A stretch of 63,640 bases of DNA, filler included, from Intoshia linei (Eukaryota; Animalia; Orthonectida): assembly GCA_001642005.1 (NCBI GenBank). It is 5 parts of 5 records of this genome, joined end to end, with 100 filler letters (N's around TTAATTAATTAA, not from the genome) between each part and the next. Parts side by side here need not be neighbours in the genome. Positions count along the whole stretch, not along the records: positions 35,723 to 56,468 come from LWCA01000676.1; 4 more parts are not named here. One strand, 5' to 3'. Of this stretch, positions 1-63,640 are shown one piece after another. The notes beneath the pieces are model-generated. The model did not search any database. It had not been told where the DNA came from and saw nothing but the letters and a program-made list of their open reading frames with translations. The translations under genes were made by a program, and so were the position numbers. Numbering within the stretch: the first letter of the stretch is position 1; every line of letters begins with the position of its first letter.

Positions 1-1419
1 TCCTCTTCGTTGAAATTAATGCTATCATGTTTTGTTGAGATCAAATTAACAAATCTTATAGGTTTAGGACAATAAGAAGCTAGTGTAATTATTCCTAGAT
101 GGCCGGAAATGGTAGAAAAAACAGACCGGTTTTTTGTAGACACAAATTGAGGCGCTAATTCTCTTTTATTTTTTCTAATGGTACCACATGTTATTTTTTC
201 CCCACAACTGAAACTCCAATGGTATCGATGTAAACCAATTATCCATTGTTACATTGAACCCACTTCCCCAATAAGGTTTCAACATTCGTAGAGTAACATT
301 TATAGGTTCATTTTTGCTTTTATCGTCGTCTTTTCCAAGGTATAATTCCAAATTATAACAGTAAAATGTAGAAAAATCTACATTATATAATTTTAGTACA
401 TATTTGCAAGGCTTCGAAGGTAAATACATTTTAAAACTGCATCTTCCTCTGAATGAGACCATGGTTTCATCCAATGTTAAGTTATTTCCAGGTTCATAGT
501 TGTTTTGGAAATTTTCAACAAAAAGATTAAATAATTCCCTTATTGGTGCAAGTCTGTCTTTCTTTTTTCTTTGTTCTCTAGTGTGTATGTCGTCAAATCC
601 AATACACCTGGACAAAAATAAAAATCTGTTATAAGACATAACGGTTCTAATTGCATCAATACCGCACCCATCACTTTCCCACAGATCAAAAAAATGTGTC
701 CGCGATCCTCTTAAAATTCCGGATATGAAAAGTATTCCAATATAAGCATTCATTTCAATTGAATTTGTCAATTTTGCATCTCTTGGTCGACTATATTTTG
801 AAGAAGTGTCTTCTATTTTGATATTCGTACAGTTTACGATAATTTCCATAATATCAGTAAAAAGTAGTCTAAAAGAATTTTCAATTGAAATATTTGATCG
901 GTCAAAAATTTTATTTGTTGGAGCTGTAGAAAATCTATTTGGGTAGATTTTATTTGTATTCCAAATACTAACACCATCTTTTCCAGTCATGGATATATCA
1001 GGTTCAGGTGCATCACTCTCAGATTCTGTTAAACTTTCAATCAAATATTCACTATCGCATTCTGATCCACTAGAAGTATTAAAATCTTCTTCAATGTCTT
1101 ATTTCATAATCATAATATAAATCAGCGAACAAAAATAATCTAATCTCTAAAAATAGTATTCAATAATCAAATTAAAAAAAACTTACACGTTAGTAATTAT
1201 TATTTATTTGTATTTTGTTTATTTGTAATTACAGTAATATTATACATATTTTCATATTTCATATACATACTTGTCATGTATTATATTTAAGCTCAATTTA
1301 AATCTTAAAAATAATGTGACATTTTAATTATGTATTATAGCTCATGTCAAAATATAATAAGTTAATTTATTTTGATTCATAATAAACGGACAAAAATATC
1401 CTCTACGAGTAGTAAAGGG
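1..1419 (-). mobile_element. piggyBac DNA transposon (decayed PGBD-type transposase plus left terminus) inside a flotillin intron
   Basis: ORF 175..1044 has piggyBac DDD motifs (LTLDETMVSFRGRC, YLPSKPCKY, NVTMDNWFTS). Homology continues past a frameshift towards position 1. The terminus ...GAGTAGTAAAGGG is followed by TTAA at 1420-1423. Confidence 0.93.
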
Positions 1420-1767
1420 TTAAACAAAGGTAATTTTTAGTTTTGACCGTACGATGCAAATTATCTTATTTTCTTCATCGGAAAATACAGATTTAGAATT
1501 TCTATTTTTTAAATTTATGAGACAGACTTCTAAATAAATGGTTACAACAAACACCACACATTTTTAGCTACCTACATTATATAGGTAACGAGTTGTTACT
1601 AACGACTACTCATTTCAAAAATAATTAAATACATCCCATAAAAAGATAAAAACTGATTTTGATAACAATAATGCTAGATAAAATATTTATTTTTTTGTTT
1701 GATTTTGTATCTTATGAATTTAAAAACAAAAATTATTAAATTATTCATGTAAAAGTTTAACATTTAG

Positions 1768-4700
1768 AAAGCACAAGCAAGTTTAGCGGAATCAAAAGAA
1801 TATTTCTCAAATCAAATTGAAATAGCAAAACAAAAATGTAATTTTTTTATCAGTGAAATAAAAATATGATATTTAAACATATTAGGGCAATTTAGCCTTT
1901 ATAAACTGAATTTAATTAGCAAATTTTGAAATTGAAAATTCCAAATACAATAAAATTGTTGAAACTAAAGAAGCCATATCAAAATTATCTTATGACCTTC
2001 AGGTTAATTTATATTATAATACATCTGATATCATGTCATGTATGTCATTGGCATGTTAGTATAATAAAAATAGTATTTGTGTGTTAAAATGCAAGTTTGA
2101 AAAAATACGCATTAATTTAATTTAATTAGTTAAAAATTATATGCTGGAAAAATGACGTGAAAAATTAAATATGCTTTGTTTGTCTGTGTTATCGTTTATT
2201 TCAATAACTACCACTTTTAGAATTTTATTAAGTTCACATTTCTATTACAGTTTTTTCAGGGGTGAAATTAAGATATATTTCAATCTTCCAAATTAACATC
2301 TTACAAGTTGTTGGTCTTAACCCTTTTGTAAGCACCAACTCTCGTCACTTTGGAAAAATTTTTCTAATAATAATTATTTTTTAACTGTTAAAGATGAAAT
2401 AATTATATGATATTATGATAATCAAAGTATTTCGGGTTACCCACTTTTACGAGAAATATTTTTTAGTTTTTTTTGTTTAGTTTCCAATAATTTTTTCCTA
2501 TTCAGGAAAAATATTATTAAAAATGAATCCTTTAAGAGTTAACAATGGTCAATTGTATGATGAATTGTCAGTCGTAATATAATAATGTTTATTAAACATA
2601 ATACATTTTATATGAATAATGACAGTACTGATTTTGTCAATGTTAATAAACTCTTACTATGATAATATCTATGATATGAATAGCCATTGACCAATTATTT
2701 GATTTAATAATGACTACATAAACTTATTATTACTGTATGCAAATAAAATTTACCATAAAACCGCTTTTCAAATGTGTAAATAAAAATTAGGTGTTAATTT
2801 ACCAAAGATCAGAATTAAATACATTAACATACATATCTAAATAAATGTTTGTTTTAAATTTCAATTAATGTTGCAATACAACAGTTTCAGGTTAGTATGT
2901 TGATGAAAATAGTAGATTCAGAGATAATATTTACTTTAACTTTATGCAAATTTTAATACAATTGTAATTTATCAAAATGTAATCCAATAAATGTATGGGA
3001 GAGCAGTTGTTCCCAAAAAAAACAATTTTAGACACCATAGTCAGAGCGGAATCTACCAAGCTTGAGGCCACCAAAATGAAAAATAGGCTCTAAAAAAATG
3101 TCCCCACTAGATGCGTGGTGTCATATATCCCTATAATATATTTTATGATGTTATAGATAAAATAGTTAGTATGTTTAAGAATATAATTTTTTTAATTCTC
3201 AACGTGAAAAAATGAAGCTCTATTTTACAAAAAATTTGTCGATTGTCACAAGGGGTTTCGGCACTACCCCTAGTCGTATTAAAATATTAAAAAATCAATT
3301 ATTTTGTTAGAAATCATATTTTGCATATTTATAAAAAGTAAATCAACTGAATAGATGCCTCCGTAGGGTAGGGTCTTTATGAAATTTTTATAAAATTGGG
3401 TCACATTTTTCCAAATCTAGCATTTAAAATTTAAAACTTCTACTCTGTTTAATTTAAACTGACAATTTACGTCAGTGGAAAGGTGGCTGTGGCTAATAGC
3501 CATTATAAATGTAATTTTAGTAACCTGTTTATATATATGGAATATTATATTGGTTAGTGTTCAGAATTCTAAACTATGAACTTTTTTTAAATCTTCCCCG
3601 AATCTTCACAGTATACAGAACTGACAGTACTATGTATTCACTTTTTCAGTGTTATATTATATTATAAATACTATTACAGTAATTAATTTCATTTCATTAA
3701 ATTGTTAAAGATAGAAAAAGCATTTTATTTCTAGCAATAGTGCCAACTGGCACCAGTATTTTTCAGTATAAAACCATTTCAACAAATAATTGATTTGAAG
3801 GATAAATGTAATGCTAGCATATTTAATGTATGATAACCGAACCTAGCAAGCTCGAGACCACTCAGAAAATAGAAATAGGCCCTCAAAATTTTTTTTACGA
3901 AATATGGGTAGTGTCATACCCCCTGACTTAATCTCTATGACCCTTGATTGAAATTTTAAATACCAAATGGTTTATATTCAAGAAGATAATTTTTTAAAAC
4001 TCAAATTGGAAAAATAAAGCAACCATTTTACAAAAATTTTGTCGAGGCCCCGAAGAGGGATCTCTTGTATTGTAGATTCGACACTGTATGTGTTTTTTCA
4101 AATTCAAATTGAACGATTTTTTCAATTTTAGTTTTTAACATTTGTTAATTTTAATTAATTTGATTAAATTTAATTTTAAACTTTAAAAAAAACAAAAGTA
4201 CCCACTAAAGTAATATAACATTACATTTTTCAAATAATGTTTTTTAAATTGATATTAGATGGCCAAGACCAAGCAAGAGCTTATTGCTGAACAAATGAAT
4301 ATTAAGATTGTAGAGAAAAAACAGGATATACAAATTGCTAAACAGGAAATTTTCAGGAATGAAAACGAGCTAAATTCTACCATTAAACAACCAGCGTTAG
4401 CTCAAATGTACAAGAAAAAATTAATGGCTGAAACCGAAAAAAATATGATGATAAAAAAAGCTGAAGCAGAGGCTGATTCTATTAGAGTAATATTATTCTC
4501 GTAGTTTTATAAAGGGTTGTACTCATACATTAATATATGCATTATTAAAGTTGGTGTGACCTGAATCAGCCAACGATTTCCACCCCTACTTATAATATTG
4601 TCAGTATCTTATTAATATTTTAGATGAGAGCAGTAGCTGAAGCAGAAACAATAAAGGCACAGTCAATATCAGAATCAGAGAATATGACCAGAAGAGCAAA

Positions 4701-5048
4701 AGCATGGGAAGTCTACAAAAAAGAAGGTAAATGTGATGAAATTTTAATTTTTTGGAACCTTGCTCCAAATTCTAACATGTATTACATTTGAATAATATAA
4801 AATGTAGCTCGAGTGGATTTGCTGTTAAAAGTGTTACCTGAAGTATGCTAACAAGTAAAATATATTTAGTTACATGTTATTAGATTGTTGAAAACATAAC
4901 AAAAAACCTGAACGAAACTGACAAAATAATAATGATTTCAAATGGAGACGATAAAATTGGAATAGAAAAAATAACAAATGAAGTAATGACTGTAGTAGAA
5001 GCACTACCCAAAATGGTAGAAAGAATGAGCGGAATAGAATTCATTTAA
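1768..5048 (+). CDS. FLOT1: Flotillin-1, 3' exons (approx. 1768-1837, 1920-2002, 4259-4486, 4624-4727, 4808-4842, 4884-5048); 5' part lies upstream of the window
   Basis: The spliced translation ...LSYDLQ|MAKTKQELIAEQMNIKIVEKKQDIQIAKQEI...AEAEADSIR|MRAVAEAE...|IVENITKNL...IGIEKITNEVMTVVEALPKMVERMSGIEFI* matches the flotillin coiled-coil and C-terminus. Introns are GT-AG. Confidence 0.9.
3042..3266 (+). mobile_element. Non-autonomous MITE family (CAGAGCCGAA...TTCGGCTCTG-like termini); further copies at approx. 3836-4086, 14449-14680 (-), 14903-15162, 51784-51988
   Basis: The copies share the blocks CTACCAAGCTCGAGACCAC, AAAATAGGCC and TTTTACAAAAATTTGTC and have short terminal inverted repeats. 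Confidence 0.7.
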
Positions 5049-5121
5049 TCTTTGAGATTTATTTAGTAAATTCATTATTACAATAGTGCTGGTTTACATA
5101 TGTTTTTCGGAAAATAATTGC

Positions 5122-5940
5122 TCAACAGCAATTGCTTTGTACGGATGTGGGTTTATTGATATTTATCTTTGATTTTGGGGTGGAAGAAGATGTTGGAATT
5201 TTTCTAGCTAAAATTTAAAATGTACTGTTTACTTTTATTTATAAGCCAAACCTATATTCGCGAAAATTTCTGTAACATTATGATTTGATTTGGATGACGT
5301 TTCCATAAATATAAGGTTTTCCTCTTGGGCATATTTTAATGCTTCCTAATTGTTTATAATTTTGCAATAAAGTAATATATACCTCTTTGCTGACTTCTCG
5401 TTCATCTACGAGATCATTCTTGTTACCACATAGGGCAATGACGATGTCGGTGGAGGCTTGCTTGTGTAGTTCCTGGATCCAAACTTTGGCACGATAAAAT
5501 GTGTTCTAAAATGTTTACGTTATAAAATTATGTAAATTTCTAAATACATGTACTCAAATTTTTTATAATTTTACAATAGAATAATAAATACCTCTTTGCT
5601 TATGTCATAAACCACTATTGCAGCTTGTGCTCCTCTATAATACATGGGTGCCAATGTATGGTATCGTTCTTGTCCTGCCGTGTCCCAAATCTCCTAATAA
5701 TTTATATTCATTTTTCACGAAACTAGCGCATTTTAAAAATATTACATATTTGATGGGTCTATTATCTACAGTTGCAGTTTTCATAAAAAATGCTGCTCCA
5801 ATAGTACTTTCTTGATATTCTTGATAAGTTCCTTTGTCAAATCTGATTACCAAGCTTGATTTACCAACAGACGAATCACCCAAAAGTACCAATTTAAAGT
5901 GTAATTCTTTTTTTGTTTCATTTATTAAAGCATCAGACAT
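5122..5940 (-). CDS. RAB5: Rab5-family small GTPase, 5 exons
   Basis: [14 protein letters not shown], effector [42 protein letters not shown] and ETSSK motifs, ending in the prenylation motif ...SNCC*. The ORF track frames read through introns. Confidence 0.95.
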
Positions 5941-6782
5941 TCTTTGAATATTTTTACGAATGATTAACAATATATTTTGTTCTTATTCAAAATAAATAAA
6001 TTTATCATTTCTCTGTTGTTAAGCCAATAAAGTTAATATATTCAGAATTGTAGCCTAGTAGAACTAGGCTAGTTGTTTCAATTTGTTTATTGACGTCCTA
6101 GAAATGCGAGATTCAATCCAGCAAAGTTTGTGAAAGTTGTCAACTGATATTTCATTTTACAAATTATCAAAATGTTTCCATCTTTTGTGTCTTTAAACAG
6201 TAACAATACATTAAATCAGTGGCGACTCTCCTACTCATGCTGAGCATGATTTTTCAGAAATTTATAAATTAATTTTAATAAAGATGATACATGTATATTA
6301 AAACTTAAAAAAATTTAACCAATACTGAATTAAAATAGATTAATATTTATGATGAATTTAAATATAATATATATATTGTCTGGTTTTATTTAGTTTGTCC
6401 ATTTATATTTGTCATTGTTTTTCGTTAATTATATTAATCATTTTATTTCAGTAATATGGAAGTGAGGCTCGATATGCATGCAGACTGATAATATGTAAAA
6501 TTATATTGTTTAAAGTTCAATATAAAACTTAAATTTTTAACTAAAAAATAATCTAAAATTTAGATTCTAAATATATAATATATGTAACCAAATGAATTAT
6601 AATATTACGCTAGTTATTGACTTAATGTTTAAAAATAAACATCACCTATTATATAGTATTTTAAAGTTATTAATTGAATTCCGCTTAATGTTTTTTGAGA
6701 ATTGAGAATTTTTAATAACGGCAAATTATTTTTTACATATCAAAGCATACCCTCTGCCTATGTGCTTTTTTTAAACAGTTTA

Positions 6783-7483
6783 AAAACTGTTATTCACGAT
6801 CATAAATATTAAGATCACGTCAAAATAGCTTTCTTTAATATATAAAACAGGCGCTATTTTGAAAACACAAAAGGAGAAATACAACCGTTTAATTGTCATT
6901 CGTACGAATCCGAAAATAAAAAATTTAAGTTCAGTCTTTATGAACTACTCAAAAACCATCAATATAACGGTGGAGAATATACATCAAGTTCATCACCTTC
7001 GACAGTTGGCTATGTAAACATACAAAGTAAACTGGATAATTTTAAAAACAGTTTTAAATCATTATTTAAATGTGTAGGTGCCGATCTTTTAACAAGGTTC
7101 CCAACACGACATGAAATTATAACAGCGGGTAAAGATTGTTTTTTACAAAATCACGCCCTTAACGATGAATTACCATTATAAATTAACAATAACAATTACC
7201 ACGACTTTGAATCCAAATTTCCAATATTTTCTAAGAAGAATTTTATTTTAGACGCTAAACTGTTTTTTAAACTTTCGGAAGAAGAGGTAGAAATATTGAA
7301 AAATCAATTCACCGAATTCAACATAGAAATCAACCCAAACTCTCCAACCAATTCGCATGATATGGCTCGAAATGTGGTATGTTTGATGCGCAAAAGTATT
7401 GATATAGTCATATCAAAGAATGAATGCTTAAAAAGTATTACAGAGATAGCTGCTTATGGTCCAATCAATACGAACAACAATCG
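6783..7483 (+). pseudogene. Putative endogenous RNA virus fragment: alphavirus-supergroup (virga/nege/endorna-like) replicase N-terminus with start of the capping methyltransferase
   Basis: A single frame of about 230 codons with few stops. The segment KLSEEEVEILKNQFTEFNIEINPNSPTNSHDMARNVVCL...ITEIAA resembles the Vmethyltransf N-terminal pattern (LS.EE...L..FPEF.I......H..A..R; DIGG). Truncated by the assembly gap. Confidence 0.55.
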
Positions 7484-7582
7484 NNNNNNNNNNNNNNNNN
7501 NNNNNNNNNNNNNNNNNNNNNNNNNNNTTAATTAATTAANNNNNNNNNNNNNNNNNNNNNNNNNNNNNNNNNNNNNNNNNNN
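7484..7582. other. Assembly gap with TTAATTAATTAA spacer (also approx. 35623-35722, 56469-56568, 61096-61194)
   Basis: The same N-run/TTAATTAATTAA/N-run structure occurs four times. Confidence 0.97.
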
Positions 7583-8095
7583 NTTATGAAAAAAATCCAC
7601 TTCATCAAACCACAAATAAAAAATTTAATTTTCCAGTCCTTAATGGAAAAATATCCTTTTTCACGTACTTTTTTTTAAAAACCTCTTATTCCAACCACAA
7701 ATTACTAACGCTTAATGGAATTATCCTCTTTTTCCAATATTATTTTAAAAAAATATTATAAGTTGTTACGAACTGGAACGCTATCATCAAGATTGTTAAA
7801 ATAAGGAAGCCCTTATGACCGTTCAACCTACGTCAACACAAAATGAAAGAAATTTCTCTACTACTTCTAATTTCGTTACAAAACGTAGAACGCGTTTAAA
7901 TTACAAATCTATCAATATTATCTGTGTTTTGAAACACTTTTTCAACAATTTAAAATAAATAACTTTTTTTCTAATTAAATTTGTAAATTTCATCTAGATT
8001 AGTGTTATTTCATTAATTAAATTTCTTTTTGTTTCTAAAATTTTTAATGTTTCTATATTATATATGAATAAAAATTTTTATTTTTCCCGGGAAAT
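7583..8095 (+). mobile_element. hAT transposon remnant (C-terminal dimerisation domain)
   Basis: Translates to ALMTVQPTSTQNERNFSTTSNFVTKRRTRLNYKSINIICVLKHFF*, with a CCCGGGAAAT subterminal motif. Confidence 0.75.
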
Positions 8096-10189
8096 TTAAT
8101 TTTTAATATTTTTGAAAGTTTATTTTACACATTTGCGATTTATTTTATTAAAAAATATTATTTATTATATTTTATTTATGTTATTAATTTTATTTTATTA
8201 AAATAATTGATAATTATAATGTAATATTTAATATTTTGTTAATAATTAACAATATAAAAAATGTTATTTCAAATATACTCTTAAATATCGAGTAATTAAT
8301 AAATTAACTATTAAAAAATTGTCTTAATAATAATGTATAATTATACACTATAAATTATAATTTATTAATTCTTTTTAGAGATTATTTGTTTTAGATTTTT
8401 ATTTGTTTTAGATTATTTTATTTTATGAAATAAAATATAAGATTCACCCACTGTTGAAAATCCCTGATGTAGATCAATGATTCTGATCTAATTTCCAAAA
8501 ATTCTCGTTACACCATCCACTTGAAAATTAAACCAAAATGTATTTCTAACGGTAATATAAAATCAAATCGTTTTGGGGTTGTTTTTAAGACTTAAATCTC
8601 TTATCTTAATAATTTCGCGTTATCCATGTTGAGTTTGGCTCAATTCGAGCAGTAGTTCCCAAAAAATATACTGTCGACTTCCCTAACAGTATACAAATAT
8701 TTTTAGAGAAGATCAATTAGTACAACATAGTGAATATGTTTATTATATTATTATAACAGTGACTAAAAAAATGTTATCTTTTAATATTAATATTACTGGT
8801 TTTATTTTAATTATAAATCATACTTTAATATACTTGACACCATAATTACTAGGGCCTAGTATACAAACAATTGTAAAGTTATGATCGTTCTTTTTTGTTT
8901 ATATACGTGTTATTGTCTCGTAAGAGTTAATAACACTTAAATTTATTATAATCCAAAATTAATCTGAATTTCAAGAATATATTAATTAAATATCAAATAC
9001 TAAATCAATTTAATGTTAACGATTCTAATTCAATTTTAAAATTTTTTTTAAATCTGCGACCCCTCAGAGTCTGTAGGCCCCTTGGTGGGGCCAAGCCCCC
9101 ATTTGGGAACCACTGAACTAGAGAACCATTTGTTTATTATTTCTATGATGAAAATACTGGCCACATAAATTAACATAAAATTACTGTGTTCTAAGATTTG
9201 TGAACTGCAGGAAGGTTATATGTAAAATAATATTGAGTATATTCGTTAAAAACATTGTAATCACATTAGGTATAACATAATTCTACATAAAATAAGATTA
9301 TATTTTTAATTTATTCTATGAGTACCTGATTTTGTAGATATTTGGTCAAACATGTATATAAAAAATAACACTAAAAAATATATATAAAATAAATACAAAA
9401 CTACAATTTCTGCAGGAATAAATAGTATAATAAAGTCCCCACTAATTCTAAATTTATAAAATATAAATCATGTATTTATATATTTTTATTTACTTTGCAA
9501 TTTTTGGATCTTGGCACATTAAAATTAAAATTTTTTCACTGTGTATATGAAAAATTATAATCATTGAACTAATCATTAAAGCCAATATAATAGCTAAACA
9601 TTTTATTATTTAAAATCATTATTTATTTGTCAGTATAAAATATAAATGTATTATAATTATAATTTTATTATTATAAACTTATTATAATAGGTTTCCACCA
9701 TTTTAGGTAATCTTAATTTTCCACTTACAACTTACACATTAGTTCTGTGTTTGATATATCATTAAAATTTGATGCTAATATCACACCACAAAATGAAAAT
9801 ACTATAACTCATCTAACACCATGTACTTAGGGATACCTGTCAATATAGAGTAGTAGATGTGTAGAACCGTATCACAAGAATCACAAGTAGACTCGATCAG
9901 GTAAAAAATATTAATAATAATTAATAACAATTATTATTATATTATAAAAATTTTTCCCAATATTTTAAAAAAATAAAAGCCATGTTCCAAAATAAAACAA
10001 TTGAGGTTTTCTAGTAATTTTTAACATTATGACATAATTTATGAGTAATTTCATTTACTACCAAAAAATTTATTTTGACATGATTTGAACGTTTTATATT
10101 CGTATTCCTGAGCCATTCTTGTTCTTATAAACGACATCGATGACAATATGGTAACACACACATTACAAAGTATATAAATGAATTTGTGT

Positions 10190-10990
10190 TTTTTAAATTT
10201 CTGATTAATAAAAAATTTTTATTCATATATAATATAGAAGCATTAAAAATTTTAGAAACCTTAATTAATTTTAGAAACAAAAATAAATTTAATTAATGAA
10301 ATAACACGAATCTAGATTGAAATTTACAAATTTAATTAGAAAAAAAATTGATTTATTTTATATTATTGTAAAAGTGTTTCAAAACATACCTAATATTGAT
10401 AGATTCGTAATTTAAACGCGTTCTACGTTTTGTAACAAAATTAGAAGTAGTAGAGAAATTTTTTTAATTTTGTGTTGACGTAGGTTGAACGGTCATAAGG
10501 GCTTCATTTAATTTTAACAATCTTGATGATAGCGTTCCAGTTCGTAATAACTCATAATATTTTTCAAAATAATATTGGAAAAAAAGGATAATTTCCTTAA
10601 ACGTTAGTAATTTGTGGTTGGAATAAGAAGTTTTTAAAAAAAAGTATTGGAAAAAGGATATTTTTCCATTAAGGGCTGGAAAATTAGATTTTTATTTGTG
10701 GTTTGATGAAGTGGATTTTTTTCATAAGATTTCGTAAAATCGGATTTTTGAAAAGAATATCGGTGTAAGTCAATTTTTCCATGAGGGTTTGAAATGGTAA
10801 ATTTTAAATATTATTATTTATAATATAATCATATTTTCATAGTAATAACAAAAATAAATCAAATACAGGTATGTCTCAATTTTTTTCGGGAAATTCCGGG
10901 AAATCGTAAAAGTCACGGGAAATTTAATTCCCGGAGATTATTAAATATCCCGGTAATTTTGTCTCGGTTTTTTTCCCGGCACAATCATTA
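10190..10990 (-). mobile_element. Second, inverted copy of the same hAT remnant including a terminus with CCCGG(G)AAAT repeats
   Basis: 10190-10727 is a close reverse complement of 7583-8080. Clustered CCGGGAAAT motifs at 10888-10982. Confidence 0.75.
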
Positions 10991-11429
10991 GTTGTATGGG
11001 TCGATTCTTTAAAAAATTGAGTATCTGTAATAAGTTGTTTTTGAATTATGAAAAGGAAAATTCAAAAAAATATGTGTGAATTATGGGCTAAGGTTTGATT
11101 CTCAAAAAAGGTTGAGAACTTCTGCTCTACATCAAGCTTTCTTAAACTGGTTATCCGTAAACTCCACAGGTTCGTGGGATAATGGAAACTTTAAGCTAGA
11201 TTCTGTAAAAGTTTCTGAAAAACTTTCGACGAACCCTATTCTAAAAAATCGTTAATTTTACATAAATATTAAGATATTACGGTCTCCTTCTAAAAAAAGT
11301 TATTTAAAAATATGAAAAAGTAAGTTTTTAAAACAGAAATCTCATGTCACATTTTATGAACCGCTGCTTAGAATATTAATATTAATTTTTAGTCTCATTA
11401 TAATATTCTTAATTATATTATAATATTAG

Positions 11430-14400
11430 GGGATCAGCTTTAGCTCTTACATGTAGTTATTTATTTGCTTTGTTGTGTTTAATATATTACATTATAATGT
11501 CTAAAATGTACAAAAACTCTTGGAAAGGTAAATTTTATTGTTTACATTTGTTAATTAACCCTTTCACTGTCTAATACTATTTTATGATGCATCACCACAC
11601 ATCTGGAATTTATGTTTTAATTTATACATGTATTATTATTAAATTACTAATGTGAAAATATATGAAAATAAAAGAATAAATTTTTTCAAAATCATGCTGT
11701 GTATATTATAGAATACACAGACGTGTGAAGTGTAATTGCTGTGTATAGTATAGAATACACATGTAGTGTAAGGGTTAGAATTATGACTTATATAATGTAC
11801 TGTCTTAATTATACACATTAAATGTTGATAACCCATAAATTAATAACGGTAAATCTTTTTATTTTATGTAAATTTTAAAATAATAAATTTAATTAAAATT
11901 TTTTAATTTATGACAAATGATTTCTAATTATAACTTATAATAAATATTTAGGATTCACACGAGAGTCTTTTGTTTATTGGAAAAGTTTTATAAAGTTGAT
12001 TATACCGGGAATTTTAATGATTGCATTAGAATTTTTTATTTTTGAAATTGGTGTAATTACAGCTGGAATAATTGGACCTACTGAATTAGACACTCAATCA
12101 ATTATTGTTCAATTTAATGCAATATGGTATCAGGTAATATTTTATATGATTCATCGTTTAACATGTTAACTTTTTTTTAAGGTTGTAATTTTTATTTTTC
12201 GGTTATTAATCTATAATTATATATTTCTTTTGTTAATTATCAACTACACATTAATTTATAAAATTTTATTTTTTATCGTAACGATTTGTTTTATAAGTAT
12301 TATTTAGAACAGGGGTGCGCAACCTTTCTATCAATTCAGCCGCAAAGCTACTTTATCCATTGATACTACAGCCGCACAAAATTTAATTTAACATTAAAAG
12401 AGTTTAAATCCATTTTGATAAAAATATTTTTTTTGAATTTGAAGTAAAATGATATATTACATTATAATGGCATGAATTTCCCACGACCGCAGGTTGTGCA
12501 CTCCTGATTTAGAACCACTGCAGTGCACTGGTTTAAAATATATATTGATTTATTATAGATATATTAATGTAATTATTACATTATGATATTTTTAATATTA
12601 AACGATTTTAGTTGCCGGTCGGTGTCGAAATTTCTACAGCTATACTTATAGGACAGCATGTTGGATCCGGAGATAAAAAAAGTTCTATAAACCTCATTAA
12701 AACTTCATTCGTTTTTATAAGTATGATTTAATTTTCTTTTTTTATTATATTATTAACTAGGTTGACTGTTATGTACTACGTACAAACAGCACCTAGCTTT
12801 GCTGAGGGCACACTTTTATTTTACCAAAAAATAAATTCATTTTTTTTGAAATTGTAGGATCAATATTTACATTTTCAATTTTTATTTTAACCCGTAAGAT
12901 GTGAGTTTGGGAGGTTGAAATTTATTTTGCTAACACCCTCGGAAAAAACTGTAATTGAAATATGGACTTTATAAAATTCTAAGACTGGTAGTTATTGAAA
13001 TAAACGGTAACACACACACAAACAAATATTGCATAACATATTATATAAGTAAGGATATAATTAATAAATATTTATATTAATATATGTATTAATATAGCTT
13101 GTATGCTTTAAAGTTTAAACTTAAACGATATACAAACAGTAGATTATGTAGTTATGATATATGTATATGTTTGAGTATATAAAATATTTGAATAGTGATA
13201 AATACATATGGTTTTTAATATCAAGGATTAAAATTATTTTCACTTAAATCTTGAAAATGGTGAGTTTATCTCACCTGAATAACCTGCAACAGTTATAACT
13301 TATAACTTATTAAAAATTTTCATTTAAATTTGGATTAAATTGTCGTATGTGGAATTAGCATGTTACACAGCTATATATGTGTACTACTTATTGTTTAGTA
13401 AACATATTGTACCAGGTATAATGATACCACAATATTAATAATTATGTAAAATTATTTTAGGTATTATATCACTTGTGGCAGGAATTGCTCTTGTTCTTCT
13501 TAGACATAGTTTATCTGGCTTATTTACAAATGATGCGTAATTTTCACTAATCACCTTATTATGTTACACTGTTAGATTTTGTATACTGATTAATTTTAAT
13601 TTAGTCGCGTCATGATGTTAATCGGTGAAATTTTGCCAATTATTAGTTTCTATATATTTTTTGATGGCATCAATGTAATCAAATTAAACTTTGACCAGTA
13701 TTTCTGAAACCCTTTTGATTTGCAGACTCGCAGGCTATTTAATATTTTGTGACTCATTTAGATAAACTAAAATTTTCAAAATGTAAAAATATACAAAAAT
13801 GTGACCATCAATTTACAGTTTCCGTCATTTTGTTTTTTCTGGCAATTTGAGAATACCAGTCAATTTATTAATGAATGGTAAAGTTGATAATTTAAGAGAA
13901 TGTCACATAACCTTAGTCCACATGTCCCTTTTGGAACTTTAATTTTTTTATTAATCATTTATCATGAAATTAATGTCCAACAAACTAACAGCATATCATG
14001 ATTTATATGTAAAAATAAAACATGAAATTTTCTGGCGAATCATGGGTATAGAGCACTGGATTATCCATGTATAGTATACATTATTATTATATATACTGTA
14101 TATAATATATTTTTTAAATTTTAAAATTAGACTGTTTGCAAAGGCATTTTGTATGGAACTGGTCGTCAGTATATTGCTGTTGTTTTAATGTTTGTTATCT
14201 ATTATTTTATCGGATTGCCAATATCCTTGATTGTCATGTTTAAAACACATTTTGGAATAAATGGTTTATTTTAAAAAATCTAATTATTATTAATAGGATT
14301 CTGGTTTGCCCTTGGATGCATCATCATTTTAATTTCCATTTTCATGACTAATTCCGTAATTAAAACCAATTGGAACGACATGATTGCGCAGGTATTTTGA

Positions 14401-16933
14401 CAGTTTTCTATATTTATGTTATTTTAATATATTGTATCATGATCTGAGCAGTCCCGAACCGATCTTACCGAAACACCTCAGTGGGAGGGTGGCTCATTTT
14501 TCCATATTGTGCATCTAAAAAAAATATTCGTAAAGTTCAAACTATTTTTGAGTTAAATTAAAAAATGTCAAGTTGAGATCCTTGGACAGTTGGCAGGGCT
14601 GTGATACGAATCGTTTTGGAAAATTCTTTTTGAGGCCCATTTTTAATTTTCGGTGGCACCGAATGAATAGGTTTCACTCTAATCTGGGGTATGGCTCAAC
14701 ACGTAACGTTCCCATCTAATGCCGTCCAAAATAGGTCCGTATACATTCCCGTGCCAGTACATGTTTTTCCATAATTTAAGGACCCAATATACACACTGTA
14801 ATTATAATTAATTTTTAATTAACTTTTTGATGGTTAATTTGCATTGTATTCAAGTTGCTATAAATTCTACTAAATATAATTAGTAAAATCTTGACACTTA
14901 TCCAGAGCCTAACGTACCAAGCTCGAGACCATTCCCGAAAATCAAAAATATGGCCCCAAAAAAAAATTTTAACGATGCGTAGTGTCATAGATGACCCTCT
15001 CCCAGAGTTTTAATTTGACATACACAATAGTTAAAAAAATTTTTTTGATATTCAAGAATACAATATTTTTAGATGCACAATTTTGAAAAATAAGGCCCCT
15101 TTTTACAAAAATTTGTCATCCCTCCCCAAAGAGGGACTCGAAATACGGCAAGTTCGGTTCTACAATTATTAACCAGTCATGCTAATTTCGAATCATGATT
15201 ATATTATATGCCGTTTGGTTATATTTCAACTACATTGATATGTAAATCGAAGCTTTTTATTTTTATCAGACTCGAAGAATATAGACCGGGTACAAATTTA
15301 ATGCGCTGATTAACGTGGTATTATCAGTTTTTTCCAATCATATCAAGTTTTCGCGTTGTGACCATTTTTATAAATTTTAGTCAGGTTGTTGACACGACTA
15401 TAGTTCATTATCAATGTTGTTAACATTATAACATTATCAATACTACATTATCAGAAATTTTATAAATTACATATATTACATTAGAAACGTTAAAGCAATG
15501 GCTTTTATTGTACAATATTTTGCTAATCAATATGTAACATTAAAAAAGTTACAATTCAAAAACTATCAATATAATTTTGAAAAAATGACAATTTTTGTTT
15601 ATAATTCATAATCACATTCAATTCATAAATTATCTATATGGCACACTATGCCTGTGGTAACATTTTAAATTTGTTACCATTTCTATACTTTGCAACTACT
15701 GCATATGAAATATGTAATACGCACTGTTAACTTGAAACTTTTTTATTACTATGAAAAACAATATTTATTATAGAAAATATTATTAACCCAACCATTTTTA
15801 CTAAAATCCAACCATTCTTGCCAACCTTAAAGGGAAAAACCCACTTTTCCAACCTATTTAGGGAAAATTTCACTTTTACCAACCTTTTAGCGAAAAATTG
15901 ATTTTCACAAACTCATAAGTGAAAATTCTAATTTTACTAACCTTTAAGGGAAAACCCTACTTTTACAACAAGAACTTTACCTATTTAGGGAAAATTCTAA
16001 TTTTACCAACCCTATTAATGAAAAAATCAGTTTTACTAACCCTTAAGGGATTAATCCACTTTTCAGACCCTTGAACGAAAAATCCAGTTTACCAACCCTA
16101 ACAGGTTAAAACCTTAAATGCATTTTTTTTTTTAGGGTTGGTAAATTTTCATTTTTAGTAAAAATGATTAGATTTAATTAAAAATGATGTGATTTAAGTA
16201 ACCCCTTTATTATACATATTAATTTGCGAAAGATTGTACAATAATAATTATAATAACCTTGCAAATGAAATATTTGAAAAAAATTTGGATAATTTTAATA
16301 GGATTAGTTAATGAAATATAGCTGTTAACAGCGGCCCGACCAAAATATTTAAAAATAGGGATAACTCGAAAAATTGATGTGATTAAAAAAACAAATTATA
16401 CCACGTTAATCGTCGTATAAAACTTGTACCCCAAGTTTATTTTTTATGTTCGGTAAAAAAACCTCGCATAATAATACAGTATATTCAATTGTATAGTATA
16501 TATATTTAGGCTGCATATAGAAATAATTTGTCCATTCATTATGACTATACTTATGAAAATGAAGGTATTTTGATTTATCTAACTTATGACGAGTCCATCA
16601 AACTAGTTCGTGGAATAATTTTTAAATACAAAGTATTCTGACTTAAACAAAGTTGGTAAAAGTGCGATTTTTGAGCAATTTGAATACTTGTTGAAAATAT
16701 AATATATGTATCAGTGGCCACTCTTATCCAATTCATTTAATCCAGTCTGTACGACCAAAGAATTTATTTTCCATAATTTAGTACATTACGAATCAATGCT
16801 TGAAACCTACAGTTCGATATCTGATTTAAGTCAAAAAACAATTATAAAAAGACACTACAAAATAAAACTTGTCGTAACAGCAATAATTATATTAATGTTA
16901 AGTACATCTATTTTCACAAAAATATTTATATAA
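11430..16933 (+). CDS. MATE / SLC47-family multidrug and toxin extrusion transporter, C-terminal half (about 9 exons)
   Basis: Exons translate to GSALALTCSY...SWKG|FTRESFVYWKSFIKLIIPGILMIALEFFIFEIG...ELDTQSI|LPVGVEISTAILIGQHVGSGD|GLFTND|FFDG|CKGILYGTGRQ...YYFIGLPI|GFWFAL...TNWND, plus the extra C-terminal TM helix typical of animal SLC47. Confidence 0.9.
12771..13056 (-). mobile_element. Non-autonomous Helitron-like repeat; related copies at approx. 2175-2330, 31490-31620, 37560-37810, 49035-49203
   Basis: The minus strand starts ATCCTTACTTATATAA, has a TGTTTGTGTGTG tract, and ends in a GC-rich segment followed by GTACGTAGT. The shared block TTTATTTCAATAACTACC...AGAATTTT...ATTACAGTTTTTT recurs in the other copies. 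Confidence 0.55.
15290..16430. repeat. Foldback element with an internal ~29-30 bp degenerate tandem repeat (TTTTACCAACCCTTTAGGGAAAAT..., 15800-16145)
   Basis: Inverted arms GGGTACAA...ATTAACGTGGTAT (15288-15345) and ATACCACGTTAAT...TTGTACCC (16365-16431) flank roughly ten degenerate tandem units. Confidence 0.7.
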
Positions 16934-17039
16934 TAAATTTCTAATTATCAATTAAAATGTAAATTGTAAAAATATAACCCGTGATTCAGTCGCAACAAAA
17001 AAAAATTGATCAAATAATTAAAATAAATTTAATAAACAA

Positions 17040-20000
17040 TCAATTTAATACATATTGCAATAAAATTGATATAATAATTTGGAATAACATAATACAAAAA
17101 ATGTTTCTAATGTTGATGATACAATTACAACTATGTTGTAAATGGGTAATGTTTTTGTTAACTTGGAGCATATTTTCATTTAATTGTTTTTGGTTTTCAT
17201 ATATTGGAGTTATACAGGACGTGACAATATTTTGTATAGTTTTGGCATACGCTTTATGGTCTAATTTTGCAGCTAAATGAAATATTCAAATGTAAATACA
17301 AATTAATGGAAAGTAATATAATAATACAGTAATAGTGAAATATCTAACCATCATCTGGAAATAACATAATAAATTTAAATATTAATGTAAATGTATTTAA
17401 ACTTTAATTTAAAAAAAAATAATACCTTTGAGTGAATCTGACATTACATTATCAGATGTCTTTTCTTCGGTGCTATAATTATTTTCAAATGATTCAACTT
17501 GGTTGTGGTTTGGTTCCATGGACAATTTCCGAGAAAATGAGTTTGTAGCATTGTCAAATTGAATATCTACATATTTTTTTCCTATTAATGGTGTAGTGTG
17601 TATTAGGTGAGTATTTACAACGTAATCTATCTCATATTGTTTTAAATCAACCTAAATTTCAGTAGTTTATACTAATATTATATAAATAAATTTAATATAC
17701 AATATATTCCAGTTTTAACCATATTTAACTATAATATAAAACACGATATTAAAAAGACATTTTAAAATATATATCAATATTCGTATTAATAATATTTAAC
17801 AAAAAAATGCAATTACTTTGGCATCCCAAGGACGGTTATCTCGGTACTTGTAAAACCATTCTTTTATGGATTCATTCCATTCAAAAAGTTTTTGCGTATA
17901 TTTAACATTTGGATTGTTTTTCAATAAATCTCTTTGAAGTTGTTCGATTTCGTTTTTAGCGTCTTTAGCAGCGTCATAATCGTTGATTTTTAAAAATTTT
18001 ATAACATCAGACCAAACACTACGCTTTTTTTGAATAATTTTAGATAATATAAATTACCGGTTCGATTCATTTTCTGTGAGATTTTCTGGATTAATAACAT
18101 ATCTTTCTAGTCTAGTTTTAATAATGTCTTCATTGGTGAACCAGATAAGTTCTTTCTCTTTCTAAATTTAAGTTACATTAATTACATTATTTGAATTTCC
18201 TTTGATTTTATCATTGATGATTATAATACTTGAAATAATTATTAACACGTTAATTAAAACAGTAAAAATAAATTATCAACTTTTACAGTGGTCGTTGCAT
18301 TACAGGGTTAAATGCATATTTGATATTTTTAAAATAAAAAATGTAATACACTCTTTGATCTTGAGTTTGAAATATAAACTTGTTTGTCCCAATGGCCATG
18401 AATAGTTGCAAACGTTTTAGTCCCAAGTTTTATTTTACCAGATATTATATTTGAAGTACGAAAAAATGACTAAATTATTACATCAAAATAAATATTAATA
18501 AACAAATAATGCAGAACTTTACCTCCAAATGTAATTCAAGTTCAACATGATATCCTGTTTTAAAGCAATTGATAGAGACATTTCCACCCAATTCCATGGA
18601 CAAATTTCCATACAGTATACCTTAAAAATAAAATAAATCCATTTCACATTTTAATATCTAATTATTTTTTTACCTTTGCAATGAGCACATGGTAAATTTA
18701 TTGTATATTCTTCGCCCAGTACAAGCAAAGAAATTGTAAAATTTCCATAAAATTTTCCAATTAGGGAATTTCCTTGATACTTTGATTTTGCTTCAAATGA
18801 TCCGTGTACATTATATCCCATTTTTCGATTAGTAAGATAAAATGCAGATATTGGCGGATGATGAGAAACCTAAAATGGTTTGACCTGTTTTATATTTAAT
18901 AGGTTGAGTCAAAATTTACATTATACAAGGAAAAATCAATTTACATGTATGTTTAGATTACATGTGTATAAACATTTCTAGCGTATTTTAAATTTATTGA
19001 TATTATCCATCGGACGTACTCGTCAGACATAAAATGATATTGAAAACTTAATCATCTTAATATCATATCACTAATACATATTAAAAACTAAAATAATGTT
19101 TAAAAATATCAATTTTGATAATGATCAGATTGGTGAAGTAAATGTCGATTTTTATTTTTTTTTAAGAGACTATATGACAGAAGAAAATTCTGAATTAAAC
19201 AATTGTGTCAATACACTAAACCAGGGATGCACAACCTGCGGCCGTACGGCTAAATTAGAATTTGAAGATAGATTTGGAGAACTAAAAACTATGAAAAACA
19301 TATTACAACTAGGTTCGCCTCCTTTTATGTGTGATATTAACAGCACTCTTCTTGAATTCCAAATGGAATTGCTGGAAATTAAAAACGATGAATTGATAAA
19401 AAATAAATTTAATGAAAACATTGATCTTGTGGAGATATGGAAGTATGCATTTGCATATCCTTCACTTTGTGAGTTAGCTCGGAATACTCTTGTTGCCTTT
19501 GGGAGTACGTATTTATATGAGTCAGGGTTTTTCCATGAAATATTTGAAAAATCAATACAGATCACGCTTAAAAGACTCAAACTTGGAATCATCATAGATT
19601 GATGTTCTCTCCAATTCCGGTCGATTTTAAAATATTTCCCCAATTTATCCAATTGAAATATTTCCCAAGCATCAATTGATGACAATAAAATTTTGATACA
19701 TTCCAACCACATTGAAAAATGAATATTAGATTCAAAGATATAATTAATTTAAATAGTCCAGATTGGATAATGTCACCTTTTGATGTAAACGTAGAAGATG
19801 TAGAAATTGAATTAAGAGAAGAATTTATTGATATGCAATTTGATTTGGTAGCTAAAACTAAATTTAAATATACGACACTCAGCAATTACTAGCTAAATCG
19901 GGAAAATATGAAAAATTACCCAAAAATGAACGCAATTTCTGAAAGTCTGATGTTATCATTTCCTACTTCATATATGGTCGAATCTAAATTTACTCATGTC

Positions 20001-23000
20001 AATTATCTTTTGGGCAAACATAGAACATAACTTAATATTGAAAAACGTGGCGATTTACGTTTAAAGCTTACCACTTATTTATTAACTCCCACATCACTGC
20101 ATTAAACCAAAGAAAATTTAAAATGATGTGATCACGTTATGTGTACTCAAATTTAATTAATTCAGTACATTTTATAAGTGCAAATTGTGTATTTCTACAC
20201 AATTATCTACACAAGCCTCTGGATTTCTTCCTTTGGGGTTACCTTAAGAGTAAGGTCTATGTCAACAAGCCGACAACAATTGAACAGCTGAAGGATAAGA
20301 TAATAAGGCATATTGGTGAGATCGAGGAGCAATTATGCAGAGATATCATAAAAAATTTTGACCATCGAGTGGAGGTGTGTCGCCGAAGCTTTGGCAAACA
20401 TTTGGGCGATATTATTTTTCACACATAATTGCCATGTGCCAAATAACATAATTCCATAAAAAAATCAATAAAATTTACCCATTAACATTGTTTTATTTAC
20501 TGTTTTTATCGATCCGTCTTAATGAAACACCCTTTATAAAATTTATCAATTTTTTCACTTTTGAATAAATAAAAATTTTGACCCCATCGAATGTCAGCAC
20601 AAAAGAAGCGAAAATATTCATCAGAAAACTAAATTTTCAATTTAGAGTGGGAAAACGACTATTTTTTAGTTCAAAATAAGTCTGGAATGATTTGCCTGAT
20701 CTGCAGAAGCAATATCTCAATAATAAAGAAATGCAACGCTGAAATGCACTATAAACTTTATTTTAATAATCAGATTACCAAACTTGAATGAGATGACAGA
20801 AAAAAAATTAGAGACATTGAAAAACCAGCTCAAAAATCAACAGACTCTTTTCAAGAATATTTTCAATCTTGGTCAAGCTCAGACAAAAGCTAGCTATATG
20901 ATAGCTTCTTTACTTGGCAAAAAAGAAAGAGCCTTCTCTGATGCCAAAATGGTTAAAGAAGCTATAATTGAAACAGTCAAATGTGTCAAGCCACATAATA
21001 TATCAAAGTATGAAAATATTCCTCTTTCAAGGCGCTGTATTGTCAATAGACAGACTGAAATTCAAAATAATTGACTTTTCTGAAGAAAATAATTTTTAAT
21101 CTCTTCATTGAACTGATTTTAAGAGCAACAATTCTTTGTAAAATAAACATATGAAAGAAAAAGAATTTATGCAAATACATACAACAATTATTTTTATTTT
21201 TTGTTGTGGCCTCTAGGAATTTTCGCTAGACAGATTTGGTCACTGATTGTTCAATCGACAGGGGTAAACAATGCATTTTTGTGGCTGTCAAGGATACTAG
21301 GGATCGTCTCTCTTCAAGTAGTTTCACCGATAATGCCGAATATCATCATTTCAAACTTCTCAAACTCCATTCCGTTCACAATTGGAGCGTTAGGAGCCCA
21401 ACAGGGTATAAATCAGGCAGTTTGGTCACTTTTAACCGCAGATCTATCGCTATCTATCTATATACCTATATGGCTTGTTGGTCAATGTGTGTGTGAAAGA
21501 GATAACATGGTAACTACAACCTTCTTCCAAAATAGAATAATCTTCTTTTCTTGGCCTATGTATACCTAGCCACGCGTATGTACTCTAAATGTACACATAC
21601 TTTAAGAGGGACATCATTCAGACAAATGATCTTACTGGCTGTAAGGAAAAGTGTCTTGGAGACCATATCTCACGATATGGATGACATGATTTTTGATAAA
21701 TAGTCACATATCAAATATAACAAGATGGCCTCTGGAAAAGAACCGAATTCTGGTCGGTTAAAATTTTTAGGAACCCAGAAATTTTGAAAACGAATGTTAT
21801 ATTAAAAGGAGTTAATGGAAATGTGTTAAATTGTTAAAGTAAAATCATTCTTGATAATCGAGAAATGGAAAATGTAGAAATCTATATTACTGACACTGAC
21901 AATAGTATTGGTTGTAAAACACTGATTGAATCAGAGAGTATAATCCCATCAAATGGTAAATTTAGTATTTTGACACATAGAAATAGTTTAAATAATTTGT
22001 TAAACAGTGAAATTCCAGCATATCCTAGTCATAACACTATGAAAGAGATTAAATCAAAATTATCTAAATTTTCATATTTAAATCCTATATTTGATGATAT
22101 TATTGATAATTTCTCGGAAGTTATATCTATAAAAATGGATAGGGACTCTGAGGGATAAATATCCAGTTCCAAATTTATTGGTAAATATTACATGGCTCGC
22201 CCTAGATGTTTCAAAGGGAAAACTTTACCCGTAGATTATCAGAGTAGTAAAAAAGTCTGGACGACTTAAGTTTTATTTGTGAAATGGATTATGAAAATTA
22301 ATGATAGAATGATATCCAAATATAGGAAAATTCTATTATTCGTTGACAATTGCCCTTGTCGCTGCAATGAATTTGTAAATTCGTCATTGCAAGTTTTAAT
22401 GAATGTTAAATTAATTTTTTTCCCTAAAAATATTACAAGTAAAGCCTAACCCTTGGATGCTGGCATTATAAAATATATTAAACAAGAATATAGGAAATGA
22501 AACATTTGATATTAATCATTGCAGTATCAATCTACACAAAGCAATTCAAACAATATCGGAATGTTGGAGTATATTAAAGGAAAATACAATTAAAAATTGT
22601 TTTAAAAAATGTAGATTCAATGTTCTTGATGATAATTGTACACTGGATAAGACGTATTATATATTTCATCATTTATCATTGATAAATTATCAATTTAAAC
22701 TTTAGATTTAATTATGCAGTTTCTGCAACTTAAAATACAGTGATATCTCGTTCTCGTTAATAATTCGTGCTTTTTAATTTATTGTTTATTAATGAATCCC
22801 ACATGCAAATTATTGTCTATTAATAATAAAAAAAATATTATTAAAGAATTCGAAAATAAAACTCAAATAGGTAAAATAAATATAAAAACAAGTATTGAAT
22901 TATATTTCTAATTTTAGAAATTTCAAAATTGTATAATGTTTCGTCGTCTTGCATATCCAAAATAGTGAATAATAAAGATAAAGTATTATCTGAAATACCA

Positions 23001-26000
23001 ATTAAAAAAACAACTCATACGTTCATCAGAATTTTCTGAAATGGAGAGTCAACTATACGCATGGGTTAACTTGAAAAGAAAGAATAGGCGACATGTAATT
23101 ACCATTGACATCCAAGCGAAATCCATTAGTATATCTACAATTTTATATGGAGATAATGGATTTAAAGCAAGTTATGGCTGGACCAATCGCTTTAAGGATA
23201 GGCACAGTATTCGTAACCTTAAAATAACTGGAGAAAAATTATGGGCCGATGAAAATGCTGCAAAAGTATGTTTCCATGTTTAATGACATTACTAGAAACC
23301 TCTGTGACGGTCACATATTCAACGCCGACGAATGTGGCTTGATTTTGGGAGGCAAGTCCTGACAGAAAACTTGTTAATAAATACGAAAAAACAGCACCCG
23401 ATGAAAAATTAAAAAAGGAAAGATATACGTTTTTCCCAGGGTGTAACATATTTGGAAATTTGAAATTAAGGCTGGTTGTGATAGGAAAGTCAATAGATAT
23501 GAATAATTCATGTATTTTTTAGATTGTTTGAAAATTAACAAAAAATAAAATTTGAATTCTCCAATCAAACATGCGACTGCACTGATGAAATTTTTCCAAA
23601 AAGAAGATATTCATCATAATGATGGGTATATTATCTCTAAATTAAGAAATTCTTTAATAAAATCAAAATATAAATTTAAATTTTAATACTTTTTAACAAA
23701 TATATGTATACAGATATGTGTAATACAAAATATTATACATTACAATTTAAAATGAAACATGTAAATAAAATATTATGTTCAATTTGAATCGTATAGAATA
23801 TATAATTAAAATTATTCAATAAAGGTGTCTATATCTTGGCACTTTATCTCGTTCTCGTCAAAATCATATCGACAAAAAAAATACACTATAATCGTTATAC
23901 TGAAAACTTCTAATTGGACACAAAAAAATGTAGCTGATGTAAACGGTGTATCTCAGTCAATAGTATCAAGGTTAAAAAAATCTTTGGAAGGATATCATCA
24001 TATTTCTAATTCAAAAAGGAATAATTGTGGGAGACAAAAATCCACTAATGAAAGAACCGATAGAATAATAGTGTAAACTACTCTGAAAAATACAAATTCA
24101 AGTTGCACTGAAATTGTTGGAAACCTCAAAATTATAAACATAGAAATATCAAGACTAACAATAAATCATCGTCTTTTGGCGGCCAGATATACATAACTAT
24201 AAATCATATACAAAAGTGACAAAGCCCCTTTTAACTAAAAGAATGATAAAAGCGAGGTTAGCATAGGCCAAACGTTATGAAAATTGGAGTGAAGAACAAT
24301 GAAACCAGGTTATTCATTAAAATTAAAAAATAATATTAAATATCAATCAATTAATTAATATTATCGAACCTAAATTATTATTTTTTAGGTGATATTTTCT
24401 GACGAATCAATGATTCGTGTCATGGATGATCGTTTCTATTAGTGTACGCAGAAGGTCACACGAGGTGTCGAGAGCAGATTGTATCAAAAAAAACTGTTAA
24501 ATTTCCTCAAAAAGTACTAAATCCCATACAAAATGACTAATGATTAAATTAACCAACAATTTTTGGATTTTAAAATTTTACAATTTTAGAATCTGCTTTT
24601 TGGAATATGGCGTTTATTAAAAATAAATTTAAAATTAAAATGTCTAAACAACATTTGGAGGTTATGTTACGATTAGGAACATCAAAAACTTTACCGAGAT
24701 TTCAATTATTAGCGACAAAAAAAGCCAATTACGCAAAGCACGAGTACGTGAGATGGATCCTCAAAGAGTTAACAGAGTAAATAATTAAATATGAGTACAA
24801 AAAATTTGAACAATCATAAAACTACAAAGAAATATAATAAATAGTTGAACCTGAAACGAACAGTTGAAATTATTAAAGTAAAACAGTGTTAAACGAAACA
24901 GTATATTCAGTCAATATTCCCCGTAATAATAAAATAGTAACTGTAAAATGTTTATCATCGAAACGAAATTTAAAACTCCTATATAATATTGATTAAAAAT
25001 AAAATATTCACAAATCTATTTTTTAAAAGTTACCTGTTCAGCAATATAATAAGTATGACTGTCGGTTTCAGGGTGATTCCAAAAGCATCTAAACGTTTCT
25101 CCAATGATAGGATTGAATGGTTTTTTGAGTGGTTTGGTTTTTTTGTATAAACAAGACAAGTACCATTTAAGAATATACTTGATTCTTTCAAATGGATCAT
25201 GTTGTAAACTTGCTTGATGTAAAATATTGCAATGATAATAATATTCACTTAGTTTATCAAGAAAAGATCGAGATTCAAAAAAATTGGCTGGCAGTGATAT
25301 TTTGGATAAATCGCTACCTGGCTTAAGCTGTTTCAACATGGACCAAATAACACTCGACTGAATTTCATCTTCCGGGTCTTCTTCATATTCTGTATCACAA
25401 TCAATATTGTCTACAATGTAATCGCTGTCATGAATAGAACACTCTGAAATATTAGTAGATTCAGCTATGGATGGTGTGGTAGTGGTAAGTTCTGTAGTAT
25501 CTGATACAGATTCAGTAACTTTACTAACATCGTCAAAATGTTTTTCATCTTCAACTAAATTACGAGGTATATGTTCGGCAGTGTATTCTGTAGATTCCTT
25601 GCTGATACTAGTGTTTGTTTCATTAAAATTTAATGTCAAAGTATCCTCAGGTAACAAACTAGAGTTGGAATCTCTTAAAATTTTGGAAGATAAATGGGAA
25701 GTGACAATTTTTGAGCAAATTTCTAAAGCTTCCAGCCAACAATTCCCTTCAAAATCATTTGGTGAACGGAAAATTAAATGATTGTACGGTAAAGGCTTGG
25801 TGAAAGCACCTATTGATTCTCCATTGGGTCCACGAGTAGCCCAAATAGAACTATTAATGGGACTATTCAGTTTAAAACAAAACCCGTCCTTTTTAGAAGG
25901 TCTTTCAATAACTTCACAAGTATTTAATAAAATAGTTCCGATCCATTTTCGATTCTAAATACAGATAATGGTTACACATTAACCTTTCACTATCTGTGTA

Positions 26001-26587
26001 TTCTATATTTTACTGAGCAATTTAATTTCACCCGTCTGTATATTCTGATATACACGGCATAGTTTTGAAAAACTTTATTCTTTAATATTATAAATTTTCA
26101 CATTGGTGATTTAAAATAACACAAGTTTAAATTAAAACATAAATTCCAGACGTGTGGTGAATCACCACATGATATTACATAAAATTTCACTGAACAGTGA
26201 AAGGTTAATAATGAAAATTTTTACCGTGTCAGACTTGTATAAAATTAGAAATCCAGGCATAATGATACACCAATATTTAGACCAACCATGTAACTTTGAT
26301 CTTACTTTGAGCCAGTCAGATTTTACAATTATATCAGCTCCTCGTAATAGACCTGCAATTTCTTTGGCCGCTAATTTTTTTCGTATTCGATACTTCTTTT
26401 TTTTATTCTACAAAATATAAATTAACATTTTAACAAATACATCAACCCTCAATTCTTCAGTGAAATCAAACACCGAAGCTTTAGAGTCGGTTATAGAAGC
26501 ATTAAATAAATTCTTCTTTGGTTTTCCATTAAAACTAGTACACAGATCGGAACTATTTTTACTTCGATTGATAGAACTTGTATCCAT
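17040..26587 (-). CDS. OSBPL8: Oxysterol-binding protein-related protein 5/8 (PH domain, OSBP domain, C-terminal TM anchor); start codon uncertain
   Basis: PH domain (DWLKVRSKLHGWSKYWC, IERPSKKDGFCFKL) and ORD domain (LKQLKPGSDLSKISLP, KKPFNPIIGETF, AEQ|VSHHPPISAFY). Hydrophobic tail IFCIMLFQIIISILLQYVLN*. Contains a 6.2 kb intron at 18870-25033. Confidence 0.93.
19096..19670 (+). pseudogene. hAT (GTF2IRD2/SPIN-like) transposase C-terminal fragment
   Basis: FEDRF...FQMELLEI...YPSLCELAR...FGSTYLYESGF, then frameshifted KNQYRSRL. Confidence 0.85.
19670..20080 (+). pseudogene. Second, different hAT (Buster/ZBED8/SCAND3-like) transposase C-terminal fragment
   Basis: PDWIMSPF...EEFIDMQFD...YPKM...FPTSYMVESKF...RGDLRLKLT, with internal stops. 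Confidence 0.85.
20210..20538 (+). pseudogene. Tc1/mariner transposase C-terminal fragment with probable right terminus
   Basis: PLDFFLWGYLKSKVYVNKPTTIEQLKDKI...GKHL, followed by ...GAAACACCCTTTA. Confidence 0.85.
20592..21074 (+). pseudogene. hAT (GTF2IRD2-like) transposase N-terminal fragment
   Basis: KKRKY...FNLEWENDYFLV...CLIC...HY; KASYMIA...FSDAKMVKE...IPLSRR. Confidence 0.85.
21760..22160 (+). pseudogene. LTR retrotransposon pol fragment (region downstream of the protease active site)
   Basis: ILKGVNGNVLNC*SKIIL...EIYITD...IGCKTL...IIDNFSEVIS resembles the gypsy protease C-half and linker. Confidence 0.5.
22170..22625 (+). pseudogene. pogo/Tigger DDE transposase fragment
   Basis: PRCFKGKTLPVDY...RKILLFVDNCP...FFPKNITSKA*PLDAGII. 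Confidence 0.85.
22738..23480 (+). mobile_element. pogo/Tigger element 5' part (TA|CAGTG terminus, HTH-psq and CENP-B HTH, start of DDE), with a 47-nt intron
   Basis: KTQI|EISKLYNVSSSCISKIV; MESQLYAWV...FKASYGWTNRFKDRHSI...ITGE; IFNADECGL. Confidence 0.85.
23860..24520 (+). pseudogene. Tc1-family transposase 5' fragment with an 80-nt intron
   Basis: WTQKNVADVNGVSQSIVSR...CGRQKSTNERTDR; KPLLTKRMIKARLA*AK...NWSEEQ*NQ|VIFSDES. Confidence 0.85.
25983..26204. mobile_element. piggyBac-derived MITE in an OSBPL8 intron (related element at approx. 11558-11776)
   Basis: TTAA|CCTTTCACT...AGTGAAAGG|TTAA terminal inverted repeats with TTAA target site. Confidence 0.8.
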
Positions 26588-27802
26588 ACTTAGGCTGTGT
26601 GATCTTTCATGAATATTATCATTTAAAATATCTCGTTTAGTATCTAGTTTTTTTACACGAAAAGTACATTTAATGATAGATTTAACTTGAATAAATCAAT
26701 TTTATTGACCCAAAATACAATAAAAAATATGCATAACTACTGATGAGTATTTTATAATTAATTAAACTCCAATATATTATAAATATCACTCAAATCAACG
26801 TAATTAGCAAAAAATACATATATTTGTATTTAATGGATTCATAAAAATTTTAATAGAAAGTTACCATCAACAGTTTTTTCAATTTTATCTTTACTGTCAA
26901 ATATATTCAAATTTTTTCTCTTATTCAGTAGCTAGGATGTACAGATGAAATGCAAATACAAATATTTACAATGTAATCACGTTACACAATGTTAGTAGTA
27001 AATAGTTGTTACCTGAATATCAGATTTTGAATGATTAATGTTCGATTGAAAAACCATCAAGTTTTATTATTTTTAATTTCATCTAGTTTTCATTAAATCA
27101 CATGTATTACTATGATACTCATCAATTTAATCTGTTTCAATTAATTTTGTTGTTCAGAGTTAAAGTCTCCAAAAATGTACTTTGTAAACAAAATATTTTA
27201 ATTACAAGTAAACTTTATTCATTTAGATTTTGTAAATTTGTAATTTATATTGATTTTACAGTTTACTTTTAACTATATTATTTTGTTATTTTTACACGGT
27301 ACAATGTGAAATGTTTACAAAGTCTGGGCCGCTCACATCTACATCGTTTGATAAACTTGATATGGGCAAGGATAAATCCAACATACTTATTATGTAGAAC
27401 AGTGAGGACTATATGCCCCCTTGGGGACATATATCATGTAATTGGGGTATGAAATTTCATTATTGAAATAGATTAACATGTATATTGTGGATTCAATTCA
27501 AAATTAAATAATCGATACAAAACTCATTTTAATGTGGGCGCGGCGTTAAAAATTTTTTAATATATATAACTATCGTAAAATGCAAAATTTAATGTATGCT
27601 ATGTGATCTCAGCAATCAATAAATGGATAAAAGAATTTTAGAGTTAGTTTCTAGTTGCAATTAAAACTACAGTAAACCTGTCTACAATGGACCGTAATAT
27701 TGAGTTGTTACAAGAAGTTTCATTGTAGAAAAGTTAACAATTTCGTTGTTATGGTACAAATGTTGCCAAAAACAATATTTATTATCATATCCATATAGAT
27801 AA

Positions 27803-30318
27803 CAGACCGTCCATATGTTTTGAGCAATTAGTAAAATCGTCGCAATCTGTATAAATTTTCAATTTTTTAAGTGGCTAACGCACTTAATAACAGAAATTCC
27901 ATTCCTTAAAAAATGGTTTTAGTTGCGACGATACATTAAATTTAATAAAAACTGATTTATTCATAAATAACAATGTTTACTTTTTCAAATATTTTGAGCA
28001 CTTTCATTACTTTCAAAAACGTATTTTTTGCAATATAGGTAATTAATATTATTCTTATTTGAAATTTCAACTAGATACGTCAAATAAATATTCAGAAGCG
28101 CGAATTAGTTGTCACATATTTTAATAGAGGGTATACTTAAGTAAAAATTGCTAGAGAGCTCTCCGTATCCAGACGCGCAGTTCAAGAAATAATTAAAAAG
28201 CACCAAAAAGATCTACCTCTAATTAATCGACCTAAAAAAGGTAGACTAAGAAAAATGTTAGTCAGGGAGGATCGTTTATTAGAAATTAAAGCAAAATCAA
28301 ACTTTTTATTGACTGCTAATGAGCTGGGAAAATCGATAGCATCGAGTTCAAAATTTAGTCCCGCTACTGTTAAACGTTCTCTAAGACGTATCGGTTTATT
28401 TGAACGCATTGCAGTGAAAAAGCCTTATCGGACAACCTTGCACAAGAGAAAAAGATTGAAGTGGTGCAAAAACCGTCGAGACTCGTCAGAGCATGATTGG
28501 AATTTTTTCGTTTATAGCGATTAAACCAAGATAAATCTAAAGTCTAGAACCAGGAGGTGTATAAGACGGCGAAAAAATACTAGATATAGATTGTCACATG
28601 TCTACGCCATTGTCAAATTCTCTCCAAGTATTATGGTCTGAGTGCGATTATACAGAACGGAAAGAGATTGCTTGTTCGATGCTTTAATCGCGTTAATTCG
28701 CATGAATATTATAATATTCTGAAACAGTATATGTGCGAAATGCATGAGACAAGATGGTGCTTAGTCTCATACATCAAGATTTACGAGTCAATGGATACAA
28801 AGTCAGCATCTAAATATGCTACCAAATTGGCCGCCACAGAGTCCAGATTTGAATATAATCGAAAATCTTTAGAGTGAATTGAAGAAAAGGGTGCGTCAAC
28901 AATCTCCTCAAAAGTTGTGGGTGTTGGAGTCACTATGGAGAATAACAAAGGAAGAATTCTATAAAATACCTAACGATTATATCCAAAAATCTTTATGAGT
29001 CTATTCCGAGAAGATTAGATGACGTATTTTCAGTAAATGGCGGAAATACCAAGTACTGACATTATTAAAAATTTTAAAATTTAATTTATTTAATTATGTC
29101 GTTTAATCATAAAATTAATCACGGGTGCTCAAAACATATGAACGACTAAAATTATTATAATAATAATTTATTAAATGCAAGAAGCTTATAGCTTATGTCA
29201 TCATTGTAGTTTATAATTATACATTAGTTTTTGAAGTGTTTGTTGAGTAATTTTTTGAAAATTGGTGCGTGGGACGCGGTGACAATTGAAGTGGGCAGCC
29301 TATTCCAGTAATTTACAATCCTATTGAAGAATTGATTTCGATTGATGCCTGTGTTGCACCTGTTTTTGAAAATTTTCCTGGTGTTGGATCTTGTTTTTGT
29401 TTGAATAGTTTTAATTTTGTTACGGTTGATAAATTTGTAAGTCAGGCGGAGATCCAGCATATCCCTACGGCTTTTAAGGCTTGGTAGAGGTGAATGTAAG
29501 GGTGATAGACGACGTAGGAAGAACCGTTGAGCTGATTCCAGTTTATTTATATTGATTATTGATGTAGGATTCCATAATTGGGTGGCATATTCCAGCTTAG
29601 GCAACACAAAAGTTGTATAAATTCTTTAAATACAGAGGATCTCGCAGTGAAAACGTTTTTGTGAGTCTATTTATTTCCCGTTTGACGTTCATTTTTATTT
29701 TATGTATGTGTTTATTGAATTTAGCATCATTGGTGAATATGACCCCTAGATCCCTGACACTTTCCTTGTTTTGTAGAATGGTTCCATTAATAGAAAGATG
29801 GGGTTGAAATGTGTTCTTATTATGAGATACATACATATAACAACATTTCTGTTCATTCAGGGGAAGTTTCCACGACACGCTCCAATTGTAAATTGAGGTG
29901 ATGTCTTCCTGCAAAAGTTGGTTATTTGTTTCGTTGTTGACAGGTAAGTATATTTTTAAATCGTCGGCATATTGTTTAAATTTTGAGTGTTTAATGTGTC
30001 GCGGTAAGTCATTGATAAACAGGTTAAATAGGATGCCTGACAGTATACCTCCTTGTGGAACTCCACTTAAAACAGAGGTTGTTAGTGATAAAGTGTTTTG
30101 TATAGACACACACTGTGACCTATCTATATATATTATATATTACAATTTAATATTATCATCATTCTTATATCTAATAATTATCTAACAGCCTTCAAATTTA
30201 ATTACTAATTTCCGATCATATTTACATTCCTTCAAATATAAAATAAATTACACAAAAACACTTATTAATAAAATAATTAACGATTTTATAAGGTGCTCAA
30301 AACATATGGACGGGTCTG
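27803..30318 (+). mobile_element. Tc1 element (IR-DR type) with decayed transposase at approx. 28090-29058
   Basis: Outer TIRs CAGACCGTCCATATGTTTTGAGCA and TGCTCAAAACATATGGACGGGTCTG|TA, with inner repeats near 27985 and 29125. Motifs GRLRK, AVKKP, VYSD, WPPQSPDLNIIEN and NGGNTKY*. Confidence 0.92.
29150..30122 (-). mobile_element. 5'-truncated non-LTR retrotransposon (CR1/L2/Jockey-group RT 3' part) nested in the Tc1 right end
   Basis: SGVPQGGILSGILFNLFINDL, YADDLKIY, VRDLGV, PKLEYATQLWNP, FFNRIVNYWNRLP, and an AT-rich tail near 29150-29175. Confidence 0.92.
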
Positions 30319-31353
30319 TATTATTATTCACTGTAGTAAGTTGAAAATTCCGCTATATAAAACGGGTCCACGGCTAAAGTAATATATTATTCCAGGAATT
30401 AATGTAATACTATTATGGAAAAAACACTACTAAATCCAATAATACCACCCTTTAAGGGTAAAATACTTTTTTTCCAATATTTTTTTAACAAATCTAAAGA
30501 AATAAACCACTTAATCTAAGCACAAAAAAAAATATAATCAAGGTAAAAGCGAATTTGTAGAAATTTTAAATACTTTTAAATCAGTTCACTAAAGTGAATA
30601 TAAATACAATATAATAAATCTGGTGAAAATTTCTTGTTAACATTACAGTAACTTATTTAAATTTTAATATTGACTATGAAAACGCGACAATATTTTTCCA
30701 AATATCGGTAATTTGGTTTTGTATCTTCTCCTACCAACAAAAATTTGTCCATGTGTCTTTTATACGATAAAATACTAACCAACGCCAATATCTTAGAAAT
30801 CGAGAAAAAAATTTCCTAATTAAAAATATGATTAATATTTTCATTAAATTTAATAATTAAAGTACGTAAAGTGATGAAAACAATATTTAGATGTAATATT
30901 TTAGGGGCTCCATGATATATGATTGTTCAATTTTGGTAGTCACAACGTTTATTACTTTGAGAAGCACTGTCTTAAAACAAAAAAAGGTGGTTAAAATCAC
31001 CGCTCTGGTCGTTCTCGCTATATTGTTTGCTCGGTAGTTATAGGGTTGATAACACTGTACCACATTTTTCGAAAATTTTCAAAATAACAACAAAATTTAT
31101 TTATCGTAAAGATTGCAATGTCAGGATTCGAACGATATATCTTATTATGTATGATCTGCTCGTAATTATTATATATTATTTAATTAAAAAGTATATATAA
31201 TATATAGAATACAATTATGTCCCATCTAAACTTACATTCAATTTTTTACACATGAAAAATAATGAAAAAATCGAAAAAAAAAAATTTTTCAGTGTATTGT
31301 AAATATTTATTATTTTATATACTGGAGATATTTTTAAATTCAGGTGTATTCTT

Positions 31354-33914
31354 TCATTCTCTTAAAATTTGATTGTCTCTGGCAAGCTGCCATAAAGTAC
31401 AGAACGGACAACAGTGAGCATTGCACCAATCACCGCAAATTGAGCCCTAAAACAAAATATAAACACTATATACTTATATATATAATATACTAGCTTGGCA
31501 GTTTTGTACTACGTACACTAAAAATTCACTCTCGAAAAACTTTATTAGAAATTGGTGTTTTCAAAACTATACACCTATTACTTTCTTAAATACAGAGTTA
31601 CAAACAGACAAACATACATTTTTAGCTAAAATATTTTGTATACAATATATACAAATACTATACATGTAGGTAAAGATTGTAATACATAATTCTATTATTA
31701 TTTTCAAACTCTACCCATTTCTCTAAAATAAAATGTAATTTTTTATATTTTTCTGTAAATTGATGGTAAAAATTGTATACGATCAAAATTGAAAAATATA
31801 ATAAATAATGGCGTGCATTTATCGTGTCAGTATTTTTCAGTATTGTAGATGGTTTGTCAGTAATTTAAATGCCAATTGTTAAGGTGTCAGTATAAATAAT
31901 TGATTGTCAGTATTTAAATTAGAAGGGCAGTAAAAAAAATTATTTTGTCAGTACAGGCACCTATAATACTGACAAACCATCTACAATACTTTAAAATAAT
32001 GACAAATCAATAAAAAAAATACTGACACAATTAATTAACATATTAATTGACATAATTTGTTCTCATAAAAAAATATTTTTTGGTGTGAACACCATAGAAT
32101 ATTTCTAATTTTTTTGTAATTTGGTTTGTAGGTATGTTATCTTAATATTCCAGTTTTAACTTAAGTCTGTAGTAAATGATATTATTATATAAAGTATTTC
32201 ATAATATTAACCTAATTAACCTCACAAGGATAATAATAAAGACAAGAAATATAAAAAAGATTAAAGGGATTGACATAATTACATTCAATTTTCAAAAACA
32301 CGATTTTTAATTTTTATACTGACACTCCAAAATCATAAAATTTACAATTCAATTTTTTTACTGACAAAATATTATTTTATAAAATGTGTTTATTTCTATA
32401 TACTTTTTTGTTGAGTTACTTACAATTTTCGATGAATACTGATCTAGTTAATATATTTACCGACAAAAAATGTAAATATGTACTGACAAGATAGCAATTA
32501 AAAACTGACAAATATGTAATTGAATACTGACAAATTAATTAATCCCCATAAATAATACCTTGATTCGATATTTCGTGCGATGTTTAAGTCTCAACATTGC
32601 TAGAAATGTCAAATAGTCAACCACACAGCATCCAGTACATGCAGATTCTTCTTCAACAGTTGATATGTATAATAAATAACAGTAAAAACAACACCAAACG
32701 CAAAAACCTAATTTTCATTACAATTTATTGATTGTATTTTATATTTTAAAGTATTATCTATAATTCACTAGTACTAAATAGTATCCAGTGATACTGTAGG
32801 CCCTAAGTTCGTGCTAAATTTATTTTATTGTTTGTGAATTGTTTTAACTCTAATAAGTACAAATTATAATTCAAATTACATTTTTTTAAATCGTCCAGAC
32901 ATCCGCAAAATGAAGCATACCAACTCCTTTCACCTTTCGACATATGATCCGAAATCTGATTTATGATTGTGACGGGACGTTCATCTGATTTCTAATTGTA
33001 CAATATACAATTAGTAAATTAGTAAATCTCAAAATTTATTTGTCCACTCTTAGTAGCATGTCTATTTTATAGGGTATATTTGTTAAGCAAGTGTCATATT
33101 TAACTTCATTAACATTTTTCTATGAATTGGGATAAAAAACTGGAATGACAAAATTGATTTTAAAATACTTGACGCAAGTGTTAACAAAATGGCACTAATT
33201 CACTTTAAATTAAAATATAATGTGAAATCACTTCTCCATGGTTAAAAAATTTAGGAACCACTCCTTTAAACTTTAAAGGGTTGATAATAGTAAATAGTAG
33301 CATTTTTAAGTAATATTTTATTAAATTTATTTTATTGGTGGAATCAAAAAATGTCACCTTCAGCAGAGCTAGCTGCTGATTATACAAAGTACATAACAGT
33401 CAAGCTTTTCAAATTAAATTTTCACATTACTTTGGAATAAGCTAACAAATTTTCACTTATGGCATTTGTTAACGGCGGTTGAAGAAGCGGCAATCCATTA
33501 TGAGAAATTTGATATGTTTTTGGATAATTTTCCCTAATTGGGTTCATTGATGCTGGAATTGTTACAATATCATAACTTTTTCGAGGTACATTTTCATTGG
33601 TATCATTTACCTGAAATTTAATATTATCAAAACTGATTCAATACAATTACACTACAATATGTTAATTTATAAAGTTTATGCAAAGTCTCGTCAAAAATTA
33701 AAAAAAATTGAACAGAATCGTATTTAAAAAGTACAAACCAATAAAAATTATAACTGCATCTAAATAACCTTATACGCCGGTGGATTTCCTGCAATTCCCT
33801 TACAATTTAATAATTCAGGTTGTTTTGTAACAATATTTTTGTTCTTAGATTTTTTCTTTTTATCCTAAATATTTTGAGTTTAACATTGTAAATTATAACC
33901 TTATAATATTCCAT
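31354..33914 (-). CDS. PLAC8 / cornifelin-family cysteine-rich protein (about 8 exons)
   Basis: Spliced: MEYYK|DKKK...|...RSWYASFCGCLDDLKK|CFCVWCCFYCY...LRLKHRTKYRIK|GSICGDWCNAHCCPFCTLWQLARD...*. This is the canonical PLAC8 motif layout and is not visible in the ORF track. Confidence 0.88.
31820..32540. repeat. Foldback-like element built from TGTCAGTA/TACTGACA octamer repeats in a PLAC8 intron
   Basis: A cluster of TGTCAGTA at 31825-31955 is followed by TACTGACA copies at 31965-32535. Inverted block AGTATTGTAGATGGTTTGTCAGTA / TACTGACAAACCATCTACAATACT. Confidence 0.7.
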
Positions 33915-34299
33915 TCTGTAAACTGGTTTTATTTGATTTAATTTCAAGTTTTTACATTTTTAATTGTCTCTATTTTCCAATTTTGCCTTATTATTTTGAT
34001 TCAAAATTAATTAATTTTAGTCACCATTTAACCCTAAATGAAAGTGTACATTGATGAACCCTCAATTAAACGCAAAAATTTAATATATATTAATAATATT
34101 GATGACATAATCGATAATCATTAAAGTGCATTTATCAATATATTCAAATTTTTACACTTATAAGTCTTATCTACTTTTAAATTGTACTGAAAATTATATA
34201 ATAAATATTGACGACTTGAATACGGGGATATATTACTACATTGTTTATTCATATTAATAATCGAATAATTTTAACTTGTGAAATAGCTTGATTTGTAAC

Positions 34300-35622
34300 T
34301 GTAGTGTTTATAAATTTAATCACAAGTTTAAAATAATCTTGAGTGTATGTTCTAGTGCGATAACGATAATAGAGTATTAAATAAAAATATGTTGTTATTG
34401 CACTACACCTCCCCATTTAAGTCGACGATGTAGTCTTGAAATTTTGAGACTCGAGACTTGTATCTAGGTTGTTCTTTAGAAATTTTTGGTTCATTAGATA
34501 TAAAATTTTCAGCATGATAGGATACTGATTTTTGAACTTTTTTATCGTAATTGTTTTCATTCTCAATAAATAATTGTTTTCTATACGCCAGAGTGTCTTT
34601 CCAATAACTTTTCGAACAGTAATTTGGAATGGATGAGCTTCTTTGTAACCCGAATAAAACCTCTAATGGCGAGATTCTCTATTTTTCGTGAGGTAATAGA
34701 CGAACGGATAAGATATATTGTTTAAATATTCGTCCCAATTTGACCAATCATTCTTGCAATATATGTTCAACTTTTCTCGAAAATATCAATTAAATCGTTC
34801 TACCGCCCCATTTTGTTGATGTCGATATTTTATTTCAAATCGCTTACATAATTCTTTAAATAAATTAGATTCGAATTGTTTACCAAGATCCGTATGAATT
34901 TCTAACGGAGGTCCGTATCTAGTTATAATGTGTGAATATACAACATCAACTATAATATCTGCAGAAATATTAAAAACAGGACAACTTTCAACCCATTCAC
35001 AATATTTACTACATATTTAAAACCATTATTCGATTCAGTGAAAAAACCACATATATCAAAGCCATAAGTCATATGCCAAAGAAAATAAAATTTATTTGTT
35101 TTAACAGGTTTTAATTCTTTATAAAAATTATGATTACGAGACTTGTTAATGTTACACATATGTTACAATTTTGTATGTAGCTAACAATTGTGCGTGTTTG
35201 TTGTGGCCAAAAATAGAGTTGATTAAGTATTCGTCTGGTTTTTGAAATTCCAGAATGACAATAACTGTAATTTGTGTGATAATAATCCAGAATTTTTGGA
35301 ATTAATTTTGGTGGAACTACTGGAACCAAAATATCACCTTTTTTAAAATATAGTATGGCATCCTTTATTATTAAATTCTTTTTAAAACGATAATATATAT
35401 TATCTTTCGTGATTTCATTAATACTACATAAAGCTTTCTGACAGTCATTATTATTGGATTGATATGTCTGTACATCAAATGAAACTGGTACAAATTTGAT
35501 AAAATTAACGGAATAAAACTGGGGACGTGACAGTATATCTGTAGTATAATTAAATTTTCCTTCTCTACATATTATTTCAAAATTGTAATTTTCAAGTTGT
35601 TGAATCCATTTGAATTGCCTTT
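34300..35622 (-). mobile_element. Ty3/gypsy 3' end: RNase H end, integrase, PPT (34408-34418) and 3' LTR (34300-34407)
   Basis: WIQQLENYNF...DILSRP; H...HSGISKT...YFWP...CNIC; GFDICG; YGPPLEIHTDLGKQFES; QQNGAVERFN. The minus strand reads AAATGGGGAGG|TGTAGTG...CACTACA. Confidence 0.9.
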
Positions 35623-35722
35623 NNNNNNNNNNNNNNNNNNNNNNNNNNNNNNNNNNNNNNNNNNNNTTAATTAATTAANNNNNNNNNNNNNNNNNNNNNN
35701 NNNNNNNNNNNNNNNNNNNNNN

Positions 35723-36247
35723 AAACAAAATGTTTCCTAATATGGGTGTTTTATGGATATTTACCATTTTGGCTAAAGGCATCTGATACACAGCAAGCTA
35801 GGATCAATGATATGGCTATGGTCATTTCTTGGGAATCAATGTAGACAATTAACCCCATTTTCAAAAGAATAATATTTTGCGCGAAATTAAAATTCATGAA
35901 CCACAAAGAATATCTTACAAATGATGTTACCAATGTCAAAAATGCTCCTTCTGTTAATGACCCAGTGGAGAGAGCATCAATGAAATTCAAGAAAGCCATT
36001 ACCATATCTGATATAGAAGACGAACGACAAAAAATAGTATCAATAATAATGATTTATAATATTGTAAATGTATTATAATAAAGTTATTTCTTGAAAATTT
36101 TCTGAAATTTTTAATGTCTTCCTGCGGACTCAATCCTTAATTGTATATATTAAAATTGAGCCATTCTTAATAATTTATTGATGTGAACTGAATTAGCCCT
36201 GAGCGGCAAGCAAAATCTAAAAAAAATGTAAAATATTGACACCCTAA
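35723..36247 (+). mobile_element. DNA transposon remnant (hATm-like transposase C-terminus and terminus)
   Basis: YLPFWLKA...NDM; SVNDPVERASMKF...DERQKIV; ends with ...CACCCTAA. Confidence 0.55.
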
Positions 36248-36383
36248 TGTACTGAGTGAACTCAACTCAATACAATAAAAATTAAAATAAATAGTAAAAT
36301 TTAAAGTGTCACTTTTATTGTTATTTTATGATTAAATTAATTTATTTAGCCGATCGTGTATAACAAATTTCAATTATAAATAT

Positions 36384-37098
36384 GGGTCAAAAATGACCCT
36401 GTGTGAGTAGTGAAGGGTTAAGGGATAAATCCGGTTTTACCAACCCTAAAAGGAAAAATTCCAGTTTTACGATAGTAGTAGTAGACAGTAGTTCGAAAAG
36501 TGAAGATGAATCAAATTATGAATACTTTAGTGATGATCTGAGTGAATCGGATGTATGTTTGCCTGATATTGATGATGGAATATTTATTGGAAAGGATTAT
36601 ATCACTAAATGGAAAATTTATGAAAACAAACTTGAGTCCACAAATATCAAAATAATCTCTATACAACACAAATATAGCAAAACCAGAGATGCTAAATGTA
36701 TAGATAACGAATTCCATGCTTTTCTTGGAATGAAATTGGAAATAATAATAAATAAAACATAAGTTATATCAAAATTCAACTAAATGGATATCAATCTGGT
36801 ATGCATAACGCGAACACTAATTGTTGTAATGATTCAATTTTTTCCGATACATCAAATAAAAGACGAAGGTGTCATTTATATATTTTTGATATTAATTAAA
36901 AGAAAACTAAGAATATGTGTGAATTATGCAATGCATATATTTGTAGAAACCATTGTTATTTAATTTGTAAACATTGTATAGAATTAAATAGCTCAAACAA
37001 TTAAATTTTACAACTGACATTTTTATTGCTTTTATATATTTTTCATTCATTAATATGGGTCATTTTTGTCCTTTGCGACTATTTACGTTTTAAAAATG
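36384..37098 (+). mobile_element. piggyBac remnants (one terminus at 36384-36420, internally deleted transposase with C-terminal Cys-rich ribbon, terminus near 37098)
   Basis: GAGTAGTGAAGGG|TTAA; acidic N-terminus ...FIGKDYITKW; RRRCH...CELCNAYICRNHC...CKHC; GGGTCATTTTTGTCC...GTG|TTAA. Confidence 0.7.
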
Positions 37099-37149
37099 CG
37101 CGAGCATTAAAGTGTTAAAGGTTGGTAAAATTGGGATTTTTCCTTAGGG

Positions 37150-40100
37150 ACTTGTATTTTTATTTTATGTATATTTTATACTAATCTCCAAGTAGATTAA
37201 TTTAACATTTTCACTAATGTTGACAAACGATAAAAATCATTGAATCAATTGACATTACCCGTCAAATAATATAATTTCAAAAAACTTGTCAAAATTTAAT
37301 TACAAACTTTACATAAAATCAACACCGATTAGCATACACGGAATAACGATAAATTTGAAACAATTTATAACATGCAGGTTTAACATTTAGTTTATTCATA
37401 TAAGTGTTCTAAATTTAAATAATATATCAGTTTATTATTATGGCTTGAAGTTAAACAAGAAAACATTTTAAGGGTGACACAATTGAAAATCACTGTGATT
37501 GTCATTTGTAATGTACATCAGGCATTCTCAACCCTTTTTCGCTGTGGACCCCAAAAAATTATATACATTACATCATTTGTTTATATAAAATTTGAATGTG
37601 TTACCGTTTATTTAAAAACCCAATTTCTAATAGTTTTTCAAGAGTGATGCTGCATCGCAAATTACATTTTCCGAAATTAAGTGCTTCAGGGTCAAAAACA
37701 CAATTTTATTATTGTTAAAATAAAATCAGCTTAAAATTAAAAAAAACACATTGTAAAACGCATTTGAAAGTCATTAACATTGAAACTTACATCTTCATAG
37801 TCAAAACCCAAATTACCCTTTTTTTTTTAAAGTAAAAAATACGTAATTTAGTTTTAATGGAAAATAAATATTAACATATTATTATTAGTAAATTAGATGG
37901 CCTTAATTAGTAATAATTACTATCATTGCGGAAATATCATTTGTCTCTTTATTTTATTTTTATAAATAATATTTTTCATGGATTCCTACAAAAAACTGCT
38001 GTGGACCCCGTTGAGAATGGTTGATGTACATTGTACATGACCCAAAACGTACCCTCACCAGGTTTACAGATAAATAAATAAAAAAAATAACAGATTTATC
38101 TATCATATAAGCTTTACTGTACTGCCCATCAATAAGGTACATAATGGAAAGATTGAGCAGCATGTAAGATTTTGCTAAATTGACAGTATTTGGCATCCAA
38201 GGTTTAGTGTTGACTAAAATAAATAATAAACATTAATATATACTTCTAGTGGGCGAACTTCAATAATTACGAAAAAACTGAAAAAGAGTAACTTACTCAT
38301 TATAAAAGCAAACGATAAAATCATTTAGAAACAATGCACAATATTTACTTAAAACAAAGTAATAATGGCAATCGGAGATGATTACATTTTTAAATCAAAA
38401 TTAGATTAAACACAATGAACACTGAGTCGCTTTACTTTCATTCCATCATCTAAACACGGAACAAATTGAATCGATGGATATTGACATCACAACAACCCCA
38501 AAAAGCAATTTCATAACTATTCATACACATTCCAAAAAAAATGTCTAAACATTTTGACTGCAACCCGTAAATGGCCATAGTTTATTACCTAAATATACCT
38601 TAGAAGCAAAATTTTTGAATTCTAAATTGGCGGAAACATTCACATTTTAAAAAATATTTTATAAGAAAATAGGGTTGAATGAAATCGAATGAATGCATTA
38701 ATTCAATTCAATCAGATTTAGGAGATTAACTAACTAAGATAGGTATACCTCAATTTTATGTGATGAGGAAAGATTAATTGTTTATCGTGGATATGAGTGG
38801 CTTACAACTTGCAATTGGATTCTATAAGGGATGATGTGTTGTTCTTTTGTATATTTCGATCGTTTTCTGGTAATATTCCTGCTAGTGTCAATTTCAACGT
38901 GTTCACCAATTCAACGTTGGAAAAGAAGGTAATCATCGATTATTGGCATTGGAATTCCCAAAGACTATCATCGTGTTCGAGCAAGTTATTACCCGTGCGT
39001 TTGGTGGTCTCAGAGTGATACGTTAACATTGCCAGAGGGTAAATTCACTATAAAAAACCTAATGATAGCCTAAGTCGGTTGGCATGCCACATTCTAATCC
39101 AATTCTATCCATTCAATAATTTTATAAAATAACAATGTAAGTCGGAAATAATATTATTAGATTTCTAAGTTATTTCATATAATAGCCATGTCATTTGTAT
39201 ATTGAATCAGGTATTATATTATTATCCTGTTTATCACTTAGAATTAATTTGTTGTTTCTAAATGGTATAAAATTGTGATCCTGATTTGATACTTTGAAGT
39301 AATAAAACCATAACTGATTATATAACTTATTTTATTATTTAACAAATGGGGTGGAAAGTATTTTATAGAGTTCCGCTCGAACTAATCTGGATTTTTACAG
39401 AACAAGTCAAATGGTACTTCATGTGGATTCGGAAAACCTCAGCATTAAGTCTGAGAGTTGATCGGTTCTCATACCCTATAACATGAATCAAGATATATAA
39501 AATGATTTCCATTTGAGTGTATGACGTTCACAACACTTGTGTACACAGCGTTCGGAATGTCACTGACGCACTGTTTAGAACAGTGTTTCCCAACCTTTTA
39601 TCTTTTAGTGCCCCTTATAAAATTTTCAAATGATAGCGCCCTATTAAACGGTTTATTTATACAATCGATAAATTAAATCGCCTAACCTTTTCCATCATAA
39701 TAATTTAAATATTGTGATATGTGAAGTAAATTAGAATTAAAATAAACGCAAATTAGACAATAAAAAAAATTGAGGCACGTCACTATAACATATACCAAAT
39801 TAAAAATTTTAAATGGGATTCAAAGTAAAAAATTATGATAAATTAGCCACAAACTGCAAAAATATTTTGAAGTTTAATCAGCTATAATTCCCTAGTAAAC
39901 ATTTTCTGGAACAAGTCATAGAGGTGAAAAATTTACAAATGTTTTAATTGGTATATTATAATTAATATATAATTTTTAATTATGTCTAACCAAGGATCAT
40001 CAATATCACACCTAGTCTGCTGTGAAAAAATTGAGAAGTCACCGGACAATGATTACATCAAACAAAAAATTGCATCTATTATGTAACTTCAAATAAAACT

Positions 40101-43100
40101 TTAACAATATTGTATTGCTATAATATCAAGTTATTAATAGCAGTGCTATTAACGGATGCTGCTGCATACATGTTGTTAGGAATAACCAAATTAAAAAGTG
40201 AAGCTATAATACTACCAAACGGAGAGGCTGGTATTTATAAATTTATTTCACCTAACATGTGTCATACATTTATACCATAACATGGGGTCAAAGTAAGCAC
40301 GCATTACAGAGTTGTTAATAAACTGATTACAACGCTAAACGATGATTTAGCTAAAAGTGACTATAGACGAAAAAAATTTATCAACATTCCTGTACCTCCT
40401 GTTTTCCAAAACCAGATTTGGTGTGTGGTTAAAATAAGTCGAATATTATGTAAAACATATTTTAATTGTTAAAGGCATAGTCACTAATATTTTGGGTGAT
40501 TAGAGTCTCATCAATGAAGTAGCAAATATTGAATTTTCAAATACTAGCAGTTATAACGATTATGTAGATTTTGATTATAATTGTGATAGAAAAAAAGTTA
40601 TTAGCAGGGGAACAATTATAATTATTAATTAATAAAAACAAGCGTTTAAATTAAAATATACACTTAAAGAAATATTGATTATTGATACAAGAATAGATAA
40701 GACGAACAACCATTGAACCAAGACCAATTACCATAATAATATAATTGATACAATTGGAAGTAACTTTAGTAAAATGACCAAAAAAGCCTACACTATTAAA
40801 AAAAATGATAAAACTAGTGATGGAAAGATTCAAGCAGATAAATCGGCTAAAGGTCCAAATAGACCAAATGTAAGTGATATACATTTTGACAAAGACAAAT
40901 GGCAAATGTACAGCAAAAAGAACGTCCACAATGTTCAATCACCACATTCAGTACACAGGGATTTGATTAGGTACTTAGATCTTAGCAAGGAGCAAAAAGG
41001 ACAAAAGTTATATGATTCCGTAATAGGAAGCAACTCTGAGATAGATAGATTGCCCGCAGCTCAACAAGCGAGAACGGACTCAGGGGATAGATATTATGCT
41101 CAGGCTGCAATGATGAAGAAATACACAAAGCAGAAAAAGAGACTCGATAAGAAAAATTTTTGATTTATCTAATATCTATCTTATCTTTATATCTATCACT
41201 TGTGCAATTTTTCAAATTTAAATAATTGATATGACAAAATAAGATAAACAATTACAAGATGTGGCTTATTTAACACATACCATGGAAAAACTTATGCAGT
41301 TGCAGTCTTCACAATCGAAAACCCAGGTACTTATTCAGCACTGCCTCTGTATCTATTGTCTTTTCTCGATTATAAAAAATCTGCTTATATTCGACAGTAG
41401 AAGAAAAAATGATTATAATCAAAAACAAGCAGACTTTTAAGCAGACTTTGAAAAATATAAAAAATGCGTTAAAAGAATTTAGACAGCAAAAATGACATAT
41501 GTGTAAATTATATATTCGGAAATTGCAACTCAATATGCAATAAGGAGCATATCGACCCTATATGCAACAAGTGTGGTAGGAAGGGTCACAATAAAACTTT
41601 TGTAATTCAGAAATCAATACTAAACAGTATTCGTTATTTTATATTCCTGCCAAAATAGAGGGTAAAGAGGTTTCATGTTTAGTAGATACGGGGTCAGTAG
41701 CATCGTTTTTACCAAATACTTTCACACCTAATAAAAAATCAACATCTTTATATTTCTCAGTCACGGGAGCAAAGTTATCTATCACCGGTGAATGTAGATC
41801 TAAAATAGAGATAAAGTCACTAAAAGAATCATTTATACACACATGTGTAGTATCTAATGATGTAATGTACCCTATATTAGGATTAGAGTTCTTACAGAAT
41901 AATTCAATCGACATAACTCAAAATCCTATACGATTAAAAATCAATAACTTGAATTTTATTTTTTTTGTTAGGCGATTCGAATTTAAATCAGTCGATCTGT
42001 GCGACCCAAATATTAATGGTACTACAAATCTAGAGGCAATGGCATCATTAAACGATAATTTAAAGAATATAATATACAAACATAAGCATATTTTTACGAA
42101 CAAACCAGGAAAGTCAAAAAATTACACTCACGGCATATCAAAGATAATGAAAAGCCTATAGTAGGTCATTCTTATTCACCACCTATCCACCAAAGACAAA
42201 TAGTATCGGATCAAATAAATGAAATGCTCGACAATGGAATTATCGAACTTGCTAAAAGTCAATACGGATCATCTTGTTTAATTGTAAAAAAGAAAAACGG
42301 TTCTAATCGATTCTGCGTGGATTATCGATTATCTTGAATTTGCCATACCTTCACTTTTGAATGGTGTGCCTATACTTACTGCTCCCCAAATCGCAGTAGG
42401 ACAAATTGATGATAGTATGCAAGGACGCATTTCTGATCCAGGAACAAATAAATATGGACTAGCTTCAGCACCACTTTCACTATACCATTTAATTAAAAGA
42501 TGGTCAGGAATTACATATAATGAAGGACCTTATTTTTCCTATAGACCAGCTAGAACCGTAATCTCAACCTATAGTTTAAAAGCACCTTTGTGGTTTTATC
42601 TTGAATCAATATTTAAATACATACATGGAGGTTTTGAAGTATTAATTAGTATTGAACCAATAATGTTTGAAGTACAAATAGCCAATAATCCAGAAATTAC
42701 TACAGCAGTTTCTATAACGGAAGAATACATTACTTTATGCGGAGGCATATTACAAATAAAAAACAACAAACCTTTAGGACATATACCTTATCGATGTGAA
42801 ATACCTTACAGTTTTCATGAATATCCCATTTTTGGATTCCATGGCGATGAAACTTATCAAAGGACTACTTATTCACAATCGGTAGCACAAATACTCATAT
42901 TCATAAAATTTATTAAACATGAAATCTATTAAAAAACTAAAATCAACACATTCTGCCAATAATTAAAATGAACTGGAATCGCAACCGAATTTAGTTTTAA
43001 GTCAAGGTTTATACTGATCAACTAAAAAACTGTTGTAGATAAAAAAAAACGAATACATCATATATAATAAATAAATTTCTTCATACTAACGTAGACTTTT

Positions 43101-46100
43101 TCAACGAGATGTATTTCAATCATAAAAGAAATGTATTATTCAAATTTAACACAAATAAGTAATTATAAAAATGTAGATAAATTTTGTACAATATGCGGCG
43201 TATACATAAAAAAAGACATAAATTATCTCATGAAAACCAATCAGCAAAAGCAGGAAAAATAAGTTAACATTGGTTTAAACTTTAGCGCAATTTTAAACAT
43301 GCCAACACACGCAGTCATCACTTTAACATAAAAAAAAATGATTGTAAATATTAAAAGTAATTGAATGTAGAATTTGAAATAATTACCTTTAATAAGTCTT
43401 TTTTGGTTTGGATTAAAAACGGAGACATTATCAACTTTATCAATGTTTAGAAAAGTGGCAGCAATTGAAATTTTATCAATATGCATATAAGCTTCAGCCA
43501 TATACATTCTAACAACATACCTAAACATTATATAAAAAGTAAAAAAATTTAAACTTTTGAGCGGGTGAAGATTCATCAGAATGAAGAATCTTTTCCCCAT
43601 AATAGAGACAATTGTAGTAATCACCAAGATGCAATAAAATATAAATTTTCATTGAATATACGGCCATTCTAAAATACATTTATAAGTTAATTAAGTTTTT
43701 CTTTATCATTCATTTTTTATATTTTAAAACTTAAATATATAGTGGAATCTCGATTATACATAAAGCAAATTGCACAATATCTTTGTGCTATTTTTGTTAT
43801 AACTAAAACAGATTTAAATTACAACTAATAAATAAAGGTAATTTGGCGCCACATTTGAAAACTAACGATAATGAAAATTAAAAGCAATTTAATAAATTTG
43901 TTTGATAAAATCAAAATAATTGATGAGGTGGAATTAGGGAAAACCTATGGTTAAGTGGCTGCAAAATTTCATAAGGCTAGATCAACTATTGTGTCTATAT
44001 TCAAAAATAAGAAAAATATTATGAAATTGAACCATGATAACACAAAAATTTTAAAAAAAAGAAAATCTTTGAATTTGGGTCTAATGATAACATGGATAAA
44101 GCAGTTCTTCGATTTTTTCTGCAAAAAAGAGTAGAAAAATTACCTGTTTATGCGTATGTTACAGGAGTATGAGAAAAATTATATTGAAGAAAATGATCCA
44201 AACAGTACCATAAAATGTAGTTATGGCTGGCTACAAAGATTTCAAAAAAAGATTTTCAATATCCCTCAGAATATTATCAGGTGAACAATTGTCGGCTGAA
44301 ACTTCTAAAGTGGATCAATTTAAAATTCTTTTTAAGGATATTATAAAAAAAAAGAATTAAAATTATGTCAAATTTACAATGCTGACAAAAGTGCCAGCTT
44401 CTGGAGGAAAACTTGCAAAAATTCATTGGTGCATGCATCCGAAAAAATTGTCAAATTGCAAATTTTCAATAATAAAAGGCATTGAGCCAAAAGCATTATT
44501 GTTATTAGACAATGCACCGGCCCATAATCAATCGGAGCATTTAATTTCCGACGACGGTCTTATATCAGTTTTATTTCTGCCACCCAATTGTACCTCAATT
44601 CTTCAACCCATGGACCAACACGTTATAAATTCGATTAAACTCAAATACTCTAATAAATTAATGAAACGTATTATGGGAGAACGATAAAATAGAAGAAAAT
44701 TTAAAAAAAATAAATATATTGGACGTTGTAACAATGCTTCAAGATTCTTGGGAATGTGTGACTGAAAACGAAATAAAAAAATCGTGGAAATTGGTCAAGA
44801 AAATAACATTGATTATGAAATTGTAACCTCATCTAGCGTTGATAGCGATTTGTCTGAAAATTTACCTATAGACATTGTCAATATTATGCATGATTTTATA
44901 ACTGGAAACGATACATCTGATTCCATTGATGAATATAATACTGAACCTGATACAGAATTGATACATATTCCTTATTTTAATGATACAGAAGATTTTGATC
45001 TGGCAATAGAAAAAGTGGAATCCTTGATTCAGTCATCCAATAAACTTGATATGGATTGTAAATTAAAATGTTTAATAGATAATAAAAAATTGTTACTTGA
45101 AAAAAAACAAAATTATATACAAAAATTGTAGTTTAAATGTAAATATGAATAAATTATCTTTTTTATTGTTATTGTATAAATTATTATTCCGTTATCGATT
45201 ACTGTATATCAATGATTCTTCAATTATTAACTCTCAAAAATTAATTCTCATTAATTATCAACTACTCTTTTAAAAATAATCTATCAATAAAATAAAAATT
45301 GTTGTTCGCGATGGTCCTAAATTATTGTATATTGATAAATCTGGCCCTTCTGAAAAAAAGTTGAGAACCCTGCTGCATACATACAAATAGATGTTGTTTG
45401 TACGTAGCACAACACACTCTGATCAGGGTTTTTTAATATTTATACTCAATTAAGTTTTAAAATAAAATTTCATCATTATTTAGTATATTATAATCTATTA
45501 AAAATACTAATTCTTATTTCAACAGAATTATCTAAACTTAAAATTTAATATGAAGTTTTGATAATTGACTGTATGTAAGATCGAGATTCCACTGTACAGA
45601 GAAAGGTATTTAAATTAAAAATTCATTAAATTTTGTTAAAATGCAATGTAATATAAATATGGGAATAATCGCTGTTATTAAACTTGCAATTTATTCAGGG
45701 TCCAAAATATATTGTCATTAGAAACAGGGTAAACTCATAATACAATATATTCTATTTTAATAGTTGAATACATTGTTTTAATTGTTATTATATTATGAAT
45801 TACATGAATGCTTCGGTTTCAGCAGTAAACATGGGTTTAGCTGGTCGACATGGAATGAATCTAAAACATTTTAAATTAAATAAAAGATATCATTATTCAT
45901 AAGAAAAATATAATTGATTAATGATAAATTTTAATAAAAAATAATGTAACAATTAATTTAATAATAATTTAATTAAAATCAAAGTAAATGCTAGTATATT
46001 TATATCGTTAACTTCAGTGCATATAAACACAGTGGATTCAACTGAGTTAAACCTCAATGAAAAACATCAGGTGATAACGAAGTTTCTTTTTCTGGAAAAA

Positions 46101-49100
46101 CGATATTGATTTCATTTTTATACAAACAAACTTGTTCTCAATAGAGTTCTGCAACACGGTTCAAACCTATTGTTCAATAACTATTGACCACTATTTAACA
46201 AACAAAAAATTAGAAATTTTAACAAATATTTTTTTAAACTGAATTCAATATAATTGTATAAAAAAAGTAAAATTAACACAATTGTACTTGCAATAATTCA
46301 GTTATAATGCTTTTTAACGAAAATCTCGTAAACTTCTTTTACATAATACTGATAATTACAATTAATATTACCCATAAAGTTGCTTGGATCGAGGCCAGTG
46401 CTTATCCGTTATATTTAACGCATTTTCTATACATATGCGGGCAAGTTCATAACTTGGTTCAGGGTTTTCAGACAATATACCATCCAGCAACTTTCTAAAA
46501 GAAATATAAATTGAATAACAATTGAAGTCACTGAAGAGTTAATGATAGAAATGATAATCAATTTCATTATGATCGTGCACGAATTCGTTTAAATCGCCTT
46601 GGGGTTAAACCAAATTTTTCAGATATGATAGAAGAAATATGTAAATAAGAGGAAGTCAATGCAACTATGGAACGTATTATATTCTATAATTCGACACGAA
46701 ATTTAAATGAATTAATTGATGTATTTATTAACAGATTGTATGTGCAAGCTGAGAAATGTAAATTTGGTATTGAAACAGATAATCGTCTTAGAGATATAAT
46801 AATTCTTAAAGTAAACAATTATAAATTACAAACAATTATTAAAGAAAATTATTTGAAATTACGACGTAATCAATGAATGTAAAAATTTTGAAATTTTATA
46901 TAATCCTAATATAAATGCTATTAAATTTGATGATGAATCTAAACCTATAACGGATTTAAAAAAAATCTCCCATTGTCAAAAAGAGTGCTATGGATTACAT
47001 TACTATGTGGAAAACATTGTGTAAATAAAAAATATGATTGCCCCGCATGGTCGCATAAGTGTAGCACGTGTGGTAGTTTCTCTCATTTTGATCATATATG
47101 TCCATCTAAGGGTTCAGTTAATGCGGTCGATAGCTTACAGGATGTGAATTCATTATTCATTCAATTGGAAACAAATTTAAGTCTGTTAATAAATTTAATT
47201 CAATTAATCGTGTTGAGGTTAATTCTCTTAATTCAGAATATGAACTTATTATTAATCGATTTAGTAAAGTATTTAGCGATGTGTCAGGTAGAATTAGTAA
47301 TATGAACATAATATTCCATTAGTGAATGAAAATATAAGATATAAAAGTCCTATTTATCCCACACCATTAAATCTCAGGAAATTTGAAATAAATCTAATAA
47401 ATGATATGTTAAGTAATGGTATCATAGAACCTGTTGATCATTTGAATGACCCTTGCACATATTGGAAGTCTCCAAAATTGGTAACCAATTCAGGATGGTA
47501 TTTAATTTTAAAAAATTGAATGAACAAACAACAAAAAAATACTTATCCAGCACCTAGCTTCCAGTCCTGTTTAGATCATATAGCTGGTAATAAAATGTTC
47601 ACAACACTGGATCTTGTATCAGGGTTCCACCAAATTTTACTGAAACCGACTGATCGTAATAAAACAGTCTTCTCTTCAGGATATGGAAATAAATTATATC
47701 GCTTCAAACGCATGCCATTGGGATTATGTAATGAGCCGGCAACATGTCAGCGTGTTATGGAGAATATACATTCAGTGATTGTTTATATGGATGATATTAT
47801 TATAGCTTCTAAGAATCGTGCCGACCACATACAAGATGTGACACAGGTTTTAACCAGATTAGAAAAATTCGGTGCTACTGTCAAACCTTCAAAATGTAAT
47901 ATCGGACAAACTGAAATGTATATTCTGGGTCACCTAATTAATTGCAGTGGCATCTTCCAGACAGGAATTGGCGCTGTTTTACGACAGAATGATAAAGTCA
48001 TAGAATATGCTAGTACTTCCTTTAAAGGTGCCCAACTTTGTTATAGTACTGTTGTCAAAGAATTTTATGCCGTTTTATGGAGCGTCAAAAAATTCAAACA
48101 TTATTTATATGGTCGGAAATTCATTGTTATAACCGATCATAATCCACTTACGAAAGTCTACTAAACTAACTAATCGTCTTCACAGATGGGTTGAACGTTT
48201 GGAAATATTTGATTTTGATATAAAATATCGTCCCGGTAAATTAAATGTGACAGCTGATGTTCTATCTAGATTAACCTCAAATATCATAGTGAATTCTATA
48301 GTCACTAAAGAATCCTTTGACATTTATTAACATCAAAAATCTGATCCTCATATTACACCAATAAAGGAATGTAGTGATATGAAATTTCTCCAAAAATCGA
48401 ACCTTTATCACTATTATCGCAACCACATTACTATGAGCGACGATATCGTTTATTTCAAAAAAAATAACGCCTCCTTTCCGATTGTTCCACAGTCACTTAC
48501 TTCCTCAGTAATCAATTTTTTTCATAATAATCTGTCACCCAGGAGTTTCTAAGCTATACAAGATCATTCATCAGAAATATGTTTGGTCTAAACAGCACAA
48601 TGATATTCGACAATTTACGGCAAAATGTACCATGTGTAACGTAAATAAACAATAAAATATCAATATAAACCTTATTGTATACATTTATTATCGTAATCAG
48701 AAACATAATTTGTATTTTATTGATTAAATATCTTCATTTTCACTACAGGAGTATATCGATTTTTAAAAAGTCATCAATGTCATATTTTTTTCTTAATTGT
48801 CATAATTTAAAAAATTTTTTATTTTCTTTGTTTAAATGTCAAATGTACTAAATTATGTCACTTAAATCAACAATTTATGTTTCAAGTGCATTATTTTAAT
48901 ATTAGTTAACCAACTATAAATCAACCAAACCTGCAAGAACAACTTTTATATATAAGCATGAACTATGAAACATTTCCATCAATAATTAAACTCTCCAACT
49001 CGTTTAATTTTCAAAAAGAGGGATAACAGCAGTTTTTGACCCTTAAGATGTGAAATTGGGAGGTTGAAATATATCTTAATATACGTCCCGAAAAAAACTG

Positions 49101-52100
49101 TAATTGAAATGTGGTCTTTAAAAAATTCTAAGAGTGGTTTTTATTTAAATAAAGCTGAACACACACAAACAAAAATCGCGTCGCATTTTATATAAGTTAG
49201 GATAAATACGCATGCCATACAACATACTTTCTTTTCCACTTATGTAGTACATAGCGAGCAGGGATTCTTATAATTATGATCAACAGGACATGCATAGGAT
49301 CGACGTCTCTTTTCCAGATAAATCAAGACTTAGTTATGGAATTCGGTATTCAAATTTGAAGTGTTACTTATTGAAGGGTCCAAAAGTATAAAATCAAAAT
49401 TTGAGAGAATAAAAATGGCCTAATATTTTAAGTGTAATCAAGAAACTAAAACCTACATTTATATCAACATTACTGTTAAATTCTGACATTACATGACTAA
49501 ACATCTACATCATAAAAATTTTGACTGGAAAACCCGATATGAAATATATAACCTACTCTCAAATTACCATATACTTGACTCGAATGATCCACTTCTATCT
49601 ATCAGATGTCAAATATTTCATACAATATAATTTTATCAAAATTTTTGTACCACAAAAATATACAATCATTATTGAATTTACGATAAAATGAAAAATAGAA
49701 TCATCAAACTTGCCTAATACATCAATTATAAATTGTCTGAAGTGGTTTTTGTTACACTGGTAAATGTTTGAAAATTTAAATTGTAGTTACAAACAACTTG
49801 TCCTCTCTAAAGAAAGTTTGCACGACACGCATGAAATAAATTAAAACGAAAGAAAATTGAATACCATTACTTAATTATAAATGTAATTATAATCAGTATT
49901 GCATATCGAACACTAATACTAAATACTAAAACAAAAATGATTATAATCATCAAAATAAAGAGTTATATTTATATACACAAAAAGAAAGGTAGAGCAAAAA
50001 ATTCAAATCACATTGACTAACAATGGCGAGGTTAAAGAGAAAAATTTTTCATGTGTAATTATACATGTTAAAAACTTTCAAAATTGATGAAATTTTGAGA
50101 TGCCCCAATATTGTATAATTAATAAAATTTTGGAAAATACCAAAACATACAAATACTGCTAGTTTGACGGGTTTAGGTCGGTGATAACTGGAGAACGTCG
50201 GCCTGTATGTGACCAACAACAATAACATAATTGAAATAACTAATTTTATTTTAAAATAAAAAAGTCAGCAAAAACCACAAACAGGTTAAAAATAAATGAA
50301 ATAGTGTACTTATCTATGTGATAATCGGTTCCAGATTTACATTCAGCAGTATAAGATGGATATATTATATATTTTCGATGGATTCCTTGACCAACAATTT
50401 CCTTCAAACAATCTTTACCAGAGTAAGGTGATACATTGAATTCATTATTCATATTATCCGGTGTGACCTATACAACTTTTATTTCAAGCATATTTCTTGG
50501 TATTTCAAAACTTTAGTGCAAGGGACTGGAAATACTTGATAGTAATCAATTTTATATCAAATTCAATAAATTTTTTATACAAAATTGAAAATGGCGTATG
50601 CAATAGTAAAATACTCACAAACCCATTAAATTTTGAAAATACGGTACATTAATTAAATGTAAACTGTAAAATAATTCAATAACCCACAAATACATGTTAT
50701 TGTTTACATTATAATCATTAAACTGTACTGGTTACTCAAAAATATAACTTTTGAAGATTGAATGATCACTTTTCGAAGGGGTTTCAATTAATGATACATG
50801 ATTTTAAACAATTTAAAATATTTTGATTGATAAACTATTTAATATTGATTGATATTTAATATCTCGACAATACGGAAAAAATATTATTGTCAATTTATGA
50901 TCATATTACTTGGTATATTTCGAGCAAAAATAACATTTTATAAGTTTATAATAGATAAAACTAAATTTTTTAAAAATAGCTTTGAAATTAATTTTTTTAT
51001 AATCCTTAATTAGATTTCATCTTTATTATCAAAATTTTAGAAACTAAATTTTTTAAAGTCGTCACTTTTGAAGCCGACTATTGCATCAGTTTCATTATAA
51101 TTATACTAATTATAATTACTTATTATAATAAGCTCATCAATTTTTTGATCATTGTTGATTAAAAATATTTTTAATTTTTGAAATGTAAAAATGTATTAAC
51201 TTATTTGCAATAATAAATTACAATTTAAACATACATGTATGTATTTAACATTAAATTAATATTATTTTCAATAATTTAAATCAATTAATTCTAACTCCTG
51301 TGTAAATTCAATCCAACCAATTTTTTTTGAAAAAAATATTTCATACAATATAAATTTTTTAAAATCCAATTGTATAATGTTCTACCTCAAAAAAAGTAAA
51401 CTTGTCGACGACAACAAATTTTAATGTAAAAGATACACTGTACCTATAAAAATTAAACGTTACCTTATTTATTATCATGGTAATACATTCAGCTAACCTG
51501 AGCCATAATCTAGGATTATCAGAATAAGATCGTAAAGCCATCTTTAAATATTTGAACGATTCGACACAATAACCATTATGAAAAAGAGAAATTCCAGTAT
51601 TATAGTTAATACGATCTTCCAAATCAATGTGTTCATATTTTATTGAATCACGATAGTACTCTAATGAAAAATATTAAACATTTTTGGCAATTAAATATAT
51701 TTATCCATAAACCCACTTTTACCTGCCTTTTTCTACAATATCACAAACAAATCTGATGCTATATTTGTTTTAATTTTAAGATCAGAGCCAAACCTACCAA
51801 TCTCGAGATCACCCGTAAATCAAAAATAGGCCATTAAAAATATTAATCTAATAATAGTCTCTAGCCACCTATTCAAAGGTCTTGACTTTATATTTCAATT
51901 CTCAATTTAGAAAAATAAGCCGTTTTACAATATTACGTTATTTCGTCAAGCCCCGAATATGGTATCGGTACTATAACTTCGGATCTGTCTAGCTCATAGG
52001 TTCGTAAACTTTTTCCACTCCTTAATTCAATAAAGTTGTATGTATGTAAATTTAATAAACTTATTAGGACTATTATTATTTTAAAAAAAGGGTAATCTGT

Positions 52101-53998
52101 GGTTTTGATTGTAAAAATACAGTTTTTTAGAGTAGCGGTTTATGATAATGTTTATGATTTTAAAAAAATTACAGCATGTATGTTTTATAAAATTCTAAAA
52201 CTTTTTCTTCTTTAAAAAAATGTAATTTGAGGTTTTGCCCATGAAGATGTAAGTTTCTGATATTGAAACTTACGACAATGTTAATGACTTTAAACGCGCC
52301 CCAAAATTTAAATTTTTTCAAATTTTTCAAAAAATGGACCAATTAAGTTTTTAAGCCCCAAAAAATTAATAAGGCCGTACCATTCTAAATAAATTTAATC
52401 TAATACAGCATGGCTTTTCATGGTGTAAATAATTTTATTAGGGTTGAATACAAAAATTTTAAATGATTAATATCAAATAAACCAGAGTTTCCCACAATTT
52501 TTTCATGGCGGAGGATAATAAATTATAAAATTTATCGCACACCATTTAAAATGAAATTACCAGGAAACATTAAAAAAAAATTTTTTTAAAATTTTCGCAC
52601 CGTTTATCCTATATTTGAAATTTCCAGATTAAAATAGGTTATCTTCAATAAATAAATGATAACATTTGTCAGTAAAAATTAAAATGTGGAATTTAGATTG
52701 AAATACAATTTATTTTTTTTCTTGGAAAATTTCCAAAGTCATAAAACTAAAATTAAAAATTGACCATAAATGAACAATATAGATTTTAATATTATTTCAA
52801 TAAATGACATTGATTTTTAAAAATTAATGTTACTCTCAAAATATCAATACATTCATTTAAAGTTTCATTTAAATAAAATTGTTATTGGCTGAAATTAGTC
52901 AGTAATGTAAAAAAAAATAAATAATAAACCAGCATCATGCTTCAATTTGAGAGATTCTTTGTAATTATTGAGTTTCATCGATTTACACAACTTGGCAGCA
53001 TAATTGAACTGAAGAATAGCAGTTTCAAACCTACCTAAAGCAGCAAAAACAATTCCATGATTATTAAGGCTAATAATTTTAAAATAATCATTATTAATAT
53101 GAGAAAAGGAATATTTTTGCATAATTTTAAGTGAGAAAAGAGGGTTAAAATTTAAAAGTTGCTTGTAAGCCAAAAGTTGAGAAATTACATAACAATTATC
53201 GTTTAAATCAAAAATTTTATCCAAATTTTTGCCATCTTCAATATAAAATCCAATACTGCGTAATCCTGAAAAAAACATTTCATCGCTTTTTTCATGTTGT
53301 TCTTCCGATAAAACTGCAATAAGTTTTAAATAAGAAATTTCAAAATTAATTTCAGTTTGAAGGTATCCAGTGCAAAGTTGAAATAAATCGGATGCAGAGT
53401 CAGTATCTGATTTATTTAAGGAATTAATGTGTGATTTTAAATAACTTTCAAATTCAAACATGTTTTTGTGAAAAGTGAGAAAATTATTGATGAGTAGCAG
53501 ACACTTGCATTTTAAAAGATAAAAAGCAACAATTAAATTTTGTTCCAACTCACTAATGAATGACAAACAACCGTCAATTAAAGTAATGCAAGTGTAATAG
53601 TGTAATAATTTGAAATGTTGAATCACTAAAACGTAAATAAAAGATGAAAATTCTAAACAATTCGGTACTCCATTACATAATTGTTCTCCCGTTTCTTTGT
53701 TGTATAGTTTAGCAATGTTTCTTACGTAAATGTCAAAATTTTTATTTGATAAACCCTCATTTGTACTCAGATTTTGTACATGTTCCATTTTTTCCAAATT
53801 TTGATAATAATCACACACATGTTTATTGAAAGTAATTGTACAATCGTCTTCATCTTTTATCAGGTTTGATATCAAATTTTTCGATTCCATGTAATTTCCA
53901 TTGTAAAATTTTTTTAATGTTTGATAAGACAAGTGGTATATATTTTCAGCGTTTGATTCAAATTCATCTTGATTATTTAAAGTTTCATCGTTCGACAT
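37150..53998 (-). CDS. CNOT10: CCR4-NOT complex subunit 10 (TPR protein), multi-exon; 3' end approximate
   Basis: LNNHGIVFAALGRF; INYNTGISLFHNG...YSDNPRLWLRLAECI; EIVGQGIHRKYII; FIPCRPAKP; YILLHLGDY; MYMAEAYMHIDKI; MLLNLSIMY; LIYLEI. These segments occur in the order expected for CNOT10. Confidence 0.9.
39983..40600 (+). pseudogene. hAT-like (DUF659/CGGBP-type) transposase fragment
   Basis: VLLTDAAAYML...VNKLITTL...RRKKFINIPVPP, with frameshifts. Confidence 0.7.
40774..41163 (+). other. Orphan 129-aa ORF of unknown, possibly viral, origin
   Basis: Intact, protein-like ORF that is more G+C-rich than its flanks. No TE or host motif recognised. Confidence 0.35.
41230..42330 (+). mobile_element. 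Ty3/gypsy gag-protease-RT(N-terminal) fragment
   Basis: Zinc knuckle ICNKCGRKGH; protease IEGKEVSCLVDTGSVASF...PILGLEFL; RT start EMLDNGIIELAKSQYGSSCLIVKKKNGSNRFCVDYR, where homology stops abruptly. Confidence 0.92.
42327..42932 (+). pseudogene. Endogenous picorna-like (Picornavirales) virus capsid fragment: VP3 C-terminus plus most of VP1
   Basis: Open frame with DYLEFAIPS (cf. VP3-end DDFEFAVP), SLYHLIKRW (cf. VP1 SLR.LLKRY/F), YLESIFKYIHGGFEVLI (cf. Y...YRFYRGG.R.K) and CEIPYS (cf. EVPYY), in the correct order and with plausible spacing. Confidence 0.75.
43740..45594 (+). mobile_element. Near full-length decayed pogo/Tigger element in a CNOT10 intron
   Basis: TIRs (T)AGTGGAATCTCGAT / ATCGAGATTCCACTG with TA on both sides. 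HTH motifs, IYNAD, ALLLLDNAPAH and FLPPNCTSILQPMDQ. Confidence 0.92.
46360..48660 (+). mobile_element. Decayed Ty3/gypsy element (gag, zinc knuckle, RT, RNase H, integrase N-terminus)
   Basis: FINRLYVQAEKCKFG...RLRD; CPAWSHKCSTCGSFSHFDHIC; LDLVSGFHQI, RMPLGL, VYMDDIII; GIGAVL, KEFYAVLW, TDHNPL; ADVLSR. Confidence 0.92.
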
Positions 53999-54655
53999 AA
54001 TTTTTACTTTTTCATTTATTATAAAATATTATAACTTTATTGAATTGATTAAACTAGCAACAAAATATAAAAAATTTGTAACAATTTATTTATCTATTTA
54101 TCATAAACTTTATAGTTCCTTTTTATTTTTATTATTTTCATTGAAAATTTTTGTAACGAGTTTAATTTCTTTTTATTCTCATTGATCACGTTGTATGTTA
54201 TATTCGATTGATTCGTGCTGAAACTTTCGTCTGCTGTTAAGTTATGTAATTGGTTGATGTTAGGTATATAAGTTTTTCACTTGTAAACTTAAACTTATAT
54301 CCTTAAAATTTATATCACACACCTTATTTACATTCCCAAATGGTGTTATAATTTGTTGTATTATAGTTGGAACTATAGCTAAAAATCGATCACTACGCCA
54401 ACAATCTAATTGTTTGATTTTATAATTCCACATCATCCGCTGTCTTGTCTATTCTTCTTGGAACTACTTGATTATGAATAAGAAATGAATTGTAAATATC
54501 ATACATTTGCCCATCAGGATCCAAAAACAATAAAAAACTAGCTCTTCTCTTTGCATACGAATCTACTTGAGGTTCATGATATAATGCTTTCGATAATCTT
54601 ACCCCAAACGTCTCCCAATAAATACTCCATTCGGATGACAAAGTTGACCACTCTG

Positions 54656-56064
54656 TCGTGAAAAATTTTATACCTACCAATTGAACGATAATTGAGATCA
54701 ATATAGAAACAGCATTACACTAACAAAACAAAGTAATTGAGCAGTGTATTTTAAGCCAAATTAAGTTTAGGTTAAATAACAGCGTGCAAAATGAACGAAA
54801 TTGTGCATTATTATAAGCCAAAATTATACTATACTATTTTAGTCACAAATATTGACTAAAATTAAATCGGTAGGTATAAAATTTTTCACGACGGATTGAT
54901 GTTATTCCAAAATTTTCGACCTACCAAAAAAAATTTTTTTACACATAATTCACTCTGAACTGAACTCCGAAAAATTTTACGGTAATTTATATCATAAATT
55001 TTATCAGTCTTTGATGAATAATACGTGCTTAAATAAATTCTCATATTACTGTTAAGCAGTGGTTCAACCGGTACGCCGAAAAGAAATTTGAGTTTATTTT
55101 GTAAATTTTATATTATACTTATCAAATCATTTTTATTTATTAAAACAAACTTCAAATGTTAATTTCTTTGATTTTACGATCGGTTTGATATCGACGGGAT
55201 TAAAATTATTGTTTAATTAAAACATCCTGTTGAGGAAATTTATTGTTATTTAAATGTGATCTTTGGAAATTTGATTTTTTTTATAATTCGAGCTGATTAT
55301 AAATTAGATAATTGTTTATCATTGCTCTGATTTAAATTTTCAATTAAAACTAATCTTGTCAATTCTTTAAAAACGTAATCTTCAGGAATTCTATCTTTTT
55401 TTACACATAGCTTAATTTAATTTTGAACGCATTTAGAACTAAATTAATTATTGTAGATATTTAATTAAAATATTTAAAAAATAAATCTTTTATTGTAAAA
55501 TTCGTTGCTGATTGATTTTTATACAACAAAAATAATTTTTAATTTTCAGGAATTATTTATTTATAGTATTTTTTTAATTATCTATTCTTCATAAACTGAT
55601 ATAATTTAAAAATCTTGCGTTGAAGCGCTAATAGTGCACGGTAAAATTTTTAAGAGTTCTTTATGGCCTGTTCAGAGTGAATTATGTGTAAAAAAATTTT
55701 TTTTTGGTAGGTCGAAAATTTTTCAATGATAACATCAATCCGTCGTAAAAAAAATTTTATGCCTACCGATTTAATTTTAGTTAATATTTGTGACTAAAAT
55801 AGTATAGTATAATTATTGCTAATAATAATGCAAAATTTATTTATTTTTCAAGATGAAATATAACCTAAATTAATTTTGGTTTATAATAATACACAATTTC
55901 GTTCATTTTGCAGGCAGTAATTTAACCTAAAATTAATCTGGCTTTTGTTTTGCTTGTTATGTGTGCTTATGTTACTGCTCAATTACTTCGTTTTGTTAGT
56001 GTGATGCTGTTTCTATATTGATCTCAATTATCGTTCAATTGGTAAATATAAAATTTTTCATAAC
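54656..56064. mobile_element. Foldback / non-autonomous DNA element with ~330-400 bp terminal inverted arms
   Basis: 54656-54985 is the reverse complement of about 55640-56064 (e.g. AATTGAACGATAATTGAGATCAATATAGAAACAGCAT). The end motif GTCGTGAAAAATTTTATACCTACC is repeated internally. Confidence 0.85.
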
Positions 56065-57517
56065 CCCTCACCTACTGAATTCCAAACATCCCCATCTACT
56101 TTCCACTTGTTGATCTGTTTTACCACTCGCCATTTCTCAGTTACTTTATAAATATCTTGACACAAGACGTTATATTTCTCTGGTTCTATGGTTAGATCAC
56201 CATTTTTCCAAGTGCTAATAGGAAGATATCCAACGTTAGACAATGTGATAGAGAACCAATGCTTATCACCGATTGGCATCAAAATCAATGGATGAATATT
56301 AAGTGGTGTTTATATCATTATGTACAGTTTAATTACATTAAAAATATACAATTTATTAATTCAATAAGGGTAAATATGAGAACATTTTATCTAATGTGCA
56401 AAAACGGAAATATTCCTTCATAAAGTAATATTTTATTGTTGACACTATGTAAACATTGGTAATAAAATNNNNNNNNNNNNNNNNNNNNNNNNNNNNNNNN
56501 NNNNNNNNNNNNTTAATTAATTAANNNNNNNNNNNNNNNNNNNNNNNNNNNNNNNNNNNNNNNNNNNNTTTGTTAATTGATATACTATTTTTTAATTTTA
56601 TAGTTTGTATACTAAAAAAATTTATATATTTAATTATAGACATTTTCACTACATAAAGTCGTTTTTTTATAACTAACGTCATGTTTTCAAAACGTAAGTC
56701 ACTTTTTTATAATTAACGTCACATTTTCAAATTGTTAAATAGTTTTTTCAAAAATAAAGTCAGACTTATTTATTGGTTACTGATGACGGGTTTCAGATTC
56801 AATTTGGTTAGCGGACTATATTTTTATTGCATTATGGTTATTATTTATACATCTAAAACGTTTTGGGCTATAAACCATAATTTAATAATATTAAAGGTTA
56901 TATTTCCACATCACCGAAAAAAATAAATAAAAATAATCAAGTTTAATGATATAATTACTAATTCAATTATTTCCATTACTATAGTTATACTACCAGATAT
57001 TTCTTATAAAGGTGACACGTGAAATTTTCAATAATTAATCGTGAATATTAGTCGTTTACAATGTTTAATGTATGTATTTGACTTTTATTAATAATATTAG
57101 TTTTTTAAATATTTTGAAACAAATACAATATTTACCACTAATTTTTTATCGATTCCCAACTTTAGCCCCAACAAACAAATCAAATATTATAGACTTGTAG
57201 TTATATATAGAAATTTTCTTATAGCTTTGTGATATATAATTAAAAAAATGTGGTGGTATTTAAATTTGGCGATATTGAAAATCATCACTGTATATTTTTA
57301 GTTTTTGATTACATTCTATATATAATATCAAAATAAATTAAATTATTCTATGCACTTTTATAATTCGGAACAAATGGTTGAGCAGTACTCAGTGAACACC
57401 GAATTAACTATTATTTTTTATACCTTCTAAAATATATGAATTGTAAATGATATTGTTATGGTCATAAACAAGTAGCCATATGTATAAAATCATATTAATG
57501 AATTTAAAAAGATATTA

Positions 57518-57783
57518 CCGTATTTTTCGGAGTATAAAGCGCACTCTATAAAAAATAATTTACAACACAAAATTCACATATAAGGCGCATTGGCGTATAA
57601 TTCGCGAAAAATTTTATTAAGAAAAGTTTTAAAAAAACAAGAGTTTCTATTAAAAATTAAGAATTAAATAATACAATATATAGTTAGAAAAAAATTTCCT
57701 TTGCAAAATCCTCATATAAGGCGCACTGGCGTATTCCTAATTTTTCATGTAAAAGGGTGCGCCTTATACTCCGGAAAATACGG
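57518..57783. mobile_element. pogo-type MITE
   Basis: TA|CCGTATTTTTCGGAGTATAAAGCGCAC ... GTGCGCCTTATACTCCGGAAAATACGG|TA. Confidence 0.88.
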
Positions 57784-58149
57784 TACTCAGTGTNATTTCC
57801 TTTGCAAAATCCTCATATAAGGCGCACTGGCGTATTCCTAATTTTTCATGTAAAAGAGTGCGCCTTATACTCTAGAAAATACGGTACTCAGTGCGTAATT
57901 AAAATTAAACATATTTAGATAATTTATTTTTTATATTATGTTGCGGTACTGTAAATAATTGACATGACTAATTGGAGGCAAAAATTTAAAAAGGTTAATA
58001 ATCCCTGATCCAGAGCAACAAACAATACTTTTAACTAGAACAGTCTATATAAAAATAAAAAATTAAAATTACCATCTAGTTAAAATTATAATTTTTATGA
58101 TTTGTAAAAAAGCACATATATTGTAATAATGTGATATAATAACCAGCTA

Positions 58150-59260
58150 ATATATTGTTTTTTTATGATACATTATAACGTTTATATAATCCTTATGAAC
58201 AAAAAATTTTTTTATTTTGTATTTAATAATTATTTTAATTAAGAGAAAACTAAATGTCTGTTTGTAGTCATTTAAATGAGAAAGAATGAGACGAAGAGTT
58301 TTAAAAATAAAAATTAAACTTTTTTTTAAAAATACAATTAATCCTAGAAGTTTAAAAATAAAACATTTGATTTCATCTACTGTTAACTCTTCTAATTCTT
58401 TACAATTATAATTATTCTGCTCTGCAATTTTTAATTTAGATAATTCCAAAAAGTCATAATGGTAAGATTTTAATTAGACTAATTGTTCTTTCAAAATAGT
58501 TTCTTTAATAGTAATATGGTCAAATAGATCATTTGAACCGTTTATAGGAAAAGTTTGGTATTTATAAAGCAATTTGTTATTGTTGTGAAACTAACTCTAT
58601 TTCAAGCTTCCACAGAATAAAAAATGCCATCTAGTATTGACATGCTTTGTATATCTTTTATTAACAGTTTTTTTTGGTAATGATATTTCGAATAAAAATT
58701 TGTTAGTAGATACATTTAAATGACCAAATTATTCTTTGGTTGCATGGCTGTAAAGTCGATGTAGTATTAGCAGGAAGAAACATGATGTTAATGTTAAATA
58801 ATTTAATTTCATAATGACAAGTCGTTTTATCTATCAGGAGTAAAATTTTTTGAGAAAGTTCATAAAATTTATATTTAGAATATTTATATATTCTGTAAAT
58901 ATGTTTTTAGTCATTTATGCTCTTTGACTACTTTTATAAAAAACAGGTGATTCTTGATATTTGTTATACGAAAACATCGAGGGTTAACACTTTTGCCAAT
59001 AAATAATGATTTGATTTTTTCGCCCATTGTACTACAGCACAATAAAACTGTTATTTTTTTTTTATTGTCTTTTATTTTTCTTATAGGGTCATCAGTTATT
59101 ATAATATCACTTTTGGTTGGTAATTTGTTATAGAATAATGTTGTCTCATCAGTATTATAACAATCTCTTTAATCATATTTTATTAATTTATTGTTTAATT
59201 TTATTACAAATGTATCAATATAATTTTGACTAGTTTTTTGATTTGTTTTAGACAATGTCT
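58150..59260 (-). pseudogene. pogo/Tigger DDE transposase remnant
   Basis: YNTDETTLFY...KITVLLCCSTMGEK...FIGKSVNPRCF...KILLLID...FLPANTTSTLQPCNQ. Confidence 0.85.
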
Positions 59261-62113
59261 TATATTTGATGTTATAACGTAAAAATATAAAAAAGTAATA
59301 TAAATACGTATAAATAAAGTGTTAACTAGTTACATAAATTAAACGGATACAATTAAGATTTAAAGCTGATTTGGTCATAATAATGATCATGGAGAGCCAG
59401 CAGTAGGCCCGAGCTTGGTGGAAAGTATAGGTTTCTATAAAAATTTATTTTATAAAATGTATTTGCCATTATGTGATATTATTTGTCATTAAAAAAAATT
59501 TGAAGGAATTAAAATAAAAATAAAAAATATCAAATACTGTAATTAATTGTGGTAGAATATAAAAAAAATAATATTCTGATAAAGCCATTATAGTTAATCT
59601 AAATACAAACTATTTTTTTCTTAGCTAATGCAACAATTAAAAATGTAAATTTGATATATTCAATTGGCGAGTCCTATTTTGTGTGAAAAATTTATATCAT
59701 TAATTTATCATATAATGCACCTTTAATAGACCAAAATTGACAATCCTTAATTTTTTTTTGTTTTATATTTTGATTCTGATTTCTTGAAAATTCTTTGTAT
59801 ACATATAAAGAATCACTTACTTCCTAATATTAAATGATTAACAGATCAATAATTACTAGACTTATTTATTTATTATTTAATAATTACTGTGTAAGACCGG
59901 TAATTTTTCTAAACAACTGTATCATAATTTTCTATAATTATTATTATACATAAAGATATGATACATATATAGGGACACAAGTTTAGTAAACACTCCTTGA
60001 AGAGATTGATTATAATGACTAACAAATTAAGTAAAATTTTACTATTGAATTTATTTTATTGATAGAATTATATAAGTTCGCGCTCGTTGATCATGATGAT
60101 ACGAAGTACATAAAAGTTAATCTAGTATTTGATAAAATTCTGCAAGATAATGTATTAGTTTTAATCATAATTATGATCGAATATTTTAATTTTACAAAAA
60201 TATCCATTTGAAATTTACGATAATAAATTATGGAATGATAATATCGCAAACTATAGAAGTGTATTTTCTAAATACATTAAAATGTTATTTTTATATTGAT
60301 ATTTGCAGTTCTATATAAAATTTAACCAGAAATTGGATAATTTTGTTTAGAATATGAACAAAATTGATCGTAAGGCACAGTTCAACATCTTTGAGTTAAG
60401 CAATTTATTTGCATTTATTTTTTTTAAATTAAACTATTAAAATATGTAGACATTTAAATAATATGTTTAAATTAAGATTATTAACTGTCTGATATTAAAA
60501 TAATACATTAATATTTAATATAAACCTTGATTATTAATTATTATACAATTGATTATTCTCACAACGATATATGTGATTTATGTAATGTTAATAAAAATAA
60601 AAGAATTTACTAAAATTCAATTATTTTTTAAAAATTATTACCACTCTCATTTGTATTAGTCACTAAATTACAATTAAAAATTGATTATAATACATGATTA
60701 ATAATAAATCGTAATTTAAAAATTACAATCTTTATATAATTGCAAATTATATTAGATATAATTTTGAAAAAATTCTGCAGGATATTATATTTGTGATAAA
60801 ATTACCGCCTATAGTTTAACCTTACAGAAACAGTAATTTATTTTAACAACTATAATATATAGAACGATGAAACTGAAATAAATATATGAGAGTTGTACGA
60901 TGTAATTAAAACTACATATATTTTAATATAAGTTTACATAAAAAAATTTTGTACATGTAAATGATTCCAATCATTATTATACAATTTTTAATAAAACTTT
61001 TACTAACCTTCTAAAAAAATCATATTATTATATCAAAAATTATATATTAAACAATTTGAAATTTTTCAAATATCTATATGTGCCATATTATTAANNNNNN
61101 NNNNNNNNNNNNNNNNNNNNNNNNNNNNNNNNNNNNNNTTAATTAATTAANNNNNNNNNNNNNNNNNNNNNNNNNNNNNNNNNNNNNNNNNNNNTCCCAA
61201 TAATCAACTCTTTCGATAATTCTTTAATTCTTGGAGAATAGTTCCAAATCTTGTGTAATCGATCAAGATCTAGAGAGTTCATATTACTTTTTTTTATATA
61301 AATGTGTTTAAAACGTTAATAATTGAATTTCAACATGGGACATTTAGATTTTCATATTTAAAATAAATTTATCGTTATATAAATGTTAGTATTTTTAAAT
61401 TTGACCAATATTACAAAGACCACTTTTTAAGGAAAAACACCCTGTGAGGTTAAATATTAAAATTTTTATGTGCAAATTTGGTATATGTCTTAGTGGGTCA
61501 TACATTAATCATATCCATCTTTAAAAAAAAAGAAATGGCGCCAATTAAGAAAAAGGGGAAAAAGCGCGCGAAAACCTTAAAATTCAAAAAGGGTACACAA
61601 TTTTATGGTCATTTTTTTTAAAATTTTATTTTTAAGGGTTTTAAAGTACCCTCTTCAAGGTAGGGGTGGATTTTTTTCGAATCGACAATTTTGTAAAAAA
61701 TGAACAGCCCTAATATATATACTATATATTGTATAAGTTAGGATAACTTCTAGGATAGCTTGGTTAATCATAATCATTAATATATTATACAATCCCTAAA
61801 AATTTTCTTTTTTGACAATCGGTCCATAGTGAAACAAATTTTTTCTAGGATTCATGTTTTTTATCAAAATTTTTTAAGTTTTCTAATTATAATTTTATTG
61901 TTTTTGAGATTTTACACTCATTGCCTTTCATAAATGGTAATAAATATTTACTTTTAATGTTTAAAATTAAAAAAACCGCAAACATAAGCTAGCTAATGTT
62001 TGCATGAAGTACATAAGAGTTAAGGTAATATGAATATATAACAGATGAATCAATATATGTATAGTATATACGTGTTTCATTTATAAAAATATTTTAACAG
62101 TATCACATCGAAT

Positions 62114-63219
62114 ATGACAAAAATTGAATTAAGTTTTGATATGTTTTCGGCTTATTCTTACTTAGCCTTTGTGGTATTTTTATTTAATTTCATGTATAAT
62201 AATTGTTTTAAGCAATTGACTCAATGCCAAGGAAAATGTAAATCCAAATTCGAGTTAGTTTATACCCCAGTGAATTTGATGATGCTATTCAAGGAATCTG
62301 GTAAACTAAAAAAAATATCTAATAAATAATAGCTATGCATATTATGAAATTATAATACAGCAAATATTAGGTAACGTGGCACCAATATTGTGTGGGAATA
62401 AAAAAAAGTACATTGGTGTCGATTTAAAACGAGAATTTAAAAGACATAATGTTGATTACAATGAAGATATGAAAGTATGAATGACTTAATTATTATAATA
62501 TTTAATACGACAATAATTGACGACAATTAGAATTTTCAAAAAGTAATGATGAATTCAGCTATAAATGCAAACTATTTGGTATTACATGCAATTAATTCAA
62601 AGTTTGACAAATTGGAAGAGTTGATTAAAACAATTTGGGATAAATTTGTCGCAAAGGTAATTTTTACTACAATTTATATCAACTTAATTACTTTTTATTA
62701 ACTATTTTTATATTAATTTTCAAAAATTTAGACATATAATCATTTTTTTAAATATTACGTTTTAGAGTGTTGACATTTCAGATATTAGTGAATTACAAAA
62801 GGTAATATTAAATCAATAAATGAATACAACTTTATAGTATCTTTAAAAAGTAAATATAGTCATCACCCTTTAATTTTATGATTTAGTTCAAATATAATAA
62901 CTTTTAAAATCAAAGTACTAGGACCGATGCTAGTTTTAAGTCTAGAGGCATTTAATATATTAGCGCTGGGTGAAATAAATATGATACATTTTCGCATAAC
63001 GTACATGTCGGTATATTTATACAGGACCCAGCATGATGAGATATTTTGTGTTCATTTATGATAAATAACCTGCGTTAAGTGAGGGTTATAGTAATTAAAA
63101 CATTATAGATTGCTAATGAAGTTGGATTTCTTCAAAATGAATCATTAAACGATATAATCAAAAAAGGAGATCTAGATAAACAATTAACTGAAAATACCAA
63201 AAGAATTTGCCAACTTGGT
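62114..63219 (+). CDS. GSTK1: Glutathione S-transferase kappa / DsbA-like protein, 5' exons (gene continues beyond the last visible exon)
   Basis: MTKIELSFDMFSAYSYLAFV|...YTPVNLMMLFKESG|NVAP...KKKYIGVDLKR|...|DISD...|...QLTENTKR matches the GST-kappa N-terminus (D..SPYS.L; SGN.PP). Confidence 0.8.
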
Positions 63220-63640
63220 GTAATATATATGTTCAACGCTGAACCTACCGTACCTCTTATAGGGCCTCAACGAAATTTTTGTAAAATGGACATTATTTTT
63301 CATAATTGAATTGTAAAAAAAATATTCTTGAATATCATGATTACCATTATGTGTCTCAAATTTAAAATGTCAAGTCAATAACCATTTAGAGGTGGTTAGT
63401 GGTTATATAACATTATGCATTGTTTGTGAAATTTTCTTAGTGGTTATTTTTGATGAACTCAATCAGTGGCGACTCTGGCTAATCGAGATCACTCGGGCTA
63501 AAATTTTTATGACAACCACACATTTTTTTTTGAATTAACATAATTAAGATATAAATAATTATTTAAAATTTTAGATGTAACCGCTGTATAAATTTAATCT
63601 ATAGATTTATTTACTAGGCAAATTTAAATATGCCAGAGTT

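Follow-up and report, generated by a model that had tools for sequence, protein, structure and literature searches.

Antisense transposon remnants in an oversized intron of Intoshia linei: a graveyard probably shaped by orientation-dependent selection

Why should a single intron of a protein-coding gene hold the remnants of so many unrelated transposons, all of them lying antisense to the host? The question is raised by a locus of Intoshia linei, an animal with a compact, AT-rich genome (41.6 Mb, 27% G+C) and a fragmented assembly (3520 contigs), which we studied in a 63,640-nt stretch of joined records, referred to here as the window. The initial annotation had proposed that this intron may be a transcribed antisense memory array feeding piRNA or siRNA silencing, with selection against sense insertions as the alternative. 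We instead favor, at a probability of roughly 60%, the view that this oversized intron is a transposon graveyard and that orientation-dependent purifying selection shaped it.

The intron and its contents

The intron interrupts the EQVSHHPP motif of the host protein (EQ|VSHHPP). Its splice sites, both read on the - strand, are canonical gt..ag (donor ..GAACAG|gtaac at 25033, acceptor ttttag|GTTTCT.. at 18870), and when the host exons were searched individually against Pfam the Oxysterol_BP profile resumed across the array with a continuous host frame (3-105, then 103-166), so the bounds first proposed, within a - strand OSBPL8-type gene, are exact. The intron is ~100 times the median of 57 bp reported for the species (PMC6543705), and transposon debris makes up ~80% of it. 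Nine coding remnants were recognized: four different hAT pieces, a Tc1/mariner-like 3' end, a retroelement pol fragment, two Tigger/pogo pieces, and the 5' half of a Tc1. Pfam searches of the raw fragments confirmed only the Tigger pieces and one zinc finger; the remaining families were identified through better-preserved paralogs, the Atlas, or own-genome protein matches. The features, in window coordinates, are as follows.

18654-18869, - strand: host exon downstream of the intron, starting VSHHPPISAFY... (Oxysterol_BP E 1.2e-11, profile 103-166)
18870-25033, - strand: intron of the oxysterol-binding-protein-related gene, 6164 nt (splice sites read together with Oxysterol_BP flanks)
19100-19636, + strand: hAT-1, C-terminal part of a transposase, both ends truncated, left limit approximate (paralog L005)
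19712-20110, + strand: hAT-2, C-terminal part of a second, distinct hAT-like transposase (motif by eye)
20215-20538, + strand: Tc1/mariner-like element, final 70 codons and true 3' terminus, 5' truncated (Atlas transposase / DDE_3 clusters)
20535-21260, + strand: hAT-3, 5'-truncated N-terminal part fused to its own 3' end (zinc finger; Pfam matches of paralogs)
21261-21837, no strand: single-copy stretch without a family, about 33-40% G+C
21838-22155, + strand: retroelement pol fragment, from the region directly upstream of the RT domain (own-genome protein matches)
22160-22735, + strand: Tigger-B, DDE_1 from about profile position 24 to its end, both ends truncated
22738-23497, + strand: Tigger-A, CENP-B_N, HTH_Tnp_Tc5 and the start of DDE_1, 3' truncated (Pfam)
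23497-23860, no meaningful orientation: short non-coding repeats of at least three families
23865-24519, + strand: N-terminal half of a Tc1-like element, 5' truncated (relatives L003, L022, L023 and L028)
24515-24780, + strand: hAT-4, C-terminal tail of another hAT-like transposase (repeat; assigned by eye)
25034-25954, - strand: host exon upstream of the intron, ending ...YYIAEQ (Oxysterol_BP E 7.9e-30, profile 3-105, match spanning 25019-25954)

The Dimer_Tnp_hAT domain of the hAT superfamily was found for hAT-1 and hAT-3 through their closest paralogs, and hAT-2 and hAT-4, which gave no match in a direct Pfam search, were assigned by eye. Between 19261 and 19636, hAT-1 shares 91% identity with L005, the frame of which matches Dimer_Tnp_hAT (E 4.7e-5), and 90% with L021, and other copies of its family reach at least 60 bp beyond 19636. 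The C-terminal motif by which we recognized hAT-2 is FPTSYMVESKF...RGDLRLKL (83% identity to L019 over 19712-20046); that of hAT-4, ...LEVMLRLGTSKTLPRFQLLATKK..., looks by eye similar to the tails of hAT-1 and hAT-3 (80% identity to C1402:16254-16494 over 24515-24723). Pfam placed a Spin-doc zinc finger in hAT-3 at 20633-20788, its paralogs match DUF4371 and Dimer_Tnp_hAT, and its copies lose alignment at about 21257-21260. The zinc finger piece had been described as a hAT N-terminus, which holds, but the sequence that follows it (21061-21260) is the 3' end of the same hAT, joined to it by an internal deletion at 21061-21068 with an 8-bp overlap; L016 and L027 hold both parts in conserved order. 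Internally deleted non-autonomous hAT copies are also present elsewhere in the genome (L016).

The piece first called mariner falls within the Tc1/mariner superfamily by its Atlas DDE_3 matches, mariner itself being a narrower assignment than the evidence carries. At least eight copies match it at 94-97% identity; they align with one another beyond 20215, and each of them ends at 20538. The Tc1 piece is 79-91% identical to its four relatives, which reach at least 240 bp further 5', and the L003 frame gave a weak HTH_Tnp_Tc3_2 match; because it retains a gt..ag intron-like insert of approximately 85 bp (about 24306-24389), we take it for a DNA copy rather than a retrocopy.

The order of CENP-B_N (E 6.8e-4), HTH_Tnp_Tc5 (E 1.5e-10) and DDE_1, together with a TA-flanked terminus, identifies Tigger/pogo, with the domains spread over two truncated copies. 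The true 5' terminus of Tigger-A, TA|CAGTGATATCTCGTTCTCGT, is common to L041 and L042, and the flanks upstream of the TA differ. The DDE_1 match of Tigger-B (C1934:14603-14995(+), window 22186-22578; E 1.4e-20) contains five stops, and its copies in L020 and L024 run 130 bp beyond 22735. A single, circularly permuted Tigger was considered and rejected, as Tigger-B is truncated 3' and Tigger-A has a terminus of its own. The non-coding repeats match L039, L040, L042, L044 and L045 at 69-91%, and a second copy of a Tigger-type end motif lies at 23846-23858.

The fragment initially called gypsy pol is indeed retroelement pol: its relatives at C2099:24412-24678 (E 1.2e-7) and C133:7872-8129 (E 9e-6) both sit 200 bp upstream of an RVT_1 match on the same strand. 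A gypsy assignment, or any choice between LTR and LINE, goes further than these matches do. A candidate gypsy integrase at 21230-21493 was rejected, as it does not resemble the integrase of the contig itself and has no Pfam or Atlas support, and the single-copy stretch at 21261-21837 showed no repeat in its own genome, no Pfam match, and an Atlas score of merely 0.76.

Separate insertions followed by deletion

Unrelated pieces are packed closely, as had been noted, although the original count of eight becomes nine coding remnants. The fragments adjoin with overlaps of 0-8 bp, and only three element ends survive among them (the mariner-like 3', hAT-3 3' and Tigger-A 5' ends), which bears out the observation that most lack their own termini. 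Two junctions are TA insertion junctions, namely the 'tata' overlap at 20535-20538, between the Tc1/mariner-like end and hAT-3, and 22736-22738, at the 5' end of Tigger-A; the others look like deletion scars. Identity of the fragments to other genomic copies ranges from 76 to 97%, and no other locus in the genome has two neighboring array fragments together. Since families and divergence differ and no neighbor pairs are shared elsewhere, the fragments represent independent events, and since the array is unrepeated elsewhere, they entered as separate insertions and were trimmed by deletion afterwards. Nine different elements thus arrived by separate insertions. For at least two the target was a TA site in an older element, and internal and junction-spanning deletions left nearly all nine as fragments without termini. 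When we looked for nested insertions, the mariner-like element and Tigger-A each had a TA at one end only, with the recipient half absent on the other side; since no insert is flanked by both halves of its recipient, deletion has erased most of the record of nesting. Insertion at TA sites into older elements, followed by internal and junction-spanning deletion, is also the history of known nested TE graveyards, from which this array differs in its missing recipient halves and in having all of its pieces on one strand.

Three other origins were weighed at this point. A template-switch chimeric retrocopy, suggested by co-oriented and abutting pieces, was rejected given the retained insert of the Tc1 piece and two DNA termini with TA, and neither a poly(A) tail nor a flanking duplication is seen in the array, which also counts against it. 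One composite element bounded by a 19-nt inverted repeat (19005/24740) was rejected because the repeat does not extend. Finally, a short-read assembler might have joined repeat fragments that lie apart in the actual genome, as the fragmentation into 3520 contigs and the short overlaps could suggest; however, no assembly k-mer is anywhere near as short as these overlaps, two of the junctions show the TA expected of a genuine insertion, the copies are diverged individuals and not a collapsed consensus, this piece of sequence contains zero N, and the flanking host exons fit together, making such an artefact very unlikely.

Strand orientation in the intron and across the genome

The nine coding remnants all occupy the + strand, antisense to the - strand host gene, and ten - strand frames of the intron gave zero Pfam matches and no transposon domain, confirming the uniform orientation reported initially. 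The nominal probability of 9/9 on one strand is 0.002 (one-sided), a post hoc value for a scan of many windows. Past the last identified upstream exon of the host gene, in a region of the LWCA01000419.1 part taken as intergenic, orientation is mixed, again as described (Tc1 +, LINE -, gypsy -).

The initial annotation had called for a count of TE orientation throughout the genome, with a value near 50:50 speaking against its proposal. We counted two small, independent samples, chosen after the hypothesis had been stated. Relative to the nearest host exon, with kinase, Piwi, Ago and Tudor exons as reference and distance taken to one known exon and not to gene borders, 10 TE coding matches were opposite and 1 was the same within 5 kb, and 16:4 within 10 kb (two-sided binomial 0.012). 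In the second sample, of fetched loci, eight were opposite and one the same relative to the nearest Pfam-confirmed host exon. Together, 18/20 were opposite (10/11 within 5 kb and 8/9 at fetched loci). Two places are proven intronic, the intron studied here and, among the fetched loci, a mariner-like copy between two OATP exons in L008; the others were placed without gene annotation. From these small samples, the evidence leans toward an antisense excess that is general in the genome and not confined to this intron.

Could the array nevertheless be a striking intron drawn from a very large scan, with some fragments of common history? It was indeed singled out post hoc, the N-terminal part of hAT-3 belongs to one element together with the stretch that follows it, and same-family neighbors elsewhere are tandem in 8/8 cases judged by eye, so local duplication does exist. 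Against this, the nine remnants differ in family or copy, no junction is common to another locus, and the same bias recurs in the two samples; we consider chance and non-independence quite unlikely. The opposite-strand bias also appears at 3-5 kb from the reference exon, both upstream and downstream and thus possibly outside that gene, and it spans three DNA-transposon superfamilies plus retroelements, as might be expected if integration or repair preferred one orientation relative to transcription or replication, a mechanical cause and not a selective one. However, those distances run to one known exon and not to gene borders, the identical skew would be required of four unrelated transposition mechanisms, and we know of no such preference for Tc1/mariner, pogo or hAT cut-and-paste elements; this explanation seems to us improbable to the same degree.

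Selection against sense insertions or a source of small RNAs

In the reading that we favor, orientation-dependent purifying selection, insertions coding in the same direction as the host transcript would have been removed, their sense strand being presumably harmful as an A-rich sequence with the element's own promoter and splice-like and poly(A) signals. Antisense insertions would have been tolerated and would have accumulated, later elements landing safely within earlier ones, and an identical filter operating genome-wide could yield the orientation of about 90% opposite-strand near genes. Small RNAs from the intron, if any, would then be a by-product and not the cause of the array. AATAAA and ATTAAA together number 43 on the TE-sense strand vs. 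23 on the host-sense strand, a difference that is mostly base composition, and GTAAG occurs 2 vs. 2 times; with 12 copies of AATAAA remaining on the host-sense strand, avoidance of poly(A) signals would by itself be a weak filter.

For human and mouse, an antisense bias that arises through selection against sense copies has been documented, and its accepted cause is that such copies terminate or mis-splice host transcripts (PMC3517506, PMC3088655, PMC1794541). The intron resembles those cases in that remnants within a spliced intron lie mainly antisense to the host gene, and differs in that the bias looks much stronger (9/9 locally and about 18/20 elsewhere), in that it includes DNA transposons, for which human shows merely modest bias, and in its compact 41.6-Mb, 27%-G+C setting. 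The strongest human orientation bias is ~2:1, for LTR elements (PMC3517506), and a bias of ~90% that includes cut-and-paste DNA transposons exceeds this, which counts against selection. So do the persistence of the bias at 3-5 kb from the reference exon and the weak co-orientation of neighboring TE matches from different superfamilies. Selection is nevertheless the documented default, and we give this mundane reading priority over a functional one because it predicts the same pattern, is documented in other animals, and a 6-kb array in a spliced intron is unlike known uni-strand clusters. As an instance of this known phenomenon, the intron is well resolved.

Known uni-strand piRNA clusters extend over tens to hundreds of kb and owe their status to their piRNA output, and the antisense fraction of flamenco is about 85-90%. 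A functional source would have the host pre-mRNA read the array antisense to yield piRNAs or siRNAs that silence matching families, either from the intron itself or from dsRNA formed with sense transposon transcripts, so that antisense copies are positively selected and expressed genes replace classical clusters in a 41-Mb genome. It would fit 9/9 antisense remnants of at least eight distinct families, with identities to genomic copies sufficient to guide silencing, and a truncated, nested, multi-family patchwork nearly all antisense to one transcription direction does recall flamenco and the gene-driven read-through clusters with antisense inserts of mosquito (bioRxiv 10.1101/2022.08.22.504762). 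The ~90% bias is, moreover, closer to that of flamenco than to that of mammalian introns (PMC3517506). Against it, the array is no long dedicated precursor locus but 6.2 kb that begin and end at splice sites of a coding gene, neighboring TE matches of different superfamilies within 3 kb are not clearly co-oriented (6 same, 5 opposite), and negative selection predicts every observed feature equally. We therefore judge this source unlikely, and a shade more so its extension, in which expressed genes would supply the uni-strand small-RNA clusters through their introns and read-through regions, with antisense fragments positively selected as Piwi/Ago guides, even though this would, if true, account for an antisense bias of ~90% reaching DNA transposons. 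Should the ~90% bias survive proper annotation, it would be the strongest TE orientation filter reported in an animal, cut-and-paste elements included, and would offer a clean system for setting negative selection on host transcripts against positive selection for small-RNA guides.

The initial annotation had also called for an inventory of Piwi, Ago and RdRP genes. A literature search found no small-RNA data for the organism, and a eukaryotic RdRP, whose absence would count against a small-RNA source, was not found in the genome by a search run without a positive control. In favor of such a source, and as in flamenco and mosquito, the genome has a Piwi-clade gene (C96 ORF, 714 aa, best match PIWIL1, E 3.5e-112) and three Tudor-domain genes, along with an Ago gene; this machinery is permissive and does not discriminate between a piRNA/siRNA source and selection.

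The host intron and its contents

Contig C1934 (28,039 bases, ~27% G+C, no N), part of an assembly of 41.6 Mb in 3520 contigs, carries a load of Tc1/mariner, hAT, pogo and retroelement sequences. This load, the base composition and the size of the genome mark the contig as animal but non-human. We profile-searched the host exons singly, each as a separate frame, and found that positions 18870-25033 are exactly one intron of an oxysterol-binding-protein-related (ORP) gene, as had been proposed in the initial annotation: the interval is flanked by two Oxysterol_BP exons and bounded by canonical splice sites (donor CAG/gtaac at 25033, acceptor ttttag/G at 18870). OSBPL8 is a plausible putative name for this gene. 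The median intron of I. linei is 57 bp (PMC6543705). We searched the intron against its own genome at the DNA level, which divided it into segments with sharp borders, each with its own relatives; families were assigned by comparing these relatives mutually, translating the better-preserved frames and searching the families genome-wide.

Features of the host gene and of the intron
26165-26407, - strand: PH-domain exon, further upstream in the host gene
25019-25954, - strand: Oxysterol_BP exon frame (profile 3-105), ending ...YYIAEQ
18654-18869, - strand: Oxysterol_BP exon frame (profile 103-166), starting VSHHPP
~19100-19636, + strand: hAT-1 C-terminus; a paralog matches Dimer_Tnp_hAT
19712-20110, + strand: hAT-2 C-terminus, motif recognised by eye only
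20215-20538, + strand: Tc1/mariner-like 3' end
20535-21260, + strand: hAT-3
21261-21837: single-copy stretch without family assignment
21838-22155, + strand: retroelement pol piece, whose sole relatives lie ~200 bp upstream of RVT_1 domains
22160-22735, + strand: Tigger-B DDE_1 (E 1.4e-20, five stops)
22738-23497, + strand: Tigger-A (CENP-B_N, HTH_Tnp_Tc5, start of DDE_1)
23497-23860: short non-coding repeats
23865-24519, + strand: Tc1 N-terminal half
24515-24780, + strand: hAT-4 tail

Roughly 5 of the 6.16 kb are repeat-derived. The earlier claim that every coding fragment of the intron lies on the + strand held, with nine remnants on that strand and no domain match in any of ten - strand frames of the intron. 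One of these ten, a stop-free frame of 192 codons (19173-19748) without a Pfam match, lies exactly opposite the hAT-1 frame, and its length is unusual for a 27%-G+C genome. We also observed an isolated, G+C-rich 19-nt inverted repeat (17/19 bases) near both array ends, at 19005-19023 and 24740-24758, with no extension beyond the repeat.

Origin of the patchwork

Three true element termini survive in the intron. The mariner-like copies align with one another past 20215, yet all end at 20538, and the 'tata' there is common to their end and to the beginning of the hAT-3 homology; the mariner-like element is a TA insertion into hAT-3. Tigger-A begins CAGTGATATCTCGTTCTCGT immediately after TA, and since two other loci share this end while their sequence upstream of the TA is unrelated, Tigger-A was inserted where Tigger-B now stops. 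Finally, hAT-3 has kept its 3' end, but ~1-2 kb of its interior is gone, and the deletion shows an 8-bp overlap (21061-21068); one related locus (L027) holds the missing part, and another (L016) has a different internal deletion. Internal deletion is the usual route to non-autonomous hATs. The remaining fragment borders are all truncations, as other copies show the families running on beyond them.

At no other locus in the genome did two fragments from different families stand side by side as they do here, so the array is neither a mobile nor a duplicated unit. The Tc1 piece keeps a gt..ag insert of ~85 bp (24306-24389) that interrupts the transposase frame, is carried by its relatives too, and resembles a spliceosomal intron within the gene of a Tc1-like transposase. 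This retained insert and the DNA termini oppose an origin as a template-switched retrocopy. The patchwork fits a history of repeated insertions, some into earlier insertions, with later deletions erasing most junctions.

Strand bias and its likely cause

Nine independent remnants on one strand have a nominal one-sided probability of 0.002, for an intron picked from a very large scan, and we therefore sought independent tests of the bias. Using coordinates only, we compared 579 DDE_3, DDE_1, Dimer_Tnp_hAT and RVT_1 matches with 145 Pkinase, Piwi and Tudor host-exon matches; the transposable element (TE) match lay on the opposite strand in 10/11 cases at distances of up to 5 kb from these exons and in 16/20 at up to 10 kb (two-sided binomial ~0.012 for each), and DNA-transposon matches were opposite in 8/9. 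Among loci fetched as relatives of the intron fragments, the nearest Pfam-confirmed host exon was on the opposite strand at L008, L016, L017, L018, L024, L026, L030 and L037, with L012 as the one same-strand case; two OATP exons flank the L008 element, which is thus a proven antisense intronic copy. Adjacent matches of different superfamilies showed no clear co-orientation (6 same vs. 5 opposite within 3 kb; 17 vs. 9 within 10 kb), which counts against a general bias. The two comparisons with host exons (5-kb count and fetched loci) combined give 18/20 opposite, in small samples in which most cases are not proven intronic, well away from the 50:50 orientation that, according to the initial annotation, would speak against its proposal of an antisense memory array.

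A second co-oriented patchwork occurs in L004 (G000:C21:3696-7171), where Tigger N-terminal frames, the 5' part of hAT-3 and another transposase-like C-terminus follow one another at ~700-2470, all on the - strand. It adjoins a 148-codon ORF (3031-3474), also on the - strand, which has a degenerate Ras-like start and lacks a Pfam match; if this ORF is a host exon, L004 is a sense-oriented counterexample. A further example of the rare sense-oriented copies is the C213 locus.

Selection against sense-oriented insertions yields just such a pattern and is the most likely meaning of the array. The effect is on record genome-wide in human and mouse, with terminated and mis-spliced transcripts as the ascribed cause (PMC3517506, PMC3088655, PMC1794541). 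The TE-sense strand of the intron is A-rich, and AATAAA/ATTAAA motifs are about twice as frequent on it as on the host-sense strand (43 vs. 23). Base composition explains most of this difference, and the host-sense strand retains 12 AATAAA, so the counts single out no specific harmful signal. Human LTR elements show a bias of at most roughly 2:1 (PMC3517506), whereas the bias here is stronger and also covers DNA transposons; this excess is the only unusual aspect.

The reading of the intron as a source of piRNAs or siRNAs is improbable. Judging from predicted genes, small-RNA machinery is present: of the Piwi, Ago and RdRP inventory suggested in the initial annotation, we found a Piwi-clade gene (G000:C96:4321-6465, + strand, a single 714-codon open frame; PIWIL1 and Piwi-A best at ~E 1e-112 vs. 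1e-35 for AGO2) and an Ago-clade gene (C1332, matching AGO2 at E 1e-169), alongside more Piwi-domain fragments and three Tudor-domain genes, but no eukaryotic RdRP in a genome search run without a positive control. The RdRPs reported from I. linei are of viral type only (PMC6396948). The fragments are 76-97% similar to other copies, which would be close enough for a guide role; however, a spliced 6-kb intron is unlike known uni-strand clusters, and no feature seen separates positive from negative selection. The TE array itself is real and well resolved, and selection against sense insertions, the ordinary alternative, accounts for everything seen.

Other repeats and genome observations

Same-superfamily TE neighbours, read by eye in this genome as distinct copies up to ~3 kb apart, shared a strand in 8/8 pairs, which suggests that elements, or parts of them, are often duplicated locally in tandem.

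Same-strand neighbours
C436:53478/54868
C1718:26628/27353
C2057:321/1052
C1195:17837/20470
C2711:712/1807
C461:134/1092
C1510:74804/76666
C2902:9434/12276

One hAT C-terminus stands in three tandem partial copies in L005, and in L022 (G000:C2917:2480-5734) a Tc1-like copy is apparently nested in a hAT-like element, both on the - strand, with hAT-type frames (2109-2318 and 481-696) on either side. A broken Tigger DDE_1 fragment (C96:7615-8058, - strand) lies ~1.1 kb downstream of the Piwi-clade gene, on the opposite strand. In the window, another hAT-like C-terminal end has two inverted copies ~2.5 kb apart (7800-7955, + strand; 10467-10810, - strand) upstream of a gene on the + strand that is provisionally MATE-like and has no Pfam match; an intron of this gene holds MITE-like short non-coding repeats of ~75-180 bp (12309-12384 and 12726-13065), and many fetched loci have further copies of these in their flanks, in either orientation. 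Many kinase-domain matches in this genome read through at least one in-frame TAG codon; the simplest explanation is read-through of very short introns that end in ..tag, rather than a variant genetic code.

Follow-up and report, generated by a model that had tools for sequence, protein, structure and literature searches.

A new non-retroviral endogenous viral element in a transposon-filled CNOT10 intron of Intoshia linei

The CNOT10 gene of Intoshia linei lies on the minus strand of the stretch of DNA analysed here (63.6 kb, hereafter the window), and one of its introns (5.2 kb) mixes transposon remnants, orphan sequences, and a piece resembling a viral capsid. The original prediction took this intron to repeat, in an independent gene, the architecture of an OSBPL8 intron, so that every CNOT10 pre-mRNA would carry antisense RNA against a virus capsid and several transposon families. 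Here we ask whether the viral piece is a true insertion in host DNA, and whether the intron is a defence locus or an accumulation of unrelated insertions.

The contigs of four runs from two studies were compared with the window. X1 is a DNA run (study P1) without splice joints and is possibly the source of the window itself, and X2 comes from study P2; the runs were examined as contigs, not reads, and give neither strand nor level. Contigs of X2, X3, and X4, but not of X1, contained the joint 38213->43387, whose ends read CT..AC on the plus strand (GT..AG on the minus strand). The proposed exon junction 43387/38213 was thus borne out, with spliced contigs in three of the four runs skipping exactly the intron. 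Additionally, the exon at 51464–51658 matches three solved CNOT10 chains (E 2.6–2.9e-07), and X4 contig 22 contains the first and last three CNOT10 exons, with joints listed for all seven introns. The stretch 38214–43386 is a true CNOT10 intron, and the splice joints together with the match to solved CNOT10 place it inside the CNOT10 transcript, as had been claimed. Neither repeat structure nor Rfam match was found within it. Splicing removes the intron from CNOT10 transcripts, and the pre-mRNA therefore carries antisense copies of the viral fragment and of several transposons; this part of the original prediction stood.

Table 1 Features of the CNOT10 region, with positions counted along the window.
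Feature	Position	Strand	Basis
Final CNOT10 coding exon, following the intron	38096..38213	-	Spliced contig X4#22; open frame
CNOT10 intron	38214..43386	-	5,173 nt, GT..AG; joint 38213->43387 in X2, X3, X4
GC-raised island 1	38740..39110		GC 0.375; no Pfam, Rfam match
GC-raised island 2	39340..39590		GC 0.382; no Pfam, Rfam match
Single hAT-type terminal-repeat-like motif	39581..39593	+	Motif match
Decayed orphan coding-like stretch	40053..41163	+	148-codon open frame 40717–41163
Broken gypsy (Ty3) remnant with a gag-like part, protease, and the start of RT	41243..42331	+	RVP; Ty3 RT
Non-retroviral EVE from the C-terminal (likely capsid) region of a picorna/calici-like polyprotein	42333..42908	+	Polyprotein matches; X1 contig
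CNOT10 exon upstream of the intron	43387..43518	-	Spliced contigs; open frame
Tigger/pogo-type DNA transposon remnant, next large intron	43741..45593	+	DDE_1 E 8.6e-13; Tc5 HTH; matching inverted ends, both present
Cryptic CNOT10 exon of antisense Tigger sequence	44144..44304	-	Joints, AG/GT ends; stop at 9th codon
Second gypsy remnant, further CNOT10 intron	46943..48652	+	RT, RNase H, integrase zinc domain

The viral piece (ca. 0.6 kb) matched residues 2224–2425 of the polyprotein P0002 (44% over 205 aa, E 1.6e-40 to 4e-40), P0003 (37%), and the C-terminal region of Cryptolin calicivirus 1 (WOC29232.1; P0005; 30%), and was the sole significant match of these three proteins in the whole window. 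P0002 is a 2,453-aa helicase-protease-RdRp polyprotein bearing RdRP_1, RNA_helicase, and Peptidase_C3; it shares with P0003 the helicase-3C-RdRp-structural order of Cryptolin calicivirus 1. Judged by this homology, the piece is a fragment of an RNA-virus polyprotein. It aligns downstream of the RdRp in P0002, spans a G-Q at residue 2247 that we take to be the last 3C-type cleavage-like site, and stops 28 residues short of the C-terminal end (2425/2453). Its 192 codons contain no stop, while the neighbouring pieces are full of stops; the frame stays open to 42932 (214 codons), and public protein sets include a predicted 171-aa product of it (P0001). A further protein, P0004, one of the five matches to the piece, was dropped as spurious, being a repetitive protein without a viral domain.

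The viral nature of the piece was thus upheld, and the capsid identity is likely. The piece itself had no Pfam match and no PDB sequence match; PDB sequence searches gave no capsid match, the best 60 of 95 rows being polymerases. Folds were predicted for the piece by itself and from a 4-row alignment; both had a mean pLDDT of ca. 29, too low for use. A weak Rhv profile match (E 0.0075) was located in P0005 upstream of the aligned region. No match was obtained in a word-indexed search with the piece among longer proteins, and no relative of it in IMG/VR and JGI metagenome scans. A search with the non-structural part of P0002 among shorter proteins gave a single fragment. I. linei has a second annotated piece from this virus group, the hypothetical protein A3Q56_08327 (OAF63968.1, P0006), which shows 44% identity to P0002 residues 1557–2231. 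Like the window piece, it is encoded in the genome, but it lies on another contig (2,537 nt), spans the end of the RdRp and the structural region that precedes, shares only ca. 8 non-identical residues of overlap with the window piece, and had no tblastn match in the window. The literature that we searched on viral sequence in I. linei yielded just one line, on a viral-type RdRP (PMC6396948).

Upstream of the viral piece, the proposed gypsy gag-protease-RT series was retained in part. The protease (41595–42158; RVP, E 4.6e-07) and the RT N-terminus (42086–42331; Ty3 RT, E 0.001) were recognized, whereas the gag-like part had no profile match. Beyond the protease and RT start, the rest of the gag-protease-RT-RNaseH-integrase order is absent from this intron; a search for flanking LTRs gave no long direct repeat, and the gypsy is a remnant rather than an element. 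The two GC-elevated orphan islands were confirmed against a window mean GC of 0.268, since 1.2% and 1.5% of windows of the same length attain their respective values, with borders picked by eye; they had no Pfam, Rfam, or tblastx match. Island 1 likely contains a minor cryptic splice donor at 38749/38748 on the minus strand: contigs X2#9 and X3#16 both start at record position 29 at 38749, where a GT is found. In contrast to the hAT-like fragment proposed, only one motif resembling a hAT-type terminal repeat was present, at 39581; neither transposase nor paired terminal inverted repeats were found, and Pfam and tblastx searches were negative. A loose end of X2 at 39599 suggests a repeat end. 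The orphan ORF withstood examination: it exceeds the length expected by chance, which 5 of 1,000 shuffles reach, and has no significant Pfam family.

The next two large CNOT10 introns hold, as predicted, a Tigger and a second gypsy, both on the plus strand. Joints 43802->44144 and 44304->45804 in X2 and X3, not in X4, define a cryptic exon within the Tigger, so antisense Tigger sequence occurs in spliced CNOT10 RNA in two of the three spliced runs. Therefore, not all antisense sequence stays in the lariat. None of the joints listed carries the viral piece into spliced RNA.

All assignable pieces in CNOT10 introns (4/4) were antisense to the gene, in agreement with the original prediction, and so were all those in the OSBPL8 intron (4/4). 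The bias (8/8; two-sided p 0.008, or 7/7 and p 0.016 with gypsy and capsid counted as one) was counted in two genes only. However, the OSBPL8 intron, which has DNA-transposon pieces on the plus strand, had no match to the three viral polyproteins; the claim of the same architecture did not hold for this virus group, and nothing shows a repeated, purposeful architecture. AATAAA occurs 15 times on the plus strand and 6 times on the sense strand of the 38214–43386 intron (ca. 2.5-fold), 45 and 17 times over the three large introns, and 11 and 2 times in an intron without an assigned transposon.

Is the viral piece part of the host chromosome? X1 contig 4 (1,728 nt) matches 42333–43007 with 0 differing letters, running ca. 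100 nt beyond the viral homology, and overlapping X1 contigs extend from 42333 through 43200, linking the EVE to the downstream intron. The EVE is thus continuous with host sequence on its right side. Its depth in X1 is 19.1, compared with 15–21.7 for neighbouring unique intron contigs. X2 also has the EVE (211 nt, 0 differing letters), which is therefore found in independent samples, X1 (P1) and X2 (P2), although the window may itself derive from X1. That the piece is contamination misjoined in the assembly is extremely improbable given its presence at that depth in a splice-free run, its overlap contig by contig into the intron, and its recurrence in a second study, although its left join has no contig support. 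At this left edge, X1 contig 4 departs from the window at 42333 into 1,050 upstream letters that match nowhere on 35800–55000, which speaks against the true adjacency of gypsy and capsid that had been supposed. An original junction of a gypsy-virus chimera at 42332/42333, formed by template switching during reverse transcription, would fit the RT ending just past its first conserved motif with the viral homology beginning at the next codon, and the available text of PMC6455143 describes retrotransposon-virus recombinants as an established route. We nevertheless find it rather doubtful, given those other letters, the lack of a bridging contig among those listed, and the lack of any gypsy part or LTR downstream of the capsid. 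Probably the EVE extends beyond the part contained in the window, and the gypsy join reflects either a deletion allele or a join made in assembly. A missing bridge over 42332/42333 proves nothing alone; a minor allele could have dropped out. Co-option of the frame as a small nested plus-strand gene, whose capsid fragment would interfere with the virus, appears very unlikely: its 214 open codons and predicted product are what such a gene would have, but a young insertion would likewise leave an open frame, the piece lacks the last 28 residues of its relative's polyprotein, and a single short contig (X2, 211 nt) covers the frame among spliced runs.

The intron holds a gypsy remnant, unassigned debris, and a viral fragment, which we consider to be probably independent insertions, likely kept since an antisense position disturbs the host transcript least; unrelated families mixed in one intron support their independence. 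Reverse transcription of viral RNA by the RT of a retrotransposon, followed by germ-line insertion, would account for the viral fragment; the event would be fairly recent because the 192 codons remain without stop among stop-filled neighbours. According to the accessible text of PMC6455143, mosquito EVEs adjoin gypsy and Pao elements. A-rich coding strands lying in sense would supply poly(A) signals and be removed by selection, leaving survivors that face against the gene, and the antisense RNA likely leaves with the lariat and is then degraded. The available part of PMC3088655 attributes to purifying selection the antisense bias that intronic LTR and LINE elements show, in an orientation analysis that excluded DNA transposons; these make up 5 of our 8 antisense pieces, which counts against plain selection. 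Alternatively, CNOT10 and OSBPL8 introns could be genic traps whose antisense RNA is cut into piRNAs or siRNAs, protecting the host, a reading that we judge unlikely. CNOT10 has antisense-biased transposon and viral fragments within one transcript, a criterion for piRNA traps, and all eight assignable pieces are antisense, with CNOT10 transcribed across its own; cryptic splicing brings antisense Tigger, and likely the islands, into spliced RNA, and the portion of 10.1101/2025.07.28.667215 available to us states that antisense insertions in expressed Drosophila genes suffice as triggers. In contrast, the triggers in that portion are 3′ UTR or exonic and act via cytoplasmic transcripts, the viral piece is in no spliced RNA among the joints listed, and nothing from this virus group was recognized in the OSBPL8 intron. 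In the horseshoe-crab account (PMC12282059, as far as its accessible text goes), EVEs are transcribed, yet no piRNA or siRNA arises from them. Also unlikely is that large housekeeping-gene introns of this reduced animal genome serve as dispersed immune traps, in which cryptic splicing would place antisense transposon and viral fragments in exported CNOT10 isoforms with stops; small-RNA silencing fed by these isoforms would then give an orthonectid-like parasite a heritable defence against a picorna/calici-like virus. The intron is likely an ordinary graveyard of insertions, a defence role being less likely.

The intron would then be valuable for what it records of a poorly known group of viruses: the fragment would document, in the germ line, past infection of this lineage by a little-known picorna/calici-like group, and the two I. 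linei fragments suggest that orthonectids are likely among its hosts. If antisense small RNAs exist, genic piRNA traps, so far described in 3′ UTRs, would extend to introns that contain cryptic exons; otherwise, this is an ordinary EVE.

As in tirant insertions in the Fs(2)Ket and cactus 3′ UTRs (10.1101/2025.07.28.667215, in its available portion) and in flamenco, host transcription yields antisense transposon RNA. However, the tirant traps are exonic and flamenco is a dedicated cluster, with piRNA shown in both, whereas the viral piece here is intronic and known from sequence and contigs. As in the intronic transposon bias of PMC3088655 (accessible part), elements face against the gene; that bias concerns mammalian LTR and LINE elements, whereas ours includes DNA transposons with a count of only 8. 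Cryptolin calicivirus 1 is grouped, in the part of 10.1101/2025.06.19.660416 at hand, with Beihai sesarmid crab virus 2, Wenzhou picorna-like virus 38, and Rudphi virus 1 as unclassified Picornavirales. In contrast to that group, our piece has no close relative (best 44–47%), comprises only ca. 190 residues in the window, and has no capsid profile or fold match of its own. The nearest parallel is arthropod nrEVE/NIRVS (Aedes, PMC6455143; horseshoe crabs, PMC12282059; in their accessible text), where RNA-virus fragments likewise lie in host DNA beside gypsy and antisense to the surrounding transcript. Unlike these, the insertion described here occupies a housekeeping-gene intron rather than a shown piRNA cluster, derives from an unclassified picorna/calici-like group, and resides in a host that is likely not an arthropod.

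Contigs of four public sequencing runs (X1–X4) were aligned to positions 35800-55000 of the window. The intron at 38214-43386 was skipped exactly by contigs of X2, X3, and X4, confirming its predicted coordinates, and its ends are CT..AC on the plus strand, that is, GT..AG on the minus strand. Between 54032 and 38096, each of the seven introns has a joint in the aligned contigs, every CNOT10 exon carries an open frame, and exon 51464-51658 matches three solved CNOT10 chains (E about 3e-07). None of the listed splice joints was present in X1, which behaves like genomic DNA. X4 bears a guessed label of 'DNA?', but we read it as cDNA because its exons are joined and much of the intron is uncovered; a processed copy is a slight alternative.

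When viral polyproteins were compared with the window by tblastn, the sole matching stretch was that at 42333-42908 (44% over 205 aa to residues 2224-2425 of the polyprotein P0002; E 4e-40). A full HMMER protein search with 42333-42929 gave five matches: the window's own 171-aa prediction, three polyproteins of 2,436-2,625 aa, and one repeat protein, a spurious match. The domain order in the three polyproteins is RNA helicase, 3C protease, and RdRp. The viral piece maps downstream of the RdRp and crosses the final G-Q of P0002, which we take to be a cleavage-like site; judged by this position, it probably comprises one capsid protein's tail plus the greater part of the final capsid protein. 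Profile and PDB sequence searches for a capsid were empty, and the predicted folds were unusable. The viral frame runs for 192 codons without a stop, in contrast to the adjoining remnants, suggesting that the insertion is young. One of the polyproteins is named Cryptolin calicivirus 1 and entered as unclassified Picornavirales; a preprint groups it with clam, snail, and crab viruses (10.1101/2025.06.19.660416).

Apart from one 3-nt insertion, contig 4 of X1 (1,728 nt) showed no differing letter over 42333-43007; its depth (19.1) resembled that of unique intron contigs (15-21.7), and a chain of overlapping contigs led from it to 43200. Additionally, 42532-42742 was unchanged in X2, which comes from another study. 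Therefore, the viral piece is an endogenous viral element (EVE) in the host chromosome. The first 1,050 letters of contig 4 had no placement anywhere on 35800-55000; the contig departs from the window exactly where viral homology starts, at base 42333, and no contig listed for the four runs in that range bridges gypsy to capsid. The direct gypsy-capsid join of the original prediction is thus doubtful: it represents either a single allele or a join made in assembly, and the EVE probably extends beyond what the window shows. The X1 gypsy contigs differed from the window by 3-4%, as would be expected of collapsed family copies.

Searching the structural region of P0002 among shorter proteins gave three matches, including Intoshia linei A3Q56_08327 (P0006; 620 aa; 44% to P0002 1557-2231). 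It sits on another contig (2,537 nt, outside the window), and its sequence differs from the window piece. The window's own 171-aa protein shares all four of its sources with this entry, and the window DNA has about 27% GC; the host is therefore probably this orthonectid or one of its relatives. P0006 is a second EVE of the virus group annotated in I. linei; its end falls within about 8 residues of the window piece's start, and those residues differ. Three fragments on short NCBI contigs (P0007, P0008, and P0012; 69-74% identity to P0002) are likely parts of a single additional virus in the group. In the literature searched, a single sentence mentions a viral-family RdRP in I. linei (PMC6396948), and no description of these EVEs was found.

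Among the other modules, the gypsy protease (by Pfam profile) and RT start were confirmed on the plus strand by sequence matches, while the proposed gag was without match and repeat searches found no LTRs. The two islands have raised GC by composition count, as predicted; they gave no Pfam, Rfam, or tblastx match, and no strand was assignable. The hAT call is weak, being based on a single motif, with no Pfam or tblastx support for that region. The orphan frame exceeds chance length (reached by 5 of 1,000 shuffles) and belongs to no Pfam family. Both long inverted repeat pairs elsewhere in the window are likely ends of non-autonomous DNA transposons.

Features of the CNOT10 region and repeats in the window
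Feature	Position	Strand	Remark
Island 1	38740-39110		
Island 2	39340-39590		
hAT-like motif	39581		
Orphan frame	40717-41163		
Viral piece	42333-42908	+	
34-nt intron	43519-43552		same gene, 132 nt from the 5.2-kb intron
Tigger	43741-45593	+	
Second gypsy	46943-48652	+	
MITE-like short repeat	48986-49203; also about 2175-2304, 12885-13061		very high copy; X1 bin depth about 6,100 vs about 15-20 for unique DNA
Long inverted repeat pairs	7584-8055 / 10253-10727; 54659-54960 / 55670-56060		87-95% alike
Loose tandem array	15800-16100		about 30-nt units; akin pieces seem present near 36420-36470 and 37115-37156

Orientation was assessed from a Pfam scan of 242 short frames in the 14-52 kb interval, plus frames from other Pfam scans. 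The assignable pieces were gypsy, capsid, Tigger, and gypsy in CNOT10 introns and Spin-doc zinc finger, DDE_1, Tc5/CENP-B, and Tc3 in the OSBPL8 intron, itself inferred from Oxysterol_BP matches continuing on both sides. Pfam and tblastn strands bore out that all pieces assigned in CNOT10, including the Tigger and gypsy of other introns, are antisense; over both genes the count was 8/8 (p 0.008) or, taken as 7/7, p 0.016, some matches being below Pfam curated cut-offs. Four further elements outside mapped genic context lie one on plus and three on minus. The bias is real, yet a plain cause is at hand: the A-rich plus strand of the 5.2-kb intron has more AATAAA (15 vs 6 on the sense strand), as it does in another intron to which no transposon was assigned (11 vs 2), and intronic antisense bias has been attributed to purifying selection (PMC3088655, a study that left DNA transposons out of its analysis). 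The OSBPL8 intron had no tblastn match to the three viral polyproteins; therefore, of the architecture said to recur there, transposon debris is repeated and the viral module is not.

Apart from the hAT call and the gypsy-capsid join, the original observation was largely right. The intron was probably filled by independent insertions and orientation-filtered, and the EVE that it holds, from an unclassified picorna/calici-like virus, is probably young; insertions would accumulate in it, and filtering would leave the antisense ones. That the intron serves defence, supplying antisense RNA against virus and transposons, is improbable, although antisense Tigger sequence does enter spliced CNOT10 RNA: X2 and X3, but not X4, carry an exon at 44144-44304 with a joint at each end. 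Contig depths, a poor measure of level, were comparable between the exon and the plain joint (164-187 and 142 in X2; 28 and 53 in X3). This exon has a stop at codon 9; in one CNOT10 isoform, its 161 nt and a 134-nt extension (43669-43802) add 295 nt, with a frameshift and early stop. At 38749, which has GT on the minus strand, the alignments of two contigs begin from their record position 29; this is likely a minor cryptic donor at the edge of island 1, which would bring the islands into spliced RNA and so also favor a defence role. However, the viral piece occurs in none of the joints listed.

EVEs may be transcribed yet give no small RNA (PMC12282059), and in Drosophila cytoplasmic antisense fragments are enough to trigger piRNAs, although the trigger cases are exonic (10.1101/2025.07.28.667215). 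In Aedes, EVEs lie near gypsy and Pao elements and give antisense piRNAs (PMC6455143).

Follow-up and report, generated by a model that had tools for sequence, protein, structure and literature searches.

Organization of the locus

The analyzed window (63,640 nucleotides from the genome of the orthonectid Intoshia linei, assembly GCA_001642005.1) has a GC content of 26.8% and carries intron-bearing Rab, OSBP and CNOT10 genes as well as many transposon relics; no tRNA gene was found in it. At the locus described here, the 5′ half of a gypsy element (gag, protease and start of the RT) is directly joined to a 3′-terminal piece (about 0.6 kb) of a viral polyprotein gene, the two parts having the same orientation (Table 1). 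An N-free stretch of 20,746 nt (35723-56468) encloses the junction, far from any gap. This stretch also includes a CNOT10 exon, so that the viral sequence is contiguous with host chromosomal DNA in the assembly.

Table 1. Features of the gypsy-virus locus (positions in the window).
Feature	Position	Strand	Basis and remarks
Degenerate C-terminal part of gypsy gag, Cys/His zinc-knuckle-like motifs	41243..41600	+	Read by eye across several frames; 5′ boundary approximate
188-codon open frame for gypsy aspartic protease and linker	41595..42161	+	Pfam RVP, gag-asp_proteas
N-terminal part of gypsy RT, ending in VDYR	42140..42328	+	Ty3 matches; frame different from that of the protease
Junction GATTATC-GATTATC, perfect tandem	42320..42333	+	First copy gypsy, second copy spans the switch
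Likely last VP3 strand and linker, ending in AVGQ	42333..42404	+	Aligned to relatives
Likely VP1-like last capsid protein (most of it), unclassified picorna-like virus	42405..42908	+	tblastn; frame runs on to the stop at 42930-42932
Candidate remnant of the viral 3′ end, decayed, closing in A9	42909..43049	+	Uncertain
13-mer, candidate degenerate target-site duplication	43048..43060	+	Recurs with 2 mismatches at 40048-40060

Upstream of the junction, the Ty3/gypsy order of gag, protease and Ty3-type RT is present, gag being recognized by motif only: this part gave no significant Pfam match and was assigned from its motifs and its position just before the protease. The protease matches RVP (E 4.6e-7, 41595-42158) and gag-asp_proteas (E 3.9e-4) in Pfam. 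In the PDB, the stretch 42086-42328 matches the Ty3 RT chain 4ol8 (E 0.0017) and Ty3 Gag-Pol 7q5b (E 0.0069), with an alignment that stops exactly on VDYR. These RVP and Ty3 RT matches corroborate the gypsy identity that a preliminary description of this DNA had given to the sequence 5′ of the junction. On the gypsy side, over about 930 nt, inspection by eye identified at least three frame breaks (near 41495, 41600 and 42140). Each of them sits at a run of A or T, so that sequencing errors may account for some.

RNase H, integrase, paired LTRs and a polypurine tract were searched for at the locus and none was found, the fragment corresponding to the 5′ part of a gypsy element. Neither an LTR pair nor any other long direct repeat was found to flank the locus, and the RT-RNase H-integrase region does not resume on the right of the viral piece. 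The fragment retains neither LTRs nor integrase and can be predicted to have lost its mobility. A metagenome scan with the gypsy protease confirmed none of 596 candidate stretches, and thus yielded no intact member of the family. The possibility that another gypsy relic of the window (about 46500-48640) is the displaced 3′ half was also examined and dismissed, as this relic includes gag-like and RT N-terminal parts of its own and shows only 46% identity over 24 aa.

No stop interrupts the viral frame between 42288 and the one that closes it at 42930-42932, i.e. over 214 codons, or 201 when counted from 42327. The different, stop-free frame of about 200 codons that had been reported to open at the junction is thus present, as are all the motifs quoted in that report. 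None of 2000 shuffles of 41200-43200 contained a stop-free stretch of at least 192 codons. The GC3 of the viral part (0.17) is host-like, and its CpG ratio (0.51) is the lowest of 11 coding stretches compared, though close to that of the upstream ORF (0.53); this low CpG is a weak sign of RNA-virus origin.

CNOT10 lies on the minus strand, with one exon within 51362-51673 (E 6e-7) and a probable one near 43390-43530 (E 0.69, residues 547-583 of a 685-residue chain), about 450 nt from the viral piece. Two stretches within 42941-43387 are candidates for the 3′ end of this gene and gave no PDB match. The antisense orientation previously reported for the insert holds, but its location within a CNOT10 intron is less certain: since about 100 residues of CNOT10 could not be placed, the insert may lie in the last intron or just past the end of the gene.

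Identity of the viral part

A phmmer search with the ORF over 1.84 billion proteins returned five proteins at E ≤0.001, including the ORF itself as P0001, the called product of the window (171 aa from 42417; a cluster of one member on one contig, whose recorded length equals that of the N-free stretch), which is the sole near-identical protein in the collections. Three of the four other matches are complete polyproteins (2,436-2,625 aa) that carry RNA helicase, 3C protease and RdRp domains and in which the C-terminal end is the part matched (E 1.5e-40 to 6e-6, 30-44% identity): P0002, P0003 and P0005, the last one being Cryptolin calicivirus 1 (WOC29232.1). The fourth match, P0004 (E 2.5e-14), was judged spurious because it is an Arg/Ser-rich tandem-repeat protein devoid of viral domains, and was left out of all alignments. 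A fourth relative, P0006, was obtained from a further search.

By tblastn, P0002 covers 42333-42908 (44% identity, E 4e-40), and P0003 and P0005 match the viral ORF with 37% (E 7e-30) and 30% identity (E 1e-12), respectively. Over the C-terminal capsid region, identity to the ORF reaches 49% for P0006, 48% for P0002, 39% for P0003 and 31% for Cryptolin calicivirus 1, and the ORF retains 29 of the 32 columns that are invariant in four natural viruses. All four share with the window this homologous region and a G-Q/E motif. However, they are complete, exogenous-looking polyproteins, whereas the window holds the last 8% of the polyprotein of a distinct virus. The viral match ends 28-54 residues before the C-terminus of the polyproteins (28 in the closest relative).

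Queried by itself, the ORF gave no match in Pfam or in the ESM Atlas and, among PDB sequences, one antibody match (E 0.41) and nothing else. A word-index protein search near the length of the ORF retrieved only the ORF itself; extended to proteins of up to 2,000 aa, a length that the true relatives exceed, it confirmed none of 447 candidates. Scans of IMG/VR confirmed none of the candidate stretches obtained with the ORF (n = 33), P0002 (n = 27) or the alignment A3 (n = 46), and a metagenome scan with A3 confirmed none of 181. Within the window, no other viral stretch reaches E 1 by tblastn and there is no second copy. The matches to the polyproteins support the derivation of the ORF from the capsid gene of a picorna-like +ssRNA virus; accepting this origin, a called gene of public protein sets (P0001) is a viral capsid. 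The source virus is distinct, the collections searched containing none that is closely related to it. The preliminary description had announced the record of an unfamiliar virus, and the 48-49% identity of the two nearest relatives agrees with it.

Within the capsid of this unclassified picorna-like virus, the ORF likely corresponds to the end of VP3 followed by the greater part of VP1. This reading is based on (i) the match of the homologous stretch of P0002 to CRPV_capsid (E 0.0045; 17.1 bits, under the curated cut-off of 22), (ii) the 12 weak PDB matches of the P0002 part located just upstream, all to capsid chains and mostly named VP3, the best being 8b38_C (E 0.009), by its title a Chaetoceros RNA virus capsid, and (iii) the AVGQ site (42393-42404). 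The same G-Q/E motif occurs in P0002 at 920, 1150, 1662, 1979 and 2248; since it recurs there before the protease, before the RdRp and within the capsid region, AVGQ is likely a protease processing site. The VP3-end/VP1 assignment made previously therefore fits the alignments of the relatives and both sets of capsid matches. By contrast, the check proposed for it, a search of the ORF itself against the Pfam families CRPV_capsid and Rhv, gave no match. Among five members, CRPV_capsid was matched by one (below the cut-off) and Rhv by one (E 0.12), so that neither the ORF nor these members reached the curated cut-off of either family.

Structure prediction had been proposed as a test for a jelly-roll. 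The single-sequence AlphaFold model of the ORF has a pLDDT of 29. The model of P0002 (5-row alignment) is partly confident only upstream of the match, its VP1 part having a pLDDT <35. This upstream part is capsid-like: picorna-, dicistro- and calicivirus capsids make up all of the 50 PDB matches listed for the P0002 model, and its matches in BFVD are mostly picorna-like proteins.

Dicistroviruses have two separate cistrons, and iflaviruses carry their capsid proteins at the N-terminus of the polyprotein. The four relatives have a single ORF that begins with the non-structural proteins, the capsid region being C-terminal to the RdRp. By their layout, they are neither dicistroviruses nor iflaviruses and, by analogy, the source virus probably was not either. 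Of the earlier assignment to dicistro/ifla/marna-like Picornavirales, the picorna-like capsid is thus retained but the dicistro/ifla layout is not. The capsid region of the relatives includes several G-Q/E sites and one G-L/F-S-x-P site, which suggests that they have several capsid proteins; Caliciviridae have one major capsid protein. The RdRp of P0002 matches the PDB entries 8iib (E 4e-29), which we take to be a dicistrovirus polymerase, and 1khv (E 5e-12), presumably a calicivirus polymerase. The name "calicivirus" given to P0005 by its depositor is doubtful. One study places Cryptolin calicivirus 1 in a group with clam, gastropod and crab viruses (10.1101/2025.06.19.660416).

The junction and the route of capture

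The similarity to gypsy RT ends on GTG GAT TAT CGA (V-D-Y-R, 42317-42328), after which the RT frame has two further codons and then a stop at 42335-42337. The two GATTATC copies follow each other head to tail (42320-42326 and 42327-42333), exactly as the preliminary description had read them. They form the sole perfect 7-nt tandem pair within 41200-43000. As the window includes 35 perfect tandem pairs of period 7-12, the chance of finding one is about 0.8% per given 15-nt slot, the slot being here picked after the fact. The changeover from gypsy to viral similarity is confined to about 5 nt: the first two residues past the switch are unlike those of the relatives at the same columns, and viral similarity is clear from 42333. 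No classic target-site duplication was found at the junction (no repeat ≥8 nt).

A chimera produced during assembly or in an amplified library, in which RNA-virus sequence would have been joined to a repeat, has to be considered, since the junction is known from a single record, the only near-identical protein is the window's own and repeats are common misjoin sites. This is nevertheless very unlikely. The junction is remote from any gap, just one 0.6-kb viral piece is present, and the viral frame ends before the C-terminus of the relatives and grades into AT-rich sequence, like a decaying insert. Furthermore, a DNA library is not expected to contain an RNA virus that has no DNA stage. The locus is thus very probably a real EVE, whatever its route of formation.

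The open viral frame beside a broken gypsy pol, and the recording of a 171-aa product as a called gene, could also indicate that a multi-copy, non-autonomous gypsy lineage had acquired the capsid piece at an earlier date and carries it as a regular cargo ORF. We regard this as highly improbable, given that the ORF has no second copy in the window, that its cluster is limited to one member, that LTRs are lacking and that the ORF is devoid of the C-terminal motif of the relatives.

For our preferred reading, a genuine EVE made by gypsy RT switching templates between viral and gypsy RNA, we see about an even chance. Minus-strand synthesis runs 3′ to 5′ along RNA; the virus would therefore have been copied first and gypsy second, the RT copying the viral 3′ end and then moving onto the gypsy RNA at the VDYR codons. 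A slip of the RT during this switch would have produced the 7-nt duplication; the resulting chimeric cDNA would subsequently have reached the germ line and undergone decay. One more event, be it another template switch, a deletion or an insertion independent of integrase, would also be needed, because there are no LTRs and no pol after the virus and because a probable CNOT10 exon lies about 450 nt away. The preliminary description had presented the locus as a fossil of RT template switching. The virus-gypsy chimera stands, whereas the switching by gypsy RT is what we infer, no LTR or downstream pol being present. The tandem duplication, the absent LTRs and the lack of an intact copy of the gypsy family count against the gypsy RT route.

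Clean copy-choice at a microhomology leaves one copy of the shared bases and not a tandem pair, and templated duplication is typical of end-joining repair. Such repair could have patched viral cDNA into a break in a resident gypsy relic, the 7-nt duplication being a templated insertion and the gypsy 3′ half being lost in the same or in a later deletion. The duplication of flank sequence in tandem at the junction, the two residues past the switch that differ from the relatives and the density of transposon relics in the window, which makes chance adjacency not rare, all fit this scenario. So does the number of frame breaks, at least three in about 930 nt of gypsy vs none in 576 nt of virus, but this difference is not significant (P 0.07-0.16), and gypsy and viral parts of equal age are compatible with the data (P 0.16). 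In addition, the shared orientation together with the loss of everything 3′ of VDYR would be an extra coincidence, and gypsy sequence does not resume on the right. Overall, we consider repair capture to be rather unlikely.

Neutral simulation gives some indication of age. The probability that the viral frame stays open is 0.49-0.68 at 1% divergence, 0.05-0.17 at 5% and ≤0.04 at 10%, which implies, under this model, a neutral divergence since insertion of less than about 10%. The earlier claim of a relatively young insertion with an intact frame thus finds fair support from the simulation as regards youth, but the frame is not intact, its similarity ending around 42908, 28 residues short.

The downstream end of the piece bears on a third route, in which the RT of a LINE would have started from the viral poly(A), proceeded through the 3′ end of the virus and jumped to a gypsy mRNA, thereby generating an LTR-less chimeric retrocopy, perhaps with a further jump to a third RNA at 40061-41163. 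No significant viral similarity was found beyond 42908: the ORF stops short of the last conserved C-terminal motif of the relatives, to which a resemblance seen near 42946 in another frame is not significant. A run of nine A (43041-43049) is located 110 nt past the ORF. It could be a poly(A) remnant, although this is uncertain, since runs of at least nine are expected in about 5% of 300-nt slots and the stretch between the ORF and this run cannot be shown to be viral. The 13-mer at the end of the piece recurs just before the upstream ORF region. This repeat (11/13) is not significant either, as 4.2 such matches are expected by chance across the window and 11 of 49 background 12-mers match the upstream region equally or better. 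The A9 run and the degenerate repeat are thus only suggestive. Other points are in keeping with LINE activity: the viral piece is the 3′-terminal 8% of the polyprotein, no LTRs were found, the window carries a non-LTR-type RT (assigned by motif reading; 29600-30139, RVT_1 E 4e-16), and bipartite and tripartite LINE chimeras are known (PMC2104539). On balance, this route is unlikely. Copying by a LINE from the poly(A) nevertheless accounts for the A9 run and for the 3′-terminal location of the piece as well as copying by gypsy RT does.

A more specific form of it, which we hold to be quite improbable, is that the 3 kb of 40061-43049 would be one poly(A)-primed retrocopy of three templates (virus 3′ end, gypsy mRNA and third RNA), flanked by a decayed 13-nt target-site duplication. 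If true, a natural virus-LTR chimera would have arisen via LINE template jumps and not by the LTR element's own RT, and the locus would be the first genomic fossil of this picorna-like group, whose named relative is grouped with viruses of marine invertebrates.

Comparison with described chimeras and EVEs

Fossils that associate a virus and a retrotransposon are a known kind, but they are rarely reported for this virus order. Virus-LTR chimeric DNA has been demonstrated experimentally in infected flies, where the four cloned chimeras have the two parts in opposite orientation (PMC5857290). The EVEs of Aedes are reported to be enriched in gypsy elements of the same orientation (10.1101/127498; PMC5497376). 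These EVEs, fused to Ty3/gypsy or Bel/Pao, likewise place an RNA-virus piece beside a gypsy element in the same orientation, and template switching was proposed for them (10.1101/127498, PMC5497376). However, the text covered from these sources names Flaviviridae, Rhabdoviridae and Chuviridae, and there are zero occurrences of "Picorna" and "Dicistro" in PMC5497376. The Aedes EVEs are also described there in large piRNA clusters, whereas the element reported here is a lone piece beside a host gene; a putative role of the locus as a small-RNA template is possible.

The nearest described case comes from the nematode Bursaphelenchus xylophilus, in which a Bel/Pao element contains a nodavirus RdRp known as eBxnv-1 (PMC5177903). 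As here, it is a single-copy +ssRNA virus fragment with an open frame in a degenerate LTR retrotransposon of a non-arthropod (PMC5177903). It differs by the partners involved (nodavirus RdRp and Bel/Pao vs picorna-like capsid and gypsy), by the conservation of two LTRs, PBS and PPT, and by its confirmation by PCR and RNA-seq, whereas no LTRs were found at the present locus (PMC5177903). TgEVE3 and TtEVE3 from horseshoe crabs resemble it in being Picornavirales-derived and carried by an invertebrate genome, but they are dicistrovirus-like and derive from the non-structural polyprotein, and no base-level gypsy junction is described in the available text (PMC12282059). The LINE-made chimeric retrogenes of Magnaporthe and mammals also consist of RNA copies fused head to tail without LTRs; they have clear terminal direct repeats and derive from cellular RNAs, whereas here neither the repeat nor the A tail is significant and one partner is viral (PMC2104539).

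No EVE of this kind was found in the accessible text of PMC9963324 or PMC9241645. More generally, our search of the literature, which covered main texts of largely non-subscription papers, did not reveal any EVE derived from this group of viruses. In one survey, Picornavirales account for only eight of the 1,222 RdRp-like sequences obtained from eukaryotic DNA (PMC12548735). Few RNA viruses are as common in invertebrates as Picornavirales, yet their genomic fossils are rare. The locus would tie an otherwise host-less virus group to germ-line infection of this host. Furthermore, it keeps a base-level junction between virus and retrotransposon, which is lacking in most EVE surveys, so that the route of capture can be tested.

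The called gene over the viral piece and its viral relatives

The picorna-like virus capsid frame overlaps a called gene, recorded as such in NCBI, UniRef and nr, whose 171-aa product (P0001; 42417-42932, plus strand) starts at 42417. Although recorded as a gene, P0001 is a fragment of a viral capsid. The relatives of the viral piece include Cryptolin calicivirus 1 and, related to it, three apparently complete picorna-like polyproteins (P0002, P0003 and P0006). These three seem to form an unclassified group, with an RdRp followed by a capsid region toward the C-terminus, and their Pfam annotation does not include any capsid domain.

Open frames upstream of the gypsy piece

The upstream side of the degenerate gypsy piece joined to the capsid frame adjoins a series of long open frames separated by stops (see table). 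A Pfam search of these frames gave no match and, for the 63-codon frame, an Atlas (ESM Atlas) search returned leads that are all sub-threshold. The CpG ratio of the last frame is low (0.53), resembling that of the viral piece. This series could be a decayed gene, host exons with short introns, or another captured RNA. Further upstream, short open frames alternating with AT-rich stretches look like a host gene with multiple exons; seven pieces of this region were searched against Pfam and gave no match.

Other transposon pieces and host genes of the window

The DNA transposon carrying a DDE_1 domain stands between an exon and a probable exon of the host gene CNOT10, and the second gypsy relic, belonging to a family other than that of the gypsy piece, is likewise placed between these. 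The integrase-side part of this second relic and the third gypsy fragment share 30% identity. The two inverted-repeat pairs may be small non-autonomous DNA elements.

Transposon pieces, open frames and host genes located in the window
Feature	Position	Strand	Details
DDE_Tnp_1_7 transposase	175-1098
Rab-family GTPase gene	5200-5982		short introns
Tc5-type HTH	22969-23283
Oxysterol-binding protein exon	25016-25954
Tc3-type transposase	28141-28524
RT, probably LINE type	29224-30139
Inverted-repeat pair	31825-32004		49 nt, 86%
Third gypsy fragment	35111-35620	-	truncated by assembly gap
Inverted-repeat pair	37501-38041		32 nt, 84%
Short open frames	38400-39600	+	AT-rich stretches between
Long open frames	40053-41163	+	75, 63, 42 and 148 codons
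DNA transposon	43738-45596		DDE_1, E 9e-13; 34-nt terminal inverted repeats, 82%
Second gypsy relic	46500-48640	+	gag-like, RT, RNase H and integrase parts

Structure of the gaps

All four gaps (7484-7583, 35623-35722, 56469-56568 and 61095-61194) are built as N44, 12 nt and N44. The 12 nt found at 35667, within the second of them, read TTAATTAATTAA, which looks like an artificial linker from scaffolding.
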